NCBI GenBank assembly: GCA_030621225.1
Contig: JAUXIB010000001.1
Span: 1,253 to 65,252, forward strand
From: a candidate division FCPU426 bacterium
Lineage (GTDB): Bacteria > Oederibacteriota > JAUXIB01
Reading direction: 5' to 3'
Length of the DNA stretch: 64,000 bases
In this document: piece after piece, positions 1 to 64,000 of the stretch
How positions within the stretch are numbered: the first letter of the stretch is position 1
Layout: each line of letters opens with the position of its first letter
Notes under the pieces: model-generated
Told to the model about the DNA's origin: nothing
The model's database searches: none
Seen by the model: only the letters and a program-made list of their open reading frames with translations
Program-made: the position numbers and the translations under genes

Positions 1-321
1 GGTGTTCATATCCACCCCGTATTGGCGGGCTATCATCCATAAATTTTCGCCCGTTTGTATCTTATGCCGGCGCAATTTCACGCGCGCCGTTTCTTGTTCA
101 CCGGTAACCAGCGGACGCTGCCGTTCCAGTGTCGGCAATCCTGCTTCCTGGGAAGAGCCAGTAAGAGCGCTGCTACCGTTGGCCACCATAAACTCACTCG
201 CCCCATTCATGAGTTCTACGTGTCCGCTAGCACGCACTACAAAGAAAGCACCGCTAATTAATATCGCGGTGGTAAAAACAAGAAAACACAGCAGCACTAA
301 TATCGGACGTTCGTTCAGCAT
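1..321 (-). CDS. LysM-domain protein. Only the N-terminal part is present; the gene runs off the window start.
   Basis: The reverse-strand translation from the ATG (complement of 319-321) gives MLNERPILVLLCFLVFTTAILISG...HKIQTGENLWMIARQYGVDMNT. It has a TM anchor and a LysM-like motif. It is absent from the ORF track because it has no in-window stop. Confidence 0.45.
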   Translation of the reverse strand, partial: MLNERPILVLLCFLVFTTAILISGAFFVVRASGHVELMNGASEFMVANGSSALTGSSQEAGLPTLERQRPLVTGEQETARVKLRRHKIQTGENLWMIARQYGVDMNT

Positions 322-496
322 TCCGTATCTCGTATCTAGTATCTGGTATCTAGTTAGCCATTTCCAGTTTGCTGACTACTGTATACCCTTCGTTTAGGAC
401 CACGCCCATGGGGTCAATTAATTGAATCCTACAGAGCAACGCAAAAGCTCTTCCGCAATCTCCGCGATGCTTCCGCGCTTTCAGAAGCGCGGATTA

Positions 497-1975
497 CTAA
501 ATATCTATCTTTTTGCTCATCAACTGGATGAACTCCTGATTTGTCTTGGTAGCTCCCAGTTTTTCTTTCAGGAACTTCATCGCCTCAACCACTCCCATTG
601 GGCTGAGTAGTTGACGCAGGATCCATAACCGCTTCAGGTCATCTTCCGAAACCAGCAGCTCCTCCCGCCTGGTACCGGAACGCTTGATATCTACAGAGGG
701 ATAAATACGATTATCAACCAGCTTGCGGTCCAGGATGATCTCCATATTGCCGGTACCCTTAAACTCTTCAAAGATCACTTCGTCCATGCGGCTACCGGTC
801 TCAACCAGCGCCGTAGCAAGAATGGTCAGGCTGCCGCCTTCTTCCACGTCGCGCGCCGCGCCAAAAAAACGCTTTGGTCTTTGCAGGGCGTTGGAATCCA
901 CGCCGCCGGAAAGGATCTTGCCGGAAGACGGCGAAACGGTATTATAGGCACGACCAAGCCGAGTGATGCTGTCCAGCAGAATAACCACGTCACGCTTATA
1001 CTCTACGTACCGCTTGGCCTTTTCTATGACCATTTCCGCCACCTGGGTGTGTCTCTCCGGCGGCTCATCAAAGGTAGAACTGATCACCTCTCCCTTTACG
1101 CTGCGCGCCATGTCCGTTACCTCTTCAGGACGCTCATCGATAAGCAAAACGATGATCTGAATATCCGGATGGTTTGTGGTGATCGCGTTAGCTATCTTCT
1201 TCAGCAGTATCGTCTTGCCCGTGCGCGGCGGGGCAACGATCAATCCGCGCTGGCCCTTGCCGATCGGCGTGATCAAGTCCAAAATACGCGTGCTCATTTC
1301 TTTAGGGTCCGTTTCCAGCTTAATGAAGCTGCTGGGATGAACAGGCGTCATGTTATCAAAAAGGATAATGCCCTTGGCCAGTTCCGGATTCTCCTGGTTA
1401 ATGGCCTCCACCTTCAACAAAGCAAAGTATTTTTCCCCTTCCTTGGGGGGACGCACTTGACCGCTGATGGCATCGCCGGTGCGCATGGAAAACTTCCTGA
1501 TCTGGGAAGGCGAGACATAGATGTCATCGGAACCGGGCAAGTAGTTATAGTTCGTGGAACGCAAGAAGCCAAACCCATCCGGCAGTATTTCCAGCACCCC
1601 CTCCGCAAAGACTAGCCCGTTTTTACGCGCTTGCGACTCTAAAATTTTAAAGATCAGTTCGTGCTTCTTCAGCCCGGCCACGCTTTCCTCGCTCATCTCG
1701 CGGGCGATCTTGGATAATTCCGATATGCTCCGCTGTTTAAGATCACTTATATTCAAGCCAGCGCCGCTGGCCACTTTTATTTCCCCCGCGCTGCGAGGTC
1801 TGGCCGACCCGGTGGGTTTTGTTTTTACGGGCCCTTTGTCGGATGGCGCCACTCCTAATTTCGAGCCTGCCCCGCTTCTGATCGCCGCTCCTCGGACTGT
1901 GGGGCGAGCTGCGCCTCGCGTCCCTAACGAACGTTTCCCTTTCTGCTCGTTTTCCTGATCGGTTGTTTTAATCAT
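497..1975 (-). CDS. rho: Transcription termination factor Rho, with a basic low-complexity N-terminal extension.
   Basis: The 492-aa product has an RNA-binding N-terminal domain ([17 protein letters not shown]), a Walker A motif ([12 protein letters not shown]), and a RecA-like core ending in [11 protein letters not shown]. Confidence 0.9.
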
Positions 1976-2469
1976 GATAAATAAATACCTTTCTTTTTGG
2001 TTTGTGGTTCTTATTGCGCGGATAACGCACTACAGATTAGGATAATTATTTTATTTTCAAGGCCTCACTTCGGAAAACAAATTAAAAGAGTCTATTCCCT
2101 ACAAGGAGATCGTTTAGATATCTGGGAAAGGAACCTCCGAAGATCAACTTTAACTCACAACACTTATAGTCCATGTAGTCTAGTCTATGTTGCCTCCCTT
2201 GTCAAGGCTTTCTTTCCATTTTTGACATAATTATTATTTAGATCGCACCGAAAAAGTTTTTTTACCACGACGACACAACGTTCTTTATTTATTTGGTTTG
2301 TCACACCTGCGGAAGCAGGTGTCCAGTACAAAATGGATTCCTGCTTCCTACTTCGCCCTACGAGCTACGAAGGACAGGTGCGCAGGAATGACAGCCGAAT
2401 ACCTTGCGGCTTGCCGCAGGGAGTTTATTACGATAGACTAACGATCAGTGACGAAAAAATGCTTGACGC

Positions 2470-2498
2470 TTGACCCTGTGTCCGGGTAGGGCTATAAT
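2470..2498 (+). promoter_or_regulatory. Candidate sigma70-type promoter: TTGACC, a 17-nt spacer, then TATAAT.
   Basis: The -35 TTGACC lies at 2470-2475 and the -10 TATAAT at 2493-2498. It faces the CDS at 2687. The leader contains a perfect hairpin at 2584-2620. Confidence 0.35.
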
Positions 2499-2686
2499 AA
2501 AGCAAGGTTTAGCGGTGGGCTACTTTGTGCGGAGGTCGCGGAGGAACGGTGTCTTTTCGCGCTTTCCGCCCCCTGGCGTCTGCCCCCATTCCTGTCTTCC
2601 GACAGGAAGACATGGGGGTGCAGGGGCGCGTTCTCCGCGGATAATTTAGGTAAAATAACCTATTACCCAAGGTAAGGAATACGCGT

Positions 2687-3442
2687 GTGAAAGACTTCAT
2701 TCAGGTTATTATCCTGGTTATCGCCATTCTGTTGGCGTTGGTTTTGTTACGTCAGTGTGAGGGCCCCCAGTATCCGGTTGAGTTGACGGCTATTCCATTG
2801 CCGGCGCGCACCGTGACCCAGGAACCTTCTCCGTTGCCCACCCTTACTCCTGTGCCGACGGTATATGTGTCGCCTGCTGATACTCCGATTCCGAGGCCTA
2901 CCGCTACGCCGCGGCCGATCAAGCTTGGCAAGGGCAAGGGAGTGATCAGCGGCCATTTGCGTCATTACCGCCACGGCACTAGGTACATAGATCCGTATGA
3001 GGGAGCTAATGTAGCCCTTTTTTATAAGGGGCAAAAGGCCAAGCAGGTGAAGACGGATCGGGCCGGTGTGTTTCGTATCAGCGGCTTGCCCACGGGGGTC
3101 TACGATCTGAGGGTTTTTGTAATGTCGGCGTATCCTTACGATAAGACCAGGGGGATCGAGGTTGAAGACGGCCGTGAGACCGCGGGGGTCTCCATTCTTC
3201 TGGAGCAGGAGTTTGTCCCCGATGAGATGAACTTGACCTTCAAGCGGGGAGTGGGTGAGGCTCAGGCCCGGCAGGCCATACGCCAGCACGGACTGACCTT
3301 GGTCAAAAGAGACCCGGAAAATGGAGATTACCTGGTGAAGGTGTCCCCGGGGAAGTACGTTCCGGATATGCTGGAGGAGATGAGAGAAGACGAGCAGGTG
3401 CGTGACGCAGTGCCGAACTATTATGTTTATTACCATGATTGA
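2687..3442 (+). CDS. Secreted or membrane-anchored protein with a Pro-rich linker and a carboxypeptidase-regulatory-like (CarbopepD_reg) beta-sandwich.
   Basis: GTG start. Features are an N-terminal hydrophobic helix, a PxP-rich linker, and a GVISGHL...GVFRISGLPTGVYDLRV motif. Confidence 0.5.
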   Translation: MKDFIQVIILVIAILLALVLLRQCEGPQYPVELTAIPLPARTVTQEPSPLPTLTPVPTVYVSPADTPIPRPTATPRPIKLGKGKGVISGHLRHYRHGTRYIDPYEGANVALFYKGQKAKQVKTDRAGVFRISGLPTGVYDLRVFVMSAYPYDKTRGIEVEDGRETAGVSILLEQEFVPDEMNLTFKRGVGEAQARQAIRQHGLTLVKRDPENGDYLVKVSPGKYVPDMLEEMREDEQVRDAVPNYYVYYHD

Positions 3443-3454
3443 GGGTGGGTACTG

Positions 3455-4102
3455 ATGAAGAAGAGGATTCTGATAGCTGGGTTCATTTTTATTTTGGCGG
3501 CTGGTGCTTCGTTTGCGGACGAAGAGGACTGGCTGGCATTTTATCCCTTGCAGTTGGGTGACCAACGGGAATACCTGATTACTTACAAGGGGAAGGAAAT
3601 ACGAGCGAACGTTGACATCGTTAAAACATATGTGGAAGATGAGCAGGAATACTATGTGATGCGTTCCGATGAGAACGACGTGGAATATCACATTAACGCT
3701 AATGAACAAGGTGTGTTTTTGCGGCGGTGGCGATATCCTTTTCCGGTGTTGAAATTCCTCAAATACACTGTCAAGTTTGACCCGCCTATCCCGATTATCA
3801 GGTATCCGCTTGAAGTGGGTAAGCGTTGGGTCTATGTCGGCCGTGGATCGGTATGGTTTATGGGGCGGGACATCAGTGTGTCCTATGTGGTCAAAGAGCA
3901 AGGGACGATGGAGTTAGCTCTGGGTGAGGTGAAGTATTTCAAGATTTCCGGTCTGATCAACGACAGCAAGGCACTCTACGAGGAGCTTTATTATTATGGT
4001 CAGGGGTACGGTTATATAAAGGGGCATGGCCGGAACAGGCGAGATGTAATTGTGGACTACCGGCCTGGCTCGGCAGATGCCAAACAGCAACCGGATAAAT
4101 AG
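3455..4102 (+). CDS. Hypothetical secreted protein.
   Basis: Signal peptide MKKRILIAGFIFILAAGASFA. The 215-aa ORF shows coding-like composition. No recognised domain. Confidence 0.4.
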   Translation: MKKRILIAGFIFILAAGASFADEEDWLAFYPLQLGDQREYLITYKGKEIRANVDIVKTYVEDEQEYYVMRSDENDVEYHINANEQGVFLRRWRYPFPVLKFLKYTVKFDPPIPIIRYPLEVGKRWVYVGRGSVWFMGRDISVSYVVKEQGTMELALGEVKYFKISGLINDSKALYEELYYYGQGYGYIKGHGRNRRDVIVDYRPGSADAKQQPDK

Positions 4103-4142
4103 CGGTTGTGTGGTGTGTATCGAATATCGGTGGTGTGAGATA

Positions 4143-4679
4143 ATGAAAAAGACTTCGGGTTTTATTCTTGTAATATTCTGCCTGGTGTTGAGTTTGGATC
4201 GACCGTTAATGGCCCTTGATCTCGAAATAGTCCCCGTGGGGATCAGGACTTTTCTTGCTGATGTAAAAGAAGAAAAAAAAGAAGCGGCAGCGGGTGGGTC
4301 TTATGTAACGGCTGAGCTGGGGCTGCCGGTGTTAGAGACGTTAAGTGCGCTGCTAAGCACTTATGATTTCGAAGTGGAAAGGTTTTGGCTGGTAGCAGAT
4401 GATTGTTTGCTGAAACTAAAGGCTGCGGATGAGCAGTCGGTGGTGATCCTTACGCTGCGTTTGTTGCGCGCTTCGGACAACTGGCGGTTAGTTGACAAGC
4501 CCTTGATGCGTGAGATCAGGTTGCCGAGGAAGGGGGCGGTGCGGGGAGATAGCGGGAAGCTACGCCGCCAGGCTAACAAACTACGCGCTGGGATTCTGGT
4601 GGACAAGGCGGTCCTGGAGGGAGTGGAAGCATTTCTCGAGGAGATGAAGGGGAAGCATTCGCAAAAGGATGATGGCTAA
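4143..4679 (+). CDS. Hypothetical secreted protein.
   Basis: Internal ATG at 4143 gives MKKTSGFILVIFCLVLSL, a signal peptide. The upstream ORF extension overlaps the preceding gene. Confidence 0.4.
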   Translation: MKKTSGFILVIFCLVLSLDRPLMALDLEIVPVGIRTFLADVKEEKKEAAAGGSYVTAELGLPVLETLSALLSTYDFEVERFWLVADDCLLKLKAADEQSVVILTLRLLRASDNWRLVDKPLMREIRLPRKGAVRGDSGKLRRQANKLRAGILVDKAVLEGVEAFLEEMKGKHSQKDDG

Positions 4680-4785
4680 CGTTTAAGCGTCAAACATCGA
4701 ATGTCAAATATCTGAACGTTGAATGGCGAAAACCCTCATCGATGTTTGACATTGGTTCCGTAACGTTTGACGGAAGATAGGGGGC

Positions 4786-7149
4786 TTGATAATGATGAAG
4801 CGACCGGTGGTCGCCTTTTCTTTTTCCAGTATAATCGGTGTATTAGGGGCTGATGTTTTCAGCAAAGCCGATTGGTTTGTTGCCTGCCTGGCGGCGGCCT
4901 GTTTCTTTGTTTGTGTCGCCGCCGCCGCGTTTCTCCTCTGGCGTCAAAAAAGGGAAGACCTATATTTTTTCACGGCAGTATTACTGTGTTTTCTTTTGTT
5001 ATTTGGTTTGCGTACGGCGCAGTTGAAACTTCCGGACGATCACATCTGCCGTTTGATAGGCGTGGGCCGGGCCAGTGTGGAAGGCAGGCTGGCGGGTATG
5101 CCCCGGAATACTTCCTGGCGCACCAGCTATGACTTGATCGCGGACCGCTGCCTGGTTGCCGGGGGGTGGCGAGATTGTTGCGGGGTGATAAAGCTTCATC
5201 TCTATGGTCAAAGGGAACTCCTGGCGCCTGGCGAACGGGTAAGGGTAAGTGGGAAGCTCAAGTTACCGGACCGTGCCCTCAACCCGGGCCAGTTTGACTA
5301 TCGACATTACCTGGCAAATCAGGATATTCATCGGGAGTTACAGGCGCAGGCTGTTAGTTGTTTGCGCCTGGACGGGGGGCGCTGGGCTGTGCCCGGTCGC
5401 TGGCTGCTCCGCTTGCGCCTGGCGGCGGAAAGCGCATTGGTGGGGTCGCTGGGTGAAGAAACTGCCCGGCCGATGAAGGCGTTCCTTTTTGGTAAGAAAG
5501 ATGAACTTGCGCCCAACGAGCGGGACGATTTCAACCGTACCGGTATCGCGCACGTTTTGGCTGTTTCCGGATTGCATGTTGGGCTGGTCTTCGGCTTCTT
5601 TTATCTTCTGTTACGTGTTTTGCGTTGTCCCCTGCGCTGGGCGATGCTTGCCGCGCTTGGCGGTGCCGCCCTTTACACCATGCTGACGGGAGCGGAGATA
5701 CCGGCCTTGCGTGCCACCCTGATGGCAGCGGTTGTTGTGCTCTCCTTTTCCTTTGGGCGGGAAGTGGATCTTTTTTCGGTGGTCCTACTTGTCGGAATAT
5801 TTTTTTTGCTGTTTAATCCCGGAGCGCTCCACCATCCCGGATTTCAGTTGTCTTTTTTAGTTACCTTGGGCATCATTGCTTTGGCGCCGCGCTTGGAAGC
5901 TGTGTTCGCTTTCTTGCCCGGTAGATACCTGCGTTCACTGGTGGTGGTCGCCATCGCCGCGCAACTGGCGGTATTTCCGCTCACTGCCTGTCATTTCCAC
6001 CTAGTGGCGCCCGTTGGCTTGCTGTTGAACCTGTTGGTAGTTCCCCTGCTGTCGATCGCCCTTGCCCTTGGTTTTATCGCGATGCTCTTTTATTATCCGC
6101 TGCCTTTCCTGGCCCAGGTCTTCGGGGCCAGCGGTGGTGTAGCAGCGGGGCTGTTAATGAAAGTGAGCAGCTTTTTCGCGGCCTTGCCCGGCGGTTACTT
6201 CCATTTGCCATCACCGTTGTTATTAACCATAGCAGGATACTATTTTCTGCTTTTTTCATTCAGTGGTTATTTTCTTTGTTCGCGTCGCCAGCGGCTGGCG
6301 CTGACAGTGCTTTTTTTGCTCTGCTTGAATGCTGAAATGATTCGCGCCTGGTGCCGTGCGCCGCAGGGGGAATTAGAGATAAGTTTTCTGTCTGTCGGCC
6401 AGGGGGACGCGGCGTTGTTGCGTTGCCGCAATGGAGGGACGGTACTTATAGATTGTGGGGCGGGGCCGCCTGCGGCCGCGGCGGCCAGGGTGGTTGCTCC
6501 CTTTCTTTGGGAGTTGGGCGTTAGACGGCTTGATGCCGTGGTGCTTTCACATCGGGACTATGACCATGCCGGCGGGTTGGCCTACCTGTTACGGAATTTC
6601 GAGGTAGGAGCCGTAATAGAATCTGTCGCGGCAGGCGGCCAGCTCTTGAATAAGGAGCTGCCGGAGGAACTTATCCAGCGGCGAGCAGCGCAGAAGCTTT
6701 TGGTCGCCAAGGGGCAGGAAATCGAAGGGTTGCCGGGAATTCGGTTGAAAGTGGTGCATCCTCCCAGCGATTACCGCGGCAATGATAATGATGGTAGCCT
6801 GACATTGCTAGTTGAAACAAGCCGCTTCCTGGCCTTTTTTGGGGGTGACATTGGGGTGGGGATAGAAAAATCGCTTGTATCGTGCCTGGCAGGGAGGCGT
6901 CTGGATGTACTCAAGGTGGGGCATCACGGGTCTGCCGGCTCAACCTCTAGAGAATTTCTCTCCCGCACGCAGCCGCGTCTGGCGGTTATTTCATGCGCCG
7001 GACGAGAGGAGCATGGTCTGCCGTCCACGGAAGTTATTAAGTCTCTGCTCTTTTCAGGGGCCAGCGTACTGCGGACGGATAAGCGGGGGATGGTGCGGGT
7101 CAGCGTGAGCAAGAGTGGGGAGGTAGAGGTGGAGACGTTCATTGAGTAG
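4786..7149 (+). CDS. comEC: DNA internalization competence protein ComEC/Rec2: DUF4131, competence domain and metallo-beta-lactamase domain.
   Basis: Polytopic membrane core (AHVLAVSGLHVG...), and a C-terminal MBL fold with HRDYDHAGG and KVGHHGS motifs. Confidence 0.85.
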   Translation: MIMMKRPVVAFSFSSIIGVLGADVFSKADWFVACLAAACFFVCVAAAAFLLWRQKREDLYFFTAVLLCFLLLFGLRTAQLKLPDDHICRLIGVGRASVEGRLAGMPRNTSWRTSYDLIADRCLVAGGWRDCCGVIKLHLYGQRELLAPGERVRVSGKLKLPDRALNPGQFDYRHYLANQDIHRELQAQAVSCLRLDGGRWAVPGRWLLRLRLAAESALVGSLGEETARPMKAFLFGKKDELAPNERDDFNRTGIAHVLAVSGLHVGLVFGFFYLLLRVLRCPLRWAMLAALGGAALYTMLTGAEIPALRATLMAAVVVLSFSFGREVDLFSVVLLVGIFFLLFNPGALHHPGFQLSFLVTLGIIALAPRLEAVFAFLPGRYLRSLVVVAIAAQLAVFPLTACHFHLVAPVGLLLNLLVVPLLSIALALGFIAMLFYYPLPFLAQVFGASGGVAAGLLMKVSSFFAALPGGYFHLPSPLLLTIAGYYFLLFSFSGYFLCSRRQRLALTVLFLLCLNAEMIRAWCRAPQGELEISFLSVGQGDAALLRCRNGGTVLIDCGAGPPAAAAARVVAPFLWELGVRRLDAVVLSHRDYDHAGGLAYLLRNFEVGAVIESVAAGGQLLNKELPEELIQRRAAQKLLVAKGQEIEGLPGIRLKVVHPPSDYRGNDNDGSLTLLVETSRFLAFFGGDIGVGIEKSLVSCLAGRRLDVLKVGHHGSAGSTSREFLSRTQPRLAVISCAGREEHGLPSTEVIKSLLFSGASVLRTDKRGMVRVSVSKSGEVEVETFIE

Positions 7150-7240
7150 TTGTCGCGCGTCGCGTGTCTTGTGTCGTACGTCGCATGGACGCGTGACTCG
7201 TGACCCGTGACACGAGACACGTGATTAGCAGGATCGCATT

Positions 7241-8032
7241 CTAGATAAATACCAGGATCAAGATCCCGATCAAGAAGCAGTAAGGACTGAAAAAATACAG
7301 CCTGCCGCGTTTGGTTAATACCACCAGAAAATGCAGGGCGGCCAAACCGATCGTGAAGGCGGCCAGAAAACCGGACAGCGCTGCAGGCAGGGATAAGCCT
7401 GCGGGAAGGTCGCCGCTTAATTCCAGAAGCAGGGCACCGCAGATAGCAGGGAGGGAGAGCAGCATCGAGAAAGACACTGCTTTTTCGTGGCGGCAACCCA
7501 GCAGTAAGAGACAGACGATAGTCAGGCCGGAGCGGGAGAGTCCGGGAAAAATCGCTAACCCTTGAACGAGCCCGGCTGTCAGAGCCATGCCCAGACTGAT
7601 TTCAGCGGTGATGGTTGACCGTCGGTGGTGTAGGACCAGCGGCAGGATAAGAACCAGGCCGGTGACCAGCAGCGCCCAGGCCGCCGAAGACGGCGAGGAG
7701 AAGGCGGCGCGCAGGGGGTGTTTGAGGGCCAGGTAGACAAAAGCGGTGGCGGCGTTGCCGGCAAGCAGTAGTAGGGAGAGCCGGCTGCCGGATAATAATT
7801 GTCGTTCCCCGCGCAATTGGCGGAACAAGTCCTGGAAGATGTTGATAATAGGATGGCGATAGTAAATGACTACTACCAGAGCGGTCGCGATATGCAGAAT
7901 AATATCCAGGAGGAGCAGTGGCCCCTGCGCGGATAGTAGGTGCTGTACGATTACCAGGTGACCGGAACTGGAGACAGGCAGAAACTCAGTCAGGCCCTGT
8001 AATATGCCAAGAGTGATAGCGTCAAGATACAT
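7241..8032 (-). CDS. uppP: Undecaprenyl-diphosphatase (BacA/UppP).
   Basis: N-terminus ILQGLTEFLPVSSSGHL. It is a 263-aa polytopic membrane protein. Confidence 0.85.
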   Translation of the reverse strand: MYLDAITLGILQGLTEFLPVSSSGHLVIVQHLLSAQGPLLLLDIILHIATALVVVIYYRHPIINIFQDLFRQLRGERQLLSGSRLSLLLLAGNAATAFVYLALKHPLRAAFSSPSSAAWALLVTGLVLILPLVLHHRRSTITAEISLGMALTAGLVQGLAIFPGLSRSGLTIVCLLLLGCRHEKAVSFSMLLSLPAICGALLLELSGDLPAGLSLPAALSGFLAAFTIGLAALHFLVVLTKRGRLYFFSPYCFLIGILILVFI

Positions 8033-8326
8033 GGCTGCTAGTTTAGCATAATGAGTTATGAATTGTGAATACGGTATACAGAATACGGGATATGAATTAG
8101 TCGTTAGTCATTTCCACTTTCGTCTAGACTATGGCGGACATGGGTATTTAGTATCTGGTTACTAGCCCTGCATGTCCTGCCATAGCTTTAGCGACGGCGG
8201 AAGCCTTGTCGAAGGGCTGGTCGTCAACCAAATGCCCCCTGCGGGGACTAACTGATATTAAATAGGATAGCGGCCAATGACCAAATACTAACGACCAAAA
8301 CAGCAAATAAGAAGCGGCAAACTAGA

Positions 8327-8490
8327 GATGTTGGTCCTCCGGACACTCCAATATTAAATAGAGTAAGGCCGGTCTCCGGACACTCCAATATTAAATAGAG
8401 TAAGGCCGGTCTCCGGGCACTCCGATATTAAATAAAATGATGTTGGTCTTACGGACACTCCAATATTAAATAAAATGATGTTGGCTACCG
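8327..8490. repeat. Tandem repeat of about 4.4 copies with a 37-38 bp period. Each unit has a 20-nt core GGACACTCCAATATTAAATA and a 17-19 nt variable tail.
   Basis: Copies lie at 8341-8377, 8378-8414 (identical to the first), 8415-8452 and 8453-~8490. A solo copy occurs at 40345-40375, after prfB. Confidence 0.8.
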
Positions 8491-8548
8491 CTTAGCATAT
8501 GTGATAGAATCCCAGAAGATTGAAAAAGATATTAAGGAGATATTTAAT

Positions 8549-9265
8549 ATGCGGTTGAAGATATTTGTTTCGATGTTACTGGTCGTTTTTTGTGGCTCCT
8601 GCGGTCGGGGGTTAAAGGAATATGTCCGTCCCAGCGGCATGCCGGAGGGGATTGCCAGTATAGCGGTTTTTCCTTCGTGTGTCGAATGTGGCTACATGGA
8701 AGAGGATGAGGTGCTCATCTGCAAACGTTGCCAGTGTGACGGATATAAGACAGGTTTGTTGATAAAGGCGGAAGTTGAGCGCCTGACATCGGATATTAAG
8801 GTAAGCTATTACCATCGCCCGGAGCTTGACGCGCGGAGTATAGAGCGTAAGGTTTGGCAGGCGGTCAAGGATGATAAGCTGGTTTTTGAGGAAGTTGCCG
8901 AGTTGGGAGAGATGAGCGAGTCGGACCTTATTCTGTTTTCCTCCGTATATTGTTGGGAGAGAGATGACCGTTCTCCCCCCGGCGCCCAAGGCGGGAACGA
9001 TAGTTTTACCATGCGCTCAGGAAAAAAGGCCGGCAAGCCGGTGAAGGTTCGAGATAAAATAGGCTTGGACCTGGTGCTGATCGATACCGACAGCGGGGAG
9101 TTGATCTGGCGTCAGCGAGGCAAGCTGCACTCTGATAGCAAACAGCGCCGCGAACGTCATACTCACGTTTATGATTCGGCGGTCGTTTTTATCGGTGAAA
9201 TGCTGAAGACTTTTCCCTTGCGTAGCGTTGTGGAACAGGAGCCGGCGGCAGAAGAAAGCGAGTGA
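8549..9265 (+). CDS. Hypothetical lipoprotein.
   Basis: Internal ATG at 8549 gives MRLKIFVSMLLVVFCGSC, a lipobox. A candidate promoter TTGGCT-18-TAGAAT sits just upstream at ~8474-8510. Confidence 0.45.
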   Translation: MRLKIFVSMLLVVFCGSCGRGLKEYVRPSGMPEGIASIAVFPSCVECGYMEEDEVLICKRCQCDGYKTGLLIKAEVERLTSDIKVSYYHRPELDARSIERKVWQAVKDDKLVFEEVAELGEMSESDLILFSSVYCWERDDRSPPGAQGGNDSFTMRSGKKAGKPVKVRDKIGLDLVLIDTDSGELIWRQRGKLHSDSKQRRERHTHVYDSAVVFIGEMLKTFPLRSVVEQEPAAEESE

Positions 9266-9280
9266 GCCTGAAAAAGTATA

Positions 9281-9315
9281 AAAAAAGGCCGACAAGATTT
9301 CTTGTCGGCCTTTTT
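9281..9315. terminator. Bidirectional rho-independent terminator between convergent genes.
   Basis: The stem GGCCGACAAG/CTTGTCGGCC is flanked by A6 and T5 tracts. Confidence 0.6.
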
Positions 9316-9356
9316 ACCATAAAAGAACGAGATACGAACTACGAGTAACGCGGTCA

Positions 9357-9812
9357 CTACTTGCGTTTTTTGCCACTCGGCCTGCCCTGCCCGGGGCCGT
9401 CACCCATCCCTTTCCACATTTTCAGCCTGTTAGCGAATTTTTTAAATTGTTCTGGGGTAAGGATTTCCTTGGTTTTGAGCAGGGAGTCCACGCGCAAACG
9501 CAGCATCTTCGCGTGTAACTCGCCGATTTCGTTTATTAAGTTGTCGATGATCGATTTGTCGCTCTTTTCTTTCTTCAGCTCATGCTGTAATTTTTTCTCG
9601 CTCTTCGCGATTTCGGCTCGGACGTCGATGGTGGCCAATTCTGTTTCGTGGCGAATGTTGTCCAGTTGCTCCAGTTGTTCTTCACTTAGGCCGAGGCGTT
9701 TTTTGAAATCGGGGCGTCCCTCATCCTTATTGCCGGGGCCGGGGGGGCCTTGTGCCCAGGTTAACGGCACCAGGATGGTGAGCGCTGCTAGAACGGCGAG
9801 TGCTTTTTTCAT
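9357..9812 (-). CDS. Periplasmic Spy/CpxP-family (LTXXQ motif) stress protein.
   Basis: Signal peptide, helical repeats, and the LTPEQ motif. Confidence 0.55.
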   Translation of the reverse strand: MKKALAVLAALTILVPLTWAQGPPGPGNKDEGRPDFKKRLGLSEEQLEQLDNIRHETELATIDVRAEIAKSEKKLQHELKKEKSDKSIIDNLINEIGELHAKMLRLRVDSLLKTKEILTPEQFKKFANRLKMWKGMGDGPGQGRPSGKKRK

Positions 9813-9854
9813 CTTTTTTCTCCTTGAGTTAAATGGTTATCTGTTCCTGGGGGA

Positions 9855-10361
9855 TTAAGCGCGGTAATCAAGTTTTGGTTTGCGTCCCGTTTTTTCGTCA
9901 TCGCTATGAGTTTCGGGAATGTAATTAAGGTAATCAATAATATCGTCTGCTGGGACTAACAGTGAATCCCAGTCATTCAGGGAATCGCTGGCAATGTTGT
10001 TCTCCAGCATGCTGAGTTGTTGATATAGAAAGTTGTCTACGGCGTGCTGGTCAACGGGCCGGGCGGTTGGGAAATCTAAGGTTAAGAAGACGGCCGCTAT
10101 CAGCAAGAGCGCAGCCGTTATAGCGACCATACGGCGCCGCGGTTGAGGACGCGGTGTCGCGAGAGCCGTTTCAATGCGCGGCCAAAGGTCCGGCACGGGC
10201 TGTTGTTGGTCCAGCTGGTGTCCCAATCGGTGTAAAGCGGCCAGTTCTTTCCGGCAACGCGCGCAACTTTTAATATGACCGCGTATTTGTTTTGTTAGAA
10301 TTGGCTCGAGCTCGTTGTCGTAAAAGGCCGAGAGCAAGGATCTTGTTTTTCGACAGTTCAT
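9855..10361 (-). CDS. Anti-sigma factor of the zf-HC2/RsrA type, with one TM helix.
   Basis: HIKSCARCRKEL zinc motif and a central hydrophobic helix. It overlaps the upstream ECF sigma by 4 bp. Confidence 0.6.
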   Translation of the reverse strand: MNCRKTRSLLSAFYDNELEPILTKQIRGHIKSCARCRKELAALHRLGHQLDQQQPVPDLWPRIETALATPRPQPRRRMVAITAALLLIAAVFLTLDFPTARPVDQHAVDNFLYQQLSMLENNIASDSLNDWDSLLVPADDIIDYLNYIPETHSDDEKTGRKPKLDYRA

Positions 10362-10894
10362 GTTTTTCTCCTTATATTCTTCAACTTACTTCGCGCTCTG
10401 CTAAGCGCGGAACGGACGGTTCCTACCGGCAGGGACATGGTATTAGCGATTTCCTGGTAGGAGAGTCCTTGCAGTTCTCTTAACACCAGTAAACTCCTGG
10501 TGCGTGGGTCCAGGCGTGCCAATAGTGTATGGACGGTCAACTTTGCGTCGGCTTTGGACTCTTCCCGCTTTTCGCTGTCAGTCGTGTCAGATAATTGCAG
10601 CCAGCTTAAGAAACGGCGGCGACGCAGTAGATTCAGGCAGTAATTGACCGCCAGGCGATACAGCCAGGTGGTAAAAGAGGCGCGGAAGTTATAACGGCCC
10701 GCTTTGTGGTAAAGGCGCAGGAAGATGTCCTGGGTGGCATCCTCTGCGTCCTGACGGTTCCCCAGGATGCCCAGGGCTGTGCGGTAGACTTGTTCGCCGC
10801 TCATTTCGTATATCACTTTCAACGCCTCCATCTCGCCGGATTGCAGCCGGTGTATGATTTTTTTATCTGGTTTCATGCTTTTATCTTTAGACAC
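10358..10894 (-). CDS. RNA polymerase ECF (sigma-24) sigma factor.
   Basis: Sigma70 region 2 (FTTWLYRLAVNYCLNLLRRRR) and region 4 (LSYQEIANTMSLPVGTVRSALSRAR). Confidence 0.8.
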   Translation of the reverse strand: MSKDKSMKPDKKIIHRLQSGEMEALKVIYEMSGEQVYRTALGILGNRQDAEDATQDIFLRLYHKAGRYNFRASFTTWLYRLAVNYCLNLLRRRRFLSWLQLSDTTDSEKREESKADAKLTVHTLLARLDPRTRSLLVLRELQGLSYQEIANTMSLPVGTVRSALSRARSKLKNIRRKT

Positions 10895-11046
10895 CCAGGA
10901 GATTAAAAAAGTTCCATTGAAATTCGTGTATTATGTAAAAGTGATTGTAGCCACTTGTAGGCTGGCTGTCAAACTGCATTGTGATTAGTGTGCTACGTGT
11001 GACATTGGACGTTTGACGTTAGACGCTGTTATGATACAATCGAGAG

Positions 11047-11814
11047 ATGTTAACGGAATTTGGCTATATATTGACCGGTTTGATCGCTGGTTTCTTTGGC
11101 GGACTGCTTGGCGTCGGTGGTGGGTTTCTAAAGGTGCCGATACTTATTCTGGTTTTCGGCATGCAGATGCACATCGTCCGGGCGGTGAGCTTGATCAGTA
11201 ACGTTTTTATCGCGGCCGCTGCGGCACAACGTTACTGGCGTAAGGATATGATTATTTTTCCAGTCGTGCTGCGGGTGATGGGCTGGGCGATGGCCGCCGC
11301 GCTGGCGGGAGTGATGCTCGGCGATGTGCTGGATGAAAAGGTGATCAGACGTGTCTTTGCGCTATTCCTTGTCTGGGTGTTTGTGGATATTTTGCGGCCT
11401 CGGCGGGGTGACGAGAAGGTTGCGCGGCGGGCCAGGTCCGACCGGGTCGGAGAAGCGGCGGTGGGCGGGCCAATGGGTTTTATGGCGGGTCTACTTGGTA
11501 TCGGCGGCGGGGTAATAGCGGTGCCTTTGGGCCGGCGTATTCTGGGATTGTCCGTAAGGAACGCGATCGCCTGTTCCGTGGCCTTGATAATACCTTCGTC
11601 GCTGGTAGCGTCAGTGCTTTGTGTATATAATGGTGTGCGCTTGGAAAACTTCAGCCTGGGTCAACCGTTATTGGTTTGTCTCTACTTAGTGCCGGGGTCG
11701 ATCGTGGGCGCGCAGCTTGGCGCATACGTTTCATTGCGTATAAACTCACGCTATATTCGTTATATTTTCGCGGCAATACAGCCAATTGTGTTTTATAAGA
11801 TGTGGTTTGGTTAG
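11047..11814 (+). CDS. TSUP-family (TauE/SafE) sulfite/anion exporter.
   Basis: Two 4-TM repeats with GGGF/GIGGG motifs. Confidence 0.7.
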   Translation: MLTEFGYILTGLIAGFFGGLLGVGGGFLKVPILILVFGMQMHIVRAVSLISNVFIAAAAAQRYWRKDMIIFPVVLRVMGWAMAAALAGVMLGDVLDEKVIRRVFALFLVWVFVDILRPRRGDEKVARRARSDRVGEAAVGGPMGFMAGLLGIGGGVIAVPLGRRILGLSVRNAIACSVALIIPSSLVASVLCVYNGVRLENFSLGQPLLVCLYLVPGSIVGAQLGAYVSLRINSRYIRYIFAAIQPIVFYKMWFG

Positions 11815-11910
11815 TAATTCGCGGATTACGGTACATGGGTAAAGAGGACTCGGGACTAGTTGTTCGTTATTGGTAAAAGAGAAATTTGTGGATAAAAAGG
11901 AGTGAAGACA

Positions 11911-12969
11911 ATGCAGAAAGAATCACTGGGTTTTTTGAAAGAGCTGATGGAAACGATCAGTCCTTCTGGTTTTGAGGAAGAAGCGATGAAGGTGTGGAAA
12001 AAGCGGACGGCACGTCACGCCGACAGTGTATCCAGTGACGTGCATGGTAATTCCATCGCTGTACTCAACGCGAAGGGCAAACCACGGGTGATGTTCGCTG
12101 GTCACGCGGACGAGATCGGTTACATGGTCAAGTATATTGACGATAAGGGATACCTCTATTTTGATACCATCGGCGGCGTGGATCTGCACCTGGTGCCTGG
12201 TGAGAGGGTCTGGATCAAGACCGGTCAGGGCCGTGTCCTTGGCGTCATCGGGCGGAAACCTATTCATCTTTTGGAGGTGGAAGAACGCAAGAAGGTTGCT
12301 AAGTTGGATAAGCTTTGGATAGACATAGGTGCCGCGGACGGTAAGCAGGCGGCGAAGGTAGTGTCGATCGGCGATCCTGCCGTGCCCGCGGTCGGTTTTC
12401 AGGTTTTACGTGGTGATAAGGTAGTGGCGCGAGGCTTTGACGACAAGGCGGGAGCTTTTGTGGTTTCCGAGGCGTTACGTCTGCTCTCCCGGAAGCCCAG
12501 GGCGGCGGTGTTCGGCGTAGCTACTGTGCAGGAGGAGCTAGGGTTGCGCGGGGCTACAACGAGCGCTTTTGGCATTGACCCGCAGGTGGGTATTGCCGTG
12601 GACGTGACATTTGCGACTGACTGTCCAGACATGGACAAAAAACGTGTGGGGGACATCAAAGTCGGTGGTGGTCCGGTTATCTCACGCGGCGCTAATGTGA
12701 ACCACAAGGTTTTTGAATTATTGGTGAAGACGGCAAAACGGGAAAAGATCCCCTATCAGATAGAGGCCGCACCGCGCGCTACGGGTACCGATGCTAACGT
12801 TATTCAGTTGACGCGCGCCGGGGTGGCGGCGGGACTGGTCAGTGTGCCCAATCGCTACATGCATACACCGGTCGAGTTGGTTAGCCTGGAAGATCTGGAT
12901 AATACCGCGAAGCTGTTGGCAGCGTTTGTGCTGGGGTTGACCCCCAACACAAAGTTTGAACCATATTGA
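11911..12969 (+). CDS. M42-family aminopeptidase (FrvX/endoglucanase-like).
   Basis: GHADEIGYMV and FDDKAGAFVV motifs. An AGGAG ribosome-binding site lies 8 nt upstream of ATG 11911. Confidence 0.75.
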   Translation: MQKESLGFLKELMETISPSGFEEEAMKVWKKRTARHADSVSSDVHGNSIAVLNAKGKPRVMFAGHADEIGYMVKYIDDKGYLYFDTIGGVDLHLVPGERVWIKTGQGRVLGVIGRKPIHLLEVEERKKVAKLDKLWIDIGAADGKQAAKVVSIGDPAVPAVGFQVLRGDKVVARGFDDKAGAFVVSEALRLLSRKPRAAVFGVATVQEELGLRGATTSAFGIDPQVGIAVDVTFATDCPDMDKKRVGDIKVGGGPVISRGANVNHKVFELLVKTAKREKIPYQIEAAPRATGTDANVIQLTRAGVAAGLVSVPNRYMHTPVELVSLEDLDNTAKLLAAFVLGLTPNTKFEPY

Positions 12970-13242
12970 TTGTTGTCGTGGGTTGTGGGTCGCGAGGCAG
13001 CTAAATAGTTTGTGGTTCGGGAGATGCTCTGAAGTATGAGTAAGGTAGTATCTAGTATCTAGTATCTGGTATCTAGTTTGGTTTCTAAACATTTAGCTGA
13101 GTGAGCCCTTCGACAATGCGCAGAACTAGATACCAAACGCTAACGACCAAAACAGCATACAGGAAAAAGCGCTACTTTAGCGGCAGACTATAGTGGTCGC
13201 AAGACGTTCGCGGCGAACGATGTGCGATATGCGAACAACGGG

Positions 13243-13659
13243 CTAAATATCCGAGAAGCGTCGATCCCAGAAGAGGAGGAAAAGGCCGTACCCTACTCCG
13301 AACAAGGCCAATGCTACCCAGAAGTATTTGGCGCAGGAGAGGTCAGTGTGAGGAAGTTTGATCTTTTCAAAGAAGATGCTCAAGATGCCATAGCTCAGGA
13401 TAACCAGGCCGTTAAACATCAGCAGTACGGAGATCATCAGTCCGGAGCACCTCTTGATCACAGCTAGCAGGAGAGAGGCGATGAGGAACAAGGCGCACAC
13501 GGTTAGCAGGGCGTACAGATAGGACGGCTTTTTTAGTTTGGCCGCTTCCTGAAGATAAAGGGTGACGATGACCAACACATTGGAGAATATCGCCAAGCCC
13601 ATGCTGATGAAAAAAGAAATCGTATGTTTCATTCGTTCGTTACTCATTTGTTCCCCCAT
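13243..13659 (-). CDS. Hypothetical small membrane protein.
   Basis: 138 aa with four predicted TM helices. Confidence 0.35.
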   Translation of the reverse strand: MGEQMSNERMKHTISFFISMGLAIFSNVLVIVTLYLQEAAKLKKPSYLYALLTVCALFLIASLLLAVIKRCSGLMISVLLMFNGLVILSYGILSIFFEKIKLPHTDLSCAKYFWVALALFGVGYGLFLLFWDRRFSDI

Positions 13660-13833
13660 AAATTATATACGCTAGGATTATAGAAAAAAGCCGGGGAATA
13701 GTCAATGATTTCGTGGAGGCATGTTTCGTGGAGGCAGGAAAGCAAGGCGGCGGGACAAGTCGTTGAACGTCAGTATAAAGCGACGTTAGACCTTTGGCGT
13801 TCAGACGCTAGGGGAATGTAAGTCGAACGTCTA

Positions 13834-15171
13834 ATGTCAAATGTCAGCATAAAGTTAAAAGATATGGTAATGGACGAGCAACGAGCAACGCATGTCCGCC
13901 ATAGCTTCGGCGATGGCGGAAGTAACGGGCAACGAAACAGCAAGCCGCTCACGGTGAGTGAGCTAAATTTGCTTGTTAAGGGGAGCGTGGAGTTGGCTTT
14001 CCCCCAGATATGGGTAGAAGGCGAGATATCGAACTTTAAGCACCACGTTTCCGGCCATATGTACTTTACGCTTAAGGACGAGCGTTGCCAGTTGCGTTGT
14101 GTGATGTTTCGCGGGGTAAACAGCCGTCTCGTTTTTACTCCCGCTGACGGTATGAACGTCCGGGCGTGCGGTGGAGTGACCATTTACGAGGTGCAGGGGA
14201 GTTATCAGCTCAACATTAGAGAAATGGAACCGGCAGGTGCCGGCGCTTTGCGGCTGGCTTTTGAAAAGCTCAAGCGCAAGCTTGATGGGGAAGGTCTTTT
14301 TGCCGTCGAGCGCAAGCAGCCGCTGCCCAGCTTGCCCCGTGCTGTGGGTGTCGTTACTTCGCCGGGCGGCGCGGCTATTCGCGATATGTTGCGCGTATTT
14401 GAGTTGAGACGGCTGGGGTTGCCGGTCCTGTTGTATGGTGTGCCGGTGCAGGGGAGAGACGCGGCGCAAAAGATAGCCGGGGCGATAGAGACGCTGAACG
14501 AGCTGGGGGAGGTGGACGTGGTGATCGTTGGCCGCGGCGGTGGTTCTTTGGAAGACCTGTGGTCTTTTAACGAGGAAATAGTCGCCAGGGCAATAGCCGC
14601 GTCGCGCATCCCGGTGGTTTCCGCGGTGGGTCACGAGATAGATTTCACCATATCGGATATGGTAGCTGACTTGCGCGTGCCTACTCCTACCGCGGCAGCC
14701 GAGGCCGTCTGTGACGGGATGGAGGAGCTACGCCTGGAGCTGAGGCAGAGAAAGGGGCGATTGCGTGACGTCTTGGTGCACCTGGTGCAGTTAGCGCGGG
14801 CTCGTTTGCTAGCGGCCCGGCCGGAACGTCTGCGCCAGGTCTGGGACAACTATTGCCAGTCGCGTTACCGCGAGCTGGACGGATTGCTTGAGCGGCTGAT
14901 CGTGGCGCCGGTTTCTTTGCTGAAGGAGAAAACGCATCGTCTGGCCGAATTGCGGGCGCGTCTGGCGCCGTTGGGACCCGCAGACGTTCTGCGGCGCGGC
15001 TATAGCATTACAACGCGGGCGGTGGACGGGAAAGTGATTTCCGACGCGGCGGAGGTGGGTATCGGAGAAAAACTAAGAGTGAGGTTGCATAAGGGAGAGT
15101 TGGGGACGAAGGTGGAGCGGGTAGATCGAAACGGCGAATCGGCGAATCGGCGAGACGGCGAGGATGACTAG
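13834..15171 (+). CDS. xseA: Exodeoxyribonuclease VII large subunit. The start is uncertain because the first ~30 codons overlap a dispersed repeat.
   Basis: OB-fold N-terminus LTVSELNLLVKG...HMYFTLKD, and a catalytic core VVTSPGGAAIRDM...VGHEIDF. Confidence 0.8.
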   Translation: MSNVSIKLKDMVMDEQRATHVRHSFGDGGSNGQRNSKPLTVSELNLLVKGSVELAFPQIWVEGEISNFKHHVSGHMYFTLKDERCQLRCVMFRGVNSRLVFTPADGMNVRACGGVTIYEVQGSYQLNIREMEPAGAGALRLAFEKLKRKLDGEGLFAVERKQPLPSLPRAVGVVTSPGGAAIRDMLRVFELRRLGLPVLLYGVPVQGRDAAQKIAGAIETLNELGEVDVVIVGRGGGSLEDLWSFNEEIVARAIAASRIPVVSAVGHEIDFTISDMVADLRVPTPTAAAEAVCDGMEELRLELRQRKGRLRDVLVHLVQLARARLLAARPERLRQVWDNYCQSRYRELDGLLERLIVAPVSLLKEKTHRLAELRARLAPLGPADVLRRGYSITTRAVDGKVISDAAEVGIGEKLRVRLHKGELGTKVERVDRNGESANRRDGEDD

Positions 15172-15249
15172 CTCTGAGTTATTAGATATGAAATTCGTGT
15201 CCCGAATTCCGAGCCGCGAAATACGAGGTGCGAATAGAGGAGAAAACGA

Positions 15250-15483
15250 ATGCCGAAAGAAGACTTTGATAAACTCAGCAAAGAGTTAGCGGGGATAGTT
15301 GACGAATTGGAAAAGGGCGAAGTAGGCTTGAGTGAAGCGCTGGAGAAATTCAAGAAAGGCACCAAGCTTGCTGAACGCCTGGATACTATTCTCAAGGGTA
15401 CGCAGCAGAAGGTGGAGTTGTTGTCCAAGGAGTTAGACGGCAAGTTGAAGCGGCAGGAGTTTACTGCCGAGAAAGAAGAATGA
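15250..15483 (+). CDS. xseB: Exodeoxyribonuclease VII small subunit.
   Basis: 77-aa helical protein with FEKLSKELAGIVDELEKGEVGLSEALEKFKKG. Confidence 0.75.
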   Translation: MPKEDFDKLSKELAGIVDELEKGEVGLSEALEKFKKGTKLAERLDTILKGTQQKVELLSKELDGKLKRQEFTAEKEE

Positions 15484-15688
15484 GTTATGAATTCTGAATT
15501 ATGAATGCTGAATTGGAAATGCGAACCACTGCTGAATCAGGGCTAACTTCCGGGGCTTTTAATTCTTAACGGAATGTCCTAGCTAACGGTAGTGGTTATA
15601 ATGCATATGGGCCCAAAAACAAATGACTTGACATGCCTTACAATGGGAGTACAATTCTGCTACTATATATATCAGAGGGGAGAACGTC

Positions 15689-16234
15689 ATGCCTGTTACA
15701 ACATGCACAAACATTAATCCACTGTTCACCACAGCGCAAGTGCTTTCGCTTTGCGGCAGCATACTGCTTGCTGGCGGTGGTGCAATATGGGTAGTGCGGG
15801 GAATGTTGGCAAAGATCGAAAAAAACATGGGTACGATCGAAGGCAATATTCGTAGCGATATAGGAAACTTAGAGCTGGATATTAGCACCGTGAAGTCTTG
15901 GTTGGGTAGTTTGCTGGTGAACCTAGAAGGCAAGATAAACAAGACCGCCTTGGCTGATTTAAAGAGACGCTTGGTTGTGAAAGTCACCGCAACGGGCAAT
16001 CCAATATCAAAAGAGCAGGCAGACAAGATTCTTTCCTACCTCGATAGAGTCGGAGCAAAGAAAACGTTTACCCCGGAGGAAGCTTCTGATTTCCAACTTT
16101 TGATTGAGTCCTATGTTACCGATGACGGGGTAAGGGAGAAATACGCCAAGCGACAGAGTGAGCTAGATATTCTCTCAACGATTGCCGGTTCAATCTACAG
16201 CGAATACTACTTAAAGGCGACCGTCAAGAAATAG
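15689..16234 (+). CDS. Hypothetical protein carried as an IS passenger, with an N-terminal TM helix and coiled coil.
   Basis: 181-aa ORF with a GAGGGGAG ribosome-binding site. No recognisable domain. Confidence 0.35.
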   Translation: MPVTTCTNINPLFTTAQVLSLCGSILLAGGGAIWVVRGMLAKIEKNMGTIEGNIRSDIGNLELDISTVKSWLGSLLVNLEGKINKTALADLKRRLVVKVTATGNPISKEQADKILSYLDRVGAKKTFTPEEASDFQLLIESYVTDDGVREKYAKRQSELDILSTIAGSIYSEYYLKATVKK

Positions 16235-16244
16235 CGTAAGGTTT

Positions 16245-17180
16245 CTATTTCTTTGGTCTTATCTTCTCCTCCTCTTTCCACTCCAGCAATAGTTCATAGT
16301 TATCTCCGCACTTGGGCAGTGCTCGTTGGATCAGCCTATACATTGATCCCCATGTCGAGCTAGCCTTCATGAAGCTAATGACTGTATGAATATGCCGCTG
16401 CAAGGCAGGATGCCCTATGTTTTCGGTTAGCCTTTGGTGATAGCGGTGTTTCCTTCTGCCCTTGTCGTCCTTCGGGGTAACACGGCGTAGCTCTGTCAAT
16501 ACACCAGGGGCTAGTCTTTCGTATACGAGATCATTAGTGAACCTGCCAACAACGGATGGTTTTGCTATTTTATTGCCACGCCATTCCCAGTTTCTTAGTC
16601 TGAACATTTCCTTGTAGAACTCATCGGGAAATTGTTTTTCCCATGCCAGCAATTCCTTACTGATAAAGTTCTCCAACACCTTCTGCAAAGCGGATCGAGT
16701 TCGATGATCCTGATATCCCGTAATCTCGTCTATCAAGGCTATGATCCCGACCTTTGCCAAGCCACGAACTACGATCTCTGCCACTTTGGCTATGTGTTGT
16801 TGCTGGTGATGTAGTTTTTCATCTTCTCTGGCTCTTAGAATTGAATCACAAAGCTCTACCAATACGGTCGCTTCATAGCCAACACCGAAAAGGCCTTTGG
16901 GAGTGACGAATGGGATCGGATTCTTGATCACCTCCCTTAATTTTTCGCTAATGTAGGGCTGGAGCGACTTTCCGGCGATAAACTTGGTTAATCTATCCCC
17001 CTTGATCCGCTTATCTCCAGTACCCGGAGACATACCTAGCGTCTTGATCATTCCTGTCTTAGCCAGTACCCGTCTTCCATCTTCGAGTACATAACACGGC
17101 AACTCAAAATCTTTAACCATAAGAGGGTTAGCCGGATCACCAAAAATCGCTTTCATTGCTACTTGTGGTTTATTGGTCAT
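16245..17180 (-). CDS. P63C-domain protein (phage-associated family) carried as an IS passenger.
   Basis: The 311-aa product resembles the P63C family. It overlaps the transposase gene by 4 bp. Confidence 0.45.
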   Translation of the reverse strand: MTNKPQVAMKAIFGDPANPLMVKDFELPCYVLEDGRRVLAKTGMIKTLGMSPGTGDKRIKGDRLTKFIAGKSLQPYISEKLREVIKNPIPFVTPKGLFGVGYEATVLVELCDSILRAREDEKLHHQQQHIAKVAEIVVRGLAKVGIIALIDEITGYQDHRTRSALQKVLENFISKELLAWEKQFPDEFYKEMFRLRNWEWRGNKIAKPSVVGRFTNDLVYERLAPGVLTELRRVTPKDDKGRRKHRYHQRLTENIGHPALQRHIHTVISFMKASSTWGSMYRLIQRALPKCGDNYELLLEWKEEEKIRPKK

Positions 17181-18052
17181 TGAGTGCCTCCCATAGCGTT
17201 TTTGATAGTTAAGTCGAATACTTCTACATCGTCTCTGTGATTGTGCCGATAGCAGAACTCTCGCACATATTTGTTAAGGTGCTTCACGCTCACCTTGTGA
17301 TATTGACCAACAATGCCTCGTTTGAGCAACGCCCAAAAGCTCTCGATATTGTTGGTGTGGATGTCTCCATCGACATAGCACTTCCCGTGGTCAACCACCT
17401 TGTGGTCGATTATCTCCTGCATGCGAAAATAGCTATTGTATTGGTCGGTCATGAGTACAGCATCATCCCTATCTATATTGCCCCGCACTAGCGTTGATAA
17501 TTTCTTGTAACTTAGCTTGGTCGCCTTCTGCGCCCGAACCCTCCCGCCTCTTTCCATCATGCCAACTACTGGTGTTTTCTTAGTACCACGCCCACGCTTC
17601 CTAGGGCCGCCCTTGGTTTTACCGTCACCGCCTTTGCGAGGCTTCCCGCCGATGTAAGTTTCATCCATTTTTGCGATTCCCCGGAGTAGATCGTTGTCAT
17701 CAAACATGGCCCTGCGAATCCGCATGCCCATATACCATGCCGTGTTGCGGTTGACTTCGATGTCTCTCGCTAGTTGCCGGGAACTGATGCCTTTCTTGGC
17801 ATTGAGGATTAAGCTGATAGCAAGAAACCATTTCTGTAAATCAGCCTTGGTCTTGTGGAAGATGGTCGCAACCGTTACGCTATAGGTGGTCTTGCAGTTG
17901 TTGCAGTGATGCCGATGTCCTTTCTTATAGCTTGTGGTATTATGAGATTTGCAGTAAGGGCATTGCGGTTTGCCGTTCCAGCGAACCTTCTCAAGATAAG
18001 CTATGCAAGCATCTTGGGTGGGGAACTGTTTGTAAACCTGGATGATATTCAT
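17177..18052 (-). CDS. IS1595-family transposase with an N-terminal zinc ribbon and an ISXO2-like DDE domain.
   Basis: N-terminus CPYCKS...CNNCKTT. The core contains ISSRQLARDIEVNRNTAWYMGMRIR. Confidence 0.8.
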   Translation of the reverse strand: MNIIQVYKQFPTQDACIAYLEKVRWNGKPQCPYCKSHNTTSYKKGHRHHCNNCKTTYSVTVATIFHKTKADLQKWFLAISLILNAKKGISSRQLARDIEVNRNTAWYMGMRIRRAMFDDNDLLRGIAKMDETYIGGKPRKGGDGKTKGGPRKRGRGTKKTPVVGMMERGGRVRAQKATKLSYKKLSTLVRGNIDRDDAVLMTDQYNSYFRMQEIIDHKVVDHGKCYVDGDIHTNNIESFWALLKRGIVGQYHKVSVKHLNKYVREFCYRHNHRDDVEVFDLTIKNAMGGTQ

Positions 18053-18185
18053 TGTCGTCTCCTTTAGTTGTTGCTACCGTTAACTAAGACGATTATATCA
18101 TCAGGAGATTGGATGTCAAGAGAAATCGTAAAGTATTTTGCTACCTTTAACTAGGACATTCCGATTCTTAATTACAACTCATAAT

Positions 18186-19466
18186 TCAGAGAATCCGTCT
18201 CGCCTTGACAAACCGTTTTTGGTAGTAACTCCCGCTGAAATTTGAACGGGTAACGCCCTTGGAGCAGGAGGCATGGGCGAATTTTCCCTCGCCTACGTAG
18301 ACCCCCACGTGTGAGATGCGGCCGCGGAATTTCATGTCAAAGAAGACCAAGTCACCAGCTTGAAGTTTAGTGCGTTCCACCTTTCTTCCCACCCGCGCTT
18401 GCCGGCGGCTGTTGCGTGGTAACTCTATATCCAGGTCGCGGTAAACAGCGCGAGTGAAAGCCGAACAGTCAATACCCCGCTTGTCCTCGCCGCCGAATTT
18501 GTAGGGGACACCCAGCCATTTAGTTACCGCGGTTTTTAACGCGGCGAAGGGAGTCGATTTGCTACGGCGTTTTTTTGCGGATCGAGCCTGCGCTTTTTGT
18601 ACTATTTTTTCCTCCTGTTGCAGGCGCCGGGAGGTTCTCTTCTTATAATTGGATTGTCGCTGGCGTGATACTATCTTTTCTTGGCGTTGTATTTTTTTCT
18701 TTAGCTTGGGGGATGGAGTGGGTTTTGTTTTGACGGTGCGCCGGAGTTCCTTTTTCTGTTTTTCCTGCTCTTGACGCAGGTGCTTTAGCTTGCGTTCGGC
18801 GGAGGAAAGAGGCCGCCAGCTCTTAGGATATAGCTGGCGCAGGGTACTGACCATGCGCAGGACTATTTCGTCAGCGTCTCGTTTCCCCTGGTCCACATCG
18901 ACCATCATCGCCAGTACGGCCTTTTCATCGTCCAGGCCGCGTTCTACGGCGTAGACCAACCCGCGACAAAGGACGGGCAACAGGCCCTGCCGCCAGTTAT
19001 ATTCCACTGAGTGCAGGATGAATTCGTTATAAACACGTGGCTTTACCGGGGAGTTTTTGAAGTCTTTGAGTGCGTTGGCGGCTTCCAGGATCTTTCCCGG
19101 TTTGACGACTAACCCGTATTCGGCCAGGTCTTCGGCTTCTTCGGCCGGGGCGCCGGCGAGTACGGCGGCAAAGACATTGGCGGCAAGCTGGCCGCAGTCT
19201 TCGAGAGGCATTTGCAGGTAAAGCCCGGTGCCGAGCACTGCCAGGGCTGAGTCATAAGGATAGGCCGTTTCCCGTTCCGGCGCCGGTAGGGAAGCAGTGC
19301 CGGATTTGAATCCTTTGGCAAACGATTTGTTCTGTCCGGAATTCAAGCCTACTTCTTTTTGAATTATCAGCTTTCGCATCGCGTCCCAGTGCGTTTGCGG
19401 CGGACAATATCCCGGCTGAGCCAGTCCCAAACTGACGGCGAGTAACAGGATGATCCTGAATATCAT
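18186..19466 (-). CDS. NlpC/P60 (C40) cell-wall peptidase with a Lys/Arg-rich central linker.
   Basis: The C-terminus GVPYKFGGEDKRGIDCSAFTRAVY...GDLVFF...HVGVYVG carries the Cys-His catalytic pair. The likely start is ATG at complement 19464-19466, with an AGGGAG ribosome-binding site and signal peptide MIFRIILLLAVSLGLAQ. Confidence 0.7.
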   Translation of the reverse strand: MIFRIILLLAVSLGLAQPGYCPPQTHWDAMRKLIIQKEVGLNSGQNKSFAKGFKSGTASLPAPERETAYPYDSALAVLGTGLYLQMPLEDCGQLAANVFAAVLAGAPAEEAEDLAEYGLVVKPGKILEAANALKDFKNSPVKPRVYNEFILHSVEYNWRQGLLPVLCRGLVYAVERGLDDEKAVLAMMVDVDQGKRDADEIVLRMVSTLRQLYPKSWRPLSSAERKLKHLRQEQEKQKKELRRTVKTKPTPSPKLKKKIQRQEKIVSRQRQSNYKKRTSRRLQQEEKIVQKAQARSAKKRRSKSTPFAALKTAVTKWLGVPYKFGGEDKRGIDCSAFTRAVYRDLDIELPRNSRRQARVGRKVERTKLQAGDLVFFDMKFRGRISHVGVYVGEGKFAHASCSKGVTRSNFSGSYYQKRFVKARRIL

Positions 19467-19741
19467 GATTGCTCCCTGGTTGCGTCTAACATCTGAACGC
19501 CTAAGGTCAAACGCCGCTTTATGCTGACGTTCGACCCGCCTTCGCCATGTTACGTGCAAAACATTAATGCTACGGCGTGGCATGCATTTGACGTTGGACG
19601 TTAGACTTGAATTATCTTGACCCAATAGTATCTCCCCCTGCGGTGGTTGTCAACAGCGGACACTACGGTGAACAAGCGATGTTAACGATTTCAATCACGA
19701 CGGATGTCTTGATGGTTGAAGAGCCGTGGTATAATCAGCAG

Positions 19742-20437
19742 ATGGCAATTGATAGGAAGAAGGCATACCATCGTACTTATGACTTGCTACTGAATCATTT
19801 CGGTTCGCGGCACTGGTGGCCGGCCAAGACGCGTTTTGAGGTGATCCTCGGCACCATCCTTACCCAGAATACCTCCTGGCATAACGCCTCGCGGGCGATA
19901 GCCAATCTGCGCGGCGCAGGAGTATTGAGCTATCGCGGCATGCAAGCGGTGCCGATAGCCCGTCTGCGGCGCTTGATCAAGCCCGCCCTTTATTTCAATA
20001 CCAAGGCCCGCTATTTAAAAAATATTCTCGCCTATATGCGGGCCAACGGTAACGGGAACCTGAAAGTATTTTTTCGCGGAAACGGGGAAGAACTCCGGCG
20101 ACGGCTCTTAACCGTTAAAGGGGTCGGCGAGGAGACCGCTGATTCCATTCTGCTTTACGCGGGTGAGCTACCTACTTTTGTGGTGGATGCCTATACGCGG
20201 CGGATCTTTTCGCGTCTTGGGCTGATGGCTGAGGACGTTAGCTACGCTGAGATGAAAGGCGAATTCGAAAACCACCTACCGCGGCGCGTAAAGTTGTATA
20301 ATGAATATCATGCGCTGATAACTACTTTTGGTCACCGCGTCTGCAAGAAACAGCCATTATGTGATCAGTGCCCGTTGCGGCGGGACAAGAGACTAACCAG
20401 TATGCTGAGGAGATCAAAAGGATGTCTGGCGAATTAG
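19742..20437 (+). CDS. HhH-GPD superfamily DNA glycosylase (endonuclease III-like) with a C-terminal Cys cluster.
   Basis: Motifs EVILGTILTQNTSW and VKGVGEETADSILLYAG, with a catalytic Asp in VDAYTRR, and CKKQPLCDQC. The start is uncertain; alternative ATGs lie at 19607 and 19712. Confidence 0.55.
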   Translation: MAIDRKKAYHRTYDLLLNHFGSRHWWPAKTRFEVILGTILTQNTSWHNASRAIANLRGAGVLSYRGMQAVPIARLRRLIKPALYFNTKARYLKNILAYMRANGNGNLKVFFRGNGEELRRRLLTVKGVGEETADSILLYAGELPTFVVDAYTRRIFSRLGLMAEDVSYAEMKGEFENHLPRRVKLYNEYHALITTFGHRVCKKQPLCDQCPLRRDKRLTSMLRRSKGCLAN

Positions 20438-21600
20438 AAAGCAACCCGAACCCCGAACACGGGACACGGGACGCGGGATATGGGGTCGGAGCAAACAACG
20501 ATTTGCGCCTGGTTTTTTGGGAAACTACGGCTGCCTGTAATTTGCACTGTCGGCATTGTCGTCGCTTGGATGATGTAGAGCAGGCGCTCGAGGATCAGCT
20601 GGATACGGCGCAGGCTAAGCGGCTTATCGACCAGATAGCTGAGCTGGCGGAAGCACAGGCAAGGCAGAAAGGACACGGGACACGGGACACGGGACACGGG
20701 ACGAACAAAGTCATTCTCGTTCTTTCCGGTGGCGAGCCTCTGATGCGGCAGGATGTTTTTGAGTTGGCCCGTTATGCGGTGAGTAAAGAACTGACCGTGG
20801 CCATGGCCACTAATGGCACGCCGGTGGACGAGGATAAGGCACGGCTGATCGCGGCATCGGGTATCAAGCGGGTAAGCGTCAGCCTGGACGGTGCGCTGGC
20901 TGAGACACACGATAATTTTCGTGGTGAACAGGGCTCGTTTGCAGGAGCGCTGCGTGGTTTTCGCCTGGTGAAGCAGGCGGGGGTGGAAGCGCAGATCAAT
21001 TTTTCGCTGGCCAAGCAGAATGAGCGGGAACTACCCCAGTTGTATGACCTGGCAGTGCGCGAGGGAGCGTGCGCGCTGCACATCTTTATGCTGGTGCCGG
21101 TGGGTTGCGGACTTGAGCTCAGCGAGGCGGACATGCTGAACCCAGATGACTATGAGCGGGTGATGGGTTGGATCTATGAGCAGAGCCGTTCGGGGAAGAT
21201 ACAGCTCAAGGTGACCTGCGGGCCGCACTATTACCGGGTGATCCGCGAGCAGGCCAAGCAGCGGGGCGAAGAACTCAACGTACAGACACACGGTATGGAG
21301 GCGGTAACCAGGGGCTGTCTGGGGGGTATTTCAGTCTGTTTTGTTTCTTCTTTGGGGGAAGTATTTCCCTGCGGCTATTTGCCCACGGCGGCGGGCAACG
21401 TCACCAAGCAGAGCTTGAAGGAGATATGGGAAAAATCCGAGGTGTTTCAGCAGTTGCGTGATTACAGCCTGCTGGAGGGGAAGTGCGGCGTTTGCGGTTA
21501 TCGCAAGGTCTGCGGCGGCTGTCGCGCGCGCGCTTACGCCAAGACCGGTAATATGCTCTCTGAGGAACCATTCTGCGCGTACATACCGAAGAGCAAGTGA
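20422..21600 (+). CDS. Radical SAM protein with a C-terminal SPASM domain; a peptide- or cofactor-maturase class.
   Basis: CNLHCRHC (CxxxCxxC), the SAM motif LSGGEPL, and SPASM cysteines CGPHYY...CGVCGYRKVCGGCRARAY. There are in-frame GHGTRD heptamer-repeat insertions. An alternative TTG start lies at ~20503. Confidence 0.75.
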   Translation: MSGELESNPNPEHGTRDAGYGVGANNDLRLVFWETTAACNLHCRHCRRLDDVEQALEDQLDTAQAKRLIDQIAELAEAQARQKGHGTRDTGHGTNKVILVLSGGEPLMRQDVFELARYAVSKELTVAMATNGTPVDEDKARLIAASGIKRVSVSLDGALAETHDNFRGEQGSFAGALRGFRLVKQAGVEAQINFSLAKQNERELPQLYDLAVREGACALHIFMLVPVGCGLELSEADMLNPDDYERVMGWIYEQSRSGKIQLKVTCGPHYYRVIREQAKQRGEELNVQTHGMEAVTRGCLGGISVCFVSSLGEVFPCGYLPTAAGNVTKQSLKEIWEKSEVFQQLRDYSLLEGKCGVCGYRKVCGGCRARAYAKTGNMLSEEPFCAYIPKSK

Positions 21601-21790
21601 AAAAGAGTTTTTTCCACCACAAAGACACAAAGAACACCAAGTATTCACGAAGAGGAGTTCCTTGGGTGTTCTCTTTGTGACCTTCGTGTCTTAGTGGTTA
21701 AAATACCTATTTTAAACCGGCTAAACCTTCCTACTTCAAATTTCGTTATACTATATATCAGGGGGTTAAGCCGGCTAAGAGGGAGTCCGG

Positions 21791-22375
21791 TTGGTGGATA
21801 AATCCATAGAATTATTAGTTAAGCAGGCCAAACAAGGCAATCCGGAAGCCTTTGAAAAGCTGGTAGTGCTCTACCGGCAGAGGATCTATCGTGTGGCTTT
21901 CCGCGTGGTGCGGGAGAAAGAAAGCGCGTTGGATGTGGCCCAGGAAGTTTTTATCAGAGTCCATGCTGAGTTAAAGAACTGCCGGGGAGAGGCGGCTTTT
22001 GAGGGGTGGCTCTATAGGTTGGTTACTAATCTTGCTATTGACCATTATCGTCGGGCCAGGAAGCGCCGCTGCCTGTCTCTTTTTAAGGACTTTGCGGGAA
22101 AGGAAAGCCCGGAGCGCGTTTTAGAGGCCGGCCGGGCGAACGAGCGGCTGGGCAGAGCCTTGGATAGCTTGACTGACCGCCAGCGGCAAATATTTGTGCT
22201 GAAGCATTATCAGGGATTGAGCATCGTCGAGATCGCCGGGGTGATCCGCGCGGCGGAGGGAACGGTGAAAGCTACGCTGCATCAAGCGGTTGGTAAGATG
22301 AGGAATTTTTTGCTGGATGAAGCTAAAAGGGACGCGGGACCCGGGACACGGGACTCGGGACCCGCAAAGGGTTGA
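21791..22375 (+). CDS. ECF sigma factor.
   Basis: Region 2 (GWLYRLVTNLAIDHYRRARKR) and region 4 (LSIVEIAGVIRAAEGTVKATLHQAVGKMR). The C-terminal tail is encoded by a CACGGGA-type repeat. Confidence 0.8.
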   Translation: MVDKSIELLVKQAKQGNPEAFEKLVVLYRQRIYRVAFRVVREKESALDVAQEVFIRVHAELKNCRGEAAFEGWLYRLVTNLAIDHYRRARKRRCLSLFKDFAGKESPERVLEAGRANERLGRALDSLTDRQRQIFVLKHYQGLSIVEIAGVIRAAEGTVKATLHQAVGKMRNFLLDEAKRDAGPGTRDSGPAKG

Positions 22376-22376
22376 C

Positions 22377-23399
22377 ATGGACTGCGACAAGGTAAAAGAA
22401 AGACTAGCACTCTACTTCTACGGCGAGAGTGGCGGTGAAACGCGAGCCATAAAGGCACATCTGAAAAAATGCCCGGTTTGTCGTAGTGAGTTTGCGGAGC
22501 TGAAGCAAGTCGGGAAGCTGGCGGACGGGATGGAGATACCGCCGGTGGGCGACGGGGAATGGGTCCGTTTTGCTGACAATGTGCGGCAGGGCATCGTTTC
22601 CCGCCCGCTACACGGGCGTTTTCTGCGTCCCCTTGTGCTTTGGCCTGCTCTGGCCGCGGCCGCGGCGGCGTTTATTTTGCATCTTCAGTTTACTCCCGCG
22701 GAGAAGATAAGCGGCGAGACCGTACCTGTTTGTGGTGATCAGCTGGCCCTTGCCGAAGATAGCTCGGCTGAAGAGTCGGCGGCGCGAGTGGGGGCCGCCG
22801 CGGAGTTTCAACTGAGCGAGCCAACGAAGAAGCAAGCGCCGCGGATAGAGCTTGCCGCGCAGGCGCCGGCTGCGATGGAAAAAGACGAGGAAACCGCTCA
22901 GGTTGTCCGGGAGCCAGAGTTCGCTTCTGGAGAAACGATCGATCAGCGACCGTTGGGGTTCGTTCGGCCGGGAGCGGCGCTGCCGGGACCAGCGGCAATG
23001 GACGCCGCCGGGACCACACAGCGTCCCGTCGCTGTCGCGAGCTGCAAAGATGGTAAGGGGGACGACGCAGGGGATATCCCCCGCCCGGAACCGACGGCAA
23101 GCGCTACGCCGTTGAGAGACAGGATAGTCTTGAAAAATAATAAGATAAACCCGTTATTGGGAGATAAGGCGACCATCGTTTACCGTTTGCCGGAAGGTGG
23201 CCGCGTACGTCTGGCGGTCTATAACAGCCTGGGGGAACTGATGCTTGTCCTCTATCAGGGAGAGAGGAATGCCGGGACGTTTGAAGAGTACTGGGAAGGC
23301 GCCAATCGGGCGGGTGCTGTGGTTAGCGCCGGCATCTATTTTGTTAGTATTGAAACGCCCTCCTATAACGAGCGGCGTAAGATAGTAGTGGTAAAGTAG
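22377..23399 (+). CDS. Anti-sigma factor with a zf-HC2 domain, one TM helix, an acidic Ala/Pro-rich linker, and a C-terminal T9SS-type (FlgD-Ig-like) sorting domain.
   Basis: HLKKCPVCRSEF motif and TM helix LVLWPALAAAAAAFILHL. The C-terminal ~85 aa (NNKINPLLGDKATIVYRL...VYNSLGEL...WEGANRAG..SAGIYFVSIET...KIVVVK) align with the C-termini of four neighbouring proteins. Confidence 0.65.
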   Translation: MDCDKVKERLALYFYGESGGETRAIKAHLKKCPVCRSEFAELKQVGKLADGMEIPPVGDGEWVRFADNVRQGIVSRPLHGRFLRPLVLWPALAAAAAAFILHLQFTPAEKISGETVPVCGDQLALAEDSSAEESAARVGAAAEFQLSEPTKKQAPRIELAAQAPAAMEKDEETAQVVREPEFASGETIDQRPLGFVRPGAALPGPAAMDAAGTTQRPVAVASCKDGKGDDAGDIPRPEPTASATPLRDRIVLKNNKINPLLGDKATIVYRLPEGGRVRLAVYNSLGELMLVLYQGERNAGTFEEYWEGANRAGAVVSAGIYFVSIETPSYNERRKIVVVK

Positions 23400-23412
23400 C
23401 CAGGGGATCACC

Positions 23413-25746
23413 ATGCGTTTCTCAAGCAGAATACTTATTATCACCTGTTTCGTTCTGTTGCTGGTCGCCGGTAAAGCAGAAGCATATACCGTGGTATTTC
23501 CTGATCCTAACCTTGAGGTGGCGATAAGAAGTGCGATCGGGAAACCCGTGGGTGATATAGATAATACCGAGCTCATCGGTCTCACCACGCTAACTGCTTC
23601 TTATAGCGGTATCGCCGATCTGACCGGGTTAGAGGAATGCGTGGATCTTATATACATAAACTTCTGGGGTAATTCAATATCCGACATTAGCCCGTTGTCT
23701 GGTCTGAGCAACTTGCAGGGCCTTCTTTTTCGAGATAATTCCATTAGTGATATCAGCGCACTGTCTGGGTTGATCAACTTACAGACCATTGGGTTCAACT
23801 CTAATTCCATTAGTGATATCAGCGCGCTGTCGGGGTTGACCAACTTACAGACCATTAGGTTCTACTCTAATTCCATCAGCGATATCAGCGCGCTGTCGGG
23901 GTTGGTGAACCTGACCGATGTTTGGCTCGAATGGAATGCCATCAGCGATGTAACTGCTCTAGTGGCGAATTGCGACGCGGGGGGGCTCGGTGCAGGTGAC
24001 GCTGTGTATATCAGGAACAATCCCTTGAGTGCCCAGGCCGAAAACGTTGATATACCATATTTGCAGGGCAAGGGTGTCTTTGTACAGTACGGGGATTATA
24101 CGATGACTACAACGCTAACGCTTACAGCTGCTATTTCCACCACTCATACTCCCACACCGACAAGCAGCGTCACCTCGACAGTTACTCCCACAGCGACAGT
24201 CAGCGCTACCTCGACAATCAGCGCAACGGTGACCCCAACCCAGCAGGTGGTTGTTTTTCCTGATAGTGGCTTGCAAGCGGCTGTCAGGAGCGCCATTGGT
24301 AAGCCGGCGGGGGACATATACAAGACGGACCTGATCGGACTTACTCTTCTGGACGCGCACGGCTCGGGTATCAGCGATCTGACCGGGCTGGAGGAATGCT
24401 CTGATCTAGCCAGCCTTTTTCTTGCCGATAACAGCATCGTTGATCTTGCGCCGCTCTCTGGGCTGGGTAATCTTACCTATCTGGAACTGTCCTCGAATTC
24501 CATTAGCGATCTTAGCCCGCTGGCCGGGTTGACGGGCCTGGGTAACCTGTTGCTGGACAGCAATTCTATTAGTGGGCTCGGACCGTTGAGCGGTTTGACC
24601 TCGTTGACCAACCTAACCTTGAGTGGTAACTCGATTAGTGACGCTACGGCCCTGGGTTCTCTTACGACCTTGAAAGGTCTGAATCTGAATAATAATTTAT
24701 TGGCAAACCTCGCGGCGCTTTCCGCGCTTACAGTGTTGACCAGTCTTTCACTGGATGACAACTCTGTAAGTAATGTAAGTCCGCTTGCTGCGCTGACGGA
24801 GTTAACCAGTCTGGGGCTGAATGCTAATTCCCTAGCGGATATTTCCGCTTTGTCCGGGCTGATCAAGCTGACCCAGTTATATCTGCAGGAAAATTCTATA
24901 GTTGATATCAGTTCCTTGGCGGGGCTGCTCAAGTTAGATAATCTTTTGTTGAGGAATAATTCTATCAGTGAAGTGAGCTCGCTGGTGACGAACTGTGACG
25001 CGAGCGGTCTAGAGGGAGGCGACTGGGTGGATTTGCGGGGGAATCCCTTGGAGTCGCAGGCGTTGAATACGGATGTTCCCTATTTGCTAAGCAAGAGCAT
25101 CAACGTGATGTATGACCTTCCCCCGACGCCAACGCCAACGCCGACAGTGCGCTTGTCGGTAACGGTGCGGGCCTGTCCGGGGCAGGAAGATTATCTCCAG
25201 TTGCGCATGAGTTCTATTGACGCTTCATTCGTGGATTGTGATAGCGCTTACTTCCAAGTATATCTGCAAGCTTCTGCGGGGGTTCCGCTGAGCGTGAGCG
25301 CGGCAGCCGGTGACGGTAAAAGTTGTTGGGCGCGTTACTATCCTGAGCCTGGCTGGCGGGATATCGACGTTGTCTACGCTTATGCCAGGGACGACGAAGG
25401 TTCCTGGGGTGTGTCTAACGGAAGTTTCCAGCGGGAAATATGCTCGGAAGGCGGGGCAGTCATGCGCAACAACAAGATATATCCGCTTAAGAACGATCAG
25501 CCCGTGGTGGTGCAGTTTAACGCCAAGGGGCGATGCCGTGTTGCTGTCTATAACCAGGCCGGCGAGGTGGTGGCGGGCCTGCTGGGGGACGGCAGCGCCG
25601 CTATGATCTCGTTATCTGAGGGTACACACCAGGTTAGCTGGGGCGGGGAATCACGGATCGGGTCGTTGGTGTCAAGCGGCATATATACCATTGTGGTAGA
25701 GACCCCGGATTACGTGAAGAAGTTTAAGGTGGTTGTGATCAAGTAG
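23413..25746 (+). CDS. Secreted leucine-rich-repeat protein with two LRR modules, Thr/Ser/Pro linkers, a conserved pre-CTD domain and the CTD.
   Basis: Signal peptide, and 22-residue repeats of the form NSISDIS.LSGL.NL. It has a duplicated N-cap (VVFPD..L..A.RSAIGKP) and the C-terminal KFKVVVIK sorting domain. Confidence 0.7.
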   Translation: MRFSSRILIITCFVLLLVAGKAEAYTVVFPDPNLEVAIRSAIGKPVGDIDNTELIGLTTLTASYSGIADLTGLEECVDLIYINFWGNSISDISPLSGLSNLQGLLFRDNSISDISALSGLINLQTIGFNSNSISDISALSGLTNLQTIRFYSNSISDISALSGLVNLTDVWLEWNAISDVTALVANCDAGGLGAGDAVYIRNNPLSAQAENVDIPYLQGKGVFVQYGDYTMTTTLTLTAAISTTHTPTPTSSVTSTVTPTATVSATSTISATVTPTQQVVVFPDSGLQAAVRSAIGKPAGDIYKTDLIGLTLLDAHGSGISDLTGLEECSDLASLFLADNSIVDLAPLSGLGNLTYLELSSNSISDLSPLAGLTGLGNLLLDSNSISGLGPLSGLTSLTNLTLSGNSISDATALGSLTTLKGLNLNNNLLANLAALSALTVLTSLSLDDNSVSNVSPLAALTELTSLGLNANSLADISALSGLIKLTQLYLQENSIVDISSLAGLLKLDNLLLRNNSISEVSSLVTNCDASGLEGGDWVDLRGNPLESQALNTDVPYLLSKSINVMYDLPPTPTPTPTVRLSVTVRACPGQEDYLQLRMSSIDASFVDCDSAYFQVYLQASAGVPLSVSAAAGDGKSCWARYYPEPGWRDIDVVYAYARDDEGSWGVSNGSFQREICSEGGAVMRNNKIYPLKNDQPVVVQFNAKGRCRVAVYNQAGEVVAGLLGDGSAAMISLSEGTHQVSWGGESRIGSLVSSGIYTIVVETPDYVKKFKVVVIK

Positions 25747-25884
25747 ACGGCATACCCTACTTCGCTCTTTCGGAGCTTCGTAGAGCAAGCAGGATACGGG
25801 ATACAGGAAACCGGAAGCAGGATAAGGAATTCTGAGTTCTGAATTATGAATTATGAATGAGGCAGGCAGGGGGAGGGAGCGGAT

Positions 25885-26322
25885 ATGAAAAAAGCATTTA
25901 GTGCTGCGATGGTTGTTGGTTTGTTGTTGGTCACTACTGCTATTGCGCACGAGCCTGCGAAGGAGCAGAAGGAGAAGCACTTGCGTGTAAACGCGCAGGC
26001 GAACGCCTTCCTGGCCAAGGAATTGGGTGTGCCGCTGGCGGCGATACAGAACGCGCGTGGTATGGATTATCCCTTTAGCAATACGCTTTTCTTTGCGGTG
26101 GTGATTTCTCAGACCAGGGGCAAGGCAAAGATGAAGGACGTGGTTGTGCTCAGCGAAGCGGGGAGAAGCTGGGGGGAGATCTGTGAGCAGTATGGGTTGG
26201 ATTACGAGGTAATGGTTACGGAGAGAAGACGTGTTCTTAAGAGGATGCGGCAGGCAGGGATCGAAGTACCCGGTGTAACGGACGAGGAGTGGCAGAAATT
26301 ATTTGATTTAAAACCGGAGTGA
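25885..26322 (+). CDS. Small secreted protein of an unknown family; paralog of the gene at 28754.
   Basis: Signal peptide. The motifs VNAFLAKELGVPLAAI and DYPFS..FFFAVV.SQ.KGKAKMKDV are shared with the paralog. Confidence 0.5.
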   Translation: MKKAFSAAMVVGLLLVTTAIAHEPAKEQKEKHLRVNAQANAFLAKELGVPLAAIQNARGMDYPFSNTLFFAVVISQTRGKAKMKDVVVLSEAGRSWGEICEQYGLDYEVMVTERRRVLKRMRQAGIEVPGVTDEEWQKLFDLKPE

Positions 26323-26328
26323 TTTGGC

Positions 26329-28608
26329 GTGAGAATTTTTGTTCTGACAACGATTTTTTTGTTATTTCCAGTGTTAACAGGCTGGGCAATCCCGGTTTAT
26401 AACGGTGACACCCTCACCGATGATGACTGGCCGATGTTTGGCGGAAATATCCATCATACAGGGGTCGGCAAGGACCTGCCCAACTTTAAGAGTATGCAGC
26501 TCTGCGGTCAGAGATCGTTGGGGGGAGGATGGATAAAAAGCCAGCCGATAGCTGTGGCGGGAAGACTTTACGCTAATACGGAAGGGGGCTACACATACAG
26601 CTTGAATATCCATGATCTGAGCGCTCCGCCCTACTGGGTCAAAAACGTGGGCGGGGGTGTTTTTACCTCTCCTTTGTATTACAAGGGTAATGTTTATATT
26701 TTGGATCGTAATTCTCAGTTGTCGGCGTTTGACATTGACGGTAACTTGCTATGGACTTATACGGGTACCGCCAGTTATTATGCCAATCAGAACTCTCCCA
26801 TCGCTGCTAATGGCGTCATTTATTTCGGTGATATGATGGGAATAGTTTATGCGATAAATACGGATGGCACCCTCCGCTGGGGTAGGGCGCTGTATGATCG
26901 CGTACATACTGAAGCGGTCTATGATGTTGAGCGGGAACGTATTTACATCGGAGCTTCCAGCGGCAAGATTTATGTTCTGGATGCAGGGGACAACCCCGCT
27001 ACCTGGGGCAAGGTGGTTGGGATGGATGATATAGGAGGAGACATGCTTTATGGGGGCCTGTCTTTTTACAAGGGTGCTACATCGGCGGATGATAAGGTGA
27101 TCAGCGGCGGGGAGGACGGTCATGTGCATTCCTTTCGGGCGGAGCCCTTTGCTTTTTTGGATTCGTACGCTACTGGCGGTACCATTACTGCCGCCCCGGC
27201 TATCAAGGACGGTAGGGTTTATGTGGCCTCAAATTCGCATCGTGTCTATGGGCTTGACCTGTTAGCTGACGGTAGCTTTGCTGATGTATGTTATTCATTG
27301 AGCAATAATAATTATCCCAAACAGAGCCCCTGTATTATAGTAGCCTGTGAAATTATTGCTTCCGGTTGCCATGGGGACAGGGTTATTATGCGGTGTACGG
27401 ACTGTGAAACAGTGTGGTATGAGGATACTACCGCGGATACATGGGGGGGCTTGATATCGCACGAGGGGAAGATCGCGGTGACCGGCAAGAACGTGATCTT
27501 CACTTATTGCCCGGTGCTCGATATCCCTACGCTTACAGCAAGTATGACCTCTACTGTTACGCCCAGCGTGACTCCGACCGCCAGTCCCACTGCTACTATT
27601 AGCGCCAGTATTACCGCCAGTGTCACCCCCAGCATGACACCCAGTGCTACCCCTACCTTTACCTCCACTGTAACTTCTACTGCCACTGTTACCATAACCG
27701 CTACTGCTACCGTAACCGTCACCGGTACCTGGACAGAGACCGGCACGGTTACCAAGACCAGTACCGACACACTGGTGTTTACTCCCACTAATACTCTTAC
27801 TGTGACCGGTACTAACACTTTTACTTTGACCTGTACTGATAGTGTTACGCTTACCGATACGCCTACGGCAAGTCCGAGCCATACTTCTGTTGCTACGTTT
27901 ACCGACACGCCTACGGCAAGTTCGAGTCATACGCCCAGTGCTACGCGGACGGTTACTCCGACAGCTACTCTCACTGGCACCATGACTCCTTCTTCTACCG
28001 CAACTTTTACTATTACCTGTGAGGTGGAACCACCACAGCTATCGGTAAAGGTGGTCTTTGACCCGGAGCGCTCGGATGATCTGATGCTGATCATGAAGTC
28101 CTCCGAGCCGGTGGATTGCTCCCAAAGCTATTTCGAAGCCTATCCGCATTCGTATCCACGGGATAAGCGGGAGTGCCGTGAGGTCACCCAGGTGGACGAG
28201 ACCACCTGCCAGTGCTACCTGCCGCGCGAGGTGGGATTCGGTGATCTCGCTAAAGTCTACGCTTATGCCGTTGATCACTGCGGCAACCAGGGGGTCTCTG
28301 ACGGGGAGTTTGAGCTGGAGGTGATCCCGGATTCGGGAGTGGTGATAACCAGCAACAAGATCCGTCCGGGAAGCTGCGCCGGGATAATCTACCAGCTGGA
28401 GGACGCGACGCGGGTGGAGATAAAGATCTACAATCTGGCCGGGGAACTGATAAAGGTGATCCAGAACGGCAATCAGCCGGCGGGACGTTACCAGGAAGAA
28501 TGGTGCGGAGGTAACCAGGCAAATGAATTTGTGGCCAGCGGTATTTATGTCGTATATATACGCACGGATTTCTACGAGGTGACGGAGAAGATAGTGGTGC
28601 TGAAATAG
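26329..28608 (+). CDS. Secreted PQQ-repeat beta-propeller protein with a ~170-aa Thr/Ser-rich linker, a Cys-containing conserved domain and the CTD.
   Basis: GTG start with signal peptide. The N-terminus has the DDDWPMFGGNIHHTG motif and repeated Y.G.....YALD propeller blades. The TS-rich region spans 27.53-28.02 kb, and the gene ends KIVVLK. Confidence 0.7.
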   Translation: MRIFVLTTIFLLFPVLTGWAIPVYNGDTLTDDDWPMFGGNIHHTGVGKDLPNFKSMQLCGQRSLGGGWIKSQPIAVAGRLYANTEGGYTYSLNIHDLSAPPYWVKNVGGGVFTSPLYYKGNVYILDRNSQLSAFDIDGNLLWTYTGTASYYANQNSPIAANGVIYFGDMMGIVYAINTDGTLRWGRALYDRVHTEAVYDVERERIYIGASSGKIYVLDAGDNPATWGKVVGMDDIGGDMLYGGLSFYKGATSADDKVISGGEDGHVHSFRAEPFAFLDSYATGGTITAAPAIKDGRVYVASNSHRVYGLDLLADGSFADVCYSLSNNNYPKQSPCIIVACEIIASGCHGDRVIMRCTDCETVWYEDTTADTWGGLISHEGKIAVTGKNVIFTYCPVLDIPTLTASMTSTVTPSVTPTASPTATISASITASVTPSMTPSATPTFTSTVTSTATVTITATATVTVTGTWTETGTVTKTSTDTLVFTPTNTLTVTGTNTFTLTCTDSVTLTDTPTASPSHTSVATFTDTPTASSSHTPSATRTVTPTATLTGTMTPSSTATFTITCEVEPPQLSVKVVFDPERSDDLMLIMKSSEPVDCSQSYFEAYPHSYPRDKRECREVTQVDETTCQCYLPREVGFGDLAKVYAYAVDHCGNQGVSDGEFELEVIPDSGVVITSNKIRPGSCAGIIYQLEDATRVEIKIYNLAGELIKVIQNGNQPAGRYQEEWCGGNQANEFVASGIYVVYIRTDFYEVTEKIVVLK

Positions 28609-28753
28609 CTCGAAGGAATTCTGAATTCTGAGTTATGAATTATGAAAACGGTGGTCAGTGAGCAGCTTGCCCAGAGCGTACTAACGCGAATGGTACAGGG
28701 ATACTAGATACGAGATACTGGCATCGCCTAAAGGTAAGTGTGGGAGGAGCACT

Positions 28754-29209
28754 ATGAAAGTCAAGCGGAACGGCAGAGCACTGGTTTCTATATTGATGTT
28801 TAATTTTTTTCTGCTTAGTGCAGCCCATGCATATGAGCCGGCCGAAGCGGAAAAGGTCCACTATGCCCGCGTCAATGGGCAGGTTAACGCTTTCTTGGCG
28901 AAAGAACTGGGGGTGCCTCTTGCCGCTATAAAGCAAGCCCGTGATAGAGATTATCCCTTTAGTTATGCTTTTTTCTTTGCGGTGGTAGTAAGCCAGGGGA
29001 AGGGCAAAGCAAAGATGAAGGACGTTCTGGATATGCACGACGAGGGAGTGACTTGGGGTGAAATTTGTATCGAGTTCGGTCTGGATTTGCGGGTGCTGAG
29101 CGAGGAGATGAAGCGAGTTTTTAGAAAAATGATTGACTCCGGTCTGGACGTTCCGCCCCAGACTTATAAGGAAAGAAAAAAGTTATTTGAGATTGGGCCA
29201 AAAAAATAG
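28754..29209 (+). CDS. Small secreted protein; paralog of the gene at 25885.
   Basis: 151 aa with a signal peptide and the same conserved motifs. Confidence 0.5.
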   Translation: MKVKRNGRALVSILMFNFFLLSAAHAYEPAEAEKVHYARVNGQVNAFLAKELGVPLAAIKQARDRDYPFSYAFFFAVVVSQGKGKAKMKDVLDMHDEGVTWGEICIEFGLDLRVLSEEMKRVFRKMIDSGLDVPPQTYKERKKLFEIGPKK

Positions 29210-29288
29210 GAAAGACTGTTTTACTCATAGTCTGCACCCGGTAACACGGTGCATACGGGCTAGACTAACCAAATTACGGATCACGACG

Positions 29289-31376
29289 ATGACTCGAAAA
29301 CTTGACATATTTCGCGCTCCCCTTAGTATATTCTTTCTAGGGATTTTCTTCTTGATCCCATCGGCGATCGGTATACCACCCGAGCTTTACAACGGCGATG
29401 ATACTCTTACTGATGATGATTGGCCGATGTATATGGGCAACATCCACCACACCGGCGCGCCATTGGTTGATGATCCCTGTTTTTGTGAGTTGCAGTGGTG
29501 TGACATTATAGAACACATGGGTGAGATGTGGTCCGAGCCGATTGCGGTAGATGGACGGATCTATGTTGCGACTGCGAGCGGGGAACTGGTGGCCGCAGAC
29601 CTGGATACCTTGCAGGTGCTTTGGCGGAGGTCTACTGTTTATCAGGTTTTTTCCTCTCCGGTTTATTACAAGGGAAAGATATATGTTGTGAATAGTCGTA
29701 GTCAGTTAATGGCCTGGGATACTGATGGCAATCCGGAGCCGTGGGTGTATATTCCTGCCACTTCCTATGGGAGTTGGAGTTGTCCGATGGTGGTGGATGA
29801 TGTCATCTATTATGGTGACCCGTGGGGAAAAAGGGTGTATGCCGTAAACTTGGATGGCAGTGAGAAGTGGAGGAACCATTTTAGCGGCGGAATCTCGAAT
29901 GCCCTTGTTTACGATAGGGCGAGAAGCCGTCTCTACGTTGCGACCGGCAATGGCTATGTCTACGGGGTGGATGTGACCGACAACGGGAAGGTCATCTGGG
30001 TGACAAAAACAGACGGGGGGATCCTAGGCCTTTCTTTTTATAATGATGCTATCCTGGCTTTCAGTGGATTAACTGTTTACTCCTTAGACGCCGCGAATAA
30101 CGGTGCCATAAATGATTCCTATTTTTTAGACAGCGTAATGGGAGCGCCCGGGGCGGTGAAGAACGGTATGGTCTATCTCACTCCTAATTGGAGAATTGCA
30201 GGTTTCCCGATCTTTGGCGACGGTACCTTTGGGGTAGGTTGGGCGGTTTGGTCAGACAACAACCACCCCACGCATACTCCGCCACTTGTGGTTTGTTGTA
30301 AGGTTATCACCAACGGTTGTCATGGGTGGGTAGAGATAGTAGAATGCGAGTCTTCGGTTATGTCAGTGGCCGGGCGCACCTCTGATAGCCGGGCATCGTC
30401 AATAGCTTATAAAGGAAAGATATATATGCCCGGCTCTACGGAAATAAATGTATTTTGCCCGGTAGCGTGCACGGCTACTTGTACGGTGAGCCCGACCATT
30501 ACCGTAACGCTGACTGCCAGTCCAACGCCCAGTGTAACGCTGACTGCGACCCCTACACCTACGCCCAGTTCCAGTCTGACGGCCAGTCCTACTCCGAGTA
30601 GTAGTTCGACGCCCAGTGTGACCGCTACTGCCAGTTTCACGCCCAGCATGACCCCCAGCGTTACCCCGACCATTACCTTTACCACGACCCCTACCTGCAG
30701 TCAGACCAGGACGGATACCCCGGTCTGTAGCGATACGCCGACAGCTACTGTTACTCCTACTTACACGGTAACGCCGACCATCACCTGCGAATCCGCGCCG
30801 CCGCAATTGTCGGTGAAGGTGGTCTTTGACCCGGAGCGCTCGGACGACCTGATGCTGATCATGAAGTCTTCCAAGCCGATAGACTGCTCCCAGAGCTATT
30901 TCGAAGCCTACCCGCATTCGTATCCACGGGACAAGCGGGAGTGCCGTGAGGTCACCCAGGTGGACGAGACCACCTGCCAGTGCTACCTGCCGCGCGAGGT
31001 GGGGTTTGGTGACATCGCCAAAGTCTTCGCTTATGCCGTTGATCACTGCGGCAATCAGGGGGTCTCTGACGGGGAGTTCGAGCGGGAGGTGATCCCAGAT
31101 TCAGGCGTGGTAATAACTAACAACAAGATCCGATTGGGAAGCTGCGCCGGGATAATCTACCACCTAGAGGACGCGACGCGGGTGGAGATAAAGATCTACA
31201 ACTTGGCCGGGGAGCTGATAAAGGTGATCCAGGACGGCAACCAGCCGGCGGGACGTTACCAGGAAGAATGGTGCGGGGATAACCAGACGAATGAATTTGT
31301 GGCCAGCGGTATTTATGTCGTATATGTACGCACGGATTTCTACGAGGTGACGGAGAAGATAGTGGTGCTGAAATAG
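29289..31376 (+). CDS. Second secreted PQQ-repeat beta-propeller-CTD protein; paralog of the gene at 26329.
   Basis: Internal ATG at 29289 gives signal peptide MTRKLDIFRAPLSIFFLGIFFLIPSAIG. The last ~190 aa are more than 90% identical to the paralog at the nucleotide level. Confidence 0.7.
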   Translation: MTRKLDIFRAPLSIFFLGIFFLIPSAIGIPPELYNGDDTLTDDDWPMYMGNIHHTGAPLVDDPCFCELQWCDIIEHMGEMWSEPIAVDGRIYVATASGELVAADLDTLQVLWRRSTVYQVFSSPVYYKGKIYVVNSRSQLMAWDTDGNPEPWVYIPATSYGSWSCPMVVDDVIYYGDPWGKRVYAVNLDGSEKWRNHFSGGISNALVYDRARSRLYVATGNGYVYGVDVTDNGKVIWVTKTDGGILGLSFYNDAILAFSGLTVYSLDAANNGAINDSYFLDSVMGAPGAVKNGMVYLTPNWRIAGFPIFGDGTFGVGWAVWSDNNHPTHTPPLVVCCKVITNGCHGWVEIVECESSVMSVAGRTSDSRASSIAYKGKIYMPGSTEINVFCPVACTATCTVSPTITVTLTASPTPSVTLTATPTPTPSSSLTASPTPSSSSTPSVTATASFTPSMTPSVTPTITFTTTPTCSQTRTDTPVCSDTPTATVTPTYTVTPTITCESAPPQLSVKVVFDPERSDDLMLIMKSSKPIDCSQSYFEAYPHSYPRDKRECREVTQVDETTCQCYLPREVGFGDIAKVFAYAVDHCGNQGVSDGEFEREVIPDSGVVITNNKIRLGSCAGIIYHLEDATRVEIKIYNLAGELIKVIQDGNQPAGRYQEEWCGDNQTNEFVASGIYVVYVRTDFYEVTEKIVVLK

Positions 31377-31640
31377 CTCGAAGGAATTCTGAATTCTGAG
31401 TTATGAATTATGAAAACGGTGGTCAGTGGTCAGTGGTCGGTGGATGGTGGTCAGTGAGCAGCTTGCCCAGAGCGTACTAACGCGAATGGTACAGGGATAC
31501 TAGATACGAGATACTAGCATCAAGTCTCGAGTTCTGGAAAAGAGTAACCAAGAGGTAAAAAACATCACAGTAGGGGCGTCCCTCTGCGGGCGCCCCTCGC
31601 CCAAAGGGCGAGTAGAGCCAAAAACCAAAGCGTCTCGATA

Positions 31641-31666
31641 AAAGCCGACATTATTGTCGGTTTTTT
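31641..31666 (+). terminator. Rho-independent terminator.
   Basis: CCGACA-TTAT-TGTCGG stem followed by T6. Confidence 0.55.
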
Positions 31667-31728
31667 CTGTTATTAATGGTTTAGTTTGATAAAATTAAGG
31701 CGATGTTGTTAGTGAGGGGGAGAATACT

Positions 31729-34104
31729 TTGCGTTATTTTCTGATCACTCTTTTGTTTGCTTCCTTGCTAATCGCACGCCTGGGTGCGATCGGCGGCAGT
31801 GGAGCCAACTTTCTGCGTCTGGAGCAGGGGGCCAGGCCTTTAGGTATGGGCGGCGCCTTTGTCGGTCTGGCCGACGATGCTGACGCTGTATACTGGAATC
31901 CGGCCGGTCTTTCCCGTCTGCGCTATCCCCAACTTACGTTCACCCATTATCAGGGCATTGCCGACCTGACGAGCGAATTTTTCAGCCTGGCTATCCCCAC
32001 TGAGAAGTGGGGCGGGTTCGGTTTAAATATCCTCTATAGCAGCGTAGAAGACCTAAAGCATTATAATAGCTTTGGCGTGGAAGTGGGTGAAATAGAAAAT
32101 TATGACCTGGCCCTGGAGACTTCCTGGGGCGACCGCTTTCACCCTCTCTTTAGTGCCGGGGCGGGCATGAAGTATTACTTTAGCCGCCTGGAAGAAGTAC
32201 ATGCTTGGGGCTATGCCATGGATTTTGGCCTGATCCATTACTTGCCCTGGTCCGGGGCTACTTTTGGTATGGCCTTGCGCAACCTCGGCCCGGGGATATG
32301 TTACCTGGCGGCCGCCGATCCGCTGCCCTTGAATCTTAAGTTGGGTCCTGCGGTCAAACGTCACCTGAGAGGGAGACACTGGTTGACGCTCTCCATGGAA
32401 ATGGATCGCATCCTGCTCTCGGGGGAAAACAGCTATATTCAAGCCGGGTTTGAATATGCCTACGGACGTATTTGTTTTCTGCGTGGCGGCTATCGTTTTG
32501 GCAGGGATAACGATTATTATTCTCTGGGCATGGGCTGTGGTCTCAAACCTGTATGGGTGGATTACGTTTATATTCCTTACGGGCCGATCGGTATGACCCA
32601 CCGTGTCTCACTGACCCTGGGCTGGCCGAAAGGGAAAAAGGAACTGCCGCGTATCTTTCGCAAGCGGACTGCCCGTCCGGTGGCCTATTTGACCGGGGAA
32701 GAGCGGATGGTATTGCCGCGGCAGTCCATTCAACTAAAGGCGGAAGTCATCAGTCTTGCTGAGGTTATAGATTGGCAGTTGAGCTTGGAGGACTGGCGGG
32801 GGAAAGTGGTGCGCGAATTTACGGGGCAGGGCGTCCCGCCCGCGGCGATCCTCTGGTATGGTAAGAATATAAACGGTCAATTGGTCGTCTCCGGTCGTTA
32901 TACCGGCAAGTTTTCCGTGCGGGACAGGAACGGCAGAAGGGGGACGGCACAACGGGATTATCATTTGTTGGAGGTAGAAGAGGTGGTAATGCGCTTGCCG
33001 GCCGCTGTGCTCTTTGATTCAGGGCACATTGAGCTTCGGGCGGCGGGAAAGGCGAGGCTGCGGGAGATTTATCAGGAGATAACGGGCAAATATCCCGGTT
33101 GTCGCCTGCGTGTGGAGGGGCATTCTGATAATGTTCCGCTTCGCCCGGGAGGGCCGGCGCGGGATAACCAGGAGCTTTCCGAGCGGCGTGCCGGCAGTGT
33201 GGGGGAAGTGTTGCGAGAATTCGGATTTCCCGCCGCGCGCTTGGGCATAGTCGGCTTTGGTTCCTTGCGGCCTATTGCGACTAATGACAACGACGCGGAT
33301 AGGGCCAGGAACAGGCGGGTGGAGCTTGTGGTGGAAAAGAGTGCGGCGGTAACCAAGTTGCCGCCGATTATAGGGAGTGATCTGACCCTTGATGGCAAAG
33401 GCAGCCCTTACTTGGTTGACGGGGACGTACTGGTACAGGCGGGAGCTACCCTGACCGTTGAAGCGGGAGTGGTAATTAAATTTGCATCAGGTTCGTACGG
33501 CGAAGCGACGGCTTCCTCTACTGTTTCAAGCGATCTTATCGTTTTGGGCGGTTTGCGTGCTGTGGGCGAGGCGGGAAGGCCGGTCGTTTTTATTGGCAGC
33601 GAGGGAGGGGCGTGGGGGGCGATTTTCTTCGGCCGTGGCGCGGGCGAAGACTGCCTGCTGGAGCATTGCCGTCTGGAGCGGGGGAAGATAGTTTGCAATT
33701 ACGCTTCGCCGGGCATCAGGAGATGTGTTATCAGAGAGGGTGGCGGTATTGAAGTGGGGCATAAGGCGGCGCCGATTATTGAAGGCAATCTGTTGGAGAA
33801 AAACAGCAGCGGTATTCTCTGCTGGTTTGACAGCTCGCGCCTTTCTTTGCGCTACAATACTATCAGCGGTAACAAGTATGGTCTGGTCCTGCGCGGCATC
33901 GGCGAGGCGGCCGTAGAAAACAACAACATCTGCGCTAACCAGATAGACCTGGCAAACATGACAACGCAGAATGTCAGGCTAGCCAATAATTGGTGGGGTT
34001 CTACCGATGTGTTTGAGATAAAGCGTAATGTTCACGACGGAGAAGATGACGCGGGCAAGGGGCTGGTCATCGTGGAGCCGGTATTGCAAGAGGCGGTCAG
34101 ATGA
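31729..34104 (+). CDS. Fusion protein: PorV/PorQ-like (FadL-like) outer-membrane beta-barrel, then an OmpA-family peptidoglycan-binding domain, then a right-handed beta-helix.
   Basis: TTG start after a GAGGGGGAG ribosome-binding site. The N-terminus LRLEQGARPLGMGGAFVGLADDADAVYWNPAGLS matches the signature of PorV-family barrels. The central region RLRVEGHSDNVPL...ELSERRAGSV...NRRVELVV is OmpA-like. The C-terminus has NosD-like parallel beta-helix repeats. Confidence 0.55.
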   Translation: MRYFLITLLFASLLIARLGAIGGSGANFLRLEQGARPLGMGGAFVGLADDADAVYWNPAGLSRLRYPQLTFTHYQGIADLTSEFFSLAIPTEKWGGFGLNILYSSVEDLKHYNSFGVEVGEIENYDLALETSWGDRFHPLFSAGAGMKYYFSRLEEVHAWGYAMDFGLIHYLPWSGATFGMALRNLGPGICYLAAADPLPLNLKLGPAVKRHLRGRHWLTLSMEMDRILLSGENSYIQAGFEYAYGRICFLRGGYRFGRDNDYYSLGMGCGLKPVWVDYVYIPYGPIGMTHRVSLTLGWPKGKKELPRIFRKRTARPVAYLTGEERMVLPRQSIQLKAEVISLAEVIDWQLSLEDWRGKVVREFTGQGVPPAAILWYGKNINGQLVVSGRYTGKFSVRDRNGRRGTAQRDYHLLEVEEVVMRLPAAVLFDSGHIELRAAGKARLREIYQEITGKYPGCRLRVEGHSDNVPLRPGGPARDNQELSERRAGSVGEVLREFGFPAARLGIVGFGSLRPIATNDNDADRARNRRVELVVEKSAAVTKLPPIIGSDLTLDGKGSPYLVDGDVLVQAGATLTVEAGVVIKFASGSYGEATASSTVSSDLIVLGGLRAVGEAGRPVVFIGSEGGAWGAIFFGRGAGEDCLLEHCRLERGKIVCNYASPGIRRCVIREGGGIEVGHKAAPIIEGNLLEKNSSGILCWFDSSRLSLRYNTISGNKYGLVLRGIGEAAVENNNICANQIDLANMTTQNVRLANNWWGSTDVFEIKRNVHDGEDDAGKGLVIVEPVLQEAVR

Positions 34105-34163
34105 TATTTTAACTGGCAGTAGTGGCGTCCTTCCACGGGCGCCACCAGCCAAAGGCTGGTCAA

Positions 34164-34949
34164 ATGTCGAAAGCTGGCTATAAGAAAATAGCGATGTTAC
34201 TGGCTGGAGTGGTGATGTTGTGGACTTCGGTCGCTTGTGCAGAGGACTACCTGCGTGCGGCCGGTACTCTGTATAAAAACGGTGAACTGGCTGATGCTGC
34301 CGTTTATCTGGAGGCGGCGTTGAAGAAGCAGCCGAACTGCCAGGATTGCTGGCAGTTACTGGGGTACTGCCATTATAACCTGGGGGAGTTTGCCAAGGCT
34401 TTGCAGGCCTACCGGAAGATGTTGGAGCTTTCTCCGGGGCGGGATGACGTGAGGCGGCTAATCCAAGAAATAGAGCAGGAGATCAAGAGCGCGGAGAAGG
34501 ACAAAAGCAACCGGCGGGAAACAGTGCGGAGAAGACGTAGCGGTTGGGGGGCGATATTGGGTGTGCCCAGCGGTGTGACTTTTGCCAGGAGGTTACAGGA
34601 CATGTACATAGTGACGCTGATGTTGGGGTCACGGTTTGATAACCAGATAGCCTTGAGCGCTGATATGTTCGCGCGCTTTTCGCTGGAGGAGAGTGGCGTC
34701 ACCTATATCAGTTTTGGCCTGGGTTGGTGCACGATGGCCGGCGGCAGCGAGACGGTGGGAATCACTGAAACCGGTAAGATCTTAAAGGTGGCGCGGCAGA
34801 CGCGCGCCGGGCCGAATATTCCCCTGGCCGTGTCGTATTTTTTTGGCGGCACGGAGTTCTTTTTACAGGGGAGCGCTATGATCGAGATTACTCCTGAGTA
34901 TAAATTGGTGCCGGGCGGCGGCCTGGGGGTGCGGTGGTATATTGAATAA
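34164..34949 (+). CDS. TPR-repeat protein with a C-terminal beta-rich segment.
   Basis: Signal or TM helix AMLLAGVVMLWTSVACA and TPR helices (AAVYLEAALKKQPNCQDCWQLLGYCHYNLGEFAKALQAY). Confidence 0.45.
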   Translation: MSKAGYKKIAMLLAGVVMLWTSVACAEDYLRAAGTLYKNGELADAAVYLEAALKKQPNCQDCWQLLGYCHYNLGEFAKALQAYRKMLELSPGRDDVRRLIQEIEQEIKSAEKDKSNRRETVRRRRSGWGAILGVPSGVTFARRLQDMYIVTLMLGSRFDNQIALSADMFARFSLEESGVTYISFGLGWCTMAGGSETVGITETGKILKVARQTRAGPNIPLAVSYFFGGTEFFLQGSAMIEITPEYKLVPGGGLGVRWYIE

Positions 34950-35228
34950 GGCGTAGTTCGTAGCTAGTAGCTCGGAGTTCGTGGCTCGATGCTCGATTCG
35001 TGCCGCGTATAGCGTTATTTTTCATTGTTTTCGTCAAACGTCTAAACGTCCAATGTCACATGCCGCTTAACGTTCGGCGAACTCCCCCTACATCCTGAGC
35101 CCCTTTTTCCCTTTTTACTTTTTAATTTTTAATTCTTTCCTAAGCCTTGCCAATAGTCCTTTTTGGTGGTATACATTAATAAAATATGTTTGTTTAGTAA
35201 TTCTTAATATAAACAGGAGGAAAATACT

Positions 35229-37523
35229 ATGAATCTGAAGAAAATCACACTGGTCGCTTGCCTGGTGATGGCGGTTGTCTTGATGCCGGCATTGGCCCAG
35301 AACATACCGCAAACAATGAACTACCAGGGGCAATTATTAGATCCCGGCACTAAACAGCCCAAACCGGACGGGGCGTATAATTTTGAATTCCGCATATACG
35401 ACTCCATTCCTGCGCAGGTCTGGAGCGAAATCCAGAACGGGGTCCCGGTGAACGGGGGGCTTTTTAATGTAACGCTTGGTGAATTTACGCTGATCAATCT
35501 TTCTTTCAACGATCAATATGAGCTGGAGATATGGGTGGGGGGCGAAAAGTTGAGTCCCCGTATTAAGCTGAACAGCGTTGGCTATGCTTTTCAGGCAGAA
35601 GAGGTGGATGGTTTTAGTGCATCGACTATAGCAGCGGCCGATCGGATCCTGGCCTTGAATTCGAACACCGCTTTTGTCATCACCGCCGTCAATGGCCTCG
35701 GTCCGCTGATCGAAGCGAACAACGACGCCGGCGCAGGTAGTGCCATCCGGGGAACGAACCAATCGGGTACCGGCATTGAGGCGGTTAGCGACGTCAGGGA
35801 TGCCTTTGCTTTGCATGCGCGAAATACCGGAGGAACGGGTAGCGGTGATATGATCGGTGTTTACGGTGAGGGCGGAGTCGGTGTGGCCGGCAGGAGCACG
35901 GAAATGTGGGGCGTTGGCATCGGCGGCAAGGTCGAAGCAGTCGGTAATTCCGGGGTGGCGGTGATCGGTTTAAATATAGGCGGTGGGGACAGAGCTACGG
36001 GAATGACGGGAATCTTGGACAATAAGGACGCGGCGGTTACCGCGTATGGTGTTTTAGGGTCGACCAACACCCTTGAAGGAGCAGGGGTTTTCGGCGTAGC
36101 TGATAACCCTAATACCAAAGGGGTATCGGGCATTAATGTAAAAGGCGCGGGTATATCGGCTTTTGGTATGCCGGCTATTGAGGCTACGTCCACCACACGC
36201 AGTGCCCGTGCGATCATGGCCGCAAATACGGGAGAGCATGGCGCGGGGAGCGTGGTGGCTATTGAGGGTAACGCGGCTACCCCCGGCAATGAAGGTATCG
36301 GTGTGCAGGGCGTGGGGCAGTATGGCATTGTAGGCGCTTCGACGAATACCGTGACTAACGGCATAGGTGTTTACGGCGAGAATACTACTGCCGCTAATAC
36401 CGCCGCCGGCGTCTATGGGTTAAACAGCAACGGCGATAGCACTCCTAGTGTGATAACCGCGGGTGTGAGCGGCAGCAACCAGCAGAACGCCGGTGTGGAC
36501 GCGGTCGGCGTTTATGGTTTTACGCAGAGCCGCGGTGCTGCCGGTGTTATGGGAGAAAATTTAGCTGTGCTGGGCGCGGGTGATCCGGTGGGCGTGCGCG
36601 GCATTGTGCGTGACAGTAAGGGTGTTGGTGTGGAAGGTTTGGTGGATGATGTGACTCCGGGCGGTACGCAGATAGGTGTGCGCGGCTGGAGTAACTCGTC
36701 CGATGGTACGGGAGTGAAGGGCATGGCTGAAAAATATGCGGTTCATGGAATAACCGGCACCGCTGGGGGCTACGGAATCTTTGCTGAAAACACCGCCAAT
36801 GCCGGCGGGCCTGTAGCGTTACGCGCGGAGGCAACGGCGGGGATATCAGGTACGGGCGTACAGGGTGAGTCCTTTGACTTTGGCGTGTACGGCATCGCCC
36901 GGGCTTCCGGGGGCGCGGGAGTGTTCGGGCAGAACACAGATAACGCCGCCGTCGGCAATCAGGTTGGGGTGAGGGGAGATGCGTCCGCTCTCAAGGGTAT
37001 CGGCGTCGTCGGAGAGAACTGGGACATGACCCCGGGCGGCGCCCAGGTGGGAGTGAAGGGCACGGTCAACTCGTCTGATGGCATCGGCGTGCACGGAGAG
37101 AACGTTATCGCCGCCGGCGGCAGCACTGCCATCGGCGTGCTGGGCGAGGCGTTGGACGCGGGAGCGGTCGGCACCTGGGGACGCGGCGGCCTGGGCGGCA
37201 CGGGTGTGACTGCCGAGAATATGGATGCCTCGGGCGCGAGCGAGGCCCTGCGTGTGGTCAACGGTACGGTTGTCGTGTCGTCCCCCATTCTCGGTCGCCG
37301 GCAGTGGACCGCGGGGATGAATGAGGCGGTGGATCTGGGTCCGGGGGTCAACGTCCTCAAACCAGAGAGTATGATAATCGTCACTATTGAGGGCAATTTA
37401 TTGATTAATTTCGGTACCGTGACGACTACATACGGCACGCCTAATAGTTTTATGATACACACTAGTGTTAATCCGGTGCCTGTAAATACTTGGTATTCGT
37501 TTTTGATAATAAATCCATACTAG
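35229..37523 (+). CDS. Secreted glycine-rich repeat protein of about 764 aa.
   Basis: AGGAGG ribosome-binding site and signal peptide. It has dozens of G-[VI]-x-G-type repeats (GVYGENTTAANTAAGVYG, GIGVQGVGQYGIVG...). It has no CTD. Confidence 0.55.
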   Translation: MNLKKITLVACLVMAVVLMPALAQNIPQTMNYQGQLLDPGTKQPKPDGAYNFEFRIYDSIPAQVWSEIQNGVPVNGGLFNVTLGEFTLINLSFNDQYELEIWVGGEKLSPRIKLNSVGYAFQAEEVDGFSASTIAAADRILALNSNTAFVITAVNGLGPLIEANNDAGAGSAIRGTNQSGTGIEAVSDVRDAFALHARNTGGTGSGDMIGVYGEGGVGVAGRSTEMWGVGIGGKVEAVGNSGVAVIGLNIGGGDRATGMTGILDNKDAAVTAYGVLGSTNTLEGAGVFGVADNPNTKGVSGINVKGAGISAFGMPAIEATSTTRSARAIMAANTGEHGAGSVVAIEGNAATPGNEGIGVQGVGQYGIVGASTNTVTNGIGVYGENTTAANTAAGVYGLNSNGDSTPSVITAGVSGSNQQNAGVDAVGVYGFTQSRGAAGVMGENLAVLGAGDPVGVRGIVRDSKGVGVEGLVDDVTPGGTQIGVRGWSNSSDGTGVKGMAEKYAVHGITGTAGGYGIFAENTANAGGPVALRAEATAGISGTGVQGESFDFGVYGIARASGGAGVFGQNTDNAAVGNQVGVRGDASALKGIGVVGENWDMTPGGAQVGVKGTVNSSDGIGVHGENVIAAGGSTAIGVLGEALDAGAVGTWGRGGLGGTGVTAENMDASGASEALRVVNGTVVVSSPILGRRQWTAGMNEAVDLGPGVNVLKPESMIIVTIEGNLLINFGTVTTTYGTPNSFMIHTSVNPVPVNTWYSFLIINPY

Positions 37524-37732
37524 GGTATCGGGCGCGTGCGGACGAGGCGTGGCGGGGAGATAAAGGTAGGGTGCGGACACGAGAAAAGGCGCTTAATGAG
37601 TCAAACGTCTGAATGTCAAAGGTCAAACCCTTCGACTCATTTCATTTGCTTTCGCCTTCGTCAAGGGCTACGGCGGACAAGCAGGGCAGGTTGTTGAACG
37701 GTAAAGGTTAAAGGTTAAGGATTGAACGTCAA

Positions 37733-38986
37733 ATGATGCAGAGGACGCTATACGCTATACGCTATACGCTGTACGCGATCAACAGCGCGTTGTTGATCGC
37801 CGCATTGCTCAATATGCCGCTTTACGCCGCTCCGGTAGCTGTGAGCTCGGCCAACTATGAGATCGACTGGGACGTGGTCGACGCGGGCGGCGCGGCGCGC
37901 AGTTCGGCGACTTACTACGTTAACGACTCGCTGGGTCAGGCGGCAAGCAGCTTTGTCGGCTCAGTCAGCTATGATCACAGCATCGGCTTTCAACGGATGG
38001 CTTCGCCGACGATGACTGCCACACCGACCGCTACCGTAACGCGTACTGTTTCTGTTACCTATACGCCTACTGCTACGCCTACCGCTACCGAGAGTGCTAG
38101 TCATACACCGAGTTACAGCCCCACTTCTACCTCTACCGCTACATCGACCAGCACACCTAGTTGGACGGCTACTGATACTGAAACCAGTACTCCTACTGCC
38201 ACCTTTAGCTGGACGGAGACGGATACGCCTACAGCTACACCGAGCCGGACGGAGACAGCGACTCCCTCGGCCAGCCCCAGCCTGACCATGACGGCCACGC
38301 TGACCCGAACCCGGTCGATTACGCGTACGACCACGGAGACGTATACCCTGAGTTCCAGTCCTACTTCTACGCGGACGGCTACCAGGACGGTTACGCGCAG
38401 CGTTACTCGGACAATGACGCGCACTTCTACCGGGACGGCAAGCAAGACCTATAGTCCTACCCGCACTTGGACGAGCACGGCGACGCCTACTTTCACGCCG
38501 AAACCCACCCGCAGCGTCACCCTTACAGTAACCAGGTCAGCTACACATACGCACAGTGTTACGGTTTCGGCGACGCCAACCTGGACGCCTACGCTCACCC
38601 GGAGCGCGACTTATACGATCAGTTCCACTTACACGTCCAGCTCCACCGTTACGCCTACCTTTACCATAACGCCTACTTTCACACGTACGCCGACTTGGTA
38701 TCTGCCCGCTTTCCTGGACAAGAATCATTTTAATCCTGCCGCGGGCGAGGAATTGCTGATACGCGGTCTTGCCGCGCGGGCTGGGCACTTGACGGTGGAT
38801 GTTTACTCGATAAACGGCGAGCGGATCGGCCGGGTGTTGGAGCGGCAAGTGAAACTGAAAGAACCATATCGTACCAGTTGGAGCGGGCGTAACGCTACCA
38901 AGGATTTTGTGGGCAACGGCGTATACATGGTGTTGATCAAGTGCGGCGATTGGCAGGAGATCAAGAAGGTGATTGTGTTGAAGTGA
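37733..38986 (+). CDS. Secreted protein made almost entirely of a Thr/Ser/Pro/Ala-rich linker plus the CTD.
   Basis: N-terminal hydrophobic segment, about 250 aa of TPTATxT repeats, and the C-terminal NPAAGEELLIRGL...VYSINGERIG...WSGRN...GNGVYMVLIK...KVIVLK. Confidence 0.55.
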   Translation: MMQRTLYAIRYTLYAINSALLIAALLNMPLYAAPVAVSSANYEIDWDVVDAGGAARSSATYYVNDSLGQAASSFVGSVSYDHSIGFQRMASPTMTATPTATVTRTVSVTYTPTATPTATESASHTPSYSPTSTSTATSTSTPSWTATDTETSTPTATFSWTETDTPTATPSRTETATPSASPSLTMTATLTRTRSITRTTTETYTLSSSPTSTRTATRTVTRSVTRTMTRTSTGTASKTYSPTRTWTSTATPTFTPKPTRSVTLTVTRSATHTHSVTVSATPTWTPTLTRSATYTISSTYTSSSTVTPTFTITPTFTRTPTWYLPAFLDKNHFNPAAGEELLIRGLAARAGHLTVDVYSINGERIGRVLERQVKLKEPYRTSWSGRNATKDFVGNGVYMVLIKCGDWQEIKKVIVLK

Positions 38987-39244
38987 GTCGCGAGTTACGA
39001 GTCTCGAGTCGCGTGTCGGCATATATGTTTTTAGCAGGCGATTGTGCCCTAGACGGACGCGTGACGTGTGACATGCGACCCGTGACTGAAACGCGGACTT
39101 TGCATGCGGCCTGTGATTTCTTGATTTAGGCCGCGTTTTCTGGTAAAATCGCCTGAACATAGTGGTTTAGGCGTTTTTTTGTTTTCACCCCCTCTTACGC
39201 GGCTTCGCCGCTGTTCTTCCCCATCGAGGGGGAGAGGGAAGGAA

Positions 39245-40340
39245 ATGATGGTATTAAAGGACCGTAGGCTTGAAGAGCTTTCTCAACGGCTTTCCAAGCT
39301 GGGAGGTTATCTTTGACCTGGCTACGAAACGAGAACGGCTTGTAGAGCTGGAAAAGGCCGCGGAGAATCCTGATTACTGGAAGGATAGAGAGACTGCCCG
39401 CAAGGGAGAAGCTGAAAGTGCCGGCCTGAGAAAAGATATAGAAACGGTAGCAGGGCTGGAGCAGCAGTTATCTGACCTGGTGGCGATGGCGGAATTGCTT
39501 GCCGGGGAAAAGGACGAGGGGCTGGCTGCCGAATTAGACCAGGGCAAGGAAACGCTGGCGCGGCAGCTTGGGCGGGCAGAATTTAGACGGATGCTTGACG
39601 GTGAACATGACCGCGCCGGTGCTCTGCTGACCATTCATCCCGGCGCCGGCGGTACGGAGAGTCAGGATTGGGCACAGATGCTTTCGCGTATGTATTCTCG
39701 TTGGGGCGAGAGTCGTGGCTATAAGCAGGAAGTGCTGGATCTACTGCCCGGTGAGGAAGCGGGGATCAAATCCGTAACCATTGCCATCAGTGGTGATTAT
39801 GCTTTCGGCTATTTGCGGGTTGAGCGCGGCGTGCACCGTCTGGTGCGCATATCTCCCTTTGACGCCAATAAGCGGCGACATACTTCTTTCGCCTCTGTGG
39901 ATGTGATCCCGGACATAGAAGACAGTATTGAGATGGATATCAGTGACGAAGAGCTAAAAGTAGATACCTATCGGGCGGGCGGCGCGGGCGGCCAGCACGT
40001 GAACAAGGTAGAATCGGCGGTGCGTATCACTCACTTGCCTACCGGTATCGTCGCACAATGCCAGAGCGAACGCTCGCAGCACAAAAACCGCGGCTCGGCG
40101 ATGAAGATCCTTAAAGCGCGTGTTTACGCTCATCGGCAGGAAGAGCTGGCCCGGGAGCGGAAAGAGGCCAGCCCTGAGAAAAAAGAAATAGCCTGGGGCA
40201 ACCAGATCCGCTCTTATGTTTTTCAGCCTTATACCATGGTCAAGGACCACCGTACGAATTACGAGATGGGTAATGTGAACGCGGTGATGGACGGTGATCT
40301 GGACAAGTTTATGGAGGAAGCGCTTAAGCAAAAGGTTTAG
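39245..40340 (+). CDS. prfB: Peptide chain release factor 2, with the programmed +1 frameshift at CTT TGA C (frame 0 is 39245-39313; the +1 frame runs from 39315).
   Basis: Frame 0 reads MMVLKDRRLEELSQRLSKLGGYL then TGA, with the internal SD-like GGGAGG three nt upstream of TAT CTT TGA C. The +1 frame continues ...DYWKDRETARK... and carries SGAGGQHVNK (the GGQ motif). Confidence 0.85.
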
Positions 40341-40486
40341 TTCTTCAGACACTCCAATATTAAATAGAATGAGGTTGGAAGGTTGAAGGTCAACGAAGGT
40401 CACGGGGAGTCAGTATTTCGTATCAGGTATCTAGTATCTGGTTGCATACTGAATACCAGCGACAGCAATTAAACAGGGAGGACGCG

Positions 40487-40798
40487 GTGCCTTTCATTGG
40501 AAACATATTAGTCGGTCTTGGACACGTATTGCAGATGTTTTTGCAGCTTTATATGTTCGTGGTCGTATGTAACGTACTGATCTCCTGGATAAACCCTGGG
40601 CCGATAAACCAGTTCGTGCTGGTATTGCGTGCCCTTTCCGAACCGGCGTTGCGTCCTTTTCGCCGGCTGGTCTCACCCTATAGATACGGCATAGACGTCG
40701 CTCCCATGCTGGTCATCCTGGTTCTGGTCTTTCTGCAATACGCCGTGGCCAGGAACCTGATCGTACTGGGGAGAATGCTGGGAGGAGGTATGCCATGA
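40487..40798 (+). CDS. YggT/Ycf19-family membrane protein.
   Basis: GTG start after an AGGGAGGA ribosome-binding site. It contains L.SW......P....L.EP.LRPFRR and two TM segments. Confidence 0.55.
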   Translation: MPFIGNILVGLGHVLQMFLQLYMFVVVCNVLISWINPGPINQFVLVLRALSEPALRPFRRLVSPYRYGIDVAPMLVILVLVFLQYAVARNLIVLGRMLGGGMP

Positions 40799-41886
40799 GC
40801 GGTGCTGTGATGAGAGTAAAGCTGGGCGCGGACTCACATGATGTCTATTTCCGTGGTTTGCAGGATCTGCCGCGTGTTTTGCGCGAGGTGGGGCTTAAAG
40901 ACCATGATTTTTTTATCCTCACCGATAAAAAGGTAGCCCGCCTTTACGGCCGGCGTTTGGCGGGGATCATGAAGCAAGGGAAGCTGCGCTGTAAATTGCA
41001 CGCGGTGCCGCAAGGGGAGCAGAGCAAGAACTTTGTTAGTTACCGGCGATTGATAGGTAAACTTAATTCCTTTGATGGTTTAAAAGTCCGCCCGGCGGTG
41101 ATCGCTTTTGGCGGTGGCGTGGTAGGCGATCTGGGAGGATTCCTTGCCGCGAGTTATAAGCGGGGTATTCCGCTCTTTCAGGTGCCGACTACATTATTGG
41201 CCCAGGTGGACAGTTCGTTGGGCGGTAAGACGGGGATAGATTATGTTACGCATAAGAATCTGGTGGGCGCCTTCTATCAACCGCGCGGCGTCCTGGTTGA
41301 TGTGTCCCTGCTGCGTACATTGAGCGAGGAGGACTATGCTACAGGACTGGCCGAGGTGATCAAATATGGTGTGATCAAGGACGCTGATCTGTTTGCGGGG
41401 CTGGAGCGGGACCGGGCGCGTGTTTTAGCCAGGGAGAGCGGCTATATGAAGGGAGTGGTGCGCCGTTGTCTGGATATCAAACGGCGGTTGGTGGAAAAGG
41501 ACGTTTATGATCGCCAGGGGATAAGGATAATCCTCAATTTCGGCCATACCATTGGCCACGCCGCGGAGAACGCGGCGCGCTACAGTTTGCCGCATGGTCG
41601 GGCGGTGGCCGTGGGGATGCTTTGCGCGGCGAAGTTGGCTCTACTGACGGAACATTTTTCCGCGCGTGGTTACCGGCGGCTGGCGGAGTTGATCGAGGGG
41701 ATGGGGTTGCCTACCATTTACCGAAAGCTAAAGTGGCGGGACATTCATGCCAGTTATGTTTACGATAAGAAGTTTACCACGGGAAAAAGCCGCTTTGTTT
41801 TACCAACGGCAATTGGCAAAGTGAAAGTGATTGAGGGAATACCGTTGGCTCTGGTGCGGCGGGTGGTTGGGCAGTTCCTCAAGTAG
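40795..41886 (+). CDS. aroB: 3-dehydroquinate synthase (or a related sugar-phosphate cyclase).
   Basis: The NAD and metal motifs of the DHQS family: GGGVVGDLGGFLAASYKRGIPLFQVPTTLLAQVDSSLGGKTGID and NFGHTIGHA. Confidence 0.75.
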   Translation: MSGAVMRVKLGADSHDVYFRGLQDLPRVLREVGLKDHDFFILTDKKVARLYGRRLAGIMKQGKLRCKLHAVPQGEQSKNFVSYRRLIGKLNSFDGLKVRPAVIAFGGGVVGDLGGFLAASYKRGIPLFQVPTTLLAQVDSSLGGKTGIDYVTHKNLVGAFYQPRGVLVDVSLLRTLSEEDYATGLAEVIKYGVIKDADLFAGLERDRARVLARESGYMKGVVRRCLDIKRRLVEKDVYDRQGIRIILNFGHTIGHAAENAARYSLPHGRAVAVGMLCAAKLALLTEHFSARGYRRLAELIEGMGLPTIYRKLKWRDIHASYVYDKKFTTGKSRFVLPTAIGKVKVIEGIPLALVRRVVGQFLK

Positions 41887-41958
41887 AGTTTGTCGCGGGT
41901 CACGGGTCGCTGGTTGCGTGTCCGGCGGCAGAGAGTGACGCACGATACGAGACAAGAC

Positions 41959-43152
41959 ATGAAACAAAACCCCGGTAAAATAAAACTAGAACTCTATTGC
42001 AAAGGGATCAAGATAGACGATTCCTGCGAGTTGGCAGAAGACGCCCAACCGATTCAGCGCACACGCGCGGGACTGGGCAGCGGTCTGGAGGTGATACTCC
42101 CCGCGGGTTTGTTGGCCAATATTCCGGTAACGGAAGAATTTGTCCGGGACACACCATTTTTGTTAGTTAAACGGGGTGGTTGTTACTATATCTTACGAAA
42201 TGGCGAGACGGTTTGCCCGGTCAAGCTGCCGCGGCAACCTGATTGGTACCGGAAGAAAACTCCCTCTGGTTCGTTGATGTCCCGCGTTGGGGTTATGCAA
42301 GGGACTTATTTGGGCGTTTATCCTACCAAGATCTGCTCTTATTGGGACGATGATCCCAAGCGGAATTGTAAGTTTTGCAGCACCGGCCTGAATATCGGCA
42401 AGTATGAGCAAGCGGAGAAAAGCGTGGAGGATGTGGTAGAGACCGCTCGGGCCGCCAAGCGGGAATCCAAGATCACTTTTGTACATTTTAATGCCGGTTA
42501 TTACGGTGGTGATGAATTGCTTGCCGTTGAGCCTTATGTCAAGGCGGTAAAACAGGAAACCGGCCTCTTGGTCGGGGTGCAGGTTCCTCCCTCAAAAGAT
42601 TTGCGGCAATACGATCGGCTGGTAGCGTCTGGGGTGGACCATTTTTCTTTTTGTTTCGAGCTGTGGAATCGCGAGAAGTTCGCCGAGGTCTGTCCCGGTA
42701 AGCAGGACACGCTGGGCCAGGAGGTTTTTTACGCGGCGATGAAGTATACGGCTGGGTTGATGGGGGTGGGTAAGAACTCGGGTGAGATCATCGCCGGCCT
42801 GGAGCCTTTGGCGGATACCTGTCGTGCGCTGAATTTCATAACGGATGTCGGTTGTTTCCCTACCGTATGTGTTTTTCGCCCGCTTACGGGTACCGACTAC
42901 GAAAAGACGCCGTCACCAAAATACGAAGAGATGCTCAAGGTTTTCAACCATATGTATCGCGTCTGTCGTGACAAGGGAATCCCTACTGGTATTGCGCCCA
43001 ACGTTAAAGTGAGTATTGTCGTCCTGCCTTATGAGGGGAGATATTTTGCTGAGGGTTGGGGACTAAAGGATGTTTGGTATAGTTTTAAGTTGGCGCTGAT
43101 CAGAGTGGTGTTTAGGAGCTATTTTAGGCTAAAAATGCTGTTCAAGAGATAA
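41959..43152 (+). CDS. Putative atypical radical-SAM/TIM-barrel Fe-S enzyme.
   Basis: Cys cluster CSYWDDDPKRNCKFC (Cx10Cx2C), then YYGGDELL (GGE-like) and GEIIAGLE (GxIxGxxE-like). Start taken at ATG 41959; the longer ORF from 41890 begins inside a GTCACGGGTC repeat. Confidence 0.35.
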   Translation: MKQNPGKIKLELYCKGIKIDDSCELAEDAQPIQRTRAGLGSGLEVILPAGLLANIPVTEEFVRDTPFLLVKRGGCYYILRNGETVCPVKLPRQPDWYRKKTPSGSLMSRVGVMQGTYLGVYPTKICSYWDDDPKRNCKFCSTGLNIGKYEQAEKSVEDVVETARAAKRESKITFVHFNAGYYGGDELLAVEPYVKAVKQETGLLVGVQVPPSKDLRQYDRLVASGVDHFSFCFELWNREKFAEVCPGKQDTLGQEVFYAAMKYTAGLMGVGKNSGEIIAGLEPLADTCRALNFITDVGCFPTVCVFRPLTGTDYEKTPSPKYEEMLKVFNHMYRVCRDKGIPTGIAPNVKVSIVVLPYEGRYFAEGWGLKDVWYSFKLALIRVVFRSYFRLKMLFKR

Positions 43153-43167
43153 TCTGTGGAGAAAAGG

Positions 43168-44445
43168 ATGACTCGTGAAACCAGGCGCCAGCTTACTCAT
43201 ATTTTCCTTATTGGTTTCGCATTCTTCCTGCCCTATTTAGGGAAGACCGTTGCTGTAGGCTGTGCTTTTTTCGCTCTGGTTTTTAATCTTACGTTGTTGC
43301 CTCGTCTTGTTCCGAGTTTGTTTCGGCGCGGTGAGGGAAAGCTTTCAGGCGTGACGCTCTATCCTTTTTCCGTGTTGCTGCTGGTTTTGTTTTTCCCTTT
43401 GCCGGTGGCGGCCGCAGCTTGGGCGGTGATGGCGCTGGGTGATGGCGCCGCCACGATTGTCGGCAAAAAGCTCAAAGGTCCGCGGCTGCCCTGGAACCGC
43501 GCCAAGAGCTGGTCGGGATCGTCGGCGTTTCTGATCGCTGCTTTTTGGGGAGCTTATGGTCTTTACGGCTGGATGACGGGAGACTTCGGTCCGGCGGCTG
43601 TTTGTCTGGTGGTTGCCGGGGTCTTGGCCGGGGCACTGGTGGAATCCTTGCCGTTAACAGTGGATGACAACTTAAGTGTGCCGTTGGCGGCCGGGATCGT
43701 GATCTGGCTTGGCACACTATACCCGGCGGCGCAGGTCGTTACCACGGAACGTCTGCTGTTGGCCCTGGCTATAAATTTACCCATTGCCTTGATAGCGTTG
43801 CTTGCTGGCCAAGTGAGTAAAAAGGGGTTCTTGGCGGGACTGCCGCTGGGTGTGGTTATGCTTTGCTGGTCGGGTTGGCCGGGCTATCTGGCGTTGGTTT
43901 CTTTTTATGCTTTGGGAAACTTGGCTACCAAGACCGGTTATCGCCGCAAGAAAACCAGGGGTAGCGCTCAAGAGAGAGGGGGACGACGCGGTGCTAAGCA
44001 CGCTCTGGCTAATTGTTTGGTAGGGGCGGGGGCCGCCTTGGCTTACTATTTAAGCGGGGAGCCGTTGTTTATGGTAGCGCTCGTTGCATCTTTTGCTACT
44101 GCCGCTTTTGACACGGTGAGCGGTGAACTGGGCCAGCTTTTTCCGGGGAAACCAATATCACTCTTGACATTCAAGCGTGTCCCGGTGGGTGAGAGCGGCG
44201 CCGTATCCCTGGGTGGGACCTTGTGCGGGTTGGCTGCCGCCGGTTTGGTGGCCTTGGCGCCTTATCTTGCCGGTGGTTTAGCCGGGCGCTGGATAGCGGC
44301 GGTACTTTGTGGCGCGACCCTGGGAGCGTTAGCGGAAAGCTATCTGGCGCTGTCTATGGAAAAACGAGGGCTGCTGGATAACGAGGAGTTGAATTTTACC
44401 AATACGCTGATCGGTGCGGTAGCAGCATTTTATCTGGCGGGATAA
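43168..44445 (+). CDS. Polytopic membrane protein: a CTP-dependent polyprenol/phytol-kinase-like domain fused to DUF92 (TMEM19-like).
   Basis: Kinase-family motif LGDGAATIVGKKLKGPRLPWNRAKSWSGSSAF. The C-terminal half has DUF92-like Gly-rich TM helices. Confidence 0.5.
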   Translation: MTRETRRQLTHIFLIGFAFFLPYLGKTVAVGCAFFALVFNLTLLPRLVPSLFRRGEGKLSGVTLYPFSVLLLVLFFPLPVAAAAWAVMALGDGAATIVGKKLKGPRLPWNRAKSWSGSSAFLIAAFWGAYGLYGWMTGDFGPAAVCLVVAGVLAGALVESLPLTVDDNLSVPLAAGIVIWLGTLYPAAQVVTTERLLLALAINLPIALIALLAGQVSKKGFLAGLPLGVVMLCWSGWPGYLALVSFYALGNLATKTGYRRKKTRGSAQERGGRRGAKHALANCLVGAGAALAYYLSGEPLFMVALVASFATAAFDTVSGELGQLFPGKPISLLTFKRVPVGESGAVSLGGTLCGLAAAGLVALAPYLAGGLAGRWIAAVLCGATLGALAESYLALSMEKRGLLDNEELNFTNTLIGAVAAFYLAG

Positions 44446-44545
44446 GGAATTCCGAGTTATGAATTCTGAATGCTGAATTATGAATAACGTTGATTGCAAA
44501 AAAACTTAAACTACTTAACGTTCACTTTAGTATAATTTGAGAGTT

Positions 44546-46000
44546 ATGCGTATATTAGTAACATATCCGCCGCTCAAAGGCCCGGGTCAGCCGACCCTGG
44601 GGCAGAACCGCCAGTTCCAGTGGTTTCACAATCCTTCATATATATACCCCATGGTTCCCGCCTCGGCCGCTACTATGCTCAAGCAGGCAGGACATGACAC
44701 GCTTTATTTGGACGCCATTGCCCGCGAATGGGACTGGATTCGTTACCGGCAGGCATTGAAGGACTTTGGGCCGGATCTTTTAGCCATGGAGACAAAGACG
44801 CCGGTAGTAAAGCAGCACTGGGCGATCATAGATAAAATAAAGAAGTTGTTGCCGGAGGTGAAGTTGGTTTTGATGGGCGATCACGTCACCGCGTTTCCCA
44901 AGGAATCATTTGACAATTGCGGCGTGGATTTTGTTTTGGCCGGAGGATATTATGATTTCCAGCTTGTCGCCCTGGCGGGCTACCTGGCGGGGAAGGGCAA
45001 GCTTGAGGCCGGCACCTATTACCGTACGTCGAGCGGTAAAATAGGCTCGACCGGTAATTTTCGCACGGACTATGATCTGAATAAAGCCCCGCTCGTTGAT
45101 CGTGAACTTACCTCCTGGAAACTGTATGGTGAAAAACTCTACAAAAGAACTCCCTTTACTTACATGATGTCCGGCCGCGATTGCCCTTATGCCAAGTGTA
45201 CCTTTTGTTCCTGGACGACGCTGTACCCAAGATTTAATGCCAGGCGTCCGGAACGCAGCCTGGAAGAGGTGGGGCATCTGGTAGAGAACTACGGTATTCG
45301 TGAGATATTTGATGATACGGGTACTTTCCCGCCAGGCGGATGGTTGGAAAAGTTCTGCCGGGGGATGATCGAGCGTGGTTACAGTGAGCAAACATTGATC
45401 TCCTGCAATTATCGTTGTGATTATATTTTGCGGAGCGATCTACAGTTGATGAAACGCGCGGGGTTCCGTTTGATGAAGATGGGTTTGGAGTCGGCGAACC
45501 AGGATACGCTTGACCGTTTGAAGAAGAACACCACGGTAGAAAAAATCGTCGCCGGTTGTAAGGCCGCCAAGCAAGCGGGATTGGACGTGCACTTGACAAT
45601 AATGGTGGGGTATCCCTGGGAGAGCCGCGATGACGCGCGGCGTACGCTGGACTTGGCGCGTGAGTTGATGATCAAGGGGTACGCTGATATGCTGCAGTCC
45701 ACTGTAGTTATGTCTTACCCGGGAACCCCGCTTTGGCGAGACGCGGTAAAGAACGATTGGTTGAAGTTTCCTGCTGATGCTTACGAGAAGCTGGATATGA
45801 CTCGACCGGTGTTTAAAATAAAAGGAGTAAGCGACGAGGAGATTATGGAGATATGCAACGCCATTTATCGCACTTTTCTTCATCCGCGTTTTGTTTGGAA
45901 CCACTTGCGGCGTATCCGTTCCTTTGAAGATGTTCGTTATATTGCGCGCGGCGTTAAGCCGGTGTTTGGACATCTGCTCGATTTTATGCGGAAAGTTTGA
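44546..46000 (+). CDS. B12-binding-domain radical SAM protein.
   Basis: N-terminal Rossmann-like B12 domain, a Cys motif CPYAKCTFC, and an overall ~480-aa class-B radical-SAM architecture. TATAAT lies 9 nt upstream, so the transcript may be leaderless. Confidence 0.65.
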   Translation: MRILVTYPPLKGPGQPTLGQNRQFQWFHNPSYIYPMVPASAATMLKQAGHDTLYLDAIAREWDWIRYRQALKDFGPDLLAMETKTPVVKQHWAIIDKIKKLLPEVKLVLMGDHVTAFPKESFDNCGVDFVLAGGYYDFQLVALAGYLAGKGKLEAGTYYRTSSGKIGSTGNFRTDYDLNKAPLVDRELTSWKLYGEKLYKRTPFTYMMSGRDCPYAKCTFCSWTTLYPRFNARRPERSLEEVGHLVENYGIREIFDDTGTFPPGGWLEKFCRGMIERGYSEQTLISCNYRCDYILRSDLQLMKRAGFRLMKMGLESANQDTLDRLKKNTTVEKIVAGCKAAKQAGLDVHLTIMVGYPWESRDDARRTLDLARELMIKGYADMLQSTVVMSYPGTPLWRDAVKNDWLKFPADAYEKLDMTRPVFKIKGVSDEEIMEICNAIYRTFLHPRFVWNHLRRIRSFEDVRYIARGVKPVFGHLLDFMRKV

Positions 46001-46126
46001 TTAGTATCTCGTATTTAGTAGTTCGTATCTCGTTGCGGATAGGCGAGAGAAATAGAAGACAAAGCGAACTAGATACTAGGAACCAGATACAGGTGGCTGA
46101 TACCATGTGAAAAGGAAACTTACTTA

Positions 46127-46963
46127 ATGCCAAGTAAGAAGCCGTTAGTTAGCATAGTGGTGACCACCCGCAACTCGATGCGTACACTGCGGGCTTGTCT
46201 GGAATCGATCAAGCGGCAAAGTTACCCGCGTCGAGAGTTGATCGTGGTGGACAACAAGAGCAGCGATGGTACTTTGGAGTTCGCACGGCGCTATAGTCGC
46301 AAAGTGTTTACCGCTGGGCCTGAACGGCACGTGCAGCGGAACTATGGCTTGAAAAAGGCGCGGGGGAAGTATTTGATGTTCATTGACTCGGATATGGAAC
46401 TTGCCCGTGGTTTGGTGGCCGAGGCGGTAAGTAAATGCGAAAACCACGAATACGGTGCGCTGATCTTACCGGAAATATCTGTGGGGAAAGGCTTTTGGGC
46501 GCGGTGCCGTATGCTTGAGAAGAAGTGTTATTTGCAAGATAAATTGATGGAAGCGGCCAACCGTTTTATTTTACGGCGGGATTATGTAAAGGTTGGTGGT
46601 TATGACGATACGCTGATCGTGGGTGAAGATTTCGACTTGCACGAAAAATTATTGGCGGCCGGAGTGCGTATCTCGCGGGTGAGCTCAATGATTCGCCACC
46701 ACGAAGTGCGCGGTTTCCGGGAGATGTTGGCCAAGCATTTTTATTATGGTTCGCTGATGCCCGGTTATTTGCGTCGTCATCCCGTGGATGGTACGGGACG
46801 CTTTTTCCCGCTGCGGCCTGCCTATTTTCGTAATTGGCGTCTCTTTCTGCGCGATCCGATGCATGGGATAGGATTGGTGGTGATGAAGGTGTTGCAGTAT
46901 GTTGTGGCAGGGATAGGGTTTGTGTGGGGGGTGGGGCGCGGGGTAGTAAAAATTAAAAATTAA
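46127..46963 (+). CDS. Family-2 glycosyltransferase, polyprenol-phosphate sugar transferase-like.
   Basis: VSIVVTTRNSMRTLRACLESI...VVDNKSSDGT and a DSD motif (MFIDSDMEL). Confidence 0.75.
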   Translation: MPSKKPLVSIVVTTRNSMRTLRACLESIKRQSYPRRELIVVDNKSSDGTLEFARRYSRKVFTAGPERHVQRNYGLKKARGKYLMFIDSDMELARGLVAEAVSKCENHEYGALILPEISVGKGFWARCRMLEKKCYLQDKLMEAANRFILRRDYVKVGGYDDTLIVGEDFDLHEKLLAAGVRISRVSSMIRHHEVRGFREMLAKHFYYGSLMPGYLRRHPVDGTGRFFPLRPAYFRNWRLFLRDPMHGIGLVVMKVLQYVVAGIGFVWGVGRGVVKIKN

Positions 46964-47091
46964 AAAGGAAAAAGGATTGGTTGTTTCACAGCATAGCTGT
47001 GAAACGGACAATGATATTTGTAGGGGCGGCTCGTGAGCCGCCCGGAGAACCGGCATTTAAAAAGAAAACAGCAAACAACAAGGAGATACAA

Positions 47092-47595
47092 ATGGCTGAT
47101 GAGACGAAACAACTAACTGAAGAACAGATCTTCGAGGGCATGTTTTTTTCGCTGGTGATCTCGCTTTCTACGGCAGCGATGTCGCAGATGGGTAAGATAG
47201 CTAATCCGGTGAGCCAAAAAATAGAGCGGAATCTGACCCAGGCCAGGGGCTCTATTGATATGTTGCGTATGATCAAAACCAAGACCGAGGGCAACCTCAG
47301 CGAGAATGAGAAAGGGTTCTTGGAGAAGACCGTTAACGAGCTGCAGATGAATTTTCTGGATGAAGTGAAGAAGGGAGATGAGCCGGCAGAAGTCGAGGCG
47401 GTGAACGAGCGAGATGGAGAACCCTCCTCCGCGAAAGAGCCTGCCTCCGTTGAAACTACGGCGGACAAGACGGAGGCAACGGGCGAAACGGCGCGGCCTG
47501 AGGATAAAGGCCAAGCGGAAGCTAAGCCCGCGCCCGAGAAAACGGCGAAGAAGAAAGCCGCTAAGAAAACCAACCAAAAAAAGAAAAAGGAATAG
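47092..47595 (+). CDS. DUF1844-family protein with an acidic, Lys-rich C-terminal tail.
   Basis: AGGAGA ribosome-binding site, then MADETKQLTEEQIFEGMFFSLVISLSTAAMSQMGKIANP... Confidence 0.5.
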   Translation: MADETKQLTEEQIFEGMFFSLVISLSTAAMSQMGKIANPVSQKIERNLTQARGSIDMLRMIKTKTEGNLSENEKGFLEKTVNELQMNFLDEVKKGDEPAEVEAVNERDGEPSSAKEPASVETTADKTEATGETARPEDKGQAEAKPAPEKTAKKKAAKKTNQKKKKE

Positions 47596-47982
47596 ATCCA
47601 CAGATTTCACAGATTTCACAGATTATTATTTGGATAACGGCAAAGGTGATTCTTCGTTAGAGGGGAAGCATTCTTGGTTTTGACGGTTTGAAGTCAAGGT
47701 TGGACACAAAAATTACACCGATGATAACTGAGGTATATGAGGGTTCCGTTTCCACCATGAAAATATATAAAAACGGAAGTCATCCCGGCACTACAAAGAA
47801 GTTAATAAGAATTCCCGGGCTAACGCCCGTGTCTTCTTGTTCCGGTGTAGCTTGTGTCTTCTGATTTGCGGAATAATGCGGGGTGTAATTGGACTTTTTA
47901 GTAAACGGGTTTGCGTATTTCGCGGGTGGCTTTTTCAAGTAGTTTTTTAGTTACTAAGAAAAAATCTGTGTAATCTGTGGAT
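47596..47982. repeat. ~390-bp noncoding element bounded by 20-bp terminal inverted repeats (ATCCACAGATT[T/A]CACAGATT); MITE-like.
   Basis: Left end ATCCACAGATTTCACAGATTTCACAGATT at 47596-47624. Right end AATCTGTGTAATCTGTGGAT at 47963-47982; 19 of 20 positions are complementary. It has no ORF and is AT-rich. Confidence 0.45.
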
Positions 47983-47988
47983 TAAAGA

Positions 47989-49167
47989 ATGCGTCGAGAA
48001 GCTTGGGCCTGGTGTAGTTATGATTTCGCCAACACCATATTCTCTATGGTGGTGGTCAGTCTTACTTTTCCTCTCTACCTTAATACCCTCAGCGGTAGGG
48101 ACGCTCCCGCGGGATGGGCTAATTCGCTCTCTATGCTTGCCGCCGCGTTGACTGTTCCCCTCGCCGGGATCCTGGCTGACCGTACCGGGAGAGGCCGACG
48201 GTTTCTTTTTCAAACTACCCTGCTTTGTTGTGTGTTTACTGCGTTCCTGGGTTGCGGAGAGCGTATCTGGACGTTAGTGCTGGCGTTTGCCGTCGCTAAT
48301 TATTTTTACCAGATCGGCCTGGTCTTCTATAATTCGCTATTGACTGCGGTCAGTTCGCCGCGGCAGCGTGGCAAGGTATCCGGCTGGGGGGTGTCGCTTG
48401 GTTACCTTGGTTCTATCTGTGGCTTGCTGGTCGCCGGAGTGATTCAGAACCGTTACGGATTGCCGGCGGTTTTCTATGCGGCGGCGGTTTTGTTCTTTTT
48501 TACCGCGTTGCCGATTTTTTTTTTAGTCCCCTCAGTTCGGCGGGAGAAACCGATCACTTGGTCGGCGTTGGTTGACGGATGGGCTCAGGTGATCAGGACA
48601 TTATCTACCGTGTGGCGAGCGAGGCGCAGCCGAAATTTTTTTCTGGCAAAGTTCTTCTATACTGAGGCTATGAATACCATCATAGTTTTCATGTCTGTCT
48701 ACGCTGTGCGGGCGGTGGGCTTTGACATGGGAGAAGTAAAGTCAGTGATGATCGCCTTGACGGTCTCCGCGGTCATCGGCGCGGTGATAATTGGCAGGTT
48801 GGTAGATTCCCTTGGAGCGTCGCGGGTGCTCTTGGGGATTGTCCTGCTTTGGGCGCTAGTAATAATTGGCCTGATATTTTTGCCCGGAAAAGCGGCGTTT
48901 TATATGTTAGGTTCTTTGGCTGGGGCGCTACTGGGAGGGGTGTGGACCAGCGACCGGGTGGTGCTTATCTCGCTGGCGCCACGCGGGCAACTCAACGAGT
49001 ATTTTGGGCTCTATGGTTTGGTGGGAAAAGCTTCGGCTGTTTTTGGCCCGGTTACCTTTGGCCTTACCGCGGATGCTTTTGGCTACGCTTGGGCGATGGG
49101 TACGGTGCTGGTTATGCTGCTTTGCGGTTTATTTTTTCTTCTGGCTTTTCGCCGGGCAGGTGCTTAA
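47989..49167 (+). CDS. MFS transporter.
   Basis: 12 predicted TM helices, and DRTGRGRRF-like loop 2-3. Confidence 0.7.
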   Translation: MRREAWAWCSYDFANTIFSMVVVSLTFPLYLNTLSGRDAPAGWANSLSMLAAALTVPLAGILADRTGRGRRFLFQTTLLCCVFTAFLGCGERIWTLVLAFAVANYFYQIGLVFYNSLLTAVSSPRQRGKVSGWGVSLGYLGSICGLLVAGVIQNRYGLPAVFYAAAVLFFFTALPIFFLVPSVRREKPITWSALVDGWAQVIRTLSTVWRARRSRNFFLAKFFYTEAMNTIIVFMSVYAVRAVGFDMGEVKSVMIALTVSAVIGAVIIGRLVDSLGASRVLLGIVLLWALVIIGLIFLPGKAAFYMLGSLAGALLGGVWTSDRVVLISLAPRGQLNEYFGLYGLVGKASAVFGPVTFGLTADAFGYAWAMGTVLVMLLCGLFFLLAFRRAGA

Positions 49168-49396
49168 TGTCGCATACCGCATATTGTATATCGGATGTCG
49201 TTGGCATTCAGCATTCAGAACTCATAATTCAGAATTCCTTGCAACCTTTAACTTTTTAACCTGTGGCCTGCTAACCCCTTGCCTTCCCTGTTTGGAAATG
49301 ATATTATAACCGCGCTTTAATCTAATCGCCGCGGGCAAATGCAATGTGCCAAAGTGCCACGCCTGCCTTGCCTGCGGGTATCTATGAGGAGCTTCT

Positions 49397-50161
49397 TTGC
49401 CGGGAAAAATTATAGCTGTAACAAATCAGAAGGGCGGCGTTGGCAAGACAACTACCGCGGTTAACCTTGGTTGCGCGCTAGGGGTGCTGGGACGAAAGGT
49501 GATGCTGGTAGACGCTGACCCGCAGAGTAACGCTACCAGCGGCTTGGGTGTCAGCGCTGCTGCCGGGGCAAGCGTCTATGAGTTGTTGTTGGGCGAGGTA
49601 TCTCTAGCGGATGTCCTTTTGCCGGATGTTTCGGAGAATGTCTCCCTATTGCCTGCCGCTACATGTTTAACGGGCGCGGAGATAGAGCTGGTGGGCATGG
49701 AGAATCGCGAAACGAGGCTGGGGGTTTCGCTTAAGCCGGCGCGGCGGGGATATGATTTTATAATCATCGATTGCCCCCCTTCTTTAGGGCTGCTGACCCT
49801 GAATGCTTTGAGCGCTGCCGATGGGGTGTTGATCCCGATACAGTGCGAATATTATGCGCTGGAGGGGGTGGGGCACCTTTTGGATTCCATCAACCGTATT
49901 AAGCGTTCCCTGAACAAAAAACTTTCTATTGAAGGGGTGGTGTTGACGATGCTGGATACACGTACTAACCTGGCTCAGCAGGTGGCGGAGCATGTCAGGG
50001 AGGTTTTTGGCGAGAAGGTGTTCAAAACCGCTGTACCGCGCAACGTGCGGCTTAGCGAGGCTCCGAGCTTTGGCCAAGATATTTTCCGCTACGCGAAACG
50101 GTCGCGGGGTGGGGAGGCGTATTTGGAATTGGCGAAGGAAGTCATTGCGCGAGGTGGCTGA
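49397..50161 (+). CDS. parA: Chromosome partitioning ATPase ParA/Soj.
   Basis: TTG start 5 nt after AGGAG. Walker A KIIAVTNQKGGVGKTTTAVNLG. Confidence 0.85.
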   Translation: MPGKIIAVTNQKGGVGKTTTAVNLGCALGVLGRKVMLVDADPQSNATSGLGVSAAAGASVYELLLGEVSLADVLLPDVSENVSLLPAATCLTGAEIELVGMENRETRLGVSLKPARRGYDFIIIDCPPSLGLLTLNALSAADGVLIPIQCEYYALEGVGHLLDSINRIKRSLNKKLSIEGVVLTMLDTRTNLAQQVAEHVREVFGEKVFKTAVPRNVRLSEAPSFGQDIFRYAKRSRGGEAYLELAKEVIARGG

Positions 50162-50183
50162 ACAGGTTGCCGCGGGTCGCTAG

Positions 50184-50231
50184 CCCTTCGTTTTCCCTCA
50201 GGGCCGTCTTTGCCCTGAGCTTGTCGAAGGG
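50184..50231. terminator. Nested-hairpin element (CCCTTCG...CGAAGGG around CCTCAGGGC...GCCCTGAG), REP-like or terminator-like, placed after parA.
   Basis: Perfect nested inverted repeats. Related copies occur at 58150-58235, 8200-8240 and 37630-37680. Confidence 0.45.
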
Positions 50232-50321
50232 TCGCTGGTTTCTAGTCTGAATCATCAGCAAGAGTTGCACTAGCGACAAGAGACGAGAGACGAGTGATAG
50301 AGCATTTATGGGAGAAATGAT

Positions 50322-51179
50322 ATGGCTAAGAAAAAAGCACTAGGTAGAGGCATAGCGGCGCTGATCCCGGAACGCGAGGCCAAACCGGTGGCAAAAGAAA
50401 ACCAAGGCGGCTTGCGCGAGCTGCCGCTGGACGAGATAGTTCCTAACCCTTTTCAACCGCGGCATGATTTTTCGCGAGAGGGGCTGGAGGAATTAGCTTC
50501 TTCCATACGTGAGAAGGGTATTATTGATCCCTTGCGGGTAAGGCGGCGTAAAAACGTCTACCAATTAGTTTACGGTGAGCGGCGGCTGCGAGCGGCGCGG
50601 CTGGCCGGGTTAAAGAAGGCGCCGGTAATCGTCAGCGAATTTGCGGATCAGGATATGTTGGAGGTTGCCCTGGTAGAGAACGTACAGCGACGGGATCTTA
50701 ATCCCTTGGAAGAGGCGGCTGCCTATCAGGATATTATCAAGCGCGGCGCCAGCCAGGAAGCGGTGGCCAAGAAGGTGGGCAAAGACCGGGCCAGCGTTGC
50801 CAATAGCTTGCGTCTGCTTCGTTTGCCCGCGGAAGTGAAAGAACTGCTGTGCGCGGAAAAACTAGGTATGGGTCATGCGCGGGCGCTACTGTCGTTGCCC
50901 AATAAACCGGCGATGATTCGTTTGGCTCGACAAACTGTACGTCAGGGGTTATCGGTACGGCAGGTGGAGAAATTGGCTGGTATTGGCGGGACGGGTAAGA
51001 AAGGTCGAAAAAAGCCGACGGAGAAGAATGCCGAGGTGGAACGTATTGCAGACCGTTTGCGTCGCGTCCTGGGTACTAAGGTAATTGTCAATTATAAGCG
51101 TGGGCGTGGCATGATAAGTATACATTTCTTTAATGATGAAGATCTGGAAAGATTGGTAGAAATTATTGGTATTAAATGA
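50322..51179 (+). CDS. parB: Chromosome partitioning protein ParB/Spo0J.
   Basis: ParB box ELPLDEIVPNPFQPR and an HTH segment. Confidence 0.85.
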   Translation: MAKKKALGRGIAALIPEREAKPVAKENQGGLRELPLDEIVPNPFQPRHDFSREGLEELASSIREKGIIDPLRVRRRKNVYQLVYGERRLRAARLAGLKKAPVIVSEFADQDMLEVALVENVQRRDLNPLEEAAAYQDIIKRGASQEAVAKKVGKDRASVANSLRLLRLPAEVKELLCAEKLGMGHARALLSLPNKPAMIRLARQTVRQGLSVRQVEKLAGIGGTGKKGRKKPTEKNAEVERIADRLRRVLGTKVIVNYKRGRGMISIHFFNDEDLERLVEIIGIK

Positions 51180-51391
51180 CGGGCAAGGGGACGCTTTTCT
51201 ACATTATATGTGGGAACTTCCCGGCGGGTAAGTAATGGGTATCCTTGTAATTCGTGGAAAAGCGCCGTTATTTCGCGTTTTTCGCGTAAAGCAGCCCCCT
51301 ACTGGCTACTAAAAATCCTTGACATTTTTGCTCAAAAAAAATAGAATATTGGCTGGTTATGGGGGTGCGGTAAAATACAGGAGGTAGTGAA

Positions 51392-51676
51392 GTGCCACAG
51401 ACCAAAGCAGAGATTGTTAGCGCTAAAATTCAAGAGGAAATGAAAAGGGTTGCGCCGCACGCGAAGGTACGGGTGGATTTCGAGGGCCATAATGACGATG
51501 GTGCTGATATCTATATTTATGCGCCGCGTAAACACACCGATATGTTGGCGTCCCGCGCTAAAAAATTGCGTGACTCTATGGTAAAGGGTGACCAGTTTTT
51601 AACTATCAGGATACTTGCTGAAGATATTGAGAACATGAGTGAAGAGGCAAAGAAGAAATACGGGATTACCGCCTAA
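51392..51676 (+). CDS. Hypothetical small protein.
   Basis: GTG start after AGGAGG. 94 aa. Confidence 0.3.
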   Translation: MPQTKAEIVSAKIQEEMKRVAPHAKVRVDFEGHNDDGADIYIYAPRKHTDMLASRAKKLRDSMVKGDQFLTIRILAEDIENMSEEAKKKYGITA

Positions 51677-51772
51677 GGAGTTTTTGCGGGTGCTGATTCC
51701 GGCGGTTTCGGGCGAGCTTACTTGTCAATAGCCGAATGGGGTCAGGATCCCCTTGGCATAAATGGGTAGAAA

Positions 51773-52696
51773 ATGTTTAGGAGATTAAAGGCAGCCTTGA
51801 AGCGTAAGATTACCATTATGGTGATCAATCACGATGGCAGTAAAGTCCGCCAGGTGAGCCTGAGCCAGCTTATTATCTGCTTGTTTATCATTCTTATGTC
51901 CAGTGCTTTCTGCTGGTCGTTTCTTATTGTCAGTAAAAACGTGGATTATCGGTTTGCCAAATGGGAGTTGGCCAAAGCCCGCAAGCACTTGGAGGTAATC
52001 AGCGGTGAGTGGAATAAGTATCGGCAGACTCTGACTGGTTTCTCGATGTTGGAAGGGAAGGTGCGCGAGATGCTGGCGATGAAAAAGCGGGATACGATAA
52101 TCAAATTCACCGGGCTGGGCGGGCCGGGGGAGAGCGATGAGGTCCAGATCAACCGTTGGTTGAAGGAAAATGAGCAGCAGTTCCGCTTGCGTGTGGAAAA
52201 AGAGTTGGGAAGTTTGGCCGCAGGGGCCAGCAAGCAGACTGAAAGATTTCAGGCGCTGGAGAAGCAGCTAGCCAAGCAGAAATCGCTGATGGAGGCCCGT
52301 CCCTGTGGCTGGCCGGTAAAGGGATGGATAACCTCAGGCTTTGGGCCGCGAAATCATCCCACCAAGAAAAAGATAATGCAGCATAACGGCATCGATATCG
52401 CTAATGAGGTAGGCACTCCGGTAAGATCTACCGCCCCCGGACTTGTTACTTTTGCCGGTTGGACGAAAGGGTATGGTCGAGTGATGATTATAGACCATGG
52501 CTACGGTTGGTCCACTCGTTATGGGCACTTAACGAGGTTTAAAACTAAAGTTGGGCGGCGTGTGCTGCGTGGGGAAGTGATCGCTTATCTTGGAAATAGC
52601 GGAGAAAGCACTGGGCCGCATTTGCAGTATGAGGTGCGTCGTCATAGTGTACCGCAAGATCCTGCTAAATATTTGGAACAGAAGACAGACTTATAG
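51773..52696 (+). CDS. M23-family metallo-endopeptidase with an N-terminal TM helix and coiled coil.
   Basis: HNGIDIANEVGTPVRSTAPGLV...IDHGYGWSTRYGHL. Confidence 0.75.
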   Translation: MFRRLKAALKRKITIMVINHDGSKVRQVSLSQLIICLFIILMSSAFCWSFLIVSKNVDYRFAKWELAKARKHLEVISGEWNKYRQTLTGFSMLEGKVREMLAMKKRDTIIKFTGLGGPGESDEVQINRWLKENEQQFRLRVEKELGSLAAGASKQTERFQALEKQLAKQKSLMEARPCGWPVKGWITSGFGPRNHPTKKKIMQHNGIDIANEVGTPVRSTAPGLVTFAGWTKGYGRVMIIDHGYGWSTRYGHLTRFKTKVGRRVLRGEVIAYLGNSGESTGPHLQYEVRRHSVPQDPAKYLEQKTDL

Positions 52697-52735
52697 TAGA
52701 AGCGGCAAGCATTTTGGTTGTTAGCCGGGGAAATC

Positions 52736-53107
52736 ATGAAGATAGACACCGTAATAGGCAATAAGACTAGGATCAAAGGTGATATTAAGAGTAGTGGGGC
52801 CGTGCGTGTTGACGGGCGGGTCGATGGTTCGGTGAGTGGGAACGATGGTGTCATCGTCGGAGAATCAGGGACGATCAATGGTAACGTTCGTTGTAAGGAC
52901 GCTGTTGTCGGCGGCAGGATAGAAGGTAATCTCTATGCCAAGAATAAGGTAGAGCTTTTGCGTACTGCTTGTGTTCAGGGAGACATCAGTTATGGGCGTT
53001 TGTTGATGGAGGAGGGCGTCCAGTTTGAGGGGCGTTGTGTGAAGGATAAGGAAGGCGAAACTGAGAAGAAGCACCGTTGGCGTGATTCGGGCGAAGCGGC
53101 ATCGTGA
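52736..53107 (+). CDS. Bactofilin (CcmA-like polymer-forming cytoskeletal protein).
   Basis: Beta-helical repeats IKGDIKSSGAVRVDGRVDGSV...INGNVRCKDAVVGGRIEGNL. Confidence 0.7.
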   Translation: MKIDTVIGNKTRIKGDIKSSGAVRVDGRVDGSVSGNDGVIVGESGTINGNVRCKDAVVGGRIEGNLYAKNKVELLRTACVQGDISYGRLLMEEGVQFEGRCVKDKEGETEKKHRWRDSGEAAS

Positions 53108-53703
53108 ATTTAATTAGCATTCCGAGGCGGTTTCTAGTTGCTAATCCTGAGCAACGTCGAAGGGCGAGCAACGACTTGATGATTTATTCCAAGGCAAAAT
53201 ATCTGGCCGTATTCATAATTCTTGTCCTACTGTCTCAACTCCATTTGAGCGCACTCTACTGGGAAGATGATTTTCCCGCCAATGATCCTGAAAACGCCTA
53301 CCGGGTGCCCAAGGGGTGTGTGCTTGGTCCTATCTGGGATCGGGTGAAAAGGAACACAACCAGTCTTTCTAACTTCTTGCTCTATGGCGGCAAGGAGCCG
53401 GCAGATATGGGTCCGCCTATCAATAAGCGTAAGAAGGGAATGATCGTGCTCGGGTGCGGTGTCTTGGGGGGAGTGACCGGGGCCATGATCGGGCTGGTGA
53501 CTGAGCAGGAGGGTAGGGAACAGACAATTCACCGGGCCACTTCTGTGGGCATTGGTGTAATGTGTGGGATCGTTGTGGGGATATGGGTGGTTCCGGAGAG
53601 CTTCAGCTATGATGACCAGGCGCGTTGGCGTGTTCGTCCCCTGCGCACGGCCGCAGTTCCACGGCGGGAGTTGAAAGCGACGCTGTGGCGGGGTAGGTTC
53701 TGA
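53104..53703 (+). CDS. Hypothetical membrane protein.
   Basis: 199-aa ORF with a TM helix and a Gly-rich TM segment. Confidence 0.3.
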   Translation: MNLISIPRRFLVANPEQRRRASNDLMIYSKAKYLAVFIILVLLSQLHLSALYWEDDFPANDPENAYRVPKGCVLGPIWDRVKRNTTSLSNFLLYGGKEPADMGPPINKRKKGMIVLGCGVLGGVTGAMIGLVTEQEGREQTIHRATSVGIGVMCGIVVGIWVVPESFSYDDQARWRVRPLRTAAVPRRELKATLWRGRF

Positions 53704-53722
53704 TAAGAAAATTAAGGTGACT

Positions 53723-55453
53723 ATGAAATATTTGCGGATGAAGGCCGCGGGGCCTTTTTTCTTTTTAATATTGGTGCTGTCAGGATGCGTCGGTGTTGAG
53801 CGGCAGGTAGCATCGACCGTTGGGCCGGACAAAGCGATGGAGGCCAGGGCTCTTTCTCATTATGCCCGGGGTCGCTTGGCTGAGCAGGCAGACGATTATC
53901 AGAAAGCGGCGGATGAGTTTTACCGGGCGCTGACTTACGACAAAAATTCCACCTATATCGGTCAAGCCCTGTTGGCAAATGCCTTGCGCGCGGCAGGGAG
54001 CGAGGAGAAGATAGATGCCGTTGCGGATGCCTATCAAGGCAAGGAAGATGTTTCTTTGCTGCTTCAGCTGGGCGAGGCCTATTTAAAAGCGGGTAACTCG
54101 GAAAAGGCTCTGCGCAGCTACGAGTTGGCCGGTCGACTGGCGCCGGAGATGATGGAGCCTATCTTCTACCTGGGATATGTCCGTTATCAGCGGGGCGAAT
54201 ACGGAAAGGCGGTAACCCATTACCGGCATGCTATACGCGTGTGCTCCGAGGGAAAGGCGCTTGTTTACTATTATCTTGCTTTAGCGCTAGAGCGCATGGA
54301 ACTCTATGAACAAGCCATAGGGAATTTGCTGAGTGCGCTGAAACTGGATCCTGTTGATCAGGATAGTTTATATCATTTGGCTGTAAACTATGAGCAGCAG
54401 GGGGAGCTGGAGCGGGCGGCGGAAACATATCGTAAATTACTGGTCTTGCGGCCGCAAGAGGCGCGTATACGGCAGCGACTGGTAGAGATCTACTATCAGG
54501 AGAGAAAGTGGCCTCAGGCGATCGCTGAGTTGGGGGGGCTGATTCAGTTTGCCCCCGAGAACTTGGCGTTGCGTGTGCAGCGCGGCCAAGCCTATTATCT
54601 CAGTGGTGACTATATCCGGGCGATAGAGGATTTTGCTTATGTTGTAGAGAAGGATCCAATTGATACTGAGGCGCGTTTTCGCTTGGGGGTGGCTCTGGAG
54701 ACGTCCGGTCGAACCGCCGAAGCAGAGTCCGTTTACCAGTTACTACTGGGACAGGGAGGACCCAAGGCGGAAGTGCTGGTTAGCTTAGCGCGCGTCTATA
54801 GCAAATTGGAAAAGGAGCAGGAAATGATTGCCGCTCTGGAGGAAGCCGTTGTGTTGGCGGGAGAGGACATTGAAATCCGTCTTTTTCTTGCGCATGGTTA
54901 TTTTCTTGCCGAGCAGATCGAAAAAGCGGCAGACGTTTATCGGAGCATTACTGAGCTGGATGCGGACAATGTGGATGCCCGTTTCAATTTGGGTATCATC
55001 TACGACAGGTTGGGCGAGGGGGAGAAAGCGGTTGTTGAGTTTCGGCAGGTGCTCCGAATAGATCCCGCCAATGCTGACGCTTATAACTATATTGGTTATA
55101 CTTACGCGGAAAAGGGGATCCACCTGGATGAAGCTATTCAGTTGATCGAGAAAGCGCTACGTTTGGATCCGGATAATGGCTATTACTTGGACAGCTTGGG
55201 CTGGGCGTACTATCGCAAGGGACGGCTGAAGAAAGCGGAGCAGGAACTGCTGCGTGCGGTATCCAGCATCAAGGGGGTTGGTAATGAAGACGCGATAGTT
55301 TATGAGCATCTCGGTGATGTCTATCACGGACGTGGTAAGGAAGAAAAGGCCTTGATCGAATGGAAGCGTGCCCTGGAGCTTGCTCCGGCGAACGAGGTGT
55401 TGAAGAAAAAAATAACGGGTAAAGAAACAGAGTTGAAATCCCATGCTGATTGA
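53723..55453 (+). CDS. TPR-repeat lipoprotein.
   Basis: Lipobox LVLSGC, and more than ten TPR units. Confidence 0.6.
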   Translation: MKYLRMKAAGPFFFLILVLSGCVGVERQVASTVGPDKAMEARALSHYARGRLAEQADDYQKAADEFYRALTYDKNSTYIGQALLANALRAAGSEEKIDAVADAYQGKEDVSLLLQLGEAYLKAGNSEKALRSYELAGRLAPEMMEPIFYLGYVRYQRGEYGKAVTHYRHAIRVCSEGKALVYYYLALALERMELYEQAIGNLLSALKLDPVDQDSLYHLAVNYEQQGELERAAETYRKLLVLRPQEARIRQRLVEIYYQERKWPQAIAELGGLIQFAPENLALRVQRGQAYYLSGDYIRAIEDFAYVVEKDPIDTEARFRLGVALETSGRTAEAESVYQLLLGQGGPKAEVLVSLARVYSKLEKEQEMIAALEEAVVLAGEDIEIRLFLAHGYFLAEQIEKAADVYRSITELDADNVDARFNLGIIYDRLGEGEKAVVEFRQVLRIDPANADAYNYIGYTYAEKGIHLDEAIQLIEKALRLDPDNGYYLDSLGWAYYRKGRLKKAEQELLRAVSSIKGVGNEDAIVYEHLGDVYHGRGKEEKALIEWKRALELAPANEVLKKKITGKETELKSHAD

Positions 55454-56339
55454 GGCCCCAGCCAAAATAAATCTTGCTCTTAACGTGGTGGGGCGACGCC
55501 GGGATGGTTACCATTTAGTGGAGAGCGTGCTTCAGGCCATTAGCCTCTATGATCGCTTGGAAGTGGAAGCGGGGGAAGGGGCGCCGGAACTGCGGTGTGA
55601 CCTGCCCGAGTTGGAGGGGGAAGATAATCTGGTGTTGCGCGCCGCGCGGCTATTACGGCAAGAGTATGGCGTAACCCAGGGATGCCGGATAGAACTGGTC
55701 AAGAGCATCCCCATAGCTGCCGGGCTGGGCGGGGGAAGTAGTGATGCCGCGGCGACACTGCTTGCTCTTAATGAGCTTTGGCAGCTTGGCTTGGAAAGGG
55801 ATACTCTGTTTTCTTTGGCGGCGCGTTTGGGCAGTGATGTTCCTTTTTTCATTGCCGGCGGCACGGCTTTTGTTGAGGGGCGCGGTGAGATAATAAACTC
55901 TTTACCGGGACTGCCCCGGCTTGACCTTGTTTTGGTCAAGCCGGATTTTACTCTTTTAGCCGGTGAGGTCTATGCAGCAGGGGATTTTGCCTTGACAGGT
56001 AATAAAGGAAGTGCTAGATTGCTTGCCCTGGAGTTGGAGAGGATGTCGCGGCAGCTTGTCACATCGAAACCGAAAACAGTCGGTTCTGACGGTAACTTCA
56101 CGCGAAGTTTGCACATCGGTGAATTTCTAGTTAATGACCTGGAAAGCGGCGCTTTTGTATTGCGACCAGAACTAAGGGATCTGAAAGAGGAGCTTACCGC
56201 TGTTTGTGGTGGTGGGGTGCTGATGAGTGGGAGTGGCCCCACTTTTTTTACTGTATGCCGTGACCAGGCCGAGGCGCAGGAAAGGGCGGAGTTGTTAGAG
56301 AAGGCGGGACATGAGGTTTTCGTGGCACATACGGTTTAG
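55443..56339 (+). CDS. ispE: 4-diphosphocytidyl-2-C-methyl-D-erythritol kinase.
   Basis: MLIEAPAKINLALNVVGRRRDGYH and the GHMP kinase motif PIAAGLGGGSSDAAA. Confidence 0.8.
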   Translation: MLIEAPAKINLALNVVGRRRDGYHLVESVLQAISLYDRLEVEAGEGAPELRCDLPELEGEDNLVLRAARLLRQEYGVTQGCRIELVKSIPIAAGLGGGSSDAAATLLALNELWQLGLERDTLFSLAARLGSDVPFFIAGGTAFVEGRGEIINSLPGLPRLDLVLVKPDFTLLAGEVYAAGDFALTGNKGSARLLALELERMSRQLVTSKPKTVGSDGNFTRSLHIGEFLVNDLESGAFVLRPELRDLKEELTAVCGGGVLMSGSGPTFFTVCRDQAEAQERAELLEKAGHEVFVAHTV

Positions 56340-56413
56340 CGTCGAATGTCGGCACGTCGAAGGTCGAACGTTGCCCAATGACGTTAGATGTTAAGATGAA
56401 AAGGGGAATAAAC

Positions 56414-56995
56414 ATGACAATGTTTTGCGGTAAGTGTGGGACAAAAAGAGACTCGCGCAGCAAGTATTGCATAAGTTGTGGTTATGAATTTAAGACACCG
56501 TTCAAGGAAGAAGATGCGAAAAAATCCGCGAAGGAAAAACCGATCTCTGGGATTGCACGCCCCACCTGGGTGAGGGTGATGATCGTTTTAGGCGGAATAA
56601 GCGGTGTGGTGCTTGCGGTGTTGCTGGTGTTTCGGTTGGCGACCGGCTCGTTTCATAAAAAGGAGAAGGTAAGTGACACTACGGTAGCGGAGGGTGGTTC
56701 GCCGCTTAGTTTGGTTGACCAGGCGCAAGCCAAAGCTGATGCCGGGGATCTTGATGGAGCGATAAAACAGCTGGAAGATTTCACCAAGAATAACCCGAAC
56801 GAGGGCGTTTTTTACTGGTATTTAGCTGATTTCTATAAGGAGCAGGGGGATCTAGAGGCCGGGATAAAGACTTTAGAAAAATGTTATAATTGCTACAAGG
56901 ATGATAGTTTTTGGGGGGCCGAGACGTTGAAAAAGAAGGAAGAATTCAGGCAGGAATTATTGCGGATTAAGGGCAGGGGAAAAGAGGCCAAGTGA
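56414..56995 (+). CDS. Zinc-ribbon, TM helix and TPR protein.
   Basis: CGKCG...CISCG ribbon, a TM helix, and a C-terminal TPR. Confidence 0.4.
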   Translation: MTMFCGKCGTKRDSRSKYCISCGYEFKTPFKEEDAKKSAKEKPISGIARPTWVRVMIVLGGISGVVLAVLLVFRLATGSFHKKEKVSDTTVAEGGSPLSLVDQAQAKADAGDLDGAIKQLEDFTKNNPNEGVFYWYLADFYKEQGDLEAGIKTLEKCYNCYKDDSFWGAETLKKKEEFRQELLRIKGRGKEAK

Positions 56996-57378
56996 CTAAA
57001 GGTGAGTTGTGGATAGAGAAACGGCGGCACGAAAGATTGGAACTCAGTTTTTCTGTGAGTTATCACCTGCTGAGCGCTGGTGCTGGTGTCAAGGATGATC
57101 AGGCGCAGATTGCGAATATGAGCCGTGGCGGTATCCGTCTGGTGACTTGGGAAGATGTCCAAGTGGGTTCCACTATTCATTTGAAGATATTTTTGCCTGA
57201 CGAATTACCTCCGGTAACAGGGACTGCGCGGACAGTCTGGCGTAGAGAGAAGGGCAAAGATGAAAAAGGCAGAACTGAATATCATATAGGTTTGAAATTC
57301 GTGGAGTTGGAGAGCAAGGGACAGGATTTGGTTACTCGGTTCATGACGGAAAATTTGAAGAAGATGTCGGGATTATGA
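56992..57378 (+). CDS. PilZ-domain protein (c-di-GMP-binding).
   Basis: RRHERL (RxxxR) and a D.S.GG-type motif (MSRGGIRL). Confidence 0.55.
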   Translation: MTKGELWIEKRRHERLELSFSVSYHLLSAGAGVKDDQAQIANMSRGGIRLVTWEDVQVGSTIHLKIFLPDELPPVTGTARTVWRREKGKDEKGRTEYHIGLKFVELESKGQDLVTRFMTENLKKMSGL

Positions 57379-57698
57379 TTTTTGCGACAGGGACGCGAAA
57401 GTCACAGAGTAGGTGAGCAGGGAGAGTATATAGAGCAGGTAAATCGACTGCGAACCAGAGGGCCGAGCTTCCATAATTTTTTATATCATAGCTCGGGTCA
57501 TGCTGGCACCATAAAACATTTAATAGTGCAGTGCGGTCTACTGCTCTGTTGATCGGGTTGTTTTCGAGCATTCGAGATTCGATATTGGACCGCATTCAAA
57601 AATCCGAGCTAGTCTAATTTCAAATCTCGATTTTCGAATGCTCTGTGATTCTGTGGCAGGGGCAGTTACCTGGGGAAGGGTCCCTGCCACAGAATCAC

Positions 57699-57775
57699 GG
57701 CGGTGTAGCTCAGGTGGTTAGAGCACGCGGCTCATATCCGCGGCGTCGGAGGTTCGACTCCTCCCACCGCCACCA
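57699..57775 (+). tRNA. tRNA-Met (anticodon CAT, elongator type or Ile2-type); CCA is encoded.
   Basis: Manual cloverleaf: acceptor GGCGGTG/CACCGCC, D-arm GCTCAGGTGGTTAGAGC, anticodon stem CGCGG with loop CTCATAT, and T-arm GGAGGTTCGACTCCTCC. Confidence 0.85.
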
Positions 57776-58239
57776 ATTTCCCGCAGTGCGGTAAATTGGT
57801 GGATTAAATTATAGGACGAACCTCCGGCGCAGAGGGGGTGTGGGGGAGAGGATTCTCACCCACGATGCGAGGGGGGGACAGTGACGGCGCCTGGTTTTAT
57901 CCAAGCGCCGGAGCGCCAGGGGGGAATCTTCCCCCGTGGGGAGGAGCTGCTCCGACCGGAGGACGGTCGACTCCTCCCATCGCCACCAGCCCCCATGTCT
58001 TCCTGGCGGAAGACAGGAATGGGGGCAGAGCAGTCGAGCGGTAGACAGTAGAACAGTAGATTACGGCGAGACTGCGGTCTACTGTCTCCTGATCTCCCGT
58101 TCAAGATAAGGGGTAAAATTGGTGGAGTAATCTATTCTCGGACTGACGACCAATAACCAGCAACCCTTCGACTCGCTTCGCTCGCTCAGGGCTAGAAGGG
58201 CCCTGAGGGCAATCGAAGGGCTAACAACTGCTTCTCATC

Positions 58240-59760
58240 ATGCCAAACACCCGCGACCGTTGGAATTCACAGGTCGGTTTTCTTTTTGCCGCAGTCGGTT
58301 CAGCCATTGGCCTGGGCAATATCTGGCGTTTTAGTTATATGTGCCACGATAACGGGGGCGGGGCTTTCTTGGTGCCATACTTTGTCGCTCTGCTTGCCGC
58401 CGGTATTCCCCTGATGCTTTTAGAATATGGGTTTGGGCATTCGCGGGCGGGCTCGGCTCCGTTGTCCTTCGCAAAAGTAGGTCAAAAAAGCGAGGTGCTC
58501 GGCTGGTTTATGCCGGTAATGGTGATGTTCGTGATCATGCTCTACTACTCGGTGGTTATTGCTTGGTGTCTCAACTACCTTGTGTTTAGTTTTGACTTGA
58601 GCTGGGGAGCGGATACCGAGAGTTTTTTCTATAATAATTTTCTCAAGTTGAGCGAGGGGCCCGGTCAGTTGGGAGACGTTCGTCTGCCAATTTTACTTTC
58701 CTCATTGGTTGTTTGGTTTATTATTTGGATTATCTGTTTTAAAAAAGTAAGCCATGGCATAGAACGAGCCTGCAAGATATTTATGCCTACGCTTTTTTTG
58801 CTTACTGCGGTGCTGGTGATTTGGGGACTTCAGTTAGATGGCGCTACCGAAGGGCTGAGATATTATCTGCGACCTGACTGGAGTAGGCTCAAAGAGTGGA
58901 AGGTATGGAACGATGCTTTTGGGCAGATGTTTTTTTCGCTTTCGTTAGGTTTTGGCATTATGATCGCTTATGCTAGCTACCTGCCCAAAAGGGCTAACAT
59001 CGTGGGGAACGCTTATTTGACGAGCGTAATTAACTGCGGCTACTCGTTTTTTGCCGGGTTCGCTGTTTTTAGCGTACTTGGCTATATGGCCCAGGTTAGC
59101 GGTGTGCCGATAAAGGATGTGGTCGCCGGAGGCCCCGGACTTGCTTTTGTCGTTTATCCCCGCGCCATCAGTCTACTACCCGCGTTCAATTCGTTGTTCG
59201 GCGTCTTGTTTTTCTTGATCCTGGTGATCGCCGGTATTTCTTCCGGCATTTCTATAATCGAGGCGTTGGGCAGTGCTATCCAGGATAAGTTTTCGATAAA
59301 CCGGTTTCGGGTAATAACACTCCTCTGTGTGACCGGTTTTTTGGGGAGTTTACTTTTTTGTCTGCAAGGAGGGCTTTATTGGTTGGATATTTTGGATCAC
59401 TACTCTAACAATTATGGTCTGGTAGCTGCCGGTTTCCTTGAATGTCTGATAGTGGGTTGGGCCGTGAAGACACACCTGCTGCGCAAGCATATCAATGATT
59501 CGTCTACTTTGAAGATAAACCGCATTTGGGATTTTTCTATTAAAGTTATCACGCCGCTTATCCTCGGTTCGTTCCTGGTGGGTGCGCTATACCACGAATT
59601 TGCCGAGCGTTACGAGGGATACGCCATCAAGTATCTGGTGATCGGCGCGGGGTGGCTCCTGTTCTTATTGGCGGCGGCTGTTTTTATAAGCCGTTTGCCC
59701 TGGCGGGCAGGAAGTCTCAAACGTGAACACTCGTCACGTGGCGGCAAGCTACTAACATGA
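58240..59760 (+). CDS. Sodium-dependent transporter of the NSS/SNF family.
   Basis: NSS signature GFLFAAVGSAIGLGNIWRFSY. Confidence 0.8.
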   Translation: MPNTRDRWNSQVGFLFAAVGSAIGLGNIWRFSYMCHDNGGGAFLVPYFVALLAAGIPLMLLEYGFGHSRAGSAPLSFAKVGQKSEVLGWFMPVMVMFVIMLYYSVVIAWCLNYLVFSFDLSWGADTESFFYNNFLKLSEGPGQLGDVRLPILLSSLVVWFIIWIICFKKVSHGIERACKIFMPTLFLLTAVLVIWGLQLDGATEGLRYYLRPDWSRLKEWKVWNDAFGQMFFSLSLGFGIMIAYASYLPKRANIVGNAYLTSVINCGYSFFAGFAVFSVLGYMAQVSGVPIKDVVAGGPGLAFVVYPRAISLLPAFNSLFGVLFFLILVIAGISSGISIIEALGSAIQDKFSINRFRVITLLCVTGFLGSLLFCLQGGLYWLDILDHYSNNYGLVAAGFLECLIVGWAVKTHLLRKHINDSSTLKINRIWDFSIKVITPLILGSFLVGALYHEFAERYEGYAIKYLVIGAGWLLFLLAAAVFISRLPWRAGSLKREHSSRGGKLLT

Positions 59761-59814
59761 GTTTATGTCCCGGAAATCGGCTCTCGAGCCCCTGGGGGGA
59801 ATATAATACTGTCC

Positions 59815-62073
59815 GTGACTTCAAAAGCAGAAAAAATTCTCGAAGACCTTAATCCCGAACAACGGCAAGCGGTGCAGCATTTCGAGGGCCCGGCTCTGGT
59901 CCTGGCCGGAGCGGGTAGCGGCAAGACCCGGGTGATCACCTATCGTATTGCTTATCTGATAGGCCGGCACCAGGTGCGGCCGCGGCATATCCTCGCCGTA
60001 ACTTTTACCAACAAGGCGGCGGGGGAGATAAAAGAGCGGGCCGCTAAAATGGTGGGGGAAGGGGGCCGGGCCGCTCATCTGAGTACTTTCCATTCTTTGG
60101 GGGCTTCCATTTTGCGGCAGGAGTGCGAACGTCTAGGTTACCGTCCTGATTTTACCATCTATGATAGCCAAGACAGCCAGCGCTTGATCAAAGAGTGCTT
60201 GCGCGAATTGCACGGGGATAAGGGCGGGGATGAGCCGCGTGCCTACGCCAATGCAATTGATGGCGCCAAAAATGAGAATATGCCTCCGGAAAAATATCAG
60301 CGCTTGGCCAGGGACTATTTCACTCGGCGCGTTGCCGGAGTCTACGGACTATACCAGAACAAGCTGCGTGCTAACAACGCTTTCGATTTTGGCGATCTGG
60401 TGATGATGACCGCGGAGCTCTTTCACAGTCAGGCGGAAGTGTTGGCTGCCTACCGCGAGCGCTTTCGTTATATCTTGATAGACGAATACCAGGACATCAA
60501 CCAGGCCCAGTACCAGATGATGCGACTGCTTTGTGGGGAGGGCAATAATATTTATGTGGTTGGCGATCCGGACCAGTCCATCTACGCCTGGCGCGGCGCC
60601 GATGTGCGTAATATTTTAAATTTCCAAGATGATTTCTCCGGCGCGGCTGTCTACCGCCTGGAGAATAACTACCGCTCCAGTGGCAATATCCTTGAGGCGG
60701 CCAACAACCTGATCAAGGGCAATAAGGATCGTTTGGAAAAGAAGCTGGTGCCGGTTAAGCAGAGCGGTGAGCTGGTGCGTTTGGCTGCTTTAGCAGACGA
60801 AAAAAAGGAGGCCGACTATATTACACAACGCATCCTCTTTTTGCGTCGTCAAGCTGGGTTCAAAAATTGTGATTTTGTGGTGCTCTACCGAACCAACGCC
60901 CAGTCTCGGGTGCTGGAGGACACTTTTCGCTGGCATAATCTGCCCTATGAGATCGTGGGTGGGATCAAGTTTTACGAGCGCGCGGAGATAAAGGATGTTT
61001 TATCCTATTTGATGTTTCTGGTTAATCCCGATGACTCGTTGAGTTTGCGGCGGGTGATCAACGTGCCGGCGCGTGGCATCGGTGATAGCAGCCTGGACAA
61101 GATAGTGCACTGGGGAGCCGCGCGCCAGCTAAACCTGGCTCGGGCGGTGAGCGAGCTTGCGGGGGCGTATAGCAATACGCCCCTACTGCCGGTCAAGACA
61201 ATGAAGCGGCTGACCGATTTTTTGGAGATGATGGACGAGCTGCGTTCCCGCTTGGCGCATGAAGACGCTTGCGAAATGCTCAAACGGGTGATCGAGAGGA
61301 CAGACTATCTGGACGCACTCAAGAAGCAGGGCAGCGAGGAGTCTCTGGAAAGGGTGGAGAATGTAAAAGAATTAGTTTCAGCGGCGCAGGATTTTGTCAA
61401 GGAGACGGCTGGCGGCAAGGCGCGCGAATTTCTGGAGCGGGTGTCGCTGGTGGCCGATGTTGACCAGTGGGACGATATGGCCAGTAAAGTTACGCTGATG
61501 ACCATGCACAATGCCAAGGGTTTGGAGTTCCCGGTGGTATTCTTGAGCGGCTTGGAGGAGAATCTGATGCCGCACGCTAATTCTTTGGATACCAAAGATG
61601 AGTTGGAAGAGGAAAGACGTTTGATGTACGTGGGGCTGACGCGCGGTATGGAGATGGTTTTTTTGACTCACGCTTGGCGGCGTATGATCTACGGTCGGGA
61701 AAGATACGGTTTTCCCTCTCGGTTTTTAAAGGAGATCCCGGCGAAATTATTGGAGCAGGAGCGGGGGATGGCCGGGGACGTATTGTTACCTACGTCCGAT
61801 GACGATGAGACAAGACGTGTCGGGGGGAAAACGAAGGGGCGAAAAAGCAGCGGCAAACGAGAATCTGTAGGGGCGCGGTTGATCGTGTCCGGGGAAAGAG
61901 AAAAAGCGGACGGTGGCTTGCGGGTCGGGGATAACGTTGAGCATCACAAGTTCGGTCCTGGCATGGTGCTCAGCGTCAGAGGCAAAGGCGCGAAAAAGAT
62001 GTTCGTGGTCTCTTTTTTGGACTACGGGCAGAGGACGTTGTTGGCGTCGGTGGCGAAATTGAAGAAGAAGTAG
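59815..62073 (+). CDS. pcrA: ATP-dependent DNA helicase PcrA/UvrD.
   Basis: Motif I AGAGSGKT, II (ILIDEYQD), and VI (VGLTRG) of SF1 helicases. Confidence 0.85.
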   Translation: MTSKAEKILEDLNPEQRQAVQHFEGPALVLAGAGSGKTRVITYRIAYLIGRHQVRPRHILAVTFTNKAAGEIKERAAKMVGEGGRAAHLSTFHSLGASILRQECERLGYRPDFTIYDSQDSQRLIKECLRELHGDKGGDEPRAYANAIDGAKNENMPPEKYQRLARDYFTRRVAGVYGLYQNKLRANNAFDFGDLVMMTAELFHSQAEVLAAYRERFRYILIDEYQDINQAQYQMMRLLCGEGNNIYVVGDPDQSIYAWRGADVRNILNFQDDFSGAAVYRLENNYRSSGNILEAANNLIKGNKDRLEKKLVPVKQSGELVRLAALADEKKEADYITQRILFLRRQAGFKNCDFVVLYRTNAQSRVLEDTFRWHNLPYEIVGGIKFYERAEIKDVLSYLMFLVNPDDSLSLRRVINVPARGIGDSSLDKIVHWGAARQLNLARAVSELAGAYSNTPLLPVKTMKRLTDFLEMMDELRSRLAHEDACEMLKRVIERTDYLDALKKQGSEESLERVENVKELVSAAQDFVKETAGGKAREFLERVSLVADVDQWDDMASKVTLMTMHNAKGLEFPVVFLSGLEENLMPHANSLDTKDELEEERRLMYVGLTRGMEMVFLTHAWRRMIYGRERYGFPSRFLKEIPAKLLEQERGMAGDVLLPTSDDDETRRVGGKTKGRKSSGKRESVGARLIVSGEREKADGGLRVGDNVEHHKFGPGMVLSVRGKGAKKMFVVSFLDYGQRTLLASVAKLKKK

Positions 62074-62376
62074 TCAGTAGACGATAGGCGGTATGCGAGC
62101 CACAGTACGCCGGAAACAGGAAACCGGATACAGGACACCGGGAGCTTAGCCTGATAATGCGCGCTATACGCTGTGCACGGCACTAGCGACTAGCGACCAG
62201 AGACTAGCGACGATAGCCGATAGACGAGTCCCGAGCCACGAGTATCTAGTCCCGAAAAGCGTGTTAAAACTGATATAATGAAAGCAACTAGATATGCTTG
62301 TCCTCCATAGCTAACGCTTCCAACCATAAAAGTAATATTTATGGAAGCGTTAAGGACGGCGGAAGATACAAAAAAT

Positions 62377-62685
62377 ATGAGTGAAAGTAAAAACAAAAAA
62401 TTATCCCCCGAGCAAGTCGAAAAAATCTCTCACTTGGCGCGGCTTGAGCTCTCCTCGGAGGAGCGGGAGAAGTTTGCCGGCCAGCTGTCTTCTGTTCTCG
62501 ACTATATCGCTAAAATAAGCAAACTTGACCTCAAAAACGTAGAGCCGCTGGCCCATGTTGGCGAGTTGAAGAACGTTTGGCGGGAAGACGAGGTGGAGCG
62601 AACGGATGTCCACGATAAGTTGATGGACCTTGCGCCGGAAGCGAAGCGGGGGCATTTTAGGGTGCCGAGGATTATTGAAGAGTGA
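62377..62685 (+). CDS. gatC: Glutamyl/aspartyl-tRNA amidotransferase subunit C.
   Basis: LSPEQVEKISHLARLELSSEE... Confidence 0.8.
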   Translation: MSESKNKKLSPEQVEKISHLARLELSSEEREKFAGQLSSVLDYIAKISKLDLKNVEPLAHVGELKNVWREDEVERTDVHDKLMDLAPEAKRGHFRVPRIIEE

Positions 62686-62769
62686 AAGGCGGTATCTTGA
62701 ATCTCGTATCTCGCGCTTTCGGAGACAAAACTAGATACCAGATACTAGATACTAGATACGTATCCAAGA

Positions 62770-64000
62770 ATGAGCGAAGCTTTCACATACAGAACAATCT
62801 CTGAGTTGAGTTCTCTCCTCCACAAAAAGGAGACGAGCTCAACGGAGCTTACCGAGCTCTACCTCAGCCGTGCCGAGGCGCTGGCTGAGAAGACGAACTC
62901 GTACATCAAACTGACGAGAGCTGAGGCGTTGAAGGCGGCGGCCGCGGCGGATAAGACGCTCAAGGCGGGCGAAGCCGGTCCGCTATGCGGCGTGCCGCTG
63001 GGCGTCAAAGATATCATCTGCCAGGACGGTGTGGAGATTACCTGCGGCTCGAAGATACTCAAGGGATACGTCCCGCCCTACGACGCCACTGCGGTGGCGA
63101 AGCTGAAACAGGCGGGAGCGGTAATTCTCGGCCGCCTGAACATGGACGAGTTCGCCATGGGTTCCTCCACCGAGAACTCGGCTTTCGGCCCGGTGCATAA
63201 TCCCTGGGATTTAGAATATGTCCCCGGGGGTTCCTCCGGTGGATCCGCCGCCGCCGTGGCTGCGGGGGAAGCGCCGGCAGCGCTGGGTAGTGATACCGGT
63301 GGCTCTATCCGTCAGCCGGCGGCTTTTTGTGGGGTGGTTGGGCTAAAACCGACCTACGGGCGCGTTTCCCGTTACGGCTTGGTGGCGTTCGCCTCATCGC
63401 TTGACCAGATCGGTCCCCTGACCCAGGACGTGCGTGATGCCGCGCTGCTTTTGAATTGCCTCGCCGGTCATGACCGGCGTGACGCTACCTCGTTGGCAGA
63501 AAAAGTCCCCGATTTTACCGCGGCACTGACTGGCGAATTAAAGGGCTTGCGCGCTGGCGTATTGAAACTGGATGGCCTGAGCGGAGTAGACCCTGAGGTG
63601 CTTGTCTCCTTTCGGCAGGCGGTGGAGCTACTGGCCGGGGCGGGGGTGGAGATAAAAGAAATTGAGTTGCCGCATCTTGATTATGGTCTTGCCGCCTATT
63701 ATATTATCGCGCCCTCTGAGGCCAGCTCGAATCTGGCTCGTTATGACGGGGTGCAATACGGGTTACGTTGCCAGGATACGCCGGATGTGGTCGCTATGTA
63801 TAAAGGCACGCGGGGCGAGGGGTTCGGCGACGAAGTAAAAAGACGTATTATGCTCGGCACTTACGCGCTCTCCTCGGGTTATTATGATGCCTATTACCTT
63901 TCAGCGCTCAAGGTGCGACGCTTATTGAAAAACGATTTCGACCAGGTTTTTAGCGGGCTGGATGTTGTTCTCACCCCGACTACGCCTACCGCGGCTTTTA
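62770..64000 (+). CDS. gatA: Glutamyl/aspartyl-tRNA amidotransferase subunit A; the 3' end is beyond the window.
   Basis: Amidase signature GGSSGGSAAAVAAG, and GSDTGGSIRQPAAFCGVVGLKPTYGRVSRYG. No stop occurs before the window end. Confidence 0.85.
   Translation, partial: MSEAFTYRTISELSSLLHKKETSSTELTELYLSRAEALAEKTNSYIKLTRAEALKAAAAADKTLKAGEAGPLCGVPLGVKDIICQDGVEITCGSKILKGYVPPYDATAVAKLKQAGAVILGRLNMDEFAMGSSTENSAFGPVHNPWDLEYVPGGSSGGSAAAVAAGEAPAALGSDTGGSIRQPAAFCGVVGLKPTYGRVSRYGLVAFASSLDQIGPLTQDVRDAALLLNCLAGHDRRDATSLAEKVPDFTAALTGELKGLRAGVLKLDGLSGVDPEVLVSFRQAVELLAGAGVEIKEIELPHLDYGLAAYYIIAPSEASSNLARYDGVQYGLRCQDTPDVVAMYKGTRGEGFGDEVKRRIMLGTYALSSGYYDAYYLSALKVRRLLKNDFDQVFSGLDVVLTPTTPTAAF

Follow-up and report, generated by a model that had tools for sequence, protein, structure and literature searches.

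What becomes of a PorV-type outer-membrane barrel when it is built into one chain with a cell-wall anchor? PorV acts as a mobile shuttle (PMC10994853), and in the view developed for Bacteroidota the secretion machinery is anchored to the wall by another protein, PorE. The gene considered here, found in a 64-kb stretch of DNA (the window), fuses a PorV/PorQ-type barrel to a wall anchor, and in several candidate phyla such a fusion is kept beside one cognate CTD protein. A preliminary description had read the protein as an atypical fusion of a PorV-like barrel, an OmpA domain and a pectate-lyase-like passenger, possibly a docking or processing station for CTD proteins. Here we examine which of these elements hold and what the protein might do.

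Domain organization of the fusion protein

The protein is identical to entry P0001 of the public protein collection. Its reading frame opens with a TTG codon, 6 nt behind the ribosome-binding site GAGGGGGAG, and its signal peptide is of the Sec type without a lipobox cysteine. Domain HMMs and structural modeling bear out the combination of barrel, OmpA domain and beta-helix, and add a fourth module that had been overlooked, a FlgD_ig-like beta-sandwich between the barrel and the OmpA domain (Table 1). The basic linker in front of this sandwich differs in both length and sequence between homologues.

Table 1. Features of the barrel gene and its surroundings (window coordinates).
Feature	Position	Strand	Details	Basis
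ECF sigma factor	21791-22375	+		Pfam Sigma70_r2/r4
Anti-sigma factor	22317-23399	+	periplasmic end is a CTD	zf-HC2, FlgD_ig; TIGR04183 22.9; CTD HMM 121.8 bits
Leucine-rich-repeat protein	23413..25746	+	C-terminal CTD	Pfam LRR_4, FlgD_ig; CTD HMM 105.6 bits
Paralogous propeller cargo	26329..28608	+		BLASTP, Pfam, CTD HMM 130.8 bits
Putative cognate cargo	29133..31376	+	upstream of barrel gene	Pfam PQQ_2, FlgD_ig; TIGR04183 20.6 bits; CTD HMM 129.8 bits
Terminator-like hairpin	31640..31665	+	with T-run	pattern scan, sequence
Whole barrel gene	31729..34104	+	791 aa: PorV/PorQ-family barrel, Ig-like module, OmpA_C, beta-helix	ORF list, domain scans
Signal peptide	31729..31788	+	residues 1-20, MRYFLITLLFASLLIARLGA	sequence; helix 2-15 in model
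PorV/PorQ-family (FadL-like) outer-membrane barrel	31801..32622	+	residues 25-298	PorV_fam HMM, AlphaFold2, Foldseek, profile
Basic disordered linker	32623..32754	+	residues 299-342	pLDDT <50 for 303-342
FlgD_ig-like beta-sandwich	32755..33000	+	residues 343-424	strands in model; FlgD_ig HMM
OmpA_C-like peptidoglycan-binding domain	33001..33336	+	residues 425-536	Pfam OmpA, alignments, fold matches
Right-handed beta-helix cassette and cap	33349..34101	+	residues 541-757; C-terminal cap 754-786	Beta_helix, NosD; models
TPR protein	34122..34949	+	17 nt 3' of barrel gene	Pfam TPR_2, TPR_16
Fifth CTD protein	37733..38986	+	417 aa, Pro/Thr/Ser-rich; ends KKVIVLK	CTD HMM 42.8 bits at C-terminus

An even number of strands, here 14, ends on the periplasmic side of the membrane, and the OmpA domain has to extend to the wall; we therefore infer that everything past residue 298 (the Ig-like, OmpA and beta-helix modules) is periplasmic rather than surface-exposed. 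The periplasmic part, wall anchor included, would thus comprise about 490 residues, and with the beta-helix placed on this side by topology the earlier label of a passenger domain has to be given up.

A barrel of the PorV/PorQ family

The PorV/PorQ family is catalogued as NCBIfam NF033709 and Pfam PF19572/PF03687. The PorV/PorQ/UPF0164 signature that had been recognized in the first ~300 residues is confirmed by the NCBIfam model PorV_fam (NF033709), which scores 161.7 bits (cutoff 90) over residues 25-297 and model positions 3-324 of 326, and by Pfam UPF0164 at 24.3 bits (cutoff 21.4). The barrel begins with a hatch-type segment (about residues 25-63) that carries the motif YWNPAGL, and it ends in SLTLGW. 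Most of the residues that are invariant in the family alignment (R36, G39, G41, D49/D50 and W56-L61) fall within the motif GARPLGMGGAFVGLADDADAVYWNPAGLS at residues 34-62. In the AlphaFold2 model, where pLDDT exceeds 90 over residues 30-300, an N-terminal segment of short helices (~27-63) precedes 14 beta-strands spanning residues 68-298. The best fold match is the PorV of F. johnsoniae; Foldseek ranks PorV chains 8gl6_F (E 3e-14) and 6h3i_F (E 9e-13) first, with TM-target 0.66-0.67, and a search of the PDB with the family profile retrieves PorV 6h3i_F at E 4.9e-38.

Membership of the wider family does not extend to any of its named T9SS members. The barrel scores below the equivalog cutoffs for PorV (NF033710, 52.5 vs 250), PorQ (NF033711, 79.8 vs 220) and PorV2 (NF052325, 50.7 vs 325), with PorQ outscoring PorV under these thresholds. 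It is also about 100 residues shorter than F. johnsoniae PorV, and for this reason may lack the long CTD-binding loops.

The preliminary description would have been undermined by an N-terminal region that was not predicted to be a barrel or by unrelated FadL transporters as its best homologs; the structural model instead shows 14 strands, and the HMM scan and fold search placed PorV ahead of FadL. Since PorV/UPF0164 barrels are themselves FadL-like, share the NPA-containing hatch motif with FadL and bring FadL and TbuX into the list of fold matches, one might still think of a channel that takes up hydrophobic molecules and is tethered to the wall by coincidence. We regard this role as highly improbable. 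The Toluene_X model (PF03349) reaches 11.4 bits (cutoff 29.7), within the hatch motif at residues 40-70, compared with 161.7 bits for PorV_fam; FadL follows PorV in the Foldseek ranking (E ~1e-8, TM-target 0.5 vs 0.66); and true FadL homologues align to the short hatch motif alone, covering 4-20% of the query. Moreover, the neighboring genes encode secreted CTD proteins and not lipid or aromatic catabolism. On the Toluene_X score and the fold ranking we rejected an identity as FadL transporter.

The OmpA_C and Ig-like modules

The claim of a peptidoglycan-anchoring module proved well founded. Pfam OmpA (PF00691) scores 61.2 bits (cutoff 27.2) over residues 428-529, and Foldseek matches the domain to YfiB, MotB, OprF and AbOmpA at E ~1e-8 to 1e-9, with OmpA also among the fold matches. 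The contact triad is intact, comprising D467 (33127-33129), N480 (33166-33168) and R487 (33187-33189) within the stretch GHSDN...DNQELSERRA, which aligns to OprF and YfiB; all three residues are invariant in homologue alignment A1. In PorE, the side chains of D576, N584 and R591 contact the diaminopimelate of the stem peptide (PMC7192894).

The Ig-like module is confined to the longer members of the family. Its FlgD_ig score is 14.6 bits in the query and 26.7 bits in the homologue from the FCPU426 locus L003, and its conserved motif reads W..L.I...G..VR.F.G...P..L.WYGK.

The beta-helix resembles a structural module

Pfam Beta_helix (PF13229; 33.4 bits, cutoff 25.9) and NosD (PF05048; 31 bits, cutoff 23.6) both match residues 645-756, and a model of the domain by itself (pTM 0.79) contains about 27 short strands. 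The cap is conserved as NWWG...I...DG.D..G.G.VI.EP.L. An exhaustive phmmer search of 1.84 billion representative proteins found 6,332 homologous modules; the cassette occurs in up to 22 copies in giant proteins, and it is also found in CTD cargo.

Could this module be the working part of the protein? It is conceivable that the beta-helix is an enzyme (a glycan lyase, hydrolase or epimerase) whose substrate is peptidoglycan, transiting polysaccharide or cargo, and that the barrel and OmpA domain hold it, in the periplasm, at the outer membrane. Right-handed beta-helices are frequently carbohydrate-active, the two Pfam matches lie over threshold, and the top fold matches, weak as they are, include pectate lyases, PL6 lyases and AlgG. 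Nevertheless, the model matches nothing in the PDB at E <= 1e-3, the closest entry being pectate lyase A (1jta; E 0.033, TM 0.39), and the domain scans of the protein gave no lyase or hydrolase HMM match, so that neither the label "pectate-lyase-like" nor an identity as pectate lyase or other enzyme can be upheld. Conservation falls mostly on Gly, Asn and Pro, together with Trp, residues of the fold-building kind that typifies a structural ladder, and repetition of the cassette in giant proteins and CTD cargo is what one expects of a structural or binding module. Furthermore, sister proteins carry a TPR module, or nothing, in place of the Ig-like and beta-helix modules. An enzyme station is therefore improbable. 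The module appears generic, with nothing in its sequence or model pointing to an enzyme, and in annotation it merits neither the label "passenger" nor the label "enzyme".

CTD proteins surround the barrel gene

The five CTD genes of the window are all found between 22.3 and 39.0 kb, surrounding the barrel gene. Their CTDs, domains of ~90 residues at the C-terminus, have lysine as the final residue, and the terminal pattern K(I/V)VV(V/L/I)K is consistent with type A CTDs, in which the C-terminal lysine is near-invariant (PMC10994853). Type A CTDs correspond to the models TIGR04183 and PF18962. Against public models the neighboring CTDs score close to the cutoffs, with TIGR04183 at 22.9, 21.0 and 20.6 bits (cutoff 23) and FlgD_ig at 33.0 and 31.7 bits over its cutoff of 27 and at 25.5 and 23.3 bits under it.

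The protein encoded directly upstream of the barrel, whose true start is likely the ATG at 29289, consists of a PQQ/BamB-like beta-propeller, a Pro/Thr linker, a pre-CTD domain and a type-A-like CTD (31098-31373). An orthologue occupies the equivalent position at the related locus L001. The paralogous propeller cargo preceding it in the window is ~95% identical to it by BLASTP over the last ~195 residues, CTD included, and ~40% identical in the propeller. The spacer between cargo gene and barrel gene measures 352 nt and contains the terminator-like hairpin; given this gap and hairpin, co-transcription of the two genes is not assured.

The anti-sigma factor, too, ends in a CTD on its periplasmic side. 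This domain must remain in the periplasm, and thus in this lineage a CTD-like domain does not always signal export. Downstream of the barrel gene, the last ~130 residues of the TPR protein are Gly- and aromatic-rich and beta-like. TPR modules are fused behind OmpA in the sister proteins P0004 and L003; a separate TPR gene is missing in L001 and L087, and we dismissed it as a conserved partner.

Barrel and cargo genes are paired across loci

Among 11 non-redundant loci with OmpA-fused barrels, ten have a CTD-ending open reading frame directly upstream on the same strand (the window, L001, L003, L005, L009, L053, L067, L083, L084/85 and L087), and this is mostly the sole CTD gene within ~20 kb. 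The exception is L031, which has no upstream CTD gene, and none was found upstream of P0335 (L089), a variant with barrel plus beta-helix. Against a chance background of ~0.007 per locus, the binomial probability for nine of ten is ~3e-19. Five of the positive loci seeded the custom CTD HMM and are for that reason circular; independent support comes from precomputed Pfam Por_Secre_tail matches in L083, L084, L085 and L087. In the orthologous pair at L001, the cargo family is unchanged at 40% barrel identity. Of the docking or processing station proposed earlier, the link to CTD proteins is therefore supported by gene adjacency in 10/11 loci, while the processing part falls away with the missing lyase match.

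This pairing also bears on whether the protein is a generic tether between outer membrane and wall, like OmpA, OprF and Pal, whose 14-stranded barrel serves as a membrane anchor with no specific relation to CTDs. A barrel joined to an OmpA_C domain with an intact peptidoglycan-binding triad does resemble OmpA and OprF; UPF0164/FadL-like barrels of T. pallidum likewise have periplasmic extensions (PMC8407342); and no T9SS core genes (SprA/Sov, PorK/L/M/N or PorU) were found in the 64-kb window or within 10 kb of the relatives examined. We nonetheless consider a generic tether unlikely, as it leaves unexplained both the CTD gene in the adjacent upstream slot and membership of the sole barrel family known for CTD binding. 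OmpA and OprF place matching peptidoglycan-binding residues in a periplasmic OmpA_C behind a barrel, but theirs are unrelated 8-stranded barrels without Ig-like or beta-helix modules and without CTD-gene pairing.

Relatives outside the FCB phyla

For the window itself, a comparison of PcrA gave two relatives at 72-74% and, beyond these, values of 47% or less spread over mixed phyla. The nearest relatives that combine PorV and OmpA bear the labels FCPU426 (Goldbacteria), Desantisbacteria, Firestonebacteria and WOR-3. Reviews hold T9SS genes to be absent outside the FCB phyla (PMC11285876), and FCPU426 clusters with Firestonebacteria and Elusimicrobia (PMC7031533). These affiliations, together with a one-to-one gene pairing that recalls two-partner logic and an anti-sigma CTD that implies a CTD-binding site accessible from the periplasm, invite the idea that the barrel stands alone: with no SprA/Sov, it would assist the passage of the upstream CTD protein through the outer membrane, or its insertion there, and afterwards retain the protein, whose CTD the Ig-like and beta-helix modules would have captured before export. 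Such two-partner display seems to us distinctly unlikely, because a hatch-plugged, 14-stranded barrel of ~275 residues is too narrow for folded propellers and because candidate-phylum genomes may hold unrecognised T9SS genes. Equally doubtful is its extension, in which a PorV barrel and its upstream CTD protein would form, one to one, a self-sufficient display module without the SprA translocon outside the FCB phyla (Goldbacteria/FCPU426, Desantisbacteria, Firestonebacteria, Elusimicrobia and the lineage of the window). The Ig-like/beta-helix arm of the wall-anchored form would here capture the CTD before export, and the CTD-ended ECF anti-sigma factor would read the same site, feeding cargo load back on transcription.

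A proposed model of a wall-tethered barrel

The reading that we favor, at slightly better than even odds (a probability of about 0.52), is that the barrel protein is a static, wall-tethered receptor or anchor for type-A-like CTD proteins, with the upstream propeller protein as its first partner. In this model, the signal peptide would carry the protein over the inner membrane and residues 25-298 would form the 14-stranded PorV/PorQ-type outer-membrane barrel predicted by HMM and AlphaFold2. The chain would then re-enter the periplasm, where the ~44-residue basic linker could allow OmpA_C to reach the peptidoglycan and, through D467, N480 and R487, to bind the diaminopimelate stem peptide. Binding to the wall would immobilise the barrel, which would therefore not diffuse as a shuttle in the manner of canonical PorV. 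It is plausible that the barrel grips the retained CTD of its partner, as in PorQ-PorZ, in PorV-PorU and, with type-B CTD proteins, in PorP-PorE, and so displays the partner at a fixed spot on the cell surface, as family membership and the conserved gene pairing suggest. On the periplasmic side, the Ig-like and beta-helix modules would serve as accessory scaffolds that may bind glycan, peptidoglycan or a partner protein.

If this is correct, holding partners by their CTDs would be what PorV/PorQ-type barrels do ancestrally or in general, and the shuttle would be a specialisation. The fusion would also provide "Rosetta stone" evidence for triads of barrel, anchor and cargo such as PorP-PorE-PG1035, and CTD-dependent surface display beyond the phyla credited with a T9SS would become testable.

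Comparison with known systems

With the PorV/PorQ family the query shares a family HMM score over cutoff, a 14-stranded FadL-like barrel and the YWNPAGL hatch motif, and PorV is its top structural match. Its gene adjoins that of a CTD protein, a layout comparable to the adjacent porU and porV genes of Bacteroidota. At the cell surface, PorQ anchors PorZ and PorV anchors PorU (PMC5562754). The differences are a shorter barrel that misses the PorV, PorQ and PorV2 equivalog cutoffs, an organism not recognisably of the Bacteroidota, and ~490 periplasmic residues with a wall anchor, which are incompatible with the role of a mobile shuttle. The partner is different too: we considered the upstream cargo as a PorU or PorZ and rejected this, as it has no match to Peptidase_C25 or Reg_prop, its propeller being PQQ/BamB-like.

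A parallel in logic is offered by PorP-PorE (SprF/PorE-like), in which PorE links peptidoglycan to the PorP barrel that holds a CTD protein, an arrangement proposed for non-mobile cargo (PMC9143113). The shared logic, proposed for the query, is that a barrel holds a CTD protein while OmpA_C ties the barrel to peptidoglycan, and in both systems the order is cargo, barrel, anchor; PorE-type modules (OmpA_C, TPR and CarboxypepD_reg) are, in addition, fused to barrels in sister proteins of the query. In the query, barrel and anchor form a single polypeptide, the barrel is of the PorV/PorQ family with no PorP_SprF (PF11751) match at E <= 1, and the neighboring CTDs are type-A-like (FlgD_ig/TIGR04183) rather than type B. 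From the four-domain set of PorE (TPR, beta-propeller, CRD and OmpA_C) it has OmpA_C alone, plus the beta-helix.

Myxococcus TraB has the same succession of signal peptide, N-terminal barrel, linker module (TSP3) and C-terminal OmpA domain, and traB is encoded beside traA. The two barrels belong to different families, the TraB model NF033763 matching the OmpA part of the query alone at 44.6 bits against a cutoff of 700; TraB has no beta-helix, and its partner TraA is sorted by MYXO-CTERM instead of a CTD. The OmpA domain of TraB restrains diffusion of the surface receptor TraA (PMC12045341). On our best reading, one chain would here join roles that are, by analogy, split in the pairs PorP-PorE, PorQ-PorZ and TraB-TraA.

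Among UPF0164/FadL-superfamily barrels, T. pallidum TP0548, TP0859 and TP0865 also carry C-terminal extensions, which are presumptively periplasmic, and have been proposed as nutrient importers (PMC8407342). The treponemal extensions differ in being alpha-helical, without OmpA_C or beta-helix, and no CTD partners are known for these proteins.

In the literature that we searched, no PorV/PorQ-OmpA fusion is described, and a metagenome scan with the full protein returned a single unrelated OmpA fragment. The earlier judgment that the fusion is atypical applies to its exact architecture, which is rare (four known clusters), and not to extended PorV barrels in general: uncultivated phyla commonly encode PorV-family barrels that are extended at the C-terminus by OmpA, TPR, FN3 or Reg_prop, and for these NCBI already has the name PorV/PorQ family proteins.

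Results

The barrel gene, preceded by the ribosome-binding site GAGGGGGAG, encodes a product identical to P0001 in public data (an NCBI contig and the Logan assembly of SRR14923484). Curated HMMs for PorV_fam, OmpA and Beta_helix/NosD recover the three modules named in the preliminary description of this gene, with the PorV-type motif quoted there falling at residues 34-62. An AlphaFold2 model (47-sequence alignment, mean pLDDT 80) presents the N-terminal region as a confidently predicted barrel and adds a sandwich module between barrel and OmpA domain, whose likeness to FlgD_ig scores 14.6 bits in this protein and 26.7 bits in its FCPU426 homologue. A FadL-like channel is one alternative reading, and FadL and TbuX do appear among the Foldseek matches in the PDB (E ~1e-8, TM ~0.5). 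They come after F. johnsoniae PorV, however (8gl6_F, E 3.3e-14; 6h3i_F, E 9.4e-13; TM-target 0.66-0.67), while the family profile recovers PorV at E 4.9e-38 and the FadL/Toluene_X score is only 11.4 bits, confined to a short hatch motif. As the N-terminal region is modelled as a barrel and its closest structural match is PorV, the fusion is confirmed, and the sandwich extends it.

Features of the barrel gene, its product and the CTD genes of the window
Feature	Position	Strand	Details
Anti-sigma factor with CTD	22317-23399		
LRR protein with CTD	23413-25746		
PQQ-propeller paralogues with CTD	26329-28608 and 29133-31376		
Barrel gene	31729..34104	+	791 aa, TTG start
Pro/Thr-rich protein with CTD	37733-38986		
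PorV_fam NF033709	residues 25-297		161.7 bits (cutoff 90)
OmpA	residues 428-529		61.2 bits
Beta_helix and NosD	residues 645-756		33.4 bits and 31 bits
Barrel (AlphaFold2)	residues 68-298		14 strands, pLDDT >90; preceded by short-helix N-terminal segment
Basic linker (AlphaFold2)	residues 303-342		disordered
Beta-sandwich (AlphaFold2)	residues ~343-424		overlooked in the preliminary description
OmpA fold (AlphaFold2)	residues 425-536		
Beta-helix (AlphaFold2)	residues 541-757		

The motif GHSDN...DNQELSERRA in the OmpA domain can be aligned with OprF and YfiB. The domain's residues D467, N480 and R487, all invariant across the family alignment, are the counterparts of the PorE Asp576/Asn584/Arg591 triad, which in the crystal structure of PorE forms side-chain hydrogen bonds with the bound stem peptide (PMC7192894). 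Given this conservation and the alignment to the PorE contacts, the predicted binding of peptidoglycan is well supported by sequence. The N- and C-termini of 14-stranded barrels in this superfamily are both periplasmic and the OmpA_C domain must reach the wall; as the rest of the chain contains no further membrane-spanning segment after the barrel, we infer that residues 299-791 are periplasmic. This topology rejects the idea of the beta-helix as a passenger.

Several barrel genes lie directly downstream of a gene whose product ends in a type-A-like C-terminal sorting domain (CTD). On the P0002 contig this upstream gene is an orthologue of the second propeller paralogue of the window, sharing its Pro/Thr linker, pre-CTD domain and CTD, the last spanning residues 656-747 in the window protein; at L083, L084 and L085 the upstream gene encodes an FN3 protein of 1,078-1,166 aa with a Por_Secre_tail match. 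In the FCPU426 homologue locus, L003, the barrel gene is abutted by a 1,163-aa protein ending VFPNPYNP...GIYYYVV, and a CTD likewise terminates the upstream ORF in L087. We scanned 85 loci with a CTD HMM seeded with eight such CTDs, scoring as positive a CTD-ending ORF no more than 600 nt upstream on the same strand. Of the 10 non-redundant OmpA-fused loci, 9 had an upstream CTD (10 of 11 once L087 is included), five positive loci being circular as sources of the HMM seeds and five (L005, L009, L053, L067 and L087) independent; the chance per locus from background density is ~0.007, giving a binomial p ~3e-19 for 9 of 10. Barrels with other extensions were positive in 16/19 cases and stand-alone barrels in 15/55. 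The ~1,300-aa protein upstream of stand-alone barrels in FCB-group genomes is probably, we assume, PorU.

The full architecture is shared by P0001, P0002 and P0003 (38-40% identity) and by P0250, whose database gene call omits the N-terminus; the stop-to-stop ORF (L087:7641-10301) has a signal peptide and the hatch motif. Simpler barrel-plus-OmpA proteins of ~490 aa bear the labels Desantisbacteria, FCPU426, WOR-3 and Firestonebacteria. TPR repeats are added after OmpA in P0004 and L003, and CarboxypepD_reg in P0022 and P0049; many other barrels bear TPR, FN3 or Reg_prop instead. Several of these relatives already carry the NCBI name 'PorV/PorQ family protein', and our literature search found no paper describing a PorV/PorQ-OmpA fusion.

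Modelled alone, the beta-helix (pLDDT 77, pTM 0.79) has no PDB match at E <= 1e-3, its best being pectate lyase A (E 0.033, TM 0.39). When 1.84 billion representatives were searched exhaustively with phmmer, the ~240-residue cassette turned up in 6,332 proteins, 87 of them at E <= 1e-30, ranging from small proteins (~350 aa) with one copy to giant proteins with up to 22. Tandem cassettes occur in P0242 and P0252, which end in a FlgD_ig CTD, and P0262 has the cassette ahead of a small outer-membrane barrel. The cassette is a promiscuous structural or binding module. The pectate lyase likeness is what an enzyme station would build on, and a processing role had been suggested for the protein; with invariant positions that are mainly Gly, Asn, Pro and Trp, and with no PDB match at that threshold, catalysis finds no support.

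All five CTD genes of the 64-kb window fall within 22.3-39.0 kb. The tandem PQQ/BamB-like propeller paralogues are 49% identical overall and ~40% in the propeller, rising to ~95% across the last ~195 residues (pre-CTD domain and CTD), a pattern that fits gene conversion, or else a shared partner for the C-terminal module or strong constraint on it. Elsewhere the window holds housekeeping genes (Rho, BacA, ComEC, XseA, RF, ParAB, PcrA and radical SAM enzymes) and an IS1595 element. The nearest relatives of its PcrA match at 72-74%, and the next ones, drawn from mixed phyla, at no more than 47%.

Discussion

By analogy with known systems, the protein can be read as a one-chain version of a barrel-anchor-cargo triad, a fixed, wall-tethered holder of the CTD protein encoded upstream; we give this reading a probability of about one half, and it is the most economical of those considered. 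PorV acts as a mobile carrier, drawn off the translocon together with its substrate (PMC10994853), whereas the wall-anchored barrel described here could not leave with a substrate. Fixed arrangements have precedents: PorZ and PorU are held permanently at the surface by PorQ and PorV (PMC5562754), PorE links peptidoglycan with the PorP barrel, itself the holder of a CTD protein, and anchored complexes of the PorP-PorE type have been proposed for non-mobile cargo (PMC9143113). In Myxococcus, the surface receptor TraA is restrained by TraB, which comprises a barrel, a linker and OmpA (PMC12045341). A generic tether would share the OmpA triad; the conserved upstream CTD genes, taken with that triad, favour the wall-tethered docking originally envisaged, so that the earlier interpretation is supported in part, for docking but not for the passenger and processing roles.

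A stand-alone export module is a further rival to the one-chain holder. No T9SS core genes lie within the 64-kb window, according to reviews T9SS genes do not occur outside the FCB phyla (PMC11285876), and FCPU426/Goldbacteria have been grouped with Firestonebacteria and Elusimicrobia (PMC7031533). Together, the stated absence and this placement make it conceivable that the locus may represent a stand-alone surface-display system without a T9SS.

Additional observations

The anti-sigma factor follows an ECF sigma factor (21791-22375; the pair spans 21791-23399) and combines an N-terminal zf-HC2, a single transmembrane helix and an extended linker rich in Ala and Pro with a periplasmic C-terminus that is a full CTD ending RKIVVVK (121.8 bits with our custom HMM; TIGR04183 22.9 against a cutoff of 23). 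Since an inner-membrane-anchored protein cannot be secreted cargo, this CTD may be a decoy or sensor for the CTD receptor, linking secretion load to transcription. The Pro/Thr-rich CTD protein (417 aa) is nearly all Pro/Thr/Ser-rich low-complexity sequence without a Pfam or NCBIfam match, and its CTD ends KKVIVLK (custom HMM, 42.8 bits).

A TPR protein gene (34122-34949) starts 17 nt 3' of the barrel gene, and the C-terminal ~130 residues of its product are Gly- and aromatic-rich and resemble a small beta-barrel. Because TPR is fused after OmpA in the sister proteins P0004 and L003:9977-12121, this gene may represent that module in split form; neither L001 nor L087 keeps it beside the barrel gene. 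Beyond it, 35229-37523 encodes a 764-aa Gly-rich repetitive secreted protein without a Pfam match or CTD. Against the model for Bdellovibrio mosaic adhesive trimer fibre proteins (N-terminal domain) it scores 33 bits, below the cutoff of 60.

Among the relatives, P0335 (L089:8001-9839) joins a PorV-family barrel directly to the same cassette without the Ig-like or OmpA modules, so more than one arrangement links the cassette to PorV barrels; at L089 no CTD gene lies upstream, and Amt and P-II genes adjoin. Eight proteins of ~840-1,020 aa (P0021, P0027, P0029, P0031, P0041, P0045, P0047 and P0051) contain both a PorV barrel and beta-propeller repeats of the Reg_prop type (PF07494). Two-component sensors of the BT4663 type carry Reg_prop propellers, and these proteins might therefore be candidate PorQ-PorZ-like fusions. 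BT4663, the nearest homologue of PorZ, is a two-component sensor (PMC5562754).

In L087 (1-10304) the gene call at 1-1554 has only weak or faint TPR Pfam matches; ORF 1-1551 matches the barrel HMM at 113 bits and may thus be a second PorV-family gene, ~6 kb upstream of P0250. On the 3' side of P0250 are genes for an NHL-repeat protein, two PMT_2+PA14 glycosyltransferases and Glyco_transf_9.

An IS1595-family transposase (DDE_Tnp_IS1595 and zinc ribbon) adjoins a P63C-domain protein at 16245-18052 on the reverse strand, where GC skew is opposite to that of the remainder of the window. This local reversal suggests a mobile insertion. Finally, 2687-3442 encodes a small protein with CarboxypepD_reg, a domain also found among the PorE modules, and after it an N-terminal prodomain of the fervidolysin type; the ORF includes no peptidase domain.
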